Below are positions 1-64,000 of a DNA stretch of 64,000 bases, one piece after another. Numbering within the stretch: position 1 is the stretch's first letter; each line of letters starts with the position of its first letter. The notes under the pieces are model-generated. The model did not search any database and had not been told where the DNA came from. It saw only the letters and a program-made list of their open reading frames with translations. The DNA comes from Azolla caroliniana (Eukaryota > Plantae > Polypodiophyta). Both the position numbers and the translations under genes were made by a program. The stretch is from NCBI GenBank assembly GCA_043228905.1, contig JBHGNT010000002.1, forward strand, positions 10,540,001-10,604,000, in the 5' to 3' direction.

Positions 1-175
1 GTAATTACAGGAAGAATAACGATTGTTGCACATATCCTCTGTGTCAGTACTTCAAACTTCTAAGAAAAATCAATGCCACTGACAAGGAGCACCATTTTTG
101 GCATAGATATTGGCCTAACACTATCAACATATATAGAGAGGGGGAGAGAACCAAAGTAGTATCAAGATAACTTAC

Positions 176-2260
176 GGTCACTGGGCTTGTTTGTTGCAAC
201 TCTAATACCTGACATAGCTGACAGTACTGCACACAGGAAGGAACAAGATGAGTGAAAGAATTTTACAACTAAGTTTATCGAAAGAAATTGAGCAGGAATT
301 TAGAAAGCAAAATGGCATTAGGTTCAGAAAATAGTGAGTAGAATGTCTCACCAGATATTGCCGGTGTGAGAACACCATCGCCAATAACCATACAGGTTCC
401 TAACAGAACTACAAGAAGAAGCACGGTTCGTAGGTAAGTGTGCTTTTCAAGGAAAGACTTCAAAAGTTGTGCTCGTTTCCCTTGAGGGGGCGAATCCACC
501 TTGTAGGTTGACAACTCTTCATCCACATCTTGCTGATTCGGCAAGTGGCTCAAATTTGAATGGCGGCACAAAAGAGAATATAGAGCAAATGTCCCCCCTG
601 TATATATTCTCTATCTTTTCGCATTTCTTTGGAAGAGGTTCTCTTTATTTCTCTCCTTGTATATAATATATATATATATATAGATACATAACATACACAC
701 ATATACAGTTCGATGGGCAGAAAAAGCATATTAAGATTCAATACCAATTCTTATTAGAGCTCCAGACAAACTTTCTACTGAAGTTTTGGGTGGTTGAACA
801 TTTATTTTATGGCGGGTGATGAACCTAAATTTTGATGTCAAAACCACAAAACAATGACTATATCTATCAGATGTCATCAGACTCAAAACATTCAAAGAAG
901 GGGGTCTATATATCTTTTGATATACACACATATACACACATTGATAAAGAGACACATCAGAAGTACATAAGCACAAGTACATACATACACATGAACTTAC
1001 ATACTGCCACACACATACATATGTATATAACCCACACATGCACATACATAGGCACATACACGGATAGACACAAGCAAGCATACATACATACATAACATCT
1101 AAATACGCATGCACATACAGACAACGAGCAACATGTCATTTAAAGTACCTTCACAATCATCATCAGCTTGAAGAACAATGAACATACATACATGGATAGA
1201 CACAAGCAAGGATAAATACATAACATCTAAAACACATGCACATACAGACAACGAGCAACATATCATTTAAAGTACCTTCACCATTGTCATCAGCTTGAAG
1301 AACAATGAATGCATATTTAACCACCAGCACGAGAGTGAAAGTCCAGAATATTAACGATAGCACCCCGAGAATCTCGGCATCATCCTCTGCGAGTTTAACA
1401 ATGCCTGCAAATGAGCTCTTGAAGACATAGAGAGGAGAAATGCTCACATCTCCATACACAATGCCAAGGCTCTGATAACAGAGGGTCAATACAGTTCTCC
1501 AGGAGGTTCCCTACATTTCAAATTCAAATAGCACTTGTTAGAAGTTAAGTTTCTCTCCAATAAAAACATTATATAAACGGTATATCAAAATAACATGCAA
1601 ATACAAATAGTAGAGATTGAGCGAATACAAATACTAGAGAAATGAAAAAAACCACAAAAGCCATTCAATTTTCATATTAAAATATGAAATTCGATCCAAT
1701 TGTATAATTTACAAATGGACTTAAAATTTGTTAGGATTATACGTATGAGGTTTAATCGAATTGCATGCAAGTAAAACAACTGTGCATTATTTCGCAGTTT
1801 ATTATTCAAATATTATAACACCTTTTAATCATAAAAAATCATTTTAGAGAAAAGAAAATGTTCAAGATGAGGATGAAAACAATTCACAGAACACAAATAT
1901 AGTTATTATTACCTTCACCCTTCATATCAGCCACAAAATCATAATCATTGAAATTAACCACAAAATATGATCACATAGAAAATAGTTCCACCTTGTCCAT
2001 TTGGCAACAACAAAATATTTCCAAATAAAAAACCAATAGATCTTCTTAATACATAACCAAAAAACACAAATATAAATGCATATAACCGGAAAACAAAACA
2101 CATAGATAGCATATAAAAACTCTTCTGAGCATTTTCCACATTGCCTCACGTAAATGGGGGGGGGGGGGGGGGGGGGAGGGGGTAGAAAAATAAGGAACAA
2201 AAAAAAAAAAAAAAAACTCGCCCCATGTTTGGTAGGTAGGAAACCAGCTTCAGGATCCAT
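176..2260 (-). CDS. HAK: HAK/KUP/KT potassium transporter, 5' part (exons 2222-2260, 1276-1510, 352-597, 176-226; gene continues off the left end)
   Basis: Spliced translation gives [13 protein letters not shown]|[30 protein letters not shown]...ADDNGEG|[12 protein letters not shown]...[18 protein letters not shown]|VLSAMSGI, the hallmark KUP/HAK motifs. Splice phases are consistent; intron 1 needs a GC donor. Confidence 0.93.
1061..1309. repeat. ~127-bp tandem duplication copying the 3' end of HAK exon 2 and its splice donor into intron 2
   Basis: taaagtaccttcac...catcagcttgaagaacaatgaa occurs at ~1141 and ~1268 with a shared upstream flank. Confidence 0.8.
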
Positions 2261-4716
2261 GGAGAGCTTGAACTAGTGAGCAATATGAGGAAGAAAGCGC
2301 CTGCAGAGGTATCCATCAGGTGAAAACAACACAGAAAGAAAAAGAACATCAAAGGAACGCAATTCAAATGATCAGTATGTGCAGAATAGTCTCTAGTGAA
2401 GCGTTTGTTTGTCATGTACATGTATATCTGTGTATCGTATATGTATATCATATATGTATATGTATATATGTATGTCTCATACGTATAATCCTAACAAATT
2501 AAACCCAGGCAAAATCTACATTTGTTAGTGTATATGTAATGTGTGTGCATGTGTATATTGATTCAAGCACTCAAGTGAAACATAATAACCCAGGCAAAGT
2601 CGTAGCTACACATTCCCCCCCCCCCACTATGTATGGATATGATTCTTGTCCGAACACAAAACAGTATGTGCATGCCGACCCAAGATAGAGTATCCCACTT
2701 CTTCTGTATGTGAGAGATATAGCATACCTATTCACGAGCCATGTGTTTGTAGAGGATTTTGTGCTCTCTTTTTTTTCTAATAGGGGTGTGGATTTTGCTA
2801 GCCTACAAGTCTAGGGGAAATATATCGAACTCTGTTACTTCAAATATGAGTGATCACCCTGTGGGGTTTGTTAGAAAGTTGTCCTCGAGAGACGAATAAG
2901 TAAGATATATCCTTAACCTTAATTCATATAAAAGTTGTAGAGGTTAGCAAAGTTTTCTCCTGATAGCAAAAATGTAATGTGCATACCAAGTCATAAATAA
3001 AATAATGTTGTGGAGAGCTTCATCAAATGTCTTCTTTAAATTTAAAACCATATTTTGACAATGGAACAACATGCATTTATGAGGAAGCATAAAAAATATA
3101 GCATGGTGTGTGTCTACGAATGAGATGTAATAACCGACTCATTAGATGCAGCTTTCACACATTATCAAGTTTTTCCTTTCAGCAGTTAGAATCAGCGTTA
3201 GAAAATGCTTGCAGCTTGGTTGACATTTGAAGAAGATTCCAAGTTGATATGTATGTTATTTTTGCCATATATTTAATTGTTTTATTATTACAATATTTCA
3301 AATTAGATATTATATAAATTAGTATTTAAAGACGTGCATTCGACATACAAAGTAGCGGAATTTTCATTGCATCTCTTCTATCATGTTGATAATCTCTGTC
3401 GCCTTTTCAGTTTTATTGAGAGACGCAAGTGTGACAATGAGTCGACACTTGGAACAAACAATGTTCTCACACATTACCTAGGTAGTGCTAAAGAAACGTG
3501 TTCTAATTTCCAAATCATTGACAATCCAATGAAAGGTATAATCTTCACCAAAGTTTCACATCAAACACATGAATATACAATGGTAAGATTGCATGCAATA
3601 AGAAAAATTTACAACATGATTCCTTATTCTCAACACTCTCCCTTTTAATTAATGTGCGCATAGTATTGAGACTCCTACATATATCTATGCAAGTGATATC
3701 CTTATAAGTCTCTTTCTACATTGAATAGTATGATCAAGGATTTGTCCGCTATCTTGGATACCCTTTGGTGTGGAATGTTGCTCTATCCAAAGATTGCAAG
3801 AAAATAAGTCTTTGGTATTGAGGCACAAGAATCAATTGGACCACATTATTGGAAGAAACATGGGAGATAATTGGAAGGTCATATGTGGTGCTTAAGAAAT
3901 ATGAAAATGGAACATATTAACTTTAGGTTCTAGAAGAAACACTGCATGAAAACTATTTGAGATTACAACCCAAGAAATATATTGTAAGGACTTGCTTATG
4001 TTCTACATGCAACGGACTAGCCTCACATAAATTTGACATCTTTCTCTTGTTGGTCAATATTTTGTTAGGAATATTTGGCATGGTCATACTTGTGATTATA
4101 GTATGTAAAATTTGTGTTCGTCTAGCATAGCATTTGTTTTCCTACGTTGGAAAACGAATTCGAATGTTATTCAAACATTCTTGTGTGTTTTTTTCTTCTT
4201 TTTCTTTTTTTTCATTTTTTAGGTTTATTTACCTCATAATAAATAGGTAATCCAAAGTATGGTATTTACCATTCTTCGAGGGTGTTTATCATACTCGAAT
4301 GATTGAAACATTCACGAATGCGAATGCACGTATGGTTCATACTATGGTTGTGATGATAAAAAATTTGACAAATCAACTTGTGATCCATATAAGTTATTTA
4401 GCTTTTCCATTAGACGATTCCTCTATGTTTGTCATGTTTCTTGCAATTTTAGTACGTATTTTATGACCTATTTTGTATGCTATAAATATATGGGATGTAA
4501 ACTAACTTTTAGGTCTACCATGAGTAATATGATACACTCCTAAAAAAAGAGTAAGAGTGTGTTAGTGTAATGCAAAAAAAAGGTGTCTTGGTGTAATGCA
4601 TTGCTAAAAGTATATGTATTTATTTGTGTTTCTGCCATATTGTTAAAAGAAAGTATGTTAGTGTGGATGTAAAGTATAGAGCACATGTTGATATAATATA
4701 TAGAATTAGAATTTTT

Positions 4717-5400
4717 TTATCGTCCATAAAGAGGCCAATTTTGACCTATGGGACCAGAGTATACATGTGTCCTTGATATGTGTCTCCGTCCTAAGAAGGT
4801 ATTCATACATTGAGGCACAAAGTCCCTATGTGTGAATAAAGCATCCACATATGAGCTCAACCTTCTAGCTGGTGTCTTTAGTATGACACTTAAGTTACCA
4901 CTCCCTCTTAATATGTCAACATATCTTGAACGAATTGCACTATATGTCAAGCATGTGAAGAGCAAGTGACATTCATCCTCTACCATGCCTTCATTGCATA
5001 CTTTACGTGTCTTCAAAGTAGTTACCATGATGCAACTTCAATACCTGACTGGTGAGATCAAGTGCGAAGTAGTGTAAGGGCTAGAATTGCTACTCATATT
5101 GGTAATGAGATAAGGTTGGATATGATCAATCGACACATTCTTGCTTTATATTGAGACCAACATTCAAGGTTGACATTTGCAATGTAGTATTCTAGCTTTG
5201 TCCTCTTGGCATCTTCCCACTTCATCCTTAATGATTCCACCAACCTTTCCTCAATCATTACATAATGCATAGGATCACCCAAAAGCTCTAAAAGATCATC
5301 CACACCCCATCTTTTTTACCATTTCCTTATGTCAACAACCCAACTAGATGAGAGAATCTTACTCTTATGATTCTTTTGTAGCTTACATCCATCATTCCAA
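4717..5400 (-). pseudogene. Degraded non-LTR (LINE-like) ORF2 C-terminal fragment
   Basis: CNEGMVEDECHLLFTC..Y..IR resembles the C-terminal zinc-knuckle region of LINE ORF2; heavily decayed. Confidence 0.45.
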
Positions 5401-8004
5401 ACAAGATGTGGTAATCAATGATTCAACATATAGATAATAGTAGAGAGAATTATACATGAAAGTAGTGTTAATCCTCAAAATTTTCATTATACTTACAATA
5501 CCTTGTGGCAAAACAAAGAAGGAACCAATAAGAATGTTGCATTAGCACACTTATCTAGAAATCTAAAACTTAAACACTATGTTGTAGATCAATCTACATG
5601 AGAACCTTCTACAATACATTAAATTCTCTATTACCCAAATCAAACTACAATCAAATAACCCAAATATTAAAATTCCAATTCCTTCCATCTAGATTATGAA
5701 AAATTGTATTTGCAAATATCTCATTAAAGTATGGGAAGATGTGTGCCATAGATATTCCATGGATTTTTCACTCAAAGAAATTATCCCCATCTACATAATG
5801 TTCCGGATGTTGTATCAACATGGAGAATCATTGTATACTCACTACTTGTTTATGGCATTATCAAGAGAGAAAATGTTTATCAAGAAGTGAGAGTATACAT
5901 AACAATACATTTCCCAACTTTATTTAATAATATATTGAAATAATGTTCCCTCATGCATATCATATGCTATTCTTTACTTATGTTGTACGTTGGTAGGCTT
6001 TTAAAAGATGGATTTGGTCTAATTGCATATGTGTTGTTTCTGTCACTATTATCTTAAGGTACAAACTAGGGATTTCTCTATTTCTTAATATATATGAACA
6101 TGATCGCATCTACATATAGAAGTATATTTGCATATCGCCTTTACAAATCCAAATACACATTCTCTTGATTCTAATATTAGAACATTATGTTAAACACATA
6201 AATAATATCGTATCATTTGTAATATGTATGCTATATAATTTCCCCCCCACAACTTTATATTACATTAAACACGGTTATGACGTAAACAATTATCTTTTAT
6301 GAAGTACATATAATAGAGACCAAATATTGATATGTCTTATAGATAGTTTTGGGTTTGATTGAGATTTGAGAATAGCCTTTATAACCTTTCCTACCTAACT
6401 TAGGGCCTAGGAATTCCCAAATTTTTAGGGTAAACATCAATGGCAAAAATTAATAAATTAGAATACATAAAAGGTCCCATAGAGTGAAGACATCTAGAAA
6501 GGCTTTCACTCCAAGGTTTACCTAGATTTTGGCTTAATGAGAATTTATGTAGATATCGTCCACCAACCAATAGGACTACAAATATGTTAAACATTATCGT
6601 TATTTGTTCCTTTAGTTGCATGTGATGGAAAGGATTAAAGAATTGTAACTTGGGCAACTACATTCTGGCACAACAAGCCTTTCACATAAAGATTTCCTTT
6701 TAGGAAATGTAATGATACATATTTAGTTCCCTATTCTAAATGAGATTATTCCCGATTCATTGCATTTACTCAAACTAATTATACAAATAAATGCTTTACA
6801 ATGGACGATGTTTATGATATTGCAAGTCATGAGAGATGTGAAATTTCCAAGAGATCTTGAAATAAAAGAAAGAAAGTAATGACCTCTTAAGTAGAAGAGA
6901 AGACAATGTGCAAATTTGAGGAGATAATTCATATTATGGAAAGAAGAACTCTGAAGAGATGTAGGTGACTTTGCTTGAGATGATTGTTACAAAAGGAGGT
7001 AGCCTTTCCATTCATCGATGCCTTATTGGTTGTTAGCTTTTGGTGTAGTTTGAAGGTGTTTAACTAGGGGATATACCACGAATGATGGTTTTGATGTGGT
7101 TGTCTTTTGTAGTCATCTATAGAAGTTTTGCATGTGAGTCAACACATGCTCCTAAACATTATGTATACGTGTAAAGTTGTATGTGCTTGGATATTTAAAA
7201 GCATATAAATGTGTGAAGTTATATGTGTTGGGATATCGGTCCCTCCGGATGGGATGTCCGGAGATGAATGACGGCAAGCCCGGTTGCGGCTACGGAGCCG
7301 GATTGTTACGGGCATGACCATATAATATCCCGTGGTAAGAATTTACCGTAGTATTCTATACACGTGGATAAGTGTGAGGGTTAAATGAGAGTGTAAAGAA
7401 GGGGAGGATTACTTTTAATCCTCGGGATTGAGACAACCCATTAGGTCAAGTGTGAACTTGCCTGGGGGCCTTGGGTTTCGCTATAAATAAGAGGCCTAGC
7501 TACCCTCATTTGATCATCTTTTGACTACATCGAGACTCTGCTCGTGTGGTGGGTCAACTCTTGTAGCGAGCGCGCCAGCACCAGGTACGACTCGACGCCA
7601 CGGCGGTGGTATGGGACGCCGATCGAGGCTCGAGTCCGTCTCGATCCCTTCGCTCGGGGGTGGTCGGGTGGATCGGCACCCTTCTTTCTCTTTCTCCTTT
7701 CTATCTATCTTTTCATTATCCTTATCTTAAGCTTACATTAGTACTATGATCTATAATATTTGGTATCAGATTTTTTTACTAATGTTTCTTTGTTTTTCAT
7801 TTGTCTTTTGATTGATGCTGATCGATCATTGTGCAGTTGGCCTTGATCCAGACAACGATCAACAAAGAACTTCGGTAACTCTTTCCATATTTTTTTTTTC
7901 TATTCTCTCTTCTCCCATCTAATCATGTGTTTAGTTTATATGTAATTTTTTTCATTAAATCAATGATGTTGTAGTGGTCTTTAATTGATTATCTAAAACG
8001 TTTA

Positions 8005-8262
8005 CATATGTGCACGAGGTCAATACCTCGTTTGACATATTAATAATATGTGATGAGTGTCGTATGCGTACGAGGTTAATACCTCAATTACGTATTACGT
8101 TCACGAACATATGTTACGTTTGCGTATGAGTTTAATACCTTAATTTGTTGTAAACGATATGCGTTTGGTCTCGTATGCGTAAGAGGTCAATACCTCCATT
8201 GCGTATTACGATGATCTCTTATTTGTGGATGTTTCGTGTGCGTAGAGGTATATACCTCGATT
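8005..8262 (+). repeat. Five degenerate ~56-62 bp units with hairpin core GAGGTNNNTACCTC in the gypsy B leader
   Basis: Cores start at 8016, 8072, 8128, 8183 and 8245, each preceded by a TGCGTA-like motif. Confidence 0.7.
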
Positions 8263-9445
8263 ACGTATCTCGATCACATCATTTGTGGCTATTTAATATA
8301 ACGATATGTTTAATATAGGCATATGTGGTCACATATATACGTATTTGATCGTATATATGTGAAAAGTAAACATATGTGTATATTCGTTATTACGTGATTA
8401 TGTCGAAAGTTGTCATGGTCGGGAAAAGGATGTTGGTGGCCGTCCTCACATTTTTGTGAGAATGGCGTTGTCACCATTCCTTTTTCAACAATTTTTTATT
8501 GTTGATAACCCCGTTGATGACCTCGATTTCGTTACGTAAAGAAACGCAATAGCCATAATGATGTTGAGTACGTAGGGCTTGACCCACTTCAAGTGAGGTC
8601 GCTCCAATGACGCACGTATCCAACATCCTTCCCTCGTTACATGGATACGATGCCACCATGAGCTCGTTCTTACGAGAGGCATTCGTAATGACGTGACCAT
8701 GTGATGGCCCACGTGAGCCTACTACGAAACGAGGGCTCATTTGGCTTCACCATTAGGTTGCACTTTGGCGTATGCCATCGTAATTACGAGACTTGAGGTT
8801 AGGTAACGTACCAACATAGTGTTGGTAAATGAGGGCGAAATAAGGACCCTTGACATATATGTTCTTTTAAAAAACGTATATGATCAATTGCCTCGCATAT
8901 CTCTTATACGCATCAAACATTAAGCATTCGAGAAGAGCAACTTACTTGGTTGGCTCAAGTGTTTAATGTATTTGTTCTCGAGGTCTCGAGTTCAAATATG
9001 ACCAAGACCATACAACATCCTTGATACATATGACTATAACACATGTTTAGACTTAAGGTCTAAGTGCACCTCGGGGTCCTCGTAATAGGACTTAAAGAGC
9101 CGAAACCACTTATGTGGGCACCGAAACATAGTTTATTGTTAACATTTTTTTTCGTGTATAAACTATTCATGACGCGAACATACATGGTTGAGCCTCGGGG
9201 AGCCACCATGAAAAAATCGATATAGAGATCAGGGAAAGACATTTATTTGTCACCCCCATGGTTTTTAAAACACCTTTGTGTTACCATAGTAACCTGATCT
9301 TGAACCTCATCTCATACGTCTAGAGGGGTATTGACGTGAGATAATGATATCGATTAATGCTCGCCCATGATATGTTTACATCACGACAAGATGTTATGAC
9401 TATATCTCTGACCTTATCCTATTTCTTTTCCAGAAATAATCTTTA

Positions 9446-12400
9446 ATGGCTCAAATTAACGACCCGATGTCATCCGCTCAAGCGGAAGGAACTCAAGGGA
9501 ATCCTCCTGGACAAATGTCCACTGAGATGTATTTGGCACAAATAACCCAATACCTTAGTTTCACCGCTCAACAGATGACCGAACTTCGGCAATCTCAGAG
9601 TGCTCTTGAGGCACGTGTCATTAGTCTACAACGTGAGACTAATAGACCTGATGAGCGACAAGGTGAACCATCATTTGTCGTTAAGCCATTTACGGGAGAC
9701 AAAAAGGAAAGAACCGAAGAAGCAATCTGCACATGGCTTGGACGATGGGAGTCTCATTTTGAGCTCTATCCCACGCCAGATAGTACGAAGATTGCATATG
9801 TCGGCCGAGAACTCGGGGGTAAGGCCGCCGCTTGGTGGCGTGGCCTCCGTACTATGGGGAAATTGCCCGATACCTGGACAGATTTTGTCACGGTTTTTAA
9901 GGGCCAATTTCTGCAACCTCCCTCTCGAACCGAGGCAGCACAAGCTTTAATGAACCTCTCTAGCAGGAAATTTTCCTCGCTAGAAGACTATGTTCACCAT
10001 GCTAGAACCCAAATCCAAAAATCGGGTCTAGAAGGGGACAATTGGTTGATAGCTTGTTTTGTCAATGGCATCCCCAATTCGGACTATCACTGGATAGTGC
10101 ACGATAAGGATCCAAAATCCTTCGAAGAGGCCGTTGAAATAGTTCTTCGCTATCAACGCACTTCGAAGAAGGACCATAACAAACCCAACGAAGTGCCCGG
10201 GACTAAGCAGTCGCAATTTGTTGGGAAACGCAAGACACCCAACGAATTCCTGGATCGCGATTGTAAGCGACAACATCCTTTTTGTGTATTCTGCAAAAAG
10301 AAGGGTCATACAAAAGATCAATGTCGAAAGCTCCAACGGAAAGAGCACGACAACAAAGCTAAAGCTGTAGACCATAAAGGTCAGATTCCTAATGTCCTTC
10401 AGGTCTATACACACCATTTAAGTAATTGTCAATGTTCTTTTCCTCACTATGTATTGGGTCCCAATGATTTACTACGTGCAAACGGGTATATCAATGGATC
10501 TCCCGTACAATTTTTATTTGATTCGGGAAGCTCACACAATTTTGTGAATGATCGTTTGGTTCAGATATGGGGAATCCAACCCACCGTAAGTGATCACACC
10601 TACACGGTGCACTTGGCTGATGGAAGAGTACAATACATCAACGGGGCGATTCATTCATTAGGAATTTCTATTGATACTTATATAGAGGAAGTAGACTTCC
10701 ATGTAATGAATCTTTGTACCACCGATGTAATACTGGGTTATCCCTGGTTTTATAATAAAAACTCTTCTTTATTTATTGATTGGGTTCGACATTCCATTTC
10801 TTTTGTACTGAACGATTGTACGCATTTTATTCAATGTGTAAAAAAACAATCCCTCTCGATTGTTTCCTCGTGTCCATCAATATCCGAGTTGTCTTGTTCT
10901 ACGTTATTTTATTGTGTACTTGATCCGGACATTCACGTTTACAATATCGATAATGTCCCGATTCAGTTAACATATTTTGAACAACAACAACTTGATGAAA
11001 TCTTAAATGATTTTCATGATGTTTTTCCAAGTGAACTACCTGATGGGTTACCTCCTAAACGTAATATAGACCATCGTATAGATATTGTACCTGGTGTTGC
11101 ACCAATAAGTATACCTCCGTATCGCTTAAGTCGATCCGAAGAAGATGAGGTATCTAAGCAACTCAAGGACTATTTACGAATGGGTTATATACGTTATAGT
11201 AAATCTCCATGGGGTGCACCAGTTCTCTTGGTTAAAAAGAAAGAGGGCACATGGCGTATGTGTATTAATTACCGACGCTTGAATAAAGTGACGATCAAGA
11301 ATTCGTATCCATTGCCCCGGGCTGACGATCTAATTGACCGTCTCCAGGGAGCTCGGTATTTTACGAAACTTGATCTCCGTACTGGCTACCATCAAATACG
11401 AATAAGTGAGGACGATGTTCCTAAAACGGCATTTCGTACGCGCTATGGCCATTACGAGTTTTTGGTTATGCCTTTTGGTTTGACCAATGCTCCGGCTACT
11501 TTCCAACAAGAAATGAATGACATTTTCCGAGAACAACTTGGAAAATTTGTCGTTATTTTCTTGGATGATATTTTAGTTTATAGCCGTACATTACAAGAAC
11601 ATGCTACACATGTCCGCTTTGTTTTACAAACATTGCGTGACAAACAGTTTTATGCGAAGATCTCAAAATGTGAGTTCTTCAAGAAATCAATTACTTATCT
11701 AGGACATCTCATAACCGAACGAGGAGTTGAAATTGATCCTTCTCGCATTGAGAAAATCAAGCTTTGGCCCACTCTTCGGAATATTCGAGAAGTTCGATCA
11801 TTCCTTGGTTTTGTGGGGTTTTTGCGAAAGTCTCTTCGTAATTACTCCCAATTGACGACGCCGTTTACTGATCTTTTAAAAGGTCAAACGCGTAAGTCTA
11901 CAAAACCTATTGTGTGGAATGCTACACTAGACCTTGCATTTAAGGAACTCAAGGACCTGGTTTGCAAGGCTCCTTCACTTCTTTTACCCGATCCTTCAAA
12001 ACCTTTTGAGGTTGAAACCGATGCAAGCGATTATGCTATAGGTGCTGTCTTGTATCAAGATGGTAAACCAATAGCATTCGAGAGTAAGAAACTTGATTCT
12101 GCTCAATGTCGGTATACCGTTCAAGAAAAGGAATTATTTGCAGTTATACATACGCTCAAAACATGGCGCCATTATCTTTATGGAAATCACTTTGTGGTAA
12201 CTACGGACCACGAGTCCTTGAAATATTTTTGTGACCAACAAGACCTGAAAGGTCGTAAGGCACGATGGGCTGATCTCATCCAGGACTTTGATTTTTCCAT
12301 ACGATATCGTAAAGGTTCCATGAACACTGTCGCTGATGCACTAAGTCGCATCCGTGAAGTTAACATGCTTAGCTTCACTGAAATATCATCAGATCTTTAT

Positions 12401-13879
12401 GATCACCTTCGAGGAAAGTATCCTGATGACAGTTATTTCGCAAAATACTGGGCAAGAGTTGAGTCTGGAACAGACACCACCACATCCTCGAAGGAATACT
12501 TCCACATTGCTAACGGTTTGCTCTACCGTAATGGGAAGGTTTGTGTTCCAGATTTACCCGAGGTCAAAAAGAGGATTCTTTTTGAATGCCATGATGCACC
12601 CTCCGCAGGGCACCCTGGAATACATCGTACACTCGTTCTTATCTCCACTCAATTTTATTGGCCTAAGATGCGTCCTGACATACATAGCTATGTGACTAAA
12701 TGTCACCAGTGTCAGGTTAACAAAGCCGAGCGACTTAAAGCCGCAGGACTTTTACATCCCTTGGACATTCCCAATAATAAGTGGGAAAGTATATCCATGG
12801 ATTTTATTGTTAGCCTTCCTCGCACCCAAAAAGGTCATGATGCCATCTGGGTTGTCGTTGATCGACTAACTAAAATGGCCAGATTTATTGCTACTAAAAC
12901 CACGGTAACAGCTCCTGAATTGGCTTACCAATTCGTTGACGAATTGTTTCGTTTTTATGGGTTACCGATGGATATCGTGAGTGATCGAGATCCAAAGTTT
13001 ACTAGTGACTTCTGGACACAAGTCTTTAAGAAGTTAGAAACTACGTTGAGCATGAGCTCCACGGATCATCCTCAATCCGATGGACAGACAGAACGAGTAA
13101 ATCAAATTATTGAGGACATGCTTCGAGCATACGTTGGTGCAAAACCAACAAAATGGGAACGTTATCTCCCAATTTTGGAGTTTGCTTATAACAGCTCCAA
13201 GCATACGTCGACGGGATATAGTCCTTTTATGTTGATGTATGGTTTTCAGCCACGAGCCCCGATTGATGTTACTATACATCATGATGAGTTGCGAAGTACG
13301 CAAAACTTTCTTCGGGATATGCAAGATATGTTGCATATTGCACGAGATAATATAAAAACAGCTCAAGATAGAGCGCGTTTTTATGCCGATCATCATAGGC
13401 AACCTCGTGTATTCAACCCTGGACAGAAGGTATTTTTACGTGTACCTCACAATTCTAAGACATTGTCTACGGGTAAGTGCGCTAAGTTAGCCCCACGGTT
13501 TTGTGGACCTTTTACAGTCCTCAAACGCATTGGGTCATCAGCCTATCGTCTCGCTCTTCCCGATGGTGTCGGAATTCATCCAGTCTTTCATGTGAGTCGT
13601 CTAAAAGAACTTCTAGGTTCTGGCGACAATACAGTTACGACTGAAACTCTGGTTACTTCTGAAGAATTATCTTCTAAACCACATGTGCCAGAAAGAATTC
13701 TCGATGTTAAAACAAAAAAATTACGTACTAAAGAAATCCGAGAATTCAAAATAAAATGGATGGATAAATCAATAAAAGATGCCACATGGGAACGCGAAAA
13801 TACTCTTAGAACTAACTTCCCTAACTTTCCATTGCAAGAGTGCAATGTTTTAAAGAGGGGGAGTATGTTACGGGCATGA
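9446..13879 (+). CDS. Gypsy B single-ORF gag-PR-RT-RNaseH-INT-chromodomain polyprotein (1477 aa)
   Basis: [14 protein letters not shown] knuckle, [10 protein letters not shown] protease, RT FLDD, RNase H ETDAS, integrase HHCC and SMDF..SDRD..QTER, GPF motif, C-terminal PERIL..IKW..ATWE chromodomain. The stop lies inside the 3' LTR. Confidence 0.96.
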
Positions 13880-14927
13880 CCATATAATATCCCGTGGTAA
13901 GAATTTACCGTAGTATTCTATACACGTGGATAAGTGTGAGGGTTAAATGAGAGTGTAAAGAAGGGGAGGATTACTTTTAATCCTCGGGATTGAGACAACC
14001 CATTAGGTCAAGTGTGAACTTGCCTGGGGGCCTTGGGTTTCGCTATAAATAAGAGGCCTAGCTACCCTCATTTGATCATCTTTTGACTACATCGAGACTC
14101 TGCTCGTGTGGTGGGTCAACTCTTGTAGCGAGCGCGCCAGCACCAGGTACGACTCGACGCCACGGCGGTGGTATGGGACGCCGATCGAGGCTCGAGTCCG
14201 TCTCGATCCCTTCGCTCGGGGGTGGTCGGGTGGATCGGCACCCTTCTTTCTCTTTCTCCTTTCTATCTATCTTTTCATTATCCTTATCTTAAGCTTACAT
14301 TAGTACTATGATCTATAATACGGATGATGAAGTTGCGGCTACGGAGCCGGATGATGAAGACCCGGCTACGGAGCCGGATGATGAAAACCCGGCTACAGAG
14401 CCGGATGATGTATGTACCCGGAGAGAGATCCGGATGCGGGGACATATTTGTGAATATGTTTGCCAAGGGCCCTTGAGGCTATATTTGTAAATAGCCCGAA
14501 AGTCATATGTGTATAAATATGACTTAGGGCAAACTGTTTGTAGTTGCTGAAAAGTTGCTGCTCATATTTTTCTGTTTTTCCACTTAGAGAGAGTGAAGAG
14601 AGCAGCCGAGAGAGAGAGAGACAGACGAAGAGGTCGTTGCCTCTGTGTATTACCGCCGCCTGTGGCGAAGACAGTGAGCTCAAGGTTGTTGCCTTGAAGC
14701 TTCACCATTGTACATCTCTGTTCATAGTGATAGTTGGAGTTTGAGGACTCCCGTGGTTTTTCCCGTATAGGGTTTTCCACGTTAATCCCTGTGTTATCGT
14801 GTCTTTCTCTGTGTTTCCTATTTTCTGCTGCATTGATTCGTGATTTCTCGGTTGTGGCCGAACGGTGAAGGCGAATCGGAGCGTAGATTCTCAACAAAGT
14901 GGTATCAGAGCGACGGCAGTGCAGAAA

Positions 14928-17900
14928 ATGGAAGGCGGCAGCAGCGGGCAGTCGGGGATGATGGTGCTGAATGCGCAGAACTACGCCGACTGGAAGATCA
15001 AGATGGAGGATCTTCTGATTGTTCGGGACCTGTACGAACCGATTGACAGGTCGGAAATACCGAAGGGGGTACTTGAGACGGAATGGAGGCTTCTGAACCG
15101 GAAAGCCGTTGCAACCATTCGGCAATACGTCGACGTGAGCGTTCTACAACATGTGGCGAACGACACCAACGCATACGAGATGTGGCGGAAGCTGTCGGGC
15201 CTCTACGAGAGGAAGAATGCGTTGAACCGGACCTCCCTGATGAGGAAGATAGTGAACCTCAAGTACCGGGACGGCGAGAGCATGGTGGAACACGTAAGCA
15301 CGTTCATGGGATTCGTGAACCAGCTTGCGGCAATCAAGTTCCCGTTGGAGGATGCAATGCAAGCCATCATCTTGATGTGTACATTGCCGGAAAGCTGGGA
15401 GAACTTGGTGGTGACTCTCAGCACCTCCTGCACCGAAGATAACTTGTCTCTACAAACGGTAAAGACAAGTATTTTGAACGAAGAAGCGCGTCGGAGAGAT
15501 AAAGAACCGGCCTCCGACCCGAAAGCGCTGCTTACCGAATCGGATCGGGGAAGACAATGGAACCGGAGTCCGCAAAGACGGGAGAAGTCGGGGACCCGGT
15601 CACAGTCAAGAGGAAGGCCCACATGCTTCCACTGTGGGAAGCCGGGGCACTTCCGGAAGAATTGTCGGCATTACCGAAAAGACAACGGAGCCGACGACAC
15701 CGATTCGAAGAAGTCACCGGAGAGAAACGGTGCATACCGGGGAGCCACGGACCGAAGAGGTTCGGATCGGCGAGGGCAGGACCGGAAAGGAACAACGGCA
15801 CTCGCGGCAAGTGAGGAAGAAATCATGCTCATCACCGAAGAAGGTGAACTAAACGTTGCCGGCGATGAGACGACTTGGGTGGTCGATTCCGGAGCATCGT
15901 TCCACCTGACCCCGGAAAGAAGATACTTTTCATCCTACACAGCCGGTGAGCATGGCTGTGTTCGGATGGGAAATGAAGGTACGTGCCGGATTGCCGGCAT
16001 CGGAGACGTGTGGTTGACAACCCCGACCGGATGCAAAATGCTGCTGAAGGATGTCCGACACGTTCCGGAGGTTCGATTGAACCTGATTTCGGCCGGGAGG
16101 CTAGACGATGAAGGCTACACAGGTAGCATCCGGAACGGCGTAATGAAGTTCAGCAAGGGGAGCCTGATAGTGGCTCGGGCCCGGAAAGACAACACACTGT
16201 ACCTGATGAATGCCCGGTTATGTCCGGAAGAGTTGAACGTGGCAGCCGACACTGCCGGTGAGCTGTGGCACAAGAGACTGTGCCACATGAGTGAGAAGGG
16301 GATGAAGAGGCTTGCAGAAGACAACCTCATTCCAGTGAAGCATGTGCATCTGGAGAAGTGCACCGATTGCCTGGCCGGTAAGCAGAACCGAGCCTCCTTC
16401 CACTCAAGGCCACCGACGAGACGTAGTGCACCATTGGAGTTGGTGCACACTGATGTGTGTCAAGTAGAAACGAAGTCACATGGCGGAGCCCAGTACTTCG
16501 TGACATTCATTGATGACCACAGCCGGAAGCTGTGGACGGCACCGTTGAAGACAAAGGACCAAGTATTGTCCGTCTTCAAAGAACTCCACGCGAGAGTGGA
16601 AAGAGAATCCGGCAAGAAGCTGAAAGCGATACGAGCGGATAACGGAGGAGAATACCGAGGGCAATTTGAGGAGTATTGCCGTTCGATGGGAATCCGGCTC
16701 GAGTTTACTGTGCCGAAGACGCCGGAACTGAACGGGCTGGCCGAGAGGATGAACCGGACCATAATGGAGAGGGTCCGGAGTATGCTGGCGCATGCGAAAT
16801 TACCCAAGGGGTTTTGGGCTGAGGCAATGTCGACGGCGACATACGTGATAAACAGATCACCCTCAGTACCTTTGGACGGAGACACGCCGCAGAGAGTGTG
16901 GACCGGTAAGGAAGTATCCTACCGGCATCTGAAGGTGTTCGGGTGTCTAGTGTATGTACATGTGGCAAAGGACCGGAGAGGAAAGCTAGATCCAAAGACC
17001 CGGCCATGCATATTCCTCGGTTACGGCAACGATGAGTTCGGCTACCGAGTATGGGACCCGGTCGACAAGAAGATATTCAGGAGTCGAGATATCATCTTCA
17101 TGGAGGACAAGACACTTGCCGACTGGGAGTCGGAGAAGAAGATGAAGAGCTCCAAGTCGACCGGTGAGGATCAACTCTACAAGGAGCAGTCCCGACCGGC
17201 AAGAGACCGGTTAGCACTCGAGGATCCGGCCGAAGACGGTGAAGAGACAGAACCGGCCGAAGAAGATGAAAACGATACCGGAACCGGCCCCGATCCCGAA
17301 ATGGATTCGGACGAAGAAGAATCGGAAGAACCGGTTACCGAAGCTCCGGAACGGAGATATCCTCTAAGAGAGAGAAGGCCCCCCCGGAGATTTCCGGAAC
17401 CAGAGCACGTGCTGCTAACCGACGAGGGGGAGCCGGAGAGCTTTGAAGAAGCGAAGCATGACACCCATAGCCGCAGGTGGTTAAGTGCCATGCAGGAGGA
17501 GATGGATTCCCTGCATGAGAACCACACATATGAACTTGTGGAGCTGCCGAAAGGAAAACGGGCACTCCGTAACAAGTGGGTGTTCAAGCTGAAACCGGGA
17601 GATGCCAAAACCCCCCCGAGATACAAAGCCAGGATCGTGGTGAAGGGGTTTCAGCAGAAGAAGGGCGTCGACTTCGACGAGATATTTGCCCCGGTAGTGA
17701 AGATGACCTCCATCCGGACGGTGCTGAGCATAGCGGCAAGCATGGACCTCGAGGTAGAACAGATGGACGTGAAGACGGCATTCCTTCACGGTGACCTCGA
17801 AGAAGAGATATACATGCAGCAACCGGAAGGATTCGAGAAGAAAGAGAAGGAGCACTTGGTATGCCGGTTGAAGAAGAGCCTTTATGGTTTGAAGCAGGCT

Positions 17901-18715
17901 CCCCGGCAGTGGTACCGAAAGTTTGACTCCTTCATGACCGATGAAGGGTACCACAAAACGCAGTCCGACCACTGCGTGTTTGTGAAGAAGTTCGACGGAG
18001 GAGACTCTCTAATACTCCTCCTGTACGTGGATGACATGTTGATCGTCGGACGGGACCAGGTCAAGATACGGATGCTGAAGAAGGCTCTTCACCGAACCTT
18101 CTCAATGAAGGACTTGGGTCCGGCGAGACAAATACTAGGGATGCACATCATCCGGGACCGGAAGAAGAAGCAGTTGTGGCTGTCACAGGAGAAGTACGTG
18201 ACAAAGGTGCTTCAACGGTTCAACATGTCGGAAGCAAGACCGGTCGGATCAACCCTCCCGACAAACTGCAAGTTATCCGGCAAGCAAAGTCCCAAGACAA
18301 AGGCTGAGAAGGAGGACATGATGAAGGTACCATATGCCTCTGCCGTCGGAAGCTTGATGTACGCAATGGTGTGTACAAGACCGGACATAGGATATGCAGT
18401 CGGAGTGGTGAGCCGGTACATGAGCAATCCCGGAAAAGAGCACTGGAACGCGGTCAAGTGGATACTCCGATACCTGAAGGGCACGGCAAACGTGTGCCTC
18501 CGATTCGGCTCCGGTAAGCCCGAACTCGACGGCTTCACTGATTCGGATATGTCGGCTGATGCAGACACCAGCCGGTCCACATTGTCAGGAACTCTATTAA
18601 GGCAGAGAAGGAATTAGTACTAAAAGAAGGATTAGTACTATTGTTGGGGAATAGTACTAAGACAGAGAAGGATTAGTACTATGAGAGGTGTCGAACTTTG
18701 AGAGAAGGAATGAGT

Positions 18716-18765
<50 letters not shown>

Positions 18766-21700
18766 TGATGCGAAAGATATATGTATTATATGACGGAAGA
18801 TATACAACAGTAGTTAGAAGGCTTAAGACTGGCGTTGAACCGATTTGGTTCGAACTAATGCCTTGCGCCTCCTTTTATAGTGTCTTCAGGAATACTCCTG
18901 AAGTTTCTAGAATGTTCCAGAGAAATCTGGAATATACATCAATTTCCTAATAAAACCTAAATGAAAATAATATCCTTCAAATTACAACTCATAACCTAAT
19001 GGTAAAGTCTCGACCCGTGTAACAAAAGGTTATGGGTTCGAGTCTAGTTATGACACTATCCCCCCTTTAAAACGACGAGTTTCACGAGTCGTTTTGGATT
19101 GAGGACCCGGTTTCTCGGGATATCGTCGATGGAAGTCTTCTAGAAGAGCACGAGCATTGGTCACATTCTCGATCGGTTCCCAAGTACGCTCGCTGGGACT
19201 ATATCCTAGCCAATCGACTAGATAGTAGAGCTTGTTGCGAACAATCTTGGAATCGAGGATGGCAGCGACCTCATACTCAGGTCCATCTTCGAGCTCGATA
19301 GGAGGTGGAGGTTGTATAGTACGTCCTGGGATAGTGCTCTCGTGATAGGGTTCGAGGAGAGAACTATGAAACACCGGGTGTATCCGAAGTTGCGGAGGTA
19401 GCTCGAGACGAAAAGCGACATCATTAATCTTCCCGATAATACGGAAAGGACCTAATCGTCGATAATCCAACTTCTCACATGGGCGAGTAGTCTTGATGTG
19501 TCGTTGTAGCAGCCACACCCGATCTCCAATGTTAAAACTGGATGGAAGTCGATGACGATCTGCGTAGTCCTTGTGTGATTGTTGAGCTTGCTGGAGTTGA
19601 GTAGATAAATCCGCTTGTATCTTGCGTAACCGCTCCAAACGATCCTCCGCGTAAGGATTTGTGGACACTTCTGGGGTTTCAAGGACACACCACCGGGGAT
19701 GATATCCCGTATAAGCGTAGAATGGCGTGACTTTAGTCGATGCGTGGATAGCGTTATTATAGGCAAATTCGGCGAACGGAAGAATATCTGCCCAGTCATT
19801 CTGATGATAGTTGAGAAAGCACCGCAGATACTGCTCCAGTGTTTGATTTGTTCGTTCGGCTTGACCGTCGGTTTGTGGGTGGTAGCCGGAGGAGAGGTTA
19901 CAAGTGACCTTCAGCATTTTAAAAAGGTGCTTCCAGAATTTTGACACAAACTGGGGTCCACGATCGCTGATGATATTATCAGGGAGTCCATGATGCCGAC
20001 ATACTTCCCGCATGACAATTTCGGCGGTGTCTTCACTAGATATTTCTTTAGTACATGGTAAGAAATGAGCCATCTTCGTATATCGATCCACCACTGTGAG
20101 AATCGCACTGAATCCCTTAGAGACTGGAAGATCTGTAATGAAGTCAAGAGCAATGGATTGCCATGGCTTGCTTGGAATTGGTAATGGTTCTAATAAACCA
20201 TATGGATGATGTCTTGGCATTTTCGCTCTGCAGCATGTATCGCAAGTCCGAACAAAATCTTCGACAAATTGTCGCATACGGGGCCACCAGAATGATCGTT
20301 GTACTAAATCTAATGTTTTAGTACTACCAAAATGTCCTGCTGTATATGTGTCATGGCAGTTTTGTACTACTCGAAGGCGGCAAGAACCATTAGGAACATA
20401 CAAAAGTTCTTTAAAGAAGAGTAATCCATCACAGTATTTGAATTGCCGATAATCCGTACCTGGTGATTGTGATTGTGAACATGACGCTCGAGAGGGGTCA
20501 ATTTGTGCTAGTATAGCTTGGGCGAAAGCGTCAGTCTTCAAGTCCTCACGTATAGTATTGGTAATGTCGGAATCCACGGGCATGTCAAAGATCTGTGCTG
20601 CTTGCAGTCGTGCTGGACCCAAGATTACTTGCTTCTGGTTATCGAAAGCTGGCTCACCGGGACGTGGTGTTAGATACGAACGCCGTGATAATGCATCTGC
20701 CTTCCCTTGGTGCTTCCCCGAACGATATGTAATTTTGAAGTCGAAGCGTGTGAGGAAATGGGCCCACCGAGCTTGACGTCGATTCAGTACACGAGCATCT
20801 TGAAAGTAGGCAAGGTTCTTGTGGTCACTGAATACAGTGACCTGATGAGGAGATCCCTCCAGGAAATGCCTCCATTGCATAAAAGAATCAACTATTGCTA
20901 ATAGCTCTTTATCATGAATTTCGTAGTTGATTTCGGCGGCGTCAAACTTACGGGAGTGGAAAGCCACAGGATGTAGCTTCTCGTCGTTACCCTGTTGTGA
21001 CAGAATGCTCCCCAATGCGAAATCCGATGCATCAGCTTCGATAATGAATGGTTTTTCCGGATCCACATGACCTAAAATTGGAGCTGATGTAAACGCCTTC
21101 TTAAGACTCTCGAAAGCCATGTCCGTCTCTTTAGACCAAATGAATGATTGTCCCTTCCTGGTGAGCTGTGTGAGAGGCAGCACAATTTTTGAGTAATTTT
21201 GTATGAACTTCCGGTAGAAATTTGCAAAGCCTAGGAAGCATTGCACATCCCACACCGAACGCGGAGTGTGCCATTCTATCACCGTTTTGACCTTGGCTGG
21301 GTCCATAGATATGCCTTCTGAGGAGATGACATAGCCGAGAAACTCCACTTGGTTGCACCCGAAACTACATTTCTCTAACTTTGCATACAGACCATGTTCT
21401 CGAAGTCGTTTTAGTACTAATAGTACATGAGAATCATGTTCTTCTTGGGTCTTTGAATAAACCAGTAGATCATCCAAATAGATGATCAAAAAATCATCCA
21501 AGAGGTCTCGAAATATATCATTCGCCATGTGCTGGAAGACTGCCGGCGCATTAGTGAGTCCGAACGGCATGACCGTATACTCGAAGTGCCCATATCTGGT
21601 GCGAAACGCGGTCTTCCATTCATCTCTTGGTCGGATCCGTACGAGGTTATAGGCTCCTCGTAAGTCGATCTTCGTGAAGAACCTGGCACCGTTGATCCGT

Positions 21701-24025
21701 TCTAAAAGACTTGAGATAAGGGGAAGAGCATACCTATTTCTTACTGTGACCTTATTCAAGCCACGGTAATCTACAACGAGTCGAAGCGAGCCATCTTTTT
21801 TCTTGACGAAGAAAATGGGTGCGCCGGCTGGAGATTTCGAATGCCGAATGAAACCGTTCTCCAAATTCTCCTCTATATAGGCTCGAAGGACTTCTAGCTC
21901 GGTTGGTGACAAATTGTAGATCGGCCCCCATGGCGGCTCTTTTCCCGGTTGTAAGTCGATGGCGCAGTCGTACGGCCGATGATGAGGAAGTGTGTTGGCT
22001 TGTACTTTATCGAACACATCAGCATACTGACGATACTTCTCGGGAAGTTGAACGGTGGACTCCTCTTTGGTGGTGCTGGAGGGTTGTACTGATATTGCAA
22101 AGAGAAACATTTCCTCCTTGCGCCCTTCCTCACGCAACTGACGTAGCGAAATGGTTGCAACCTTCTGGGTAGATCCTTGGGTTTGTCGCAACCGGATTTC
22201 CCTTGTCCTCCAATCTATGTCTGGGTCATGTAACTCGAACCATGGTAATCCTAAAACTATGGGATGTTCTGGAATACTAATAATATTAAATGATACTACA
22301 CATGTTAAGTTATCTAGGACAATATTAACGGGTTCCGACTCTTCTATGATATTACCAGAAGCAATGGGACGACCATCAATGACTACTACTGAGGCTGGAC
22401 ATGGGAGCTTTCTTAGAGATATCTGATGAGCTCGGGCAAAATTCCTATCCATGAAGCAAGAATTAGCTCCGGAATCTAGAAGGGCTAAGGTATGTACTGG
22501 AGGGGTTCTTTTAGTACTAACTGCTACTTGGACTACGAACACATCACTAACTTGCTTAGAGGGAATGGAACCACTAATGGGCTGCACAGATCTAGGGCTG
22601 TCCAACCAAACGGCTCCTATTTTGGCTGGACTTAGTCGTTTAACTCTTCTTCTAATTGGCTAAGGACATCAAATTTGTTTGCGAGATTCGGACTATTAGT
22701 ACTATTAGGACTATTATGACTATGAGGATTATCAGAGATTCCTACTGACATAGACTCGGGTTTAGTATAGTCAGAACTAATAATGACTTGGTTTACCTGC
22801 CTTCTTGGTCTATGGGGACAGTTTATCGCGATATGCCCTGGTCCACCGCAATAAAGGCATAATCGGTTTGTTCGGCGTCGTTGCTTTTCCTCCTCCGATA
22901 GCGGCCCACGACGACGTGTAGTGTCAATTTCCATTGGAGTTGGAGTACTTACTGGAGGCGCATTATGTGAATCCCTTTGAAAAGGTTTCGCTACCATTGA
23001 GGCATAGGTAGGCTCGGATCTTGCCCTCGGCATCTGAAATTGTCGTTCCGAACGTCGCTCAAAGAGGCAGTTGTCACATCTGACCGCTCGACTGATTGCT
23101 TCTGTTAATGATTTTGGCTCTTCAGGGAAAGTCAAGAGTAAATCCTTGACATCGTTGCGTAGACCATAGCGGAACTGCTCCATCAATGCTTGATCATCCC
23201 AGGGGATATCGGCGGCGAGTAGGCGGAAATCTGCAGCATATGCGGAGGCTGGACGGTCACCTTGGCGTAATCGCCGGATTTTGTTGATTGCAGTCCTTAT
23301 GCTGTCAGTATCTCCAAAACATGCTTTAAACTCACTTATAAATTCTTCAAAATTATTTAGTACTGGAGATTCCTTTTCTAGTAGCGGTGCGAACCATGCT
23401 AATGCTGAGCCAGTTAACAACGTGCCTACTAAACCCACTCGTGATGCATCGGTGGGATATCGGGACGGATGCATTTGAATAAGTAACCGTACCTGGTTAA
23501 GAAACCCTCTAAACTGCGATCGCGTTCCATCGAACTTCGTGGGAAGGCCAATCTTGGGTTCTTTATGAATCCCTTGTGCTCCGTGCCCTTGTTGTTGCAT
23601 TGCTACGATGGTTGCTTCGAGTTGTTGCACGCGTAACGCAAGTTCCCCATGCTGTTGTTGCGTTTGCTGCTTTTCTAAGGAAATTTGCTGAAGATCCCCC
23701 AACAAGCGTTGATTTTCTTGTTCCAAAGCATGAAACTTCTCTTTCAAGCATTGAAATTCCGAGAAAACGGATTGATACTCTTCAGCGCTAACGGTGGCCA
23801 TGGGATGAAGGAAAAGGGAAATAAGAGACTAGTAGGAAAGGAGAGAGACAGAAGGAAGAGGGAGACTAGTAGGAGGGGAAATCGGTTCAAACTGTCAGGA
23901 ACTCTATTAAGGCAGAGAAGGAATTAGTACTAAAAGAAGGATTAGTACTATTGTTGGGGAATAGTACTAAGACAGAGAAGGATTAGTACTATGAGAGGTG
24001 TCGAACTTTGAGAGAAGGAATGAGT

Positions 24026-24081
<56 letters not shown>

Positions 24082-24795
24082 TGATGCGAAAGATATATGT
24101 ATTATATGACGGAAGATATACAACAGTAGTTAGAAGGCTTAAGACTGGCGTTGAACCGATTTGGTTCGAACTAATGCCTTGCGCCTCCTTTTATAGTGTC
24201 TTCAGGAATACTCCTGAAGTTTCTAGAATGTTCCAGAGAAATCTGGAATATACATCAATTTCCTAATAAAACCTAAATGAAAATAATATCCTTCAAATTA
24301 CAACTCATAACCTAATGGTAAAGTCTCGACCCGTGTAACAAAAGGTTATGGGTTCGAGTCTAGTTATGACACACATCAGGGTATGTGATGACGTATGCAG
24401 GGGGAGCTGTTTCGTGGCAGTCGAGGCTGCAGAAGACGGTTGCGTTGTCAACCACGAAGGCGGAGTACATGGCGGCTGTTGAAGCCGGCAAGGAAGTAAT
24501 ATGGATGAAGGACTTCATTAGAGAGCTCGGTATCCGGCAGGATGAGTACCGACTTTACTGCGATAGTCAGAGTGCCATCCACCTTGCGAAGAACGCGGCC
24601 TATCACTCCCGGACGAAGCACATCCAGCGAAGATATCACTGGATCCGGGAAAGGATAGAAGACCAGGAGTTCGTGCTGACGAAGATCCACACGGACGAAA
24701 ACGGCTCAGATATGCTGACCAAAGTGCTCACACCCGACAAGCTGGAAGCATGCCGGAAGAGGATCGGATTGGAGAGACATCCCCTGCCGAAGTGA
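14928..24795 (+). CDS. Copia A gag-pol polyprotein, split by insertion (14928-18582 + 24377-24795)
   Basis: CFHCGKPGHFRKNC knuckle, WVVDSGAS protease, integrase VHTD..FIDD..NGLAER, RT LYVDD. RNase H rejoins in frame as RSTSGYV after removing gypsy C and one TSD copy. Confidence 0.95.
19048..22644 (-). CDS. Gypsy C Pol (PR-RT-RNaseH-INT-group I chromodomain), in the -1 frame relative to Gag
   Basis: LLDSGANSCF protease, RT YLDD, EADAS RNase H, integrase, and YEVAAILDS..YLVDWLGY..TWEP chromodomain. The frame is open back to the GTTAAAC heptamer at 22638-22644. Confidence 0.95.
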   Translation of the reverse strand, partial: VKRLSPAKIGAVWLDSPRSVQPISGSIPSKQVSDVFVVQVAVSTKRTPPVHTLALLDSGANSCFMDRNFARAHQISLRKLPCPASVVVIDGRPIASGNIIEESEPVNIVLDNLTCVVSFNIISIPEHPIVLGLPWFELHDPDIDWRTREIRLRQTQGSTQKVATISLRQLREEGRKEEMFLFAISVQPSSTTKEESTVQLPEKYRQYADVFDKVQANTLPHHRPYDCAIDLQPGKEPPWGPIYNLSPTELEVLRAYIEENLENGFIRHSKSPAGAPIFFVKKKDGSLRLVVDYRGLNKVTVRNRYALPLISSLLERINGARFFTKIDLRGAYNLVRIRPRDEWKTAFRTRYGHFEYTVMPFGLTNAPAVFQHMANDIFRDLLDDFLIIYLDDLLVYSKTQEEHDSHVLLVLKRLREHGLYAKLEKCSFGCNQVEFLGYVISSEGISMDPAKVKTVIEWHTPRSVWDVQCFLGFANFYRKFIQNYSKIVLPLTQLTRKGQSFIWSKETDMAFESLKKAFTSAPILGHVDPEKPFIIEADASDFALGSILSQQGNDEKLHPVAFHSRKFDAAEINYEIHDKELLAIVDSFMQWRHFLEGSPHQVTVFSDHKNLAYFQDARVLNRRQARWAHFLTRFDFKITYRSGKHQGKADALSRRSYLTPRPGEPAFDNQKQVILGPARLQAAQIFDMPVDSDITNTIREDLKTDAFAQAILAQIDPSRASCSQSQSPGTDYRQFKYCDGLLFFKELLYVPNGSCRLRVVQNCHDTYTAGHFGSTKTLDLVQRSFWWPRMRQFVEDFVRTCDTCCRAKMPRHHPYGLLEPLPIPSKPWQSIALDFITDLPVSKGFSAILTVVDRYTKMAHFLPCTKEISSEDTAEIVMREVCRHHGLPDNIISDRGPQFVSKFWKHLFKMLKVTCNLSSGYHPQTDGQAERTNQTLEQYLRCFLNYHQNDWADILPFAEFAYNNAIHASTKVTPFYAYTGYHPRWCVLETPEVSTNPYAEDRLERLRKIQADLSTQLQQAQQSHKDYADRHRLPSSFNIGDRVWLLQRHIKTTRPCEKLDYRRLGPFRIIGKINDVAFRLELPPQLRIHPVFHSSLLEPYHESTIPGRTIQPPPPIELEDGPEYEVAAILDSKIVRNKLYYLVDWLGYSPSERTWEPIENVTNARALLEDFHRRYPEKPGPQSKTTRETRRFKGGIVS
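22632..23801 (-). CDS. Gypsy C Gag (389 aa, PEG10/sushi-like capsid with CCHC knuckle)
   Basis: N-terminal coiled coil, PTKFDGTRSQFRGF...LLTGSALAWF capsid, PMEID motif, CLYCGGPGHIAINC. Confidence 0.93.
   Translation of the reverse strand: MATVSAEEYQSVFSEFQCLKEKFHALEQENQRLLGDLQQISLEKQQTQQQHGELALRVQQLEATIVAMQQQGHGAQGIHKEPKIGLPTKFDGTRSQFRGFLNQVRLLIQMHPSRYPTDASRVGLVGTLLTGSALAWFAPLLEKESPVLNNFEEFISEFKACFGDTDSIRTAINKIRRLRQGDRPASAYAADFRLLAADIPWDDQALMEQFRYGLRNDVKDLLLTFPEEPKSLTEAISRAVRCDNCLFERRSERQFQMPRARSEPTYASMVAKPFQRDSHNAPPVSTPTPMEIDTTRRRGPLSEEEKQRRRTNRLCLYCGGPGHIAINCPHRPRRQVNQVIISSDYTKPESMSVGISDNPHSHNSPNSTNSPNLANKFDVLSQLEEELND
24201..24248. promoter_or_regulatory. Heat-shock-element array directly upstream of the gypsy C LTR TATA box (second copy 18885-18932)
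   Basis: TTCagGAAtaCTCctGAAgtTTCtaGAAtgTTCcaGAGaaATCtgGAA: ten in-register pentamers, seven perfect; minus-strand CTATAAAA at 24189-24196. Confidence 0.8.
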
Positions 24796-25599
24796 AGGGG
24801 GAGTTTGTTGGGATATCGGTCCCTCCGGATGGGATGTCCGGAGATGAATGACGGCAAGCCCGGTTGCGGCTACGGAGCCGGATGATGAAGACCCGGCTAC
24901 GGAGCCGGATGATGAAAACCCGGCTACAGAGCCGGATGATGTATGTACCCGGAGAGAGATCCGGATGCGGGGACATATTTGTGAATATGTTTGCCAAGGG
25001 CCCTTGAGGCTATATTTGTAAATAGCCCGAAAGTCATATGTGTATAAATATGACTTAGGGCAAACTGTTTGTAGTTGCTGAAAAGTTGCTGCTCATATTT
25101 TTCTGTTTTTCCACTTAGAGAGAGTGAAGAGAGCAGCCGAGAGAGAGAGAGACAGACGAAGAGGTCGTTGCCTCTGTGTATTACCGCCGCCTGTGGCGAA
25201 GACAGTGAGCTCAAGGTTGTTGCCTTGAAGCTTCACCATTGTACATCTCTGTTCATAGTGATAGTTGGAGTTTGAGGACTCCCGTGGTTTTTCCCGTATA
25301 GGGTTTTCCACGTTAATCCCTGTGTTATCGTGTCTTTCTCTGTGTTTCCTATTTTCTGCTGCATTGATTCGTGATTTCTCGGTTGTGGCCGAACGGTGAA
25401 GGCGAATCGGAGCGTAGATTCTCAACAATATGTGTTATCTATATGTGCCTATATACACGTGTGTGTATGTAAACATATGTGTATATACAAATGAGTGTGT
25501 ATATGTGTGCAACTGCTAGTCTTTGCAAATGTGTATATGTATTGTAATATGATGTATGTGCATGGGTGTTGGTTTGTGCATGTATATGTGGATTTGTAA

Positions 25600-25604
25600 A
25601 TGTA

Positions 25605-25689
<85 letters not shown>

Positions 25690-25770
25690 GTGTTTGTGTT
25701 TGTGTTTGTGTTTGTGTTTATGTTTGTGTATGTGCATGTGCATGTGAATGTGAATGTGTTTGTGTTTGTG
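25600..25770. repeat. (TGTGTA)n/(TGTGTT)n hexamer microsatellite
   Basis: Directly visible in the sequence. Confidence 0.95.
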
Positions 25771-26064
25771 CGCTGGAGTATATACAGTACGTGTTGAAGC
25801 ACAAGCCTTAACGACTTTAGGAGGAGAGGGTTTGAACTTTCAAAAACAAGAAACAAGAGAAAGGGCATTTAGGAAAATAGAAGGGGAAAGGTATTTAAGG
25901 AAATTGAAGGGAGGAAAAGGTAGGAAAATTAAACTAAGGGAGAGAGAATGTTGTGTGTAGTCAAATGTGTGAAAGATAGAGAGACATACTTTACCTTTCA
26001 AATCTCATATCTCCCTCATTCGGAGTTAGATTTAGACGAGGTCCACGTTGCCCGAAGAAGAGTA

Positions 26065-27608
26065 TGTTGCGGAGGTTCGGATAGTAGCTAATTAGTAATA
26101 TTATATTAAGTAGTACTGATCCGGATCCGCACTGTTTTGTACCTTGCCGGTTTGTTCATGCACCGTTTTGTATCAAAACCGGATGCCTATATAAAGGGAT
26201 CGGATTGAATGTATTAAGAGAGTGAGTAATAGACTATATTGTGTTCATCTTGCGTGCTTGCCTTCTGTACTTTCATGTTATAATCTTACGCGTGTTTATC
26301 TGTATCGGATATGGTGTATGTGTGTGTAATTCCATTCCTCCGACCACACCTTTGGAGGGTATTCCAGGAAGGGGATACCTTGTGTTTGCAGCTAAAGTCT
26401 AGCCCAGGATAAACACAAATTTGGCGACCACGATTTCTGCAAGAAGCAGCGAATGCCCAAGGATGGATGTCGTCTAGACAGACCAACGATCCAGTGTCCG
26501 AACGAGCGAGAAGACTAGCGTACCAACACGCGGGCGAGGAGTTTCGGCAAGATCGGTCTTTTCCCAGAGCGCTTCGGAGGGTTGTTGAAGAAACAATCCA
26601 GATACAGAATCAACGCCATTTGGACAAGGAAAGCAGCCTCACAAACCTTGTCGGCGCCGAAGCCATGTTACAAACCTTAGCAGCCGACACAAGGGGCTCG
26701 GGCGCGTTTTCAGCTTTCGAATTGGAGTTGAACAATGATACAAATGATGAACGGAGCGCCAATTCTAATTACTGATCCAGTCACGGATCTTCGGAGGAAG
26801 AGGTGTTAGAATAGACACCAACACCGGGGTCTGAAACCAAGACACCGACACCACCGGTAGAAGAAGTGATCCCGATGCACACACCATCGGCTGAAGAAGT
26901 TATACCGGTGTAGACACCGCCGGCCACCATAGAATGTGCCGACGAAGAAGCCACAATGCCATACCCGTATCCCAAATACAATGATGAGCCGAACGCTGAG
27001 GCACACATCCATGGTTTTGTGACGACATGGCGGGCAAATCACGTTTCCCAACGACTTTCGGTGCCGGAAGTAGAAAAATAGAAAATTGTTGCTTTTGGGT
27101 TGTCGTTGGATGGACAAACCATAGGGTGGTATTCCCAACACAACCCAGGGGATTTCGCCACATTCCAAGACTTGAGGGACAAGGTCGTGCGGTTGTTCCA
27201 CATGCAGGTCACTTAGAGAGAATTAATCGGATGGTTTTATGCCACCTATAAAGAGGCAAATGAAACGGTGCCACAATTCATTATAAGATTCCAGAATCTT
27301 CACAGAGAGCTGATGCGGGCACCCCCAGAGGACGAAGTAAAAGATATATTTTTGGGACTACACTAGTGGTTTTGGATTTCAAAACAAGCACCATTGACCA
27401 ACTAATGGATAGAGTGCTCGACATGGATCGAGCCCTAAACGACAATAACATGTTGATGGGGGCATTACAAGGAGCATTGCCCAAGGAGGAGGACCTGTGT
27501 TTCCGATAGGCAATACAATGCACAACCTGCCTAAACCCTGGCCATTCAAGCCTAGAATGCACAATGCGAACACATTGTGCAATGTGCCAGTCAAGGGCAC
27601 ATACAATA
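26065..27608 (+). mobile_element. Old degenerate Ty3/gypsy element D, 5' part (LTR ~26065-26417, PBS, decayed gag)
   Basis: TG start, CCTATATAAA, PBS-like TGGCGACCACG 26422-26432, decayed gag with CTTCLNPGHSSLEC knuckle cut at ~27608. Confidence 0.65.
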
Positions 27609-30394
27609 TATTGAGCGGACAAGCTCAACCGGATCCGGATCGGTATTCGGAACAGAGAACCTGATAGGTATCCGGAACCAAGAGCTGGATCGGAGAGACA
27701 GATCAGGATGAACCGGTAGGCCGTTAGAGGCCTATGAATCTAGCCTAGTACGTAGGCATATTTTTGGGAGTCAGTGTCAGTCGCTCGTATGAGCATTGAA
27801 GTACCTGTCAATACTTCTGTCAGTCCTTTTAGGCACTTGTATAAAAAATGTTATGTAGGACATTTGTATGTACAATGAGTTATTATTTTGAATTCAGTTT
27901 ATGTTGTTCTGCTCTAACTCTGTCTGTCTCTCTTGTAAGGTTTCCATTAAACTTGTGTCTGTATTTTCTGTTGTTATTTGGGTAAACCGGTTTGTCAAAG
28001 CTTTTGCATATTAACTTTGACATGGTATCAGAGCATGAGGGTTGAGAACCTCTGCATCCGACGAGCGATTTCTGAAGACAAACCCTAACACCCGATAAAG
28101 AACAGACAGAAGAAAAATATGGACCGAGGAATGGCTAGTTCGCTCCCGACGGAGAAGCTTGATAGATCCAACTATGCAACTTGATCATATAAGATGCACC
28201 AGTACCTGCTCGGGCATGGTTACTGGAGTTATATCGACGGAGCTAACGACATGGCACCTGATGCGGCATAGAGGGACTTCCCGGCTTGGGAACAAGCGGC
28301 AAGCAGGGTAATGTAATGCTTTGCGTCTAGTGTCGGTGATCAACTGCTCAGCAATATCCAGGATGCCAAGACGCCAAAGGAAGCATGGGGAAACCTAAAG
28401 AATGTCTCGCCGCGAGCACCACGGCCCAGAAGCTGCAACGCCGATAGGAGTTAAGCAATGTCCGACAGAAGGACATGTCGGTGGCCGACTATACGACCCG
28501 GATCAAAGACATCTGCGACTCACTTACCTCTATCAACGTAACCGTCGAGGAAGATAAGATGGTGCAGGTTTGTCTCGGCGGCTTGGCGTCAAAGTTCAGA
28601 GCATTTCGGACAGTGGTCTGTACAAGGGAGAATGCGCCCTTGTTTTTCGACTTACAGTCGATGCTCCTAGTAGAGGAGAACCACGCGGGTCGTCAACAAG
28701 CATACACATTGACAACAAGATGTTGTACACAGAGGCGGATCGGCATACAGTGGAAGTGGCTGACAAGAGGAAAATTGGAGGCACAAGGATGGTGTTGACC
28801 ATAGTTCTGGACCCTCCACAAGCAGGGGGAGTCAAGGCGGTGCTGGGAGTCGGCAAGAGAAAACCGCAACGGAATGTTGGTATTGTGGCTGGAAGGGCCA
28901 CAGAGAGAGCGAGTGTTGGAAGAAGCATGCCGATTCGGATAAATCCGGATCTGGAAAGGCCAGACAATGGAACCAGTAGAGCTCGCACTACACAAAAGGA
29001 TTAGAAGGATCCGGAATCGGTAAGACCGGAAAATGGCTAACCTTTGTGATAAAGCAGAAGGCAAACTCGAGGAAGAAGACCACTTCCGGATCGGAGGGAG
29101 TGTGGTATGTTGACTCCGGAGCGTCTAATCACATGATGAGCCACGAAGAGTGGTTCTTGTATTTGGAAAAGCCGGAGCAACCGGGAGTTGTTGAAACCGA
29201 AGACACCACTCCGCACCCGATCGTGCATTTCGGAGAAGTTCCCTTGAGTCATGTCGGACAAAAAGGGAAGCTTATGAATGTGCTTCACGTCCCAAATCAC
29301 AAATAACCTGGTGTCTGTCGGGCATATCGTTGACCAGGGGATGTAGGTGCGATTTACACATCTCGGGTGCTTCATTGAGGAAGAGTGCCAGATCATCGCG
29401 CAAGGGCACCGGGATGGGAGGATGGTTATCCTCGACACAAATGACATTGGTACCGCTTTGTTCACAAAAGGACAGAAAGTTGAGTCGGATATCGACTTGT
29501 GGCACAAGCGGATCAGACATGTTACCTACCAGAGGCTTCAAGACCTGCAATCGAAATAGGTTGTTTTTTGATTGCCCAAATTCTGTGGCTGGAAGGCCCA
29601 AATTTGTGAAGCCTGCAAGCTCAGGAAGCAACACCGGCTTCTGTTCCCCACCGAAAGAAACCGGAGCAGTAACAAGCTCGATCTAATACATTCAGATGCA
29701 TGGGGACCGACATAGAACGTATTTCCTCTCCTTCATTGACGCTACAACCGACACACATGGATCTACCTTATTGAAAGGAAAAGCAAAGTTTTCGATTGTT
29801 TCTGGAACTTGCAAAGTCTTGTAGAACGGGAAACAGAGAGGAAGATCAAGAGCATGCGGTCAGATGGCAGAAAAGAATACTTTTCTGACCAATTCAACAG
29901 TTATCTCCAACAGAAAGGAATTGAGAGGGAATTTAGCTGCCGATACACACCGGAACAAAACGGTGTGGCCGAAAGGAAGAACCAGTCAATTGTTGAGGCG
30001 ACACGGACAATGCTGGAAGAGAAGAGCATGCCCAAGTTCAACTGGGTCGAAGCAGTCCGGATGGCTGTCTACATCCAAAACCGGATCAGGGATAAGGTGT
30101 CAGCACATGTGTTGTATTTCGGGCGGAAGCCGAATTTACGACACCTTAAGATATTCAATAGCATTCCGTATGTGCATGTGCCGGATGAGAAGCGGAGAAA
30201 GCTGGACCTGAAGTTGGAGAAGTGCACCCTTGTCGGCTATTCACATGAGCAATAGGGTTATAAGTGCTATAACCCCCGAACAAAACCAGTTCGAGTGATC
30301 CGAGATGTCGAATTTGATGAGTCAGCATCATGGTACTCCGACCCGATTCCGGAAGATGAGGTTAGTGAGCCCGAAATGATCCCGACAGAAGATG

Positions 30395-33300
30395 TGTTAT
30401 AGGATTTAGGGTTAGGGTTAATGATGATAATGATAAAGATAGGAATAGGGTTAACAATCATGGTAGATTGATAATGTATGTGTGATGATGATGGTAAGAG
30501 ATCATGAAGAACAACACAAGCATTGAGGGGTGGGGGGTGGTGCCTAGGATGGCTCCACCCCCCTCCCAAGGGGGTTCAACGTAAGGGGAAAGAGAGAGAG
30601 AGAGAAATATGTCAAAGAGAGAGAGAGAGAGAGAAATTGGTTATATTGTTCCATTCATTCATTCCCATAAGGGGTTAAATAGGTACAAAGGGGTAGATCC
30701 ACAAGGGTGTAAGCCCCTTGGGCATTCACACCTAGTCACTCACTCACACCTCTTTGTATCCACCACACTCACACTCATAATCATATAAGATTACACATAC
30801 ATATCAACACATTACATCTTTCACCCTCACTTATCACACTTATCCATCACACGTACGTCTCGTACGGTAACACAATATAGCACGCCCGTGGGAGAGTGCC
30901 TTGCACGTCGATCCCACATGCCTTGATCATAATTTTTCTTCGACTGGAATTTCAATCGGTCCTCTCAACGATCGACTCCCTCGATTGGAGCGCTTGACTC
31001 GAACATCTCCGTTGGTCAACGACTCTTCTGCGACACGAACATTCTCGTTCTGTCAACTTACGAACTTTGGTAACATCAACGATCAACTCCCTCGATCGGA
31101 GCGCTTGACTCGAACATCTACGTCGATCAGCGAATCTTTATCGACACAAACATTCCCGTTTTGTCGGTTCACGAACTTCGGTAACATCATTTGGGTCGTA
31201 AAAAAAAAACGTTGTATGTATGTGTGTTCCTTTTGTTGATTTTGTGAGTTGTGTGTTGATCACGTCCATTTCTTTTAGGTTGATGAGTTTTCAAATTTTT
31301 GTAGGTGCCCTTTGATTTTTAAAATTTTTATTATATACCCTCGAGTTTTGAAAATTTCATTCAGTACCCCCAAGTTTCTGAAATTTTAGGTTGCTACCCT
31401 CAACATTTTAAAATTTAATTGCATGCCCCTCTATTCTCTTTTTCCCTCTCATTTATTATTATTATTGTTTGTCTTCTTACGTTTTCTCCTGCGTGTTGTC
31501 TGCATCTTCTTCCTCCTTCTTGGTGTTAACTGTTGCTTCTTCTCCTCTTCCTGTCTTCTTTTCCTCCTCTCTCTTTCTTCTTCTGTCTCTGTTTCTTCCA
31601 CTTCGTGTCTGTCTGTTCATGCCTTTCTCTTCTTCCATGACATCTTCTTTTTCTTCCTTCACTGTTCTTCTTCTTCCTTGCATTTCTCTTCTCTCTTCTT
31701 CTTATTTTCTGCATGTCTGCCTCTTTCTTCTCTGTGTTGTCTTTGTTTTGGTTGTCGTGGTTGGTCGTCTATCCAGCCCGTTTGGCCACTCCGGCCACTG
31801 TTCGGCTATTACGGCCGCTTCGGCAATTCCTCGGTCACTCTTTGGCCGCTCGTCCGTCTCCATCTCCTGTTGTGGCTATCTCTGACCACTGATGCCGTCC
31901 TTGTCCAGCCGCCTCCATTCGGCCACTACGACCGCTCTTAGGTCGCTCTCCGGCCTCTCCTCCATCTCTGTCGGTGTCCGGTCGTCCTCCTCTTCCGACC
32001 GTGCGTTCGGTCCGTCGTCCCGGTCGTCTTGTCCACTGTTCGACAATCAATGTGGCCGCGTGCTTCCGGCCTCACCAGCCTTTTCCATCATTGTCTCGGC
32101 CGCTGTCCGGCTGCCTTTGTTGCGGACTCCATCACCGTCTCTGTCAGTTTCCGTCCGTTTGAGTCCGCCTCTCTGTCTCCGGCTCTGTTGCCATCTCTGT
32201 ACGGCCATAGTCTGGTGTTGCTGCTTTTTTTTTTGTTGCCGCTTGTTGTCCGACCTCCTTCGTTTTTCTTGACGTGTTTGTCCGGATGTCGTTCATCCGA
32301 CCGCCTCTATTCTGCTTCGAATGTTGTCCGGCCCTTGCTTTTCCGCTACTCTGGCCGAATCTCTCATCTTTGTTAGTTGTCTTGTTTCCCTAGCGTCTCC
32401 ATCGCCGCTGTCCAGCGTCATCATTGTCTGGCCCATCTGGTCCGGTCGCCTCCGTTTCGGCACCGTTCGGCCACTCCGACCGCTTTCCAGCCACTTTGAC
32501 CATTTCTGTGCATTTCGGCCGCTCCTTGGATGTCTGTCTATTGTCTTCCGATTGTATGTTGTTTTCCCGGTCATCTGTCCAGTTCTCCGGCCACTCCAGC
32601 CACTGTCTGGCTATTTCGGCCCTACTGGCCGCTCTTTCCGCTGTTTGGCCCGTTTGGCCATGTCTGTCCGGTCCATCTCCAGATGTCTCTGTCGCGGCCT
32701 TGTCGGCCCTGTTCGACCAATTTGCAGTTGGTCGTTTCTTTTGGCCGAGGTTCGCCCGTCTCCGTCACTGTCCGATCGTCGTCCGGTTGCTCTTCAGTAG
32801 TTGTCCGGCCATTTTGACCGCTCTCCGGCCACTTCGGCCGCTCCGGTTGCTCCTGTCCGGTCACTCTCCGGCCTATCCGACCGCTCGAACTGCTGTCCGG
32901 CCGTCTCCATCTTCGTTGTTGTTCGGCACGAACAACCATGTCTTTCTAGCTATCCGGTTGTTGTCGTCCCGCTCATCTTCGGTCCGGCCATCGTTGTTGT
33001 TGTCGATCTCTGTCATTCCAGTTATCGCTATGATTGTTTCTTCTTTTTTTCATTAACATGGCCATTTCCAACGCATTGTGGTCGCCATTTCTTGCACATT
33101 ACTGATTCGATTTACTCATCATAAATTCGATTTCTCGCACATCATCGTCACCATTATCACACATTTCGTCGTCGTTGTCTCTGCCACGTATTAATCTTCG
33201 ACTTCGTCTTCAAAAGGGGGTCGCCTTAGTGGTCGCCAAAAGGTGTTATAGGATTTAGGGTTAGGGTTAATGATGATAATGATAAAGATAGGAATAGGGT

Positions 33301-33719
33301 TAACAATCATGGTAGATTGATAATGTATGTGTGATGATGATGGTAAGAGATCATGAAGAACAACACAAGCATTGAGGGGTGGGGGGTGGTGCCTAGGATG
33401 GCTCCACCCCCCTCCCAAGGGGGTTCAATGTAAGGGGAAAGAGAGAGAGAGAGAAATATGTCAAAGAGAGAGAGAGAGAGAGATTGGTTATATTGTTCCA
33501 TTCATTCATTCCCATAAGGGGTTAAATAGGTACAAAGGGGTAGATCCACAAGGGTGTAAGCCCCTTGGGCATTCACACCTAGTCACTCACTCACACCTCT
33601 TTGTATCCACCACACTCACACTCATAATCATATAAGATTACACATACATATCAACACATTACATCTTTCACCCTCACTTATCACACTTATCCATCACACG
33701 TACGTCTCGTACGGTAACA
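30395..33719 (-). mobile_element. Non-autonomous LTR retroelement F (no recognisable coding domain) inserted in copia E
   Basis: Near-identical LTRs at 30395-30872 and 33244-33719; TSD AGATG at 30390-30394 and 33720-33724; minus-strand PBS-like TGGCGACCAC next to 33244; low-complexity internal region. Orientation is tentative. Confidence 0.88.
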
Positions 33720-34110
33720 AGATGAAGAAGGATTCAGTACTCTGGATGAGAGTCTGATATCATTCCGACTAAGTGGGCCGAATGAGCGATTGAGTCGGCA
33801 TGACCAGTCAGATGATGGGCCAACGAGTAGTGGAGACTCGGCCGTGCTCTCCCCATGCAAGGAACCGAGGAGCCAGTTCACTCGCAAAAAGATGGGGAAG
33901 AAGAAGATGTCGGAATATGCCAACGACAAAGACAAGTCGGATTGGAGTAAATCCGACTCCAGACAGAATGAAGATGAGTACATGGCGCATCACTATGCGT
34001 ACATGACGAAAGTGGCGGAAGTGCGTGAGCTGGAGAGCTACGCAGAAACGGCAAAAGATGCACAATGGCGTGCCGCTATGGAGGAAGAGATGCGAGCACT
34101 TGATGCCAAG

Positions 34111-34630
34111 TGTCATAGAGATAACAAGAATCATGTCAAGGTTTAAACTCTTGACCTCTTATATATAGTCAAGTGTTGTGTTCTAACCAACACGTCCAAA
34201 TATATGGTCATGTTGTGTATATCTTAGTAGATTATTAGTAGATTATCTATTTCAAGTTCTAGGAGTATTTAGAAAGTTCTCGAACTAGAAGGTTCTAGAG
34301 AGTTCTAGAATATTCTCCCGAATATTCTAATGCATCTACTTCGACTCACAGCATAAATACTTGTAACCTCCTTGGTCCCTTTCAAGGAATTCAACACCAG
34401 TCGTTGACACATCAATCTAGTATTCTCGTTTCGCCCCATCTTCTCTCCTTGATTTGCATCTATGTCTTTATGCTCTTGTATTGTTCCTAGTGTCTTAAGT
34501 TCCTCATCTCGTCACTCCCAACTTCCTGAGTTTCTATCCCCACCATGTCGAGTTCCACTTTCGTAACCTTATCGGTCATAGCTTCATCATTTGTGCTTTG
34601 TCGTAGTCTAGGGTTGGTGTGTTCGTGACA
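34111..34630. mobile_element. Solo LTR G (520 bp) inserted in copia E
   Basis: TGTCA..TGACA ends; TSD CCAAG/CCAAC (one mismatch); removal restores copia ALDANDT; contains nGAAnnTTCn runs at 34272-34315. Confidence 0.82.
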
Positions 34631-37600
34631 CCAACGACACATGCAACCTGGTTGACCCTCGACATTGCAAACCTATTGGTTGCAAGTGGGTGTACAAGGT
34701 CAAGTATAATGTTAACGGTTCGGTCAACCGATATAGGGCCCAGTTAGTGGCCAAAGGATACGCACAGACCGACGGAATCGATTACAACGAGACCTTCGCT
34801 CCGGTAGCGAAGATGACTACGGTTTGTGTGGTGGTAGCGGTTGTTGCGGTAAAGGGGTGGCATCTTCACCAAATGGATGTGATGAATGTGTTTCTTCAAG
34901 GTGATCTTGAAGAATAGGTCTAAATGATCCAACCCCCTGGTTTTCAGTCAGAGATGACCAAGTCGGCAGTCTGCCGACTGAAGAAGTCGCTTTATGGCTT
35001 GTAACAAGCCCCTCATGCTTGGAATTCGAAGATCAAGCATTGGTTGTGTAAGATGGGGTTTGCGGCCTCGAAGTCGGACTCTTCGTTGTTCAACCGGAAA
35101 GGTCCGGAAGGTCTAGTATGTATCTTGTGATACGTGGATAATCTAGTCATCACCGGACCCAGCCTCACTAAAATCGGCCAAGTGAAGTCCCAACTGTCAG
35201 AATCGTTCGAAATGAAGGACTTGGGGAACCTTCATTACTTCCTCGGGATCGAAGTGATCCACACCCACGACGACATATTGTTATCTCAGCAACATTATGT
35301 GTTGAATATGCTGTACAAGTTTGGCATGACGGACTGTTGACTGATCTCCACACCCCTGAACCAGAACTTGAAGATTCGTCCCGACTCTGGACCATCCTGC
35401 GATGAGAAATGGTTCCGACAAATAGTCGAAAGCTGTATTTATTTGACGATCACCCGGCCCGACATTAGCTATTTGGTTGGAGTGATAAGTCAGTTCATGC
35501 AGAAGCCGACGATGGAGCACCTTTAGTGCACGCATAGGATATTGAGGTATGTTAGCGGCACTAAGGACGGGGGGCTACTATATTGACATGATATAACCGA
35601 GAAGCTAGTCGGATATACAAATGCCGATTGGGCCGGAGATGCGTCAGATCGATGGTCCACTTCCGGATTCATGTTCTCTCTAGGTTGCGCGGCTGTTGCG
35701 TGGAGCAGAAAAAAGTAGTCGACAGTGGCCTTGTCGAGCATTGAGACTGAATATTGGGGCGCTACTGTTGCCACCTATGAAGCCATCTGGCTTCGGCGGT
35801 TGCTACAAGACCTCCGGATTGTAGTCCCGACTCCGATCCCGATCTACTGCGACAACATGAGCAACATGCAACTGGCCAAGAACCTTGTGTTCCATGCTCG
35901 GATAAAGCACATAGAAGTGCATTATCACTTTATGTGCGAGCGAGTCCTCAGTGATGAAGTAGAACTCCGGTATGTCTGAACGGATTAGTAGGTTACCCAC
36001 ATCTTCACCAAACCTCTCGGCCTGGACAAGTTGCAAAATTTTTCGGAGATGCTTGGTCTTCAACATCTCGACATGCTGCAGTTGAGGGTGAGAACCAGGA
36101 TAGATACAGGGAGAATCAGAACGGAAACTGGGAAAAAAGGTGATGGCACTAGAGAAAGAGCCGGAGAGGTCGGGGAAGACAAGAAGAAGAAAAAGGAAGT
36201 TGGGTCGACTAAAGAAGTATTAACATCCGATAAAGTCAGAACAAGCGGTGATGGCAGTAGAGTCAAGAAGGACAGAGCCAACCAGAAGAACAAGACCCGG
36301 ATGTGGTCCGATGTGGTAAAGGGCCTGACGATTGAGGACGAATTGCAGATAGCCAATTCGGACAAGAGCTGGAACGAATAGGAGTCACTCTATTCAGAAG
36401 CGGTGCTTGATTCAGAGGAGCCGGATCAACTGAAGGCCAAACGGACAAGGAAGTAGCGGAAGTCAACACCGACCAAGGTTGTTAGGTACGTTAGGTATGG
36501 TACGGATGCCATACGTATATAACGTATTAATACATGTATAGTACCTCCCAATTTAAAAATACGTTAAATACGTTTTCTTAATATGTTAAATACTTATAAA
36601 ATACGTATTTTACGTATAGTACGCTAAATACTTCTAGAATTTGAAAATTATTTAACTTTCTAAAAAATATCTATAATCTTGTAAAAAATATCTATAATCT
36701 TGTAAAAAACATCTATGTTTACACAATTTTGTGATGTACAGTATAGTTCTACATCCTAAAATGCATATAAGACATTTGAACATTTCACATCCTAAAATAC
36801 TTGTAGTAATATGAATGTTAACATCCCCTTATTCTATAAATCAGTGTAAGTGTGGATCACGATGTTCTACTTCAAATTGTAATTATTTACAATTATGCCT
36901 TCATAGATTGAGGAATCGTTTACGATTATCAAACCCATGATAGGTTTCTCTTTTCTTCGTTTTCTTCTTCTTCTTCTTCTTCTTCTTCTTCTATCTTCTG
37001 TGATTATCACACTCAGAGTCAGGATAGGTTTATGTCTTCTTTTCTCTCTTCTTCTTCTTCTTCATCTTCTTCATCGTCGTCTCTTCTATTCTTCTTTCTT
37101 CCTTCCTTTGGCTTCTTTTTTACTAAAATCTTTTTTTCTTTTGCTTTTTGTTGGGGTTTTACTTGCATTTTCTTTATAAATACACATTATACCTATTTTT
37201 TGTAATACATTAAATACTGTATTGGACAAATGTACATTATATTTGATTGAACAACATCGAGGTATAGTACGTTGTCGTGAAGAAAACCGGCCAGAAGCGG
37301 AATCAGCGAAGCAGGGCGCGTGAACCGGCCCTACACTTTTCCACGCCAATTAATACCTTGTACATAACTAGGAGTAGGACGGTGGGTGTAAATAGACTAG
37401 ATGTGATGCATTGAATGTCTAGGAAATCAAAGAGTATCTCTGTCCGAAAGGATAGAGAATAAATTGATGAAAACGAGGGTGCAACGGAGTGCCTCGACGG
37501 CCTATAAAAGGGAAGGAAGGAGGCGGATAAATACATTGCGTTTTGGGAGCGAGGACGAAGTGCTGTCCGACTGGGATCAAGCTCTCTCCTCCATCGTTCG

Positions 37601-40600
37601 TCATTCTCTGTAGGATTTTGGACTGAGTTGCCTCTGCTTCGTGGACAGCCCGTGTGCTTCCGGTAGAGGCTCCACAGTGCGGTCGGGGCTGTGTGCGTGC
37701 GTGAGCATCGTGTGTGTGCGTGTTCGCCTGAGTTGGGTCCGTTGCCGGCTTGCCGGTTGTAATCGTTATTAATTTTGTAATTAAGACTTTGTTCTCTCTC
37801 TCTTTCCCCCTCTGCGTTTCTGCAAGCTGTTCTCTCTCTCTCTCTCTTCTTTCTCACGCTCCTTGGTTCAAGGCCCCCGCGGTCCCGCCTCTTTCCACGC
37901 GCGAAGAGCGTAACAACTCGACATATTTGGTGAACCCGACGTGAAACAGGCGGCAAAGGCGTGAAGGATGAGGGGATCCGAGCTTGCTGATGCTATGGCC
38001 GTAGCCATCGACAGGCTAGTGAGCGCTCGCGAGGGAACGGGTGCCCTCGACAGGGTCATTGAGTCGATCGTCGGCACCATAGGTCGATTCGGTGGGAAGA
38101 ATGCCATGAGCAACTTGGAGGCCTACCGGGCCGAAATGATCATGAGGGATATCGCGGTGGACAGGTGGTTGTCCAGATTCCCTCGGGTGGTGACGCCGAG
38201 CATCCACGCAGAGGTGCTCGAGGTGCTGGCGGATGCCAGACTTGGGAGGAGTTCGCGCTACGGCTCCTCGAGATGTATGGGTTCAATGACTCGCTTCGGC
38301 TGTCGAAGCGAGATTTCATGGCATGGGTTGAGAGCCCTGGGAAGGGGAGGAACATGTCGGCGCTCCTCCAGGAGTTTGAGAAACAGTTCGCACGACTGTC
38401 AACACTGAACCGGACCGGGCTCGACACAAGCCGGGTACTACTATTCGTCAAGTCGGTGGACGCCATGGACCGGGAGAAGGTGGGTCTCCTCTTGGAAACA
38501 GATGAAGGGCTCACGGTAGACTAGACCATGGTAAGGAGGGTTTGCGGTCATTTCGACAAGCGGCGCGAGTAGAGTGACGAGAGCTCGTCGGCGGCAAGGC
38601 CGGTCCCGACGAGGGAGCTCGAGGAGCCGGTGTCGATACCGGCTAGGAAGGAAGAAACTCGGAGTTGGCTTGAGATGGGCTCAGCCCCGAGCGGAGTGAT
38701 CAAAGGTCCCTCCGGAGGCGCGGCTCTAGAAGAGTTGTCGCAGAAGATGCGAGAACTCCAAATCGCACAGGCCCGGAGGGACAGCGGCGAACAGTCTTGT
38801 GATCGAAGGCCGCCGCTGGGGCAACGGTGCATGTGGTGCGATGCGGTCCGCCACATATGGAAAGAATGCGCGGATTTCGCCGAGGCACTCAGGACCAACG
38901 TGGTGTACCTCTGGAACGGGCGGGTGCACGCGAGTGAGACCCGGAAAGCCCTAGAGTTGAATACGGGGCGCAACGGAATGAAGCGGTTGATGGAAGAGGC
39001 CGCGGCGCGACATGCAGAGGCTGTTAACTACTCGGTGTCGACGGGAATCCGGGTCGGGGGTGATGAGCCCCGGAAAGCGAAGGACTCCGAATTCTGGCTG
39101 CTGGTGCTAGAGGGTCTCTCCGGAGTACGGCTGAAGAAGGAAGAGGCAGACCGCGTGGAACAACGGCTCCGGGAGGTCACCGGATGGGACGACCCGGTGG
39201 AAGAAAAGACTGGCTTCGTGGCAGCCGCATGCCAGAACTACGAGGTTCTGGTAGAAGACAAGCAAGCGGGAAAGACCGGAGGGGGCGACCCCTCGCAGCG
39301 GTACGAGACCGGTTCAGACCGAAGGCGAATGAGGCCGCCAACGCCGGCACACCGGAGAAGAAGAAGTAGGCCGGTTTCCAGCTGAGCACTGAAATCGAAC
39401 TAATAACGGACCTGCGGAAGGTCCTGGAAGAGAGAATTCTTGACAACAAGGTCAAGCTGTCGTTAGGGGAGGTGCTGGGAATCGCCAAGAAGGAGTTCCA
39501 TGACTCCATCGTGAACTTGGTGAAGCGGAAGAGGCTCTCGACGGAGCCGGAACTGGAGAGGCCGGTGGAAGTGCGGACGACGCACTTAGAAGACACGGCC
39601 CTAGAGGATGAGTTGGCAGAAAGCCACTACGCGAAGCCGCATTGGGCTAGGGCCACTACGGAAACCCCTGTTCGGATTGGTGACGTCCAGGAGCTGGTGG
39701 TCGCATTGGTAGACCACAGTTCGGAGATCAACCTGATGTCCATGGACTTCTATAAAAAGGGGAAATGGCCAATCAACACCAAGCACGAGTGGAAGATACA
39801 CGCGGCGACGTGCGCTCCAGAGGAGCTGCATGGTGCGTGCCTGAACGTACGCGTGATAATCAACGACATCGAGGTAGATCAATATTTCTTCGTGTAGGAG
39901 ACTTCCTCGCACCTGGTAATTCTCGGCGAACCGTACATTACGGCAGCACGCATGGAGACGAAAGTGCTGGACAACGGTTCGGCATATGCGCGTGTCAAGA
40001 GCCAAGACAGTTGGCATTCCATCCAATTCATGACAGTGTGACCCAACCACGAGCGAAACCGCAAGACCCTCGACGGAGACAACCGAGGGGATTTTTAGAG
40101 AGGGCTATCAAGGCGTGGGGCCGGGATAGTCCAAACACCCCGGAAGAACCCCACACATGTATTATAGGTAGGAAATTTTGGCTCTCTAAAAACAGAGATT
40201 GAACGTTAACCGACATCAGTAGCCAGGAGAGGAAGTAGGCGGAGAGACGACTTAGGGTGTGTGGAGTCCTCTCCCCCGATGAAGAAATTAGTGGCGCCGT
40301 GGAGGCGGTCTCTTTTGACGACACCTTGGGCGAATTACGAAAGGTGGTCGGTGAAGGCCTTAGCAAAGACCGGACCGTTCCGGTTAGCTCAATGTGAATG
40401 TACGAAGTCATCGTAGACTTCAGGGAGAGGATTGGGTCGAGTCGAACGACCCGTGTGGATACGAAGTATAAGACCGTGGACCGGAAGGTGAGGCCAGTTG
40501 CGACACCCTTGCCGGAGGGCAGTAGAGAGAGGATAAAAGGGGTAGCGTCGGACCCAAGTTTATGGAATCCAGCCGGCATAGGGCACCGGTTCACCGACAT

Positions 40601-43600
40601 AACGCTACGAGAGCTCAAGGTTGGTGGGGGTGGCTTTCTACTGCCAGAGGAGGAGGACCGGTTTCGGAGGATGCTCGGAAAGGCACAGGAAGGCCTTCGC
40701 ATTCTCGTTGGAGGAGATCGGGTGCATACCGCATGTGCCGTGGAATCTCAAACCGATTCCGGTGCCCAGAGCTCACATCCCGATTTTGATGGAGCTACTG
40801 AAGCAGAAGGTGGATATGGGCATCCTCGAACCGTCGAGTGCTCCATACTTGAATCGGTGGTTCACGGTGTCGAATACGAGTGTTTACTGGCGGTATTCAC
40901 ACTGTCCCTTTGGACAACCCAAGTTCGGGCTATTTCTGTAAATAGCATAAAGGGCAGTTGCCCTAGGATAGTCACTATATAAAGTGACTTTGTAACCTTT
41001 AGTAAAGGTTGGTTGTCATTTGTAACTGTTGCTATTAGAATATAACTTTTCCTTTGTGCCTCTCTCTCTCTCTCCCCCTCTGTGTCTATCTTGCTCGTGC
41101 ATACACAGGTTCTTCTTCATCATGAATGTTTCTTGCACTTCCGCATTGACGGCCTTGTCCCCAACATTTGGTATCAGAGCGTTGGAGGTTCTTCAACCCG
41201 TTACCAGCCATCATCGCACAACGCAACATTCTGTTTTTCGTTTTCTTTGAAGAACAAAGAAGGGAGAAGAAAAAGACAAGAGCTCGCATCTCACTGTGTT
41301 AAATCACAAATTGGAGTAAGCTAGTCGGTTGTTCTTTGTTCCTGTGATTGTAACCGCTTGAGGGGAGCTGCTTGAGCAACAACCGACCCAATCGTGCTTC
41401 ATTCGGTTAAACAACATCCGAATAGGTCATCGGACACTATTCACCCGCTTGCTCTAACCACCCGCTACAAATTGGTCTCCTGGCAACAACCACTTCGTGC
41501 TTCACTCGGCTGATCGACATTCAGGAGGATCAGTTAGATCCGTCCCTCTCATCGCTGCAATCATCCGAAGCAAAATTGGCCCAAACATTTGGTTTCCGGC
41601 ATACAATCGGAAGCTAACCGGGCTCACTCTGACTCGGCAACAGTTGGGAAGACCAACCGGTTCTGTCCCTCAAGTTACCGTAGTCACTCCGAGCAAGTTC
41701 AGCAACGAGTATCCGAAACCAAACCAACTCGGGTTCAAAACCGACTAGAACGATATCGGGTGAGCTGACCGGCTACACCCCACTAAGGTTCGTAGTCAAC
41801 CCCGAACCGAGTCTTACCAACCGAAACCGAAGCAGATGGCATCAACATCTGGCTCATCGGAGATGAGTCTAAGGAGGTTCGATGGTTCGAACTTCAACTT
41901 CTAGAAGGAACAAATGCAGGACTATCTCATAGTCAAGGGTCAGATAGACCCGATTGAGAATGAAAATCCTCTGGAAGCATACAAGGCAAACAAGTGGCTA
42001 AAGTTGGACAGAATCGTCCACGCCACGATTCGGATGCACTTGTCGGAGTCAGTGTACTTCACAGTGCAGTCATGCACGACAACGTTTGAACTTTGGAAAA
42101 CACTGTCGGAAACTTATGAAAAGAAGGTTGCTGCAACGAAGATGTATCTAATCCGGCGCCTCTACAACTTGTGGATGAAAAAATCCGATTCGGTTCAAGC
42201 TCACCTCAACGAGTATGAAAGCATAAGCTCCCAAATCTTGTCTCAGGGGACGGAAATTAAGGATGAACTCAGAGCAATGATACGCATGAGTCGTCTCCCC
42301 TCTTCATGGGAATCTTTCGTTACAACTGTGTGCAATGCTTCAACAACTGCCGTTAAGTACTCCGAAGTCACGAGCGCAATCCTGACTGAAGCAGCTCGGA
42401 GAAAGTCTTTCGCCAAAGACTCGGCAGATGAAGCTTACGTACTACAAGGTTCGACCGACCGATTGAACAATCGGGGAAGAAGTTCTTCCCGACCGTTGAA
42501 CAATCAGCGAAGCTAGAGCAAGTCCCGGGACAACCGAATCTGCAACTACTGCAAAAAACCGGGACACATCAAAGCCGATTGTCGGGCACTCAAAGCAAAA
42601 ACGGACAAAGCCCAGAGAACGGATCAGAAGAGTAGCCGGCATGAGGAGGTCAACTACGTCGGCTCTTTAGTCAAAATTTTGATGACCGACCCGAACATAC
42701 TGTCCATAGAGAACCCAGTTGAATCAGAAGTTCTGCTTACGACTGAGGAATCGAGCACATGGCTCTTGGACTCGGGCGCATTGTATCATGTGACACCTCA
42801 CCGATCTCAGCTTCGGCAATACTCAAACCGGCAGTCCGACTCAGTTCGAGTTGGAAACTCGTAGCACTGTGCTATAATCGGAATCAACACTGTAGAGCTC
42901 AATCTTCCGGGAGGCTCTACACTCGTACTACACAACGTCCGACACGTTCCTGAGCTCTCAAGACCCTTGATCTCAGTCGGACAACTTGACGAAGCCGGCA
43001 TCCGTGCCGGATTCTCATCAGGAGGGTGGACACTCCACAAAGGGAACCTCCTGCTTGCTCGAGGACCAAAGGTACATTCCCTGTATCCTTTATATGTCAC
43101 ACTCAAAGAGGGTGACTTATTTTTGGTTGATATCCCCGTGTCATCGTTATGGCACGGACAACTTGGACACCTCAGCAAGGCCGGCATAACGCACCTATCC
43201 AGAGCTTGTTACATCCCCAAAGTCTTCTTCTCGGATCACCAATTCTGCGAGCATTGCCAGTACGGCAAACAGGTAGCCGCATCACACCCGACATAAGCAC
43301 CAAGAGAATCGAGCCCACTCAATTTGGTCCACTCGGACGTCTGTGGGCCGATGCCACATCAGTCTCTCAGCGGTGCTTCGTACTTGGTCAGTTTTATTGA
43401 CGACTCGACTCGGAAGGTGTGGGCTTACCCTATCAGAACCAAAGATCGGGTGTTCTCGATCTTCTCTGAATGGCTTGCAATGGTCGAAAATCAGACCGAT
43501 CGGAAAGAATGGAATTGCTGAACGTTTGAATCGGACGATTCAAGAACACGTAGTATCCATGCTCCAACATTCCGGACTGTCGGATGGCTTCTGGCGGAGG

Positions 43601-45619
43601 CTCTACTTACGGCAGTACACATAATCAATATGTCACCAAGTAGACCTCTAGGACTTCAAATACCTCAGGAAATATGGACTGGCAGTAAGCCGATTTATGA
43701 CAAACTGAGGATCTTCGGTTGCGAGGCGTATGCTCTCATACCGAAAGACGACCGCCGGAAACTCAAACCAAGGTCGAGGAAATGTGTTTTTCTTGGATAT
43801 GGACCCGATGGCGATATCGGATACTGACTTTGGGACCCCGAGCACAGACAAATCGTCCGAGGTTCGGTCGTGTTCAACGAGTCGGCTATGCATAAAACAG
43901 ACGAAAGGCCTATTCAAGTCCGAAGGGTAATATTTTCCGAAGTGCCAACCCTTCATGACGACCCAACCCACAACACGAGATCGGTTTCACGGGTAACTGA
44001 CAACTCTCGCACCGAATCCACCGATTCGGCGGAGCCGAATGGCTCGGCTCTCGACCATCTGACATTGACACCCAGTGCGACTAGTCCAGTCATACCTCGC
44101 AGATTCGAGAGATTGTCGCAACCTCCGAGGAGGTACTCTCCCGGAATTTTCTTTACCGGCGCCGACGAACCAATGTCTTATGAAGAAGCATCGGCATCTG
44201 CCGATTCAGCCACATGGCATCTGGCGATGGTTCGGAAATGCACTCCATTCGGGCAAATAAGACTTGGGACTTGGTCGAATTACCAAAGAATGGACGTGCT
44301 GTTCCGTGTAAGTGGGTCTATCGACTAAAAGAGACGTCTGACTCGACCACGCCAAAGTACAAGGCCAGATTAGTTGCGAAGGGATTTCGACAAGAATATG
44401 GCATTGACTTCAACAAAATCTTTTCACCAGTGGTGAAAATGACGACCCTTCGTTTCATGCTCGGCGTCGTGGCCGCTGACAACTTGGAGCTGATTCAGCT
44501 AGATGTAAAAACGACATTTCTCCATGGTGACCTACAGGAGGAAATCTATATGGAGCAGCCGAAAGGCTTTGTGGCATCCGGCCAGGAACATCTAGTCTAC
44601 CGACTCAAGAAGAGTCTCTACGGCCTGAAACAGGCACCCCGATAGTGGTACCAGAAGTTTGACGACTTCATCCAATCGGTCGGCTTCTCAAAGAGTGATG
44701 AGGACCACTGTCTCTTCACCAAAACAGCTCAAGACGGGTCTCCCGTCTTCCTCATCATCTACGTAGACGACATGCTACTCTCCGGTCGGCATGCCGGAGA
44801 GCTCACTGAACTCGTTCGGAAACTGCGGTAGAAGTTTGCCATGAAGGACCTCGGTCCAACAAGACACATACTCGGTATGAAGATTAGTCGGCATTGCGAT
44901 ACACGACAACTTTTCTTGTCTCAAACCGACTACATCGGACGTGTCTTGGAATGCTTCAACATGCACTCGGCCAAGTCTGCTTCAACCCCGCTCCCCATCA
45001 ACCTTCGGTTATCTCAGCGAGACTGCCCGACATCCGGTCCGAAGGGGGAAGATATGAAGTCGGTACCTTATGCACCGACAGTCGGCTCCCTTATGTATGC
45101 GATGGTCGCGACACGACCTGATATTTCTCACGATGTAGGAGGGTAAAAGCATGCGAGTGGAAACACTATTATAGCTAATTAGCTACTAAAATGGCCATAG
45201 CTAATTAGCTATTTGTTTAGCTAGTCTTTCTTGTGGGAAAATCAAATATTTGAAAAACTAATTTATGAAAAAACTCAAATATTTGAACTTCTGTTTCAGA
45301 CGTAGTGGAACTTGGGGAATATCACCATCATCTAAGGTCGACTTCAATGTCATCAATTTCCTGTTTAGCCTAAGTCTGATTTTGAACGCAGATGGAGTAC
45401 TCAGAGCACGAACGCAGACGTAGCTCCCGCAACAGCAAAAAATCGACATTGCAGATTGAGAGCTACAACACAGAACCCGCTCGATCATCGTCCAGGTATG
45501 TTTCAGTTACAGAAACCCCAAACATTTGTTTTTTCTTTTTGACTACTGTCTAAACTTTGGTGCCGATTCATATTTCCCCAAAATCGAATAGGGCGAAGTC
45601 CTTGGAGTCCCATACAAGG

Positions 45620-48600
45620 ATGTCTCGCAAATCGGGGAGTAGCAACAGGTGTGTTTATATTACTTTTTTTGTGTTTAATCCTGTCTTTAGTGATTAGGGT
45701 TTGTGATTGAAATTTCTGATTAGGGTTTGTGATTGAAATTTCTGATTAGGGTTTTTGATTATAAATTTCTGATTAGAATTTCTGAATAGGGTTTCTGGTT
45801 ACAAATTTTGATTACAAATTAGAAATTTGATTACAAATTATGATTAGGGTTTCTGATTTGCTAAGTTAAAGATTTTGCACCATTTTTGTTGTTGTTGATT
45901 GGGGTTTTTGATTCTCACATATTCTGATTTTGCACTATTTCTGATTTCTGAAATGATATTTCAGATGGCTCGTTCCTCCGTATACGAGAGTGCTAAACTT
46001 CGCAAAATTTTGCGAGACAAAGGAGGACTTCCACAACACCTATGGTCTGTCACTCGAGGGTGTTGACCCTGCTGTCCTAAGTGATAAATTGATCAGTGAT
46101 ATAGACTGGACGACAGTATATACAGTGCCTAGAGTCAAAGGCAAGGTCAAGCTGAAGCATGTACGAGCCGACTTGTACGATGACTACATGAGACTGCACC
46201 AGAAAGTTCATCAGGAGATCCCAGTCAACAATGAGTTGTCAGTTTCATTTGCTAGAGCATTTGCATATGAGTACTGCAAAACAGCGAAGGAATCTAGAGA
46301 CCCTGAAATGTATAGGGTAGCTTGGGCAGTCTATGGTGAGGCATCGGTAAAAAGATGCCGAAAGATGGGGACCTTGGCACAAAAAATAGACAGATTTTGG
46401 AGCATGGCAGCTGTTGATGCAACTGCCGACTCCCAGCAAGACCGGGGGCATACACCACACCGACACCGAAGGAAAGCCAATGTCGATGATACAGGTGAGA
46501 CATTGGTTAGCTATATGCTAAAAAATGTCCATGAAGCCTGTGAGACATTGGCATTTTTTAAGACTGATTTAGAGAAAGCCACAATGGCTTCTGCAATGGA
46601 GAGCAAAGTTACTTCTGCTGTTACAACAATTAGAAATAAGATTCAGGTAACTATTGTTTTGCTGGTATGTGATTGTGTTATAAATAACGGGTAAAATGTG
46701 CTAATCAAGCATTATCTGGAATAGGTTGCGCAACAGGAGCTTGAATTAGAGGGGCCACTGGATCCCCAGCGTAAAATAGAACTGCAAATAGAGATCCAGG
46801 TTCTTTCAATGAACCTGGACCTTCTAGGTGTAAATACTGTTGCAGATTACAATTTGGAGAAGCTTCAAGTAAGTTAACGATTCCTGAGCAAAGTTGGTGT
46901 ATCTTTCAACAACAAGAATAATTAATCGGTAAATTTCTCTGTTGCGTTGAAGGAACAATACATTCATCAAGAACAGGTAGTTAGCTGCCTTAAGAAGAAG
47001 CTACATTTTGTGGAGGGAATGGTAAGGACCAGACAGGATTTGGACCTGAACATTCTTGCTCCCTTACCAAATGAAGTAGAACCAGAAAATGATTTATTGA
47101 CAGTTCAAGCACGTTGCATCGCTTGCGGGTTAGGTGTGGAGGACAAAACTGCGTCTTTGTTGGTTCACCTACAACCATGCAACCACACATACCATCTGCT
47201 TTGTTTTCAACATGCCTGTCGAATTGCTGCATTCTGTTTGGGAGATTGCAGTACAACTCTACCAAATGAGTGGAGAAAACAAACAGGTATACCATACTGT
47301 AGCTAATAAGCTTAGTCTTTTCTAATTAGCTATCCTACTAGCTAATTAGCTACTGGCAGCTAATGAGCTACTAGCTAATTAGCTATCCTAGTAGCTAATT
47401 AGCTATGGTACTAGCTAATTAGCTAGTACCATAGTTGTGTAAAAAAGCTAAATAGCTATCCTACTAGCTAATTAGCCACTGGCAACTAATTAGCTATCCT
47501 AGTAACTACTTAGCTACTGCCATAGTTGTGTAAAGTAGCTAATAAGCTATCCTAGTAGCTAGTTAGCTATGGTACAAGCTAATTAGCTAGTACCATAGTT
47601 GTGTAAAAAAGCTAATTAGCTATCCTACTAGCTAATTAGCTATCATAGTAGCTAATTAGCTACTGACATAGTTGTGTAAAGTAGCTAATAAGCTATCCTA
47701 GTAGCTAGTTAGCTATGGTACTAGCTAATTAGCTAGTAGCATAGTTGTGTAAAATAGCTAATTAGCTATCCTACTAGCTAATTAGCTACTGGCAACTAAT
47801 TAGCTATCCTACTAGCTAATTAGCTATCCTACTAGCTAATTAGCTATCATAGTAGCTAATTAGCTACTGACATAGTTGTGTAAAGTAGCTAATAAGCTAT
47901 CCTAGTAGCTAATTAGCTACTGGCAGCTAATTAGCTATCCTAGTAGCTAATTAGCTACTGGCAGCTAATTAGCTGTCCTAGTAGCTAATAAGCTATCCTA
48001 GCTACTACATAGTTGAGAAAGTAGCTAATTAGCTTTCATTGTAGCTAATTAGCTATCCTAGCTACCACCATAGTTAGTAAAGTAGCTAATTAGCTATCCT
48101 AGCTACTACCATAGTTAGTAAAGTAGCTAATTAGCTATCCTAGCTACTACCATAGTTGAGTAAAGTAGCTAATTAGCTACCATAGTAGCTAATTAGCTAT
48201 CCTAGCTACTACTATAGTTGTGTAAAGTAGCTAATAAGCTATCCTACTAGCTAATTAGCTATCCTAGTAGGTAATTAGCTATGGTACTAGCTAATTAGCT
48301 AGTACTATAGTTGTGTAAAAAAGCTAATTAGGTATCCTACTAGCTAATTAGCCACTGGCAACTAATTAGCTATCCTAGTAACTAATTAGCTACTGCCATA
48401 GTTGTGTAAAGTAGCTAATAAGCTATCCTAGTAGCTAATTAGCTACTAGCAGCTAATTAGCTATCCTAGTAGCTAATTAGCTATCCTACTAGCTAATTAG
48501 CTACTACCATAGTTGAGTAAAGTACCTAATTAGCTATCCTACTAGCTAATTCGCTACTACCATAGTTGAGTAAAGTACCTAATTAGCTATCCTACTAGCT

Positions 48601-49592
48601 AATTAGCTACTGGCAACTAATTAGCTATCCTAGTAGCTAATTAGCTATCCTACTAGCTAATTAGCTGCTGGCAACTAATTAGCTATCCTACTAGCGAATT
48701 AGCTATCCTAGCGAATTAGCTATCCTAGTAGCTACTGCCATAGTTGTGTAAAGTAGCTAATAAGCTATCCTAGTAGCTAATTAGCTACTGGCAGCTAATT
48801 AGCTATCCTAGTAGCTGATTAGCTACTGGCAGCTAATTAGCTGTCCTAGTAGCTAATAAGCTATCCTAACTACTACCATAGTTGAGTAAAGTACCTAATT
48901 AGCTATCCTAACTACTACCATAGTTGAGTAAAGTACCTAATTAGCTATCATACTAGCTAATTAGCTATTGTACTAGCTAATTAGCTATCCTAGCTTCTAC
49001 CATAGTTTAGTAAAGTAGCTAATTAGCTATCCTAAATAACTGTCATGTTATTGTAGAATCTTGTGGATTAAGGACGGCACATGATGTGTCTGGTGCTGAT
49101 GATGCTGCAACAGATGAGGATACTACTGCCAATGTGGCTGAAAGTAAGAGTCCTGCTATCACATCTCCTTCAGATCAGCTGCACCCTATTCTTTTGGAAC
49201 AGTGTACTGAATTAGGCAACGATGTGAAATGCCATGAAATAGTGGAAACAACATGTAAAACTGAGGTTCACAACAACAGTGTTTATGAACACTTGATGCA
49301 ACATTTCTTCGAGTCTCAAGACCTTGATTCCACCCCACCGAGCCCAACTACTGAAAATGTCCAAACAGATCCCTCTGTACTTGAAAAGCTAGTTCAAGAA
49401 ACGGCTAATGTGCAATTAGCTGCTGAGGCGATGGGAAGGTTGTCGGAGGAGGACACACTTGCGCATTGGGTCCTAGAAGCAAGGCTAAATGGGGAACCAA
49501 CCAGAAAAAGGCTGAAGAAGGGGCCACGATCGGGAACAAGACCAGTTACTCGGTCAAGGGGCCCAGACGTAGTGGAGCGAAATACTGTTTAG
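45620..49592 (+). CDS. Transposon cargo gene: coiled-coil plus RING-H2-like protein (exons 45620-45648, 45965-46646, 46725-46868, 46953-47286, 49057-49592; ~574 aa)
   Basis: All four GT-AG junctions are phase-compatible (2,0,0,1) with no stops; C-x2-C-x17-C-x-H-x2-H-x2-C-x10-C-x3-C in exon 4; acidic tail ending in a basic NLS-like RKRLKK. Confidence 0.72.
45691..45860. repeat. Short repeats containing telo-box-like ATTAGGGTTT in cargo intron 1
   Basis: tgattagggtttgtgattgaaatttc repeated at a ~26-bp period, then decaying. Confidence 0.7.
47299..49033. repeat. Array 1 of the 14-bp palindrome TAGCTAATTAGCTA, filling cargo-gene intron 47287-49056
   Basis: Many tens of copies separated by a small set of short linkers (TCCTAG, TCCTAC, CTGG, CATAGTTGTGTAAAG). 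Confidence 0.97.
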
Positions 49593-49841
49593 TTGGATAT
49601 GATTGTTAGCTTAGGGATTTTGCTAGGGTTTTATGAAGTTTTACTATCCTGTTGGACAAGTAAAACCTCAGATTGGTTGTTGCTTGATCCACATTATGTA
49701 ATGGAACTCTATGATGTTTTTCCAAGATAATTTGAAGAGTGTTGTTCTATGACTGAAACTCTTTGATGTTCATGATATTGTTTTGTGAGACTATTAGTTA
49801 CTTTGTGAGTGTGAATATGTTGGTGTTTTCTGATGTTGCAG

Positions 49842-50896
49842 AGTCTAAAGGGTTTGATTCTATTGCTCGTAAGGCCAATGGCAGTGTGGATACTGTTGAT
49901 GTTGCGGCATGTTTAAAGGGCCCCATCTTGAAAGTAGATGTAGCAACTGACACAAGTGATCTGGTCACACAAGTTGATCAAGCATGTAGCACGGATGACT
50001 TGGTGTTGCAGGTAGATGCAGCATGTAGCACGGATGACTTGGTGTTGCAGGTAGATGCAGCATGTAGCACGGATGACTTGGTTTTGCAGGTAGATGCAGC
50101 ATGTGATACCAGTGGACTGATATCGAGCAGAACAGTAGCTACATGCACTGAGGTAATCCAAGGATTGATAACTAAGTCGACAAAACAAGAGCACCAGAAT
50201 GTGAAGCTAGGCCCAACACAGTCGACTAGGGGTTTAAAGAGGAAAAGGACACCAGTTGTGTCAGCCGAACCTGAGCTGATTGAGATTGATCGTATCCTAC
50301 CAGAAAATGGTGTAACAGCGGCTCAGTTTCAGGAATGGAAACCTAAACCACTAGAAGTCGAAAGAAGAGCCTTGATCTTGGAGCTGGATAAAGTCTTGAT
50401 GAGTGTGAGATATATGCAGCCAAGGAGGGACGCAAATCAGTTTCTAGAGTGGGCTGTGGAGTACTTTGATTTGTTTATTTGGAGTGAAAAACCAAAATCA
50501 GATGTGTGGAAGTGTTTGGCAAGATTCTTCCCAAAATGGCGAAGTCGTTTTAAAGGTCAATGGGCACGAGGAAATTGTGAGCAGATGGAAGCTGCAAGAT
50601 TCAAGAGACTTTCTGATTTTTGGGCTACTTGGCCTGAATATAATGCTGACAATACATTGATTTTGGATACAGAACATTTCCGACACTACTTCAATATTCG
50701 GAGATGCTGTCTCATTCTACCCGAGGAAATGCCTGAACAGTACTTGGTGCAAACAGTGAGCTGCCAACTAGGTGCATGGTTGTGGACTCCATACCGAGCT
50801 CAATATGCGGATAATATATGTAGACTCGTTCCACTGACTAGCAAGAGCTTAGCTGTTTATAGGAGATTTGTAGACATTTCCAATGGTAATTTATAA
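49842..50896 (+). CDS. Cargo exon/ORF with FCP1/SCP (NIF, HAD-fold) phosphatase-like domain, catalytically degenerate
   Basis: LILELDKVL (vs LVLDLDETL), RRDANQFLEWAVEYFDLFIWS, KRLSDFW..YNADNTLILD. Phase-1 acceptor TTGCAG| at 49841; preceded by 13-aa repeats and LKRKR. Confidence 0.68.
49955..50110 (+). repeat. 39-bp coding repeat (DLVLQVDAACSTD x ~4)
   Basis: Visible in the ORF translation and in the DNA. Confidence 0.9.
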
Positions 50897-51063
50897 ATAT
50901 GTAAAGAGATGACATTATTCAATGAAGAATTTAATTACTTGTTCCCACTGTACTTATCTACTGTGTAATTTGAGGAATATGTTGCAGATTGTTGATTTCA
51001 TTCTATTGATGACTATTTAGTTATTGACAGCTAATTAGCTGCATTTGTACAACTAATTAGCTG

Positions 51064-51577
51064 CATTTGTACAGCTAATTAGCTGCATTTGTACAGCTAA
51101 TTAGCTACTGATGACTATTTCGCTATAACTTATAACTTAAAACTTAACAAAAAAGACATGATTTTATTGAGAAAGAAGCACAGAAAGCAGACTGTATACA
51201 AGAAATTGATTCCAAACGAATTTATTGATCTGTTTTTGCGAAATACATGTTTGTTTTACAAGAGAACATGGTAAGTGCTACTTGTAGCTACAAATTCCAT
51301 GGCATACTATTGTAAATACATTTGTACAGCTAATTAGCTGCATTTGTACAGCTAATTAGCTACTGATGACTATTTCGCTATAACTTATAACTTAAAACTT
51401 AACAAAAAAGACATGATTTTATTGAGAAAGAAGCACAGAAAGCAGACTGTATACAAGAAATTGATTCCAAACGAATTTATTGATCTGTTTTCGCGAAATA
51501 CATGTTTGTTTTACAAGAGAACATGGTAAGTGCTACTTGTAGCTACAAATTCCATGGCATACTATTGTAAATACATT
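51064..51577. repeat. 255-bp tandem duplication including the transposase stop codon and 3' UTR
   Basis: ctacaaattccatggcatactattgtaaatacatt occurs at 51288 and 51543, with near-identical sequence on the left of each copy. Confidence 0.9.
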
Positions 51578-54500
51578 CATACACATTAGCACCAACAGTG
51601 TATAAACCGGAGCAGCTATTGTATTCTGACATTGGGACGTTGATGCATCTGACCAAATGAGAGTACATATACGCCGCTGGTTTGTCTTCTAACAGCCTGT
51701 ACACATATTCGTAGTCATCTAGTTTTGCATAAAAAATGCCTTCGATGTAGAATGTCCCGGCAGATACAAAATTTCCCCATGCATCTACAATATTCTGCCT
51801 TGCACACTGTTTACTAACCGTGCACTTTAATATATAGAAATCAGCACCCTCTGAATTGCCTTCTTCAGCATTTACAGCGAAGTTATCCCCAACGTTCAGG
51901 ACATCACTCAAAGTATCTCCAAGTCCCTCATATGTGAAGTCAGCATTCTGCCCTGTTTCTCCATCAACTGCTTCCTTATCATTCAGAGTGTGATACTCCC
52001 AATTCTGAATGTATGCTTTGTTTAGACAATATCTCCAATTTCCCTGCACACAATGGAAGCAAAAACAAGTCAATTCTCTAACCGCAATACAATGACCATC
52101 CAACCTGGAATAACCGCGAACAGCATGCAGAGATCGCAATTCGGGAATTCCTTGGCACTCCCAGGTCTTCTCCCTATTTACTTCATCTATCTTCACTTCC
52201 CAAAATTCACGTTTGATATCTCGAACTTGCGAGGAATAAACACCTGTGGCACTCGTCGACATATTTGTTCTTAAAAATTCAACTACATGTGATGCACAAT
52301 TCATGTGCACACCATCTGTCTTTAGTTGTTCATGGGTAAGTGCCCGCTTTATAACAGCCCCTGCACCATCATGTTCACCTTTACCATGGCCAGACCCAAA
52401 AAAATTCCATCTCATCTCCAAACCTGTTATAGCAGGATACCTCCCCACAAAATAAAATGGACGTCGAGCCTTGAATTGTGACGCAGCTCCGTCAGACCAG
52501 ACCCAATGTTGAGTAAGCTCCAAACGTTGAGCTAATAACCACTGCCAATGTAACTTAAAACAGTGTTGGACGAACAAGGTATCATGCTTCTTATCATCGG
52601 AAATAAAGAAATGAATTACTTTTTTAACATCACCTGAAACTCGAAAATATGTTATGTGCACAAAAATGGTTACCTGAACTGAACACCAATGCATAGATTG
52701 AATTTCATTCTGCTGCTTGAAAGTATAATTCTCTGCGAAATCTACTACTGAGACTACTACATCATTTGGGAAATCAGATATGCAAGTCTTAAACTGATGG
52801 GCCTGCCATGAATAAATGAAGTTGTGTTTAATGAACTTTCCTAGAGATACTACAAACAGAGACACCAAATCCCTTGGTTTAAGCATCTTCCGAACTAGAT
52901 CCTTTCTTTTACACACCTTTCCTTCGAAATTGGTGTTCACTGACTCAAATAACTTCACAGAGATCAATATTTCACTACTCAATTCATTTGGACACCACCT
53001 AAATCTAGTAGGGCCACAATCTTGACATAAACCCATGACACATTTATGAATATGGAAGATAGCGTCAGATTCTCTCGGACACAATATTGAATCTAATAAA
53101 TAACTCATGGAAGAGATAACGTGCTCAGATGATTTACACTCCTCTTGCGGGCTTGATCGACAGATTGGGCACCCACATGTGCAAACTGTATTAGTTAGGG
53201 ATGCGCTATGGTGACGTAGTAGATTAACAGAGTCCTTCAGAAAACCCATCTGTACATGGTAAATGCAACAACATGTGTATCGATCCTTTAAGTGTCTCAC
53301 AAAGTGTGGCTTAAGAGACTCGAATGTTCGTAGTTGAACTTTGATAGTTGGATGCATTCGTTTGAACCTAATAAATAAATCGACCTGCGTAATAAAGGGG
53401 AATTAGTTATTCTCGTAACTAGCTAACTATCCTAGTAGCTAATTAGCTATTCTAGTAGCTAGTTAGCTATTCTAGTAGCTAATTAGCTATCATGGTAGCT
53501 AATTAGCTGTCCTAGTAGCTAATTGGTTGTCCTAGTAGCTAATTAGCTATCATGGTAGCTAATTAGCTGTCGTAGTAGCTAATTAGCTATCATGGTAGCT
53601 AATTAGCTGTCGTAGTAGCTAATTAGCTATCATGGTAGCTAATTAGCTGTCCTAGTAGCTAATTAGCTGCTCTAGTAGCTAATTAGCTATCATGGTGGCT
53701 AATTAGCTTTCCTAGTAACTAATTAGCTATCATGGTAGCTAATTAGCTTGTCTAGTAGCTAATTAGCTATCATGGTGGCTAATTAGCTTTCCTAGTAACT
53801 AATTAGCTATCATGGTAGCTAATTAGCTGGTCTAGTAGCTAATTAGCTATCGTGGTAGCTAATTAGCTGGTCTAGTAGCTAATTAGCTATAATGGTGGCT
53901 GATTAGCTTTCCTAGTAACTAATTAGCTATCATGGTAGCTAATTAGCTGGTATAGTAGCTAATTAGCTATCGTGGTGGCTAATTAGCTGTCCTAGTAACT
54001 AATTAGCTGTCCTAGTAACTAATTAGCTATCATGGTAGCTAATTAGCTGGTCTAGTAGCTAATTAGCTATAATGGTGGCTAATTAGCTATCCTAACTAAT
54101 TAGCTATCATGGTAGTAGCTATTGAGAGTAGCCAGTTACCTATGTAGTAGCTATCATAGTAGCTAATTAGCTATCATGGTAGCTAATTAGCTTTCCTAGT
54201 AGCTAATTAGCTGGTAATAACGAAATAGCTAACTAGCTACCATGATAGCTAACTAGCTAGCAGTACAACTAATTATCTGGTAGTACCTAAATTAGCTATT
54301 GAGAATAGCTAATTAGCTATCATGGTAGTAACTATTGAGAGTAGCTAGTTACCTATGTAGTAGCGATCCTAGTAGCTAACTGAGGTAAATGTAACTGATA
54401 AGCTAATTAGCTTTTCTGCTAACTGAGCTAATTAACTTTCCGAGTAGAGTCAAAACAAATGTTGAGATAAATGTAAATACCTGAGGTACATCAAGAAGAT

Positions 54501-55230
54501 GAATGGGATGCTCCTCGTATTGATTTCTTCCAACACGTTTCCTGCATAAATCCTTTTTATTGGGTGAAACCCTACTCTCATTAGTCCAAAACATTGTGAT
54601 TACATCCTTGATTTCAAATGTTATGGGTGTCATTGGCTTACATCTTGTAGTTAGCTTTAGTAGACTAGTTCCTTCACCCGAGGAAATTATACGGTTCATT
54701 GTATTGTACACTGTTTTTCTACTAACACCAATTACCTTAGATAGCTCACTGATGTTTATATCGTCAACATCACTATTAAGTAACATCATTAGACTAGACC
54801 TTTTTAAGACAAGATCATCTTCTGACCTGCTCATGGATACGAAACTATTACGAAGATTATTTACTAAAATAGATGATATGTTTGCATTAAGACCATCACA
54901 ATCAACTAAGTCCTTTATCGATGGATCATTACATATTCCATAAAGTACTACCTTCTTTTCTTCATTGCTGATGTGCTTGGTTTGAACATTGAAATAGTCT
55001 ACAACCTTTCTCTCTATGATGGTAGTCGCATTACTTACATTCTCAGCTAAACTATCCTTACCTTTACTGAGTGTGGCTTTCGTATCCTTCAACAATTGAC
55101 GATGTTTCCTTTTTTTTTCTGCCCAATAGTTTCGTATGGCTTGTTGTGTCCTGATAACATCATCCCTATCCTTATGATCATTGAGGGGTAATTCTAAACA
55201 CCCTTCTTCCCCTTCCATTTGGCTAGACAT
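51543..55230 (-). CDS. Sola2-like DDD transposase, two exons (54481-55230, 51543-53384), ~863 aa
   Basis: CAG|GTATTT donor and ACGCAG|GTC acceptor join in phase 0 (HLLDVPQ|VDLFIRFKRMHP). Motifs CCCIYH, VDFAENY..NEIQSMHW, WSDGAASQFK, FFGSGHGKGEHDGAG and CFCFHC. No stops. Confidence 0.85.
53418..54430. repeat. Array 2 of the palindrome TAGCTAATTAGCTA (mostly 20-bp period), filling transposase intron 53385-54480
   Basis: Units such as aattagctatcatggtagct and aattagctgtcctagtagct run in strict 20-bp register over most of the intron. Confidence 0.97.
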
Positions 55231-55562
55231 GTTAAAACCCTAAATTTCCAGAAAAAAAAACAAGTATTAAAGATGGCTATGGGCAACAACAATACACAAA
55301 AATATTCCACACAATACACAAGATTAGACACAACAATACACAAGATAATCAATAGACAGAAAAGTTATTGCAATCCAAGACCGAACAGTAGAGGATTTCA
55401 CTCTGTTGGATCCAACAGTTGAGGAGGCGATCCAAGACCGACCAATGGCAACAACTGAGTGTAGAATGTTGCCGTTGGATGAGTGAACTCCGTCAAATCG
55501 AAATGTGGAAGCAATTCGGGACTGGACAGTAGTGGCAACTGAGTATAGAATGATGGCAATGG

Positions 55563-56219
55563 AGGAGAGAACCCCGTCAGATTGAACAGTTACCGATGAT
55601 GCTTGAAACGCACATAGAAGGCACTTGAGAATAGAGTGGCATAGAGAAGAGAACCCCGTCAGATTGAACAGTTACCAATGATGCTTGAAACGCACAGTAG
55701 CGGCCCCTGAGTGAGAGTGGAAAAGAGAAGAGAACCCCGTCAGATTGAATAGCTCTTTGATTATGCTTGGAACGCACAGTAGCAACCCCTGAGTGTAGAG
55801 TGGCAAAGAGAAGAGAACCCCGTCAGATTGAATAGCTCTTTGATGATGCTTGGAACGCACAGCAGCGGCCCCTGAGTGTAGAGTGGCACAGAGAAGAGAA
55901 CCCCCTCAAATTGAACAGCTCTTTGATGATGCTTGGAACGCACAGTAATGGCCCCTGAGTGTAGAGTGGCACAGAGAAGAGAACCCCCTCAGATTGAACA
56001 GCTCTTTGATGATGCTTGGAACGCACAGTAATGGCCCCTGAGTGTAGAGTGGCACAGAGAAGAGAACCCCGTCAGATTGAACAGCTCTTTGATGATGCTT
56101 GGAATGCACAGTAGTGGCCCCTGAGTGTAGAGTGTCACAGAGAAGAGAACCCCGTCAGATTGAGCAGCTCTTTGATGATGCTTGGAACGCACAGTAGCGG
56201 CCCCTCAGTGTAGAGTGGC
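55563..56219. repeat. 83-bp tandem repeat (~8 copies) upstream of the transposase gene
   Basis: GAGAAGAGAACCCCGTCAGATTGAACAGCTCTTTGATGATGCTTGGAACGCACAGTAGCGGCCCCTGAGTGTAGAGTGGCACA; the spurious ORF starts recur every 83 bp. Confidence 0.95.
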
Positions 56220-59200
56220 GGCAGGTGGACTCGATAGGGTTTAGCAACAGTGGTAGCAACTAACCCACAGTACTCAACTAGAGATGGCCTATGTGATGTG
56301 GCAAAGGATCATGCATAATGGACCTAGGAATTCGATATATAATTTATGGTACACATTTATGGTGCACACATCAATTTATGTTGCACATTTATGGCACTCA
56401 TTTACATATGTAATTAAAACACTCTAGTATTTTCAATGGTAGTTTTTTGCATACTTAATTTATTAATGATGGCTTTTTACTAAAATGACTATTTATCAAT
56501 GGTAGCTTTTTGCATAGCTAATTAGCTATGTCAAGGACATAGCTAATTGTTTCCACTCGCATGCTTTCACCCAGGAGTCATCAGCAGATTCATGCACAAC
56601 CCCAACCGATCGCATTGGAACGCAGTCAAGCATGTGTTCAGATATCTAGCTGGCACAAAAGACCACGACATTCTCTTTGGTCCGAACTCAACCTCAGGCG
56701 TAGTCGGTTACACCGACTCGGACTTCGCCGGCTGTGTGGACAGTTGGAAATCAACTACTGGATACTGTTTCAAATTCGGCAATGGAGCAATCTCGTGGAA
56801 GTCAAAACTTCAAGAGTGCACAACCACCTCAATGACCGAAGCAGAATATGTAGCCACGTCCGACGTGGCAAAAGAAGCCTTATGGCTCGGTCGGTTGGCG
56901 CACACATTTTGATAGGTCGACTTCGACTCGGCTCCAGTTGTCTATAGCGACAGTCAGGGTGCTGTTGCTTTGTCAAAAAATCCGGTTCACCACAATGCCT
57001 CTAAGCATATCGATGTTCAATATCACTTCGTTCGGGACTGCGTCATTTTAGGGAAAATCGGTCTGAAGAATATATCCACAACCGATAATGTTGTAGATGG
57101 AATGACCTAGTGTCTTTCGGCGGATAGTTTCCGGTCCCTTCGGCACCAGATGGGCGTAACGAAAAATCGGTCTGATTAAAGTCAGACACACAGCATAGGA
57201 TGGTTTCGGACCACCGACATCGGTTCTCTAAGGATTGGCTTCAGCTCTTCCGACCCGACCAGTTCGGTCCTCTATCTTTGGATCTTGCCGACTCTGACAA
57301 AACCGATCTGTCCAATAAACCTTGTATATATATACCTGTAATTCTCTAGATAACCCATGTATACGCCCATTATGGGGGAGTGTCGAATACGAGTGTATAA
57401 TGGCCGTATTCACATTGTCCCTTTGGACATCCCAAGTTCGGGCTATTTCTGTAAATAGCATAAAGGGCAGTTGCCCTAGGATAGTCACTATATAAAGTGA
57501 CTTTATAACCTTTAGTAAAGGTTGGTTGTCATTTGTAACTGTTGCTATTAGAATATAACTTTTCCTTTGTGCCTCTCTCTCTCTCTCCCTTTGTGTCTAT
57601 CTTGCTCGTGTACTAGGTTCTTCTTCATCACGAGTGTTTCTTGCACTTCCGCATTGACAGCCTTGTCCCCAACACACGGTGCCAAAGAAGAACAGCATGT
57701 TGCGCTTCATACAGGACCTACAACCGGTCAACAAGGTGACCATCCGTAACGCAGGAATCAGGCCGACCATAGACGAGTTTGCGGAGGCCTTCGCCGGAAG
57801 GTCGATCTATTCGATCGGTGACTTATACTTGGGGTACGACCAGTTCCAACTAGCCGTAGAGAGCAAGGACATCAGTACAATGCGGACTCCTCTCGGTTTG
57901 GTGCGGATGTGTACCCTACCGCAAGGAGGAACGAATTCAGTGGCGCACATGGTGAATGCAATGAACAAGGTGTTGAGGGACTGCATCCCGGACATCACTA
58001 TGCCGTTCCTAGACGATGTACCGATAAAAGGGTGTCAGGTGGAGGATGCAGACAAAACGGTCGGCCCGGACGGATGCCGGAGGTTCGTCGTGAACCACAT
58101 CAATGATTGTGATAAGGTGCTGCAGAGGCTGGAGAGTGCGCGACTCACCTTCTCCGGAGAGAAATCAGCGTTCGGGTAGACGGAGATCCTGGTAGTCGGA
58201 CACTTGTGTGGGCCCTATGGCCGGAAACCGTCCCCGGCAAAGGTAGAAGCCATCTCCGTGATGAAGGACGATTGCGGGTCAGTTACGGAGGTCCGCAGAT
58301 TCTTGGGTGTGTGCGTGTTCTACCGCATCTGGATTCCGCACTACGCACATGTTGCGGAACCGCTCTACGGGCTATTGAAGAAAGGGCATAGGTTCGAGTG
58401 GAGGACGGAGCACACGGAGTCGGTCCGGAGACTGAAGGAGGCGCTCGCCGCGGCACCGGGTCTCCGGAAAGCGGTTTACTACAAGGAAGTCCCCATTTAC
58501 GTGATGGTGTACACGAGCCCGACTGGGATGGCGAAGGTATTGAGCGAGCGGCAGCGAGGATAGGCCCAAGTTAAGCGCGAGCTATGGGGTATCTTTTCGG
58601 CTGTTAAGGCCGACAAAGACTATCTGATCGGGATGGAAGTAATCATCGAGACGGACTGCCTACCGATTCTGGGTTTAGGGTTTTCGGATGCGCAACTCCG
58701 GACCTGGTGATGCTCAGGTTGATCGCGTACACCAAGTCCCTGAATCCGGAGATATGACACATCTCCGGGAAGGATAATGCCATGGCCTATATGCTTTCAA
58801 GGGCGCGGTTCAGCGACGAGGACGACACGGTTTCGGATAACGAAGAAGTCGGCGAGGACTTCTTCGGGTCAACAAACGTAACAAGAAGAAAGGCAAGCAC
58901 TCCGGCGCTTAACGAGTTCGACGAGAGTGAATATGACGAAGAGTGGCTCCGAATCGGGAGGTTCCTACGGACGATGACCCTGGAAGCGGCGTGGACGAGA
59001 GAAGAGGTCTGCTAGGTGCAGAAGAAGGCGTACCGGTTCTTCCTATAGGAAGGGCGCATATGGAAGCAACCGAATAAGCGAAGCGGCACCCCACTCCACG
59101 TAGTGGCGAGGGAGGACAAGCAGAAAGTGCTGCTTATGGCGTACCACGAGAGTCCTTGGGCCGGACACCGCGGGATATGGGCCACATTCGAGAAGCTGAA

Positions 59201-61429
59201 GGGGAAGTACTGGTGGTCGGGACTATACCGAGACGTGCATCGGTTCGTAACGACTTGCGAAAGCTGTCAGATGCACTCCATAGTCCAACATCGAGACGAG
59301 CTTCACCCGACCTACCCTCCGACCGTCCACTTCAAGTGGATGGTGGATCTGGTGACGATGCCGATGGGGGTAGGGCAGATGCGATATTTGGTGCTGGCTC
59401 GGGAGGACCTGACGAACCAGGTGGAAGGCCGAGCGTTGTAGAACAAAATGACCGCGGCTGTGTGTCGGTTTCTAATCAAAGATGTGGTATGCCGATACGG
59501 GTGCGTCGGCAAGATCGTGCCCGACCGCGGAGAACTAGACATGCAAGAGGCTGAAGAGCTGTTTGACTGGCTAGGGGTTAAACTCTCGCTGACCACGGCG
59601 TACAATCCGGAGGCTAACGGAAAGGTGGAATGCGGACACAGACCAATCGTCAAAGCGTTAGTACGGGCGTGTGGAGGCCAAGTCGAAAATTGGCCGCGTC
59701 TCTTACCCTATGCGTTGTGGGCGGACCGGACTACGCACAATTCGGTAACGGGGTTCATGCCGGCGGAACTAATGTACGAGCAGAAGCTGATCATGCCGGT
59801 GGAACGAACAATTTCTTCGTGGGCCGCGGTGGGCTGGAAGGACGAAATGAGCCGGGAAGAGTTGTTGGCGGCGCGGATCCGGCAACTTGAGTGGAGGCCG
59901 GAGGACGTGGAATGGGCGAAGGATAAGCTGCACGCGGCAAGGGAACGAAACAAAACCCGGTTTGACCGGACACACCAGCTACGACTGAGGAAGGCGACTG
60001 GGTGCTGGTTTACGAAAGTAGCCTCGACAACCAGCACAAGGCGACCCACAAATTTGTGAGGAGATGGTTCAGGCCCTACACGGTGACGAGCACGAACGAC
60101 AATGGCACGTACCATCTGGCAGAGCTTGACGAGACACAATTGGCGGTGCCGGTAGCCTGGAAGCGGATTAAAGTGTTCAAGAAGAGGTACGAAGACGAGC
60201 CAGGGCGGGGGAGCGATATCAACGACGATCAGTTCGGGGACGCCGATAATTCGGAGAGCGACGAGTGAACGGGAGCCGGTTTTCTCCAGTATCTATCCCT
60301 CTCCGGCGCATACCGGTGGATGCGCGGTTTGGTGGGGGTGGATCTCGTGAAGAAAACCGGCTAGAAGCGGAATCGGCGAAGCAAAGCGCGTGAACTGGGC
60401 CTACACTTTTCCACGCCAATTAATACCTTGTATATAACTAGGAGTAGGACGGTGGGTGTAATTAGACTAGATGTGACGCATTGAATGTCTAGGAAATCAA
60501 AGAGTATCTTTGTTCGAAAGGACAGAGAATAAATTGATGAAAACGAGGGTGCAACGGCCTGCCTCGACGGCCTATAAAAGGGAAGGAAGAAGGCGGATAA
60601 ATACATTGCGTTTTGGGAGCGAGGACGAAGTCCTGTCGGACTGGGACTGAGCTCTCTCCTCCATCGTTCGTCATTCTCTGTAGGATTTTGGACTGAGTTG
60701 CCTCTGCTTCGTGGACAACCCATGTGCTTCCGGTAGAGGCTCCATAGTGCAGTCAGGGCTGTGTGCATGTGTAAGAATCGTGTGTGTGCGTGTTCGCTTG
60801 AGTTGGGTTCGTTGCCGGCTTGCTGATTGTAATCATTATTAATTTTGTAATTAAGACTTTGTTCTCTCTCTCTTTCCCCCTCTGCATTTCTGCAAGTTAT
60901 GCTCTCTCTCTCTTCTTTCTCACGCTCCTTGGTTCAAGGCCCCCGCGGTCCCGCCTCTTTCCACGCACGAAGAGCGTAACAACTCGACAACGTACTATAC
61001 AAATGATGATGTACTATACGTATTTAAATGTTCAATACGGGTATGTAAAAAACCATGATACCAACACAGAGGAACCGACGGATCGAGATGCGCTGGAGTC
61101 ATAACAACAAAGGAGCTGAGATGGGCCTTCTTAGTAGACAAGCCGACCGAGAAGGTCGAGGTGCACGGGACCTGATGGGTCGTGGAAAGCAGAACCGGAT
61201 GGGTCAAGGAGATTGAATGGAAGATTCTGGTATGCCAACATCTGAAGGAGAGACGAGTATCCACGTGACCGGTACAATCAAGAATACGATCAAAAGAGAG
61301 GAACAGAACGAAGGTATCCTGATTGGCAACCACAATCGACGGCACAAGTGCCACAACTTGGAACAAGATTATTGACATGGCCCAGACACCAACAAGGCAT
61401 TGCCGGAGGGTGACATAATACATCTAGAA

Positions 61430-64000
61430 CAAAGAAGGATAGAAGAAATCACGTAGAGGGTTCCTAGTACACAACCGGCGGGGATAGAAAAAGGCGAATC
61501 GAGCAGAGCAAGGAAATTGTATTGTTATTTTTGTTGGCAGGAAGGATAGTATAGCAATCAATGCCCAGTCATGGCTCAGGAGAAACAACCGGTAGTGAAC
61601 ATGGTGACAACAGAAGTAACCGGAGTGCAGCAGGTCACCACCCAAGCAAAAGGGAAGACCGCGGAGTCAGAGACTCAAGAAGTGTTAAGAAGGACAACCC
61701 AACGGTGGGTAGAGAAAACAAATCAGCAAAATGCGGAGTGAGCGTTATGAGAATTAAGCAAACAAAGAAAGGAGGCCACCAACAGAGCAAATGAAGAATT
61801 ATGCCTGGAGAATCTGGCATGGTAGGAGCTCACAAATTGTCAGATAATGATACCATTCAACAGACTTTTACAGTTGGTACCTCGATTCGTGGAGGCAATC
61901 ACAACCACTCATAAAAGGGACCCACTACTCGTAGCCCCGGTCCAATTCACGAATCCAAGCGAAGGACCCACAGTGATGGATGAAAACAATACGAGGGTGA
62001 TAGTAATTGTCACAAGTAAATTCCTGGAACGATAATTGATGGGGGATCCGGAGTAAACGTCACGAGTAAAAATACGTGTGACAAATTAGGAAATTGAGAA
62101 TGGGAACCATGCCCATTCTGGTTAAGGATGGCGGATATGAGCTCAGTCCGACCAATAGGACTCATCCAAAACCTAGAAATCACCATGGGAGATCATGCTT
62201 TCCAAATATCGGCAGAATTTAAAGATGTATTCGCCTTGTCCTATGAAGATATGAAGGGACTACACCTGAAGTTCTATCAACATCAAATTCACCTCAGCAA
62301 AGACGTGAAACTGGTGGCTCAAAGGCATTACCGAATGAAGCCCAAGTATGCGATTAAAGTAAAGGAGGAAATTGACAAATGATTAAGAGTTGGCTTTATC
62401 CGACTAGTCAAGCAAGCTACGTGGCTCAACGCAATTGTGGTAGTACCCAAAAAGAATGGGAAAATTTGAGTTTGTGTGGAGCATTTGGATCACCTCCGTA
62501 TGTGTTTGGAGAAATGATGTAACTTGCGCTTAAGCCTGAACGCGAAAAAGTGTGCCTTCGGAATAGCAAACGATGCCCTATTGGGTCACATCATCAGTAA
62601 GGACGGAATTGCCATAGATACAAACAAAGTAAAAGCTATACTAGCAGCACCCGCACTAGCAAATGCAAAGGCATTAAGCAAATTTCTTGTTTAGATCCGG
62701 TGGCACAGTCGGATGCTCCGGTATTTGGCAGATTTTGCCACACCATTACATGCCCCGGTGCATCAACTATCATTCCAATGGATGGAGTAGGGGGAAAAGG
62801 CTTACTGAGGCTTAAAAGTAATGCTATCTCAGGCCCCAGTGGTTCAACCACTGGACTGTACAATAGAGTTTCACGTTTTTGTAGATGCCTCAAACATTGC
62901 AATTAGCAACGTACAAATGCAGCTGACGGAGGCAAACTGGTACTGGCCGGTATACTACGCGAGCCTAAAACACTCTAAGGCAGAAGGGAACTAGTCGACT
63001 ATAGAATGGGAAGCATTGGGAATGGTATACAACGTTACAAAATATAGCCACTATTAGTTGGGGCGGAAATTCTCATTCCATGTAGATCATTCGGTGCTAA
63101 TATACTTGGTCTCCAAAGCCTCATTAACAGGAAAATTAGCTAGATGGACTCTACTTCTACAAGAGTTTGAGTTCGATATTTATCATCGACCTGGCGTCTA
63201 GCACGCCATAACAGATTACTTAAGCCAGTTAGAGTCTAGAGAAATAGGTGTCAGAGTATAGGACGAATTTCCGGATGCCCAATTGTTTCAAGTCGCAGCC
63301 GACGAATCAACAACCAAGGTGCTTCAATCTAAAGGCAAATGGATTACAAACATGCAACAGTTCTTAGGTATTGTCCTACCACCAGAAGAGATGAGTCAAG
63401 ATGATCAGAAGCGGTTGGCAGTCCAGAGCCGACACTTTTGTGTCATACAAGACATGATGTATCACAAAGGAGCGGATGGAATATGGAGATGAGCGGTTCG
63501 AAGCGACGAGAAGGATGTGGTGTTAGGGAAGCTCATTGTGGAGTAACCGGCAAACACTATGCCAGAGAGGCCACAACCAGGAAGATGTGGCGGAGCGGCT
63601 TGTGGTGGCCAACCACCCTGAAAGATGTCATCCCATATTGTCGTCAATGTGGCTTATGTCAGAGAATGGACCAACAAACGGAGCAGGCATAGATGCCTGC
63701 CCCACCAACCGATGCTACCACTGGAATTGTTCTAGAAGTGGGGATTGGATTTTGTCGGGTTATTCAAGCCAACGGCAACACGTACCAATAATAGGTACAT
63801 CATAGTCGCCATAAATTACTGCACCAAATGGGTAGAAACTAAGGCACTACAAGATAACACAATAGCTTCAACCGCGGAATTTTTGTATGAGAACATTTGG
63901 TGTAGGTTTGGATGTCTGATTGAATTAATCAGTGATCAAGGAGGGCACTTCATCGGCCAAGTCGTAGAGATCTTGACATTGTTTTATGCCATCGTACATA
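61430..64000 (+). pseudogene. Decayed non-chromoviral gypsy gag end/PR/RT/RNaseH/INT, probably the continuation of element D
   Basis: CYFCWQEG..NQCP knuckle, IDGGSGVNV protease, EFKDVFA..RMKPKYA RT start, FHVFVDASN RNase H, WGLDFVG..YCTKWVE..SDQG integrase; many stops and frameshifts. Confidence 0.8.

Follow-up and report, generated by a model that had tools for sequence, protein, structure and literature searches.

Tandem arrays of a family-specific palindrome in a two-gene Sola2-like transposon of Azolla caroliniana: candidate binding sites for an element-encoded protein

Why should one short palindrome fill the predicted introns of two convergent genes and recur at the outer edges of the same element? 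The question arises from 64,000 nucleotides of Azolla caroliniana contig JBHGNT010000002.1 (hereafter, the window), in which TAGCTAATTAGCTA occurs 98 times at ≤1 mismatch, always within an 11,432-bp, multi-copy, Sola2-like DNA transposon (Table 1). At this threshold, 59 copies lie in intron A of the accessory gene, 34 in the transposase intron, two at the left end (45172 and 45198), one at the right end (56515), two in the 3′ spacer and none elsewhere, while at ≤2 mismatches the 14-mer reaches 121 copies, a single one of them outside the transposon. No copy of the 14-mer was found across 5,368 bp of exons. An earlier note on this DNA had placed the palindrome just inside both terminal inverted repeats (TIRs) and in the convergent 3′ region (51028–51362, where five exact 12-mer cores occur) and had called it nearly absent from exons and the rest of the window, all of which these counts bear out. 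The exact 12-mer would be expected by chance about 1e-4 times per 160-bp end and 0.002 times over the 52.6 kb outside the transposon, and it was not found in 78 other loci (695 kb). Short contigs from the DNA run X3 match the left-end palindromes only, with mixed flanks, and array copies and out-of-family copies are not separable there. A tandem motif pair gave no match in viral contigs and a single one in prokaryote genomes, on a cyanobacterial chromosome, which was put down to chance.

The element itself is recognizable from its ends. The 4-bp target-site duplication (TSD) AGGA flanks both sides of the only insertion with both ends, the insertion site is a Copia element whose reverse-transcriptase region is split, and another contig, with a different flank, begins exactly at 45141, the left end of the transposon. 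Spm/CACTA elements have CACTA termini, a 3-bp TSD, and a TnpD transposase; membership of that group is ruled out by the GGG termini and the 4-bp TSD. Sola2 TIRs were reportedly described by Bao and colleagues in 2009 as terminating in G-R-G, and the 25-bp TIR begins GGG, as do the candidate ends of relatives, with the outer GGG(T/G)NN(N)AGCA of the right TIR common to those of L002, L007, L015, L018, L035, L046, L048, and L061. These ends are called candidates, by likeness to the window TIR, because the pairs returned by an automated TIR and TSD search of 30 long loci were all chance-like. The element is further like Sola2 in its 4-bp TSD (a feature stated in PMC3627910) and short TIRs, in lacking a transposase match in Pfam (as PMC5751038 states for Sola), and in the motif order SR..P..KD, F..L.P, C.C.YH, DFAENY.F..Q.EIQS.HW, SDG.ASQFK, WNFF..HGK...DG.G..VKR, judged by visual comparison against part 1 of 2 of the Repbase Sola2 transposase alignment (PMC3627910 additional file 10). 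It is unlike Sola2 in that its land-plant clade has a conserved intron, a convergent accessory gene, and motif arrays, and in that AGGA contrasts with the AT-rich TSDs of amoebozoan Sola2 (PMC3627910). In the openly accessible papers searched, no description of such elements was found, and Fanzor was the only Sola2 passenger gene described.

Table 1. Features of the transposon, in window positions (., no strand assigned)
Feature	Position	Strand	Remarks
Whole Sola2-like transposon	45141..56572	.	TIR pair and AGGA TSD, 45137-45140 / 56573-56576
Left TIR	45141..45165	+	25 bp, GGG terminus, 24/25 identical to right TIR
Two subterminal palindrome copies, left	45172..45211	.	~50 bp upstream of + gene RNA contig start (45258)
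Accessory gene, 5′ part	45620..47286	+	Exons 45620-45648, 45965-46646, 46725-46868, 46953-47286
Predicted intron A, array 1	47287..49056	+	72 cores at ≤2 mismatches; periods 20, 18, 33, 41-42
Exon after array 1	49057..49592	+	Open to stop 49590-49592; internal phase-1 donor GTAAGA at 49144
NIF-like exon	49843..50896	+	39-bp coding repeat, basic stretch, NIF/FCP1-like phosphatase domain
3′ spacer between convergent genes	51028..51362	.	Five exact 12-mer cores, 22-bp units, within 255-bp duplication
Transposase exon 2	51543..53384	-	613 aa; Cys-rich region, DFAENY, SDGAASQFK, HGKGEHDG
Predicted transposase intron, array 2	53385..54480	-	40 cores, period 20
Transposase exon 1	54481..55230	-	250 aa, HTH-like region
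83-bp x8 array, without palindrome	55562..56219	.	Upstream of transposase
Right subterminal region	56515..56548	.	One full and one partial palindrome around ATGTCAAGGACAT hairpin
Right TIR, transposase side	56548..56572	-	Pairs with left TIR

The two genes of the element converge, the accessory gene on the + strand and the transposase on the − strand. Residues of the catalytic region of the transposase are invariant among 37 homologs, and exon 2 matches no Pfam family at E ≤ 0.5, while its motifs and their order are those of Repbase Sola2 transposases in the portion of the alignment cited above. Exon 1 includes the HTH-like region (Pfam HTH_11, E 5.8e-5, below the cut-off) and has 17–41% identity between families, versus 40–66% for the transposase core. 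The intron between these exons holds the same phase-0 position in relatives, at lengths from 89 bp to 1.9 kb, and is missing in one clade.

The 5′ part of the accessory gene encodes an uncharacterized domain A (about 145 aa), a coiled coil, and a RING-like finger (weak in Pfam; E 3e-10 to P0201), with an AF2 model of this region at pLDDT 94 and a further intron (45496–45591) upstream of its coding exons. The gene is transcribed and spliced, in a close relative, over three short introns: the GT..AG joints of introns 45496–45591, 45649–45964, and 46647–46724 are present in presumed-RNA contigs X19 and X20 and not in the DNA run X3, the spliced accessory contigs diverge from the window at 46768, and homolog P0130 is continuous across accessory exon 2/3. 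The NIF-like exon is probably the 3′ part of this gene; it matches the C-terminus of P0201 (E 4e-21), which also has domain A and RING, and its NIF domain (Pfam NIF, E 1.2e-6) has a degenerate motif in which ELDKV replaces DxDxT. We infer a single accessory polypeptide in the order domain A–coiled coil–RING–NIF, as well as the splice form used at the exon after array 1. A convergent domain-A gene is also found in the distant relatives L013, L027, L051/L052, L064, and L067; L004 and L007 have the NIF part. The window's domain A matched no Pfam family, and DUF1985 and DUF287 were absent among the best 25 of 46 Pfam families for 46 homologs. In a language-model search (Atlas), only the L013 homolog resembled Transposase_32/ATHILA ORF1 (0.86 and 0.83, under the 0.9 threshold), and the window's own domain A gave uninformative matches. 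Comparison of the domain A fold with PDB (Foldseek; VIA, where Z reached at most 2.6 when the domain was taken by itself; coiled-coil-only matches elsewhere) and with BFVD returned no clear match, which is no proof of a new fold, and its sequence met coiled-coil noise in PDB.

Both arrays lie where the earlier note had put them, in predicted introns with compatible splice signals: intron A, predicted from phase and homolog architecture, has GT at 47287 and AG ending at 49056 (phase 1, + strand), and the transposase intron has GT at 54480 and AG ending at 53385 (phase 0, − strand). To say that the arrays fill these introns is fair wording because cores span 98% of the former and 89% of the latter. 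Low-depth presumed-RNA contigs cover parts of both genes, none of them across the array-intron junctions, and are neutral on splicing. The proposal that the core is better conserved than its linkers agrees with uniformities of 0.85 and 0.91 for core versus 0.49 and 0.66 for linker, a relation that holds with units chosen by linker. The further proposal, that the two arrays expanded separately with different linker sets and periods, survives in part: they have no common 30-mer and their higher-order structure differs, but the modal period is 20 in both (38/71 and 31/39 spacings), TCCTAG is common to both (15 and 6 copies), as are 8 distinct 24-mers, and both stem from one 20-bp monomer that underwent separate higher-order expansion in each. 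As a side observation, the arrays have 0.010 and 0.046 CG per C and the exons 0.105. Avoidance of methylation by the arrays is one conceivable reading of these values, but deamination or the composition of the repeats would account for them just as well.

Across the element, one 12-mer appears in five non-coding compartments with different flanks in each, and related families repeat this layout with sequences of their own. In 6/6 lineages of the window's clade, the family's own motif forms an intron array and is met again at a terminus or in the 3′ spacer (the latter in L004, L006, and L008). Intron motifs are family-specific (a near-diagonal 11×11 matrix), and sister-family motifs such as AGGTGAAAA, AGTACCAAA, and TAGTACTAA are unrelated to the window's; likeness is seen within sister pairs (WIN/L002, TAATTAG; L004/L005, TAGCAT; L006/L008, GTACCAA) on a tree of unnamed relatives only. 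Five loci have an intron array as well as a candidate terminus; in 5/5, terminus and own array have more repeated 8-mers in common than shuffles do (0, 10, 23, 8, and 15 of 1000), in a test designed after matches were seen and with L048/L061 being one family. These termini mostly share no 8-mer excess with other families' arrays; the L002 array overlaps other families' termini too (9–17 bases). Between families the outer TIR is kept while the motif behind it changes, and a central hairpin similar to that of the window's right end stands in L002 and L007 flanked by other motifs. In L048/L061, the intron at the conserved site is 89 bp and the array is placed in another intron.

We read the arrays as binding sites for an element-encoded protein, with a probability of roughly 0.55. 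A family-specific motif of 12–14 bp at the ends and in the 3′ spacer would have been amplified by tandem duplication in the two predicted introns, and the resulting dense candidate sites would be bound by a protein of the same element. Such binding would mark the element as self, so that its expression and mobility are kept against host silencing, possibly by countering DNA methylation or activating transcription, by analogy with VANC, TnpA, and the AtMu1 transposase. Arrays would grow in introns because only introns and spacers let site density rise with the reading frame unbroken, and their concerted turnover would allow motif and protein to co-diverge from family to family. As candidate binders, domain A and the transposase HTH region have about the same likelihood: the transposase itself can be the binder, as for Spm TnpA and AtMu1 (bioRxiv 10.64898/2026.08.24.746577), and a DNA-binding role for domain A would be by analogy, because no Pfam family matches it. 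Where the earlier note left a choice between a dimeric protein-binding site and a hairpin or cruciform unit, the core uniformity, the five compartments, and the relatives' own-motif layout favor a putative protein site.

It is possible, though on balance unlikely, that the motif matters at the ends only, as a subterminal transposase site, and that the internal arrays arose as neutral by-products: templated copying in gap repair would have seeded them, slippage would have enlarged them, and they would survive only where hidden by splicing. The element is indeed array-prone, and array growth in these elements occurs anywhere non-coding (here the 83-bp array, in which the motif is absent, and in L046 a microsatellite-like tract), so that selection is not needed for tandem growth. 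The array rearranged fast between the window and L001 while exons are still 97–98% identical (734/750 and 1780/1839), several relatives are without intron arrays (3/11 long introns, L015, L017, and L064, have no TRF array), the intron repeats of L013, L027, L028, and L039/L042 show no excess outside the intron, and concerted homogenization could give core uniformity. Against neutrality, however, the unit expanded in all of the clade's lineages, in different introns, is the very unit that recurs at the terminus or in the 3′ spacer, and the core is constant over the five compartments while flanks vary.

Improbable in our view is a host transcription factor site amplified as an intronic enhancer for expression in a chosen tissue. 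The TAATTA core of the motif resembles homeodomain sites, TAATTAG is common to the window and L002, and copies stand just upstream of the accessory transcript, but the sister families of the same clade have unrelated motifs, and therefore a co-diverging element protein fits better than one host factor. Structure may also be considered: a 601-nt piece of the transposase intron reaches −267 kcal/mol on folding (z −19.5), as any palindrome array would fold strongly; the + strand carries both arrays in one orientation, and the two pre-mRNAs are therefore complementary over the 20-bp unit; and siRNA can come from tandem repeats (PMC10398659). We nevertheless think it very improbable that the arrays act as folding introns or paired convergent pre-mRNAs from which dsRNA and small RNAs would arise and silence the element or regulate it, a reading weakened because most related arrays are non-palindromic (27% of bases in perfect palindromes of at least 10 bp in the window versus 2.6% in L002, 0.6% in L007, 1.9% in L006, and 0% in L039), with single end copies outside transcripts that would have no RNA role, Rfam matches at 0, and dsRNA perhaps a host-exploited side effect rather than a selected function.

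What is established on sequence-specific anti-silencing by transposons comes from Mutator-like and Spm elements of Arabidopsis and maize. Tentatively, and with the odds somewhat against it, the protein-binding reading could extend to an independently evolved third transposon-encoded system of this kind, in a fern/bryophyte Sola2 clade, in which an unclassified DNA-binding domain, fused to RING and to a Pol II CTD-phosphatase-like domain that is catalytically degenerate, would read family-specific intron and end arrays, motif and protein co-diverging by family. If true, such anti-silencing would be a recurrent solution, its architecture being matched in another superfamily and among seed-free plants, and six or more natural motif/protein pairs would be usable for a swap test of co-evolution. 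A conserved land-plant clade of two-gene Sola2 elements also emerges from the analysis, as does a 145-aa domain, well folded in the model, without a Pfam family.

The known systems offer likenesses and differences. As in VANDAL21/VANC21, whose motif occupies introns and intergenic and terminal regions (PMC5735166), and in VANDAL6/VANC6 (PMC10398659), a short family-specific motif is tandemly repeated in such regions, turnover is rapid and concerted, and an accessory gene lies next to the transposase. VANDALs, however, are Mutator-like with degenerate TIRs, whereas the window transposase is Sola2-type and not a MULE; VANC has DUF1985/DUF287, whereas the accessory protein here would combine an unclassified domain, RING, and NIF; and the motif is palindromic in the window family. 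For Spm TnpA and the AtMu1 transposase, an element-encoded protein sits on dense family-specific motif clusters near the ends (bioRxiv 10.64898/2026.08.24.746577), where here such a binder is proposed; their sites, and the TnpA hypomethylation, are terminal, whereas the window copies are mostly internal. PMC7156037 and 10.1101/2024.09.27.615353 describe the plant mobile domain (PMD) proteins MAIN/MAIL1 with PP7L as opposing silencing at a DNA motif, and the PMD as structurally akin to the VANC DUF1985. That pairing likewise ties a transposon-associated domain to a phosphatase-type partner, but domain A has no PMD match in Pfam, and the phosphatase here is of the HAD/NIF type with a degenerate motif.

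The palindrome TAGCTAATTAGCTA, counted at ≤1 mismatch, occurs 98 times in the 64-kb window, always within one Sola2-like element, with 59 copies in the predicted long intron of its accessory gene (array 1), 34 in that of its transposase gene (array 2), two at the left end, one at the right end, and two in the 3' spacer, where five exact 12-mer cores lie. No copy was found in the element's exons (5,368 bp) or in four short introns, and at ≤2 mismatches one of 121 copies in the window falls outside the element, a distribution for which the chance expectation is negligible. The earlier note had placed both arrays and their splice signals as we find them, and its description of the palindrome as essentially absent from exons and the rest of the window is borne out by these counts.

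Features of the window and their positions
Feature	Position	Details
Very young LTR element	7304-14320	LTR pair 100% identical; unbroken 1,479-codon frame, 9440-13876
Very young LTR element, beside the former	14332-25428	LTR pair 100% identical; interrupted by - strand LTR element
Interrupting - strand LTR element	18573-19056 / 23883-24372 (LTRs)	98.2%
479-bp direct repeats	30394-33719	99.4%; 2.4-kb CT-rich interior lacking an evident gene; a possible non-autonomous LTR element
Three-level nesting	37275-60989	Sola2-like inside Copia inside Gypsy-like
Gypsy-like LTR match	37275-37923 / 60345-60989	93.4%
Copia LTR match	40867-41166 / 57380-57674	94.7%
Sola2-like element	45141-56572	25-bp TIRs, 24/25 identical, GGG termini; duplication AGGA
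Telobox-like TAGGGTTT repeats	45691-45852	5 copies, short intron of accessory gene
Array 1 intron (predicted)	47287-49056	+ strand
Array 2 intron (predicted)	53385-54480	- strand
83-bp array	55562-56219	8 units, upstream of transposase; 92% matches, without palindrome

The arrays had been thought to use different linker sets and periods and to have expanded separately around one core. The modal period is 20 in both (38 of 71 spacings in array 1, 31 of 39 in array 2), and they have the linker TCCTAG and eight distinct 24-mers in common and no 30-mer, so that a single ancestral 20-bp monomer followed by separate higher-order growth is indicated; what stands of the former view is this later growth and the additional 18-, 33-, and 41-42-bp units of array 1. 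Cores proved more uniform than linkers, whether units were anchored on the half-site or on the linker (in the latter case 0.85 and 0.91 for cores vs 0.49 and 0.66 for linkers, the linker figure being pulled down somewhat by variable spacing). Compared with L001, a locus related to the window's transposase, the exons are 97-98% identical and the array middle is rearranged.

The transposase model (- strand) comprises 863 aa in two exons, the first with a weak Pfam match to HTH and the second with no Pfam match, and its motifs agree by eye, in order, with the Repbase Sola2 transposases in the first part of the alignment given as additional file 10 in PMC3627910. Among the best 80 of 346 related loci, 21 junction-bearing sequences were inspected, the window included; the phase-0 GT donor occupies the same codon in 19 and lies one codon earlier in L013, and L028 has none at the junction. 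Because homologs keep donor codon and phase, and the corresponding halves are contiguous in two predicted proteins (P0041 and P0053), the intron predicted around array 2 has good support from homology. The length of this intron varies from 89-92 bp in one lineage to 0.3-1.9 kb elsewhere, and one clade (e.g., L030) has no intron, the frame reading straight through.

For the accessory gene, contigs from X19 and X20 (guessed-RNA runs of one study, from a relative ~95% identical) carry GT..AG joints at three short introns, and their absence from the DNA run X3 confirms both transcription in the relative and the 5' gene model. These contigs diverge from the window at 46768, before the array intron; in both runs the spliced transcript there enters unrelated sequence, and a truncated or chimeric accessory copy is transcribed in the relative. 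The product contains domain A (~145 aa; 146 HMMER matches, no Pfam family, AF2 pLDDT 94), a coiled coil, and a RING-like finger, while a downstream exon encodes a NIF/FCP1-like phosphatase domain with ELDKV where the DxDxT motif of such phosphatases is expected. Since three predicted proteins (P0201 and P0271, both Adiantum models, and P0283) hold domain A and NIF in a single chain, two of them with the RING as well, and splicing from the phase-1 donor at 49144 to the acceptor at 49843 would connect the RING-side and NIF exons in the window, a single predicted polypeptide including domain A, RING, and NIF is likely. The near-identical models P0201 and P0247 diverge right after the RING, near the window's exon end, a hint that the accessory array intron, too, may be conserved. 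Downstream of the transposase and on the strand opposite to it, domain A is found again in L013, L027, L051/L052, L064, and L067 (L013 and L067 contributed to the profile with which the others were found), and the NIF part is found in L004 and L007, so the convergent two-gene layout is an old one. Separately, the predicted proteins P0194, P0199, P0264, P0268, and P0282 combine domain A with domains of unrelated host or retrotransposon origin (beta-propeller, gag, LTP, nucleotidyltransferase); these are probably gene models wrongly joined across insertions, and possibly captures.

The intron motif is particular to each family, the 11x11 matrix of top 9-mers being nearly diagonal. In a tree taking in 43 of 81 sequences, the window's clade has 13 rows (97/87) in six lineages, and in all six the motif occupies at least two non-coding compartments: intron, terminus, and 3' spacer in L002; intron and 3' spacer in L004/L005 and L006/L008; intron and terminus in L007; a different intron and terminus in L048/L061; and at least two in the window/L001 lineage. 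The outer TIR is conserved across families, with the family motif in the sequence behind it. For five loci with candidate terminus and array (L048/L061 being one family), terminus and own array share repeated 8-mers beyond dinucleotide shuffles (0, 10, 23, 8, and 15 of 1000) in a post hoc test, in which the L002 array also touches termini of other families. Outside the clade, arrays are absent from three of 11 long introns, and the repeats of L013, L027, L028, and L039/L042, which have long periods, are no commoner outside the intron than expected by chance; both results count against generality. As side observations, the more distant L064 has TAATGGTTAAA repeats at 3355-4066 and 13701-13945, upstream of the transposase and between two genes, another instance of one motif in two compartments; and ATGTC..GACA is conserved just inside the transposase-side TIR of three families (L002:1814-1845, L007:70-90, window 56529-56541), flanked in each by the family-specific motif.

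What is conserved is a layout in which each family's motif is packed densely into introns and is present at ends and spacer as well. The same layout characterizes VANDAL21, in whose available accounts VANC21 sites occupy introns, intergenic, and terminal regions as tandem repeats, undergo rapid concerted change, and need density for binding (PMC5735166; PMC10398659), and TnpA, and even a bare transposase, are described as acting likewise at terminal motif clusters (bioRxiv 10.64898/2026.08.24.746577). Given this conservation and these parallels, we favor the arrays as putative binding sites for an element-encoded protein (probability roughly 0.55). By analogy at every functional step, the binder would be domain A or the transposase HTH region, a host factor in its place being improbable, and the element would work like VANDAL/VANC, yet it is not a member. 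Rather unlikely, though conceivable, is neutral expansion of a terminal site. Sister-pair motifs are alike, and the HTH region diverges faster between families (17-41% identity) than the catalytic core (40-66%), both of which could be explained by shared descent alone. The hairpin or dsRNA role raised earlier agrees with the strong fold that the intron RNA gave when folded as the note had suggested, but most arrays of relatives are not palindromic and the copies at the ends fall beyond the transcribed region, making it very improbable.

The element has the three Sola2 features tested and is classed as Sola2-like on these; in the openly accessible literature that was searched, no account of plant Sola2 elements of this kind came up. 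It is inserted in the reverse-transcriptase region of the Copia element, itself nested in the Gypsy-like one, and an X19 contig has a different flank meeting it at exactly 45141. Its central 4.4 kb matched 3,468 X3 contigs (842 at ≥99% identity, 915 at 95-99%, 1,133 at 90-95%, and 578 below), a spread that argues for a large and diverse family, contig depth not being copy number. Part of the stretch is present in 20 of 22 listed runs, and the homologs with names belong to Adiantum, Ceratodon, Calypogeia, Cryptomeria, and Taxus, which suggests a seed-free, fern-like plant as the likely host. Nine of the window's 13 telobox-like copies lie in the element, one adjoining the transposase ATG.
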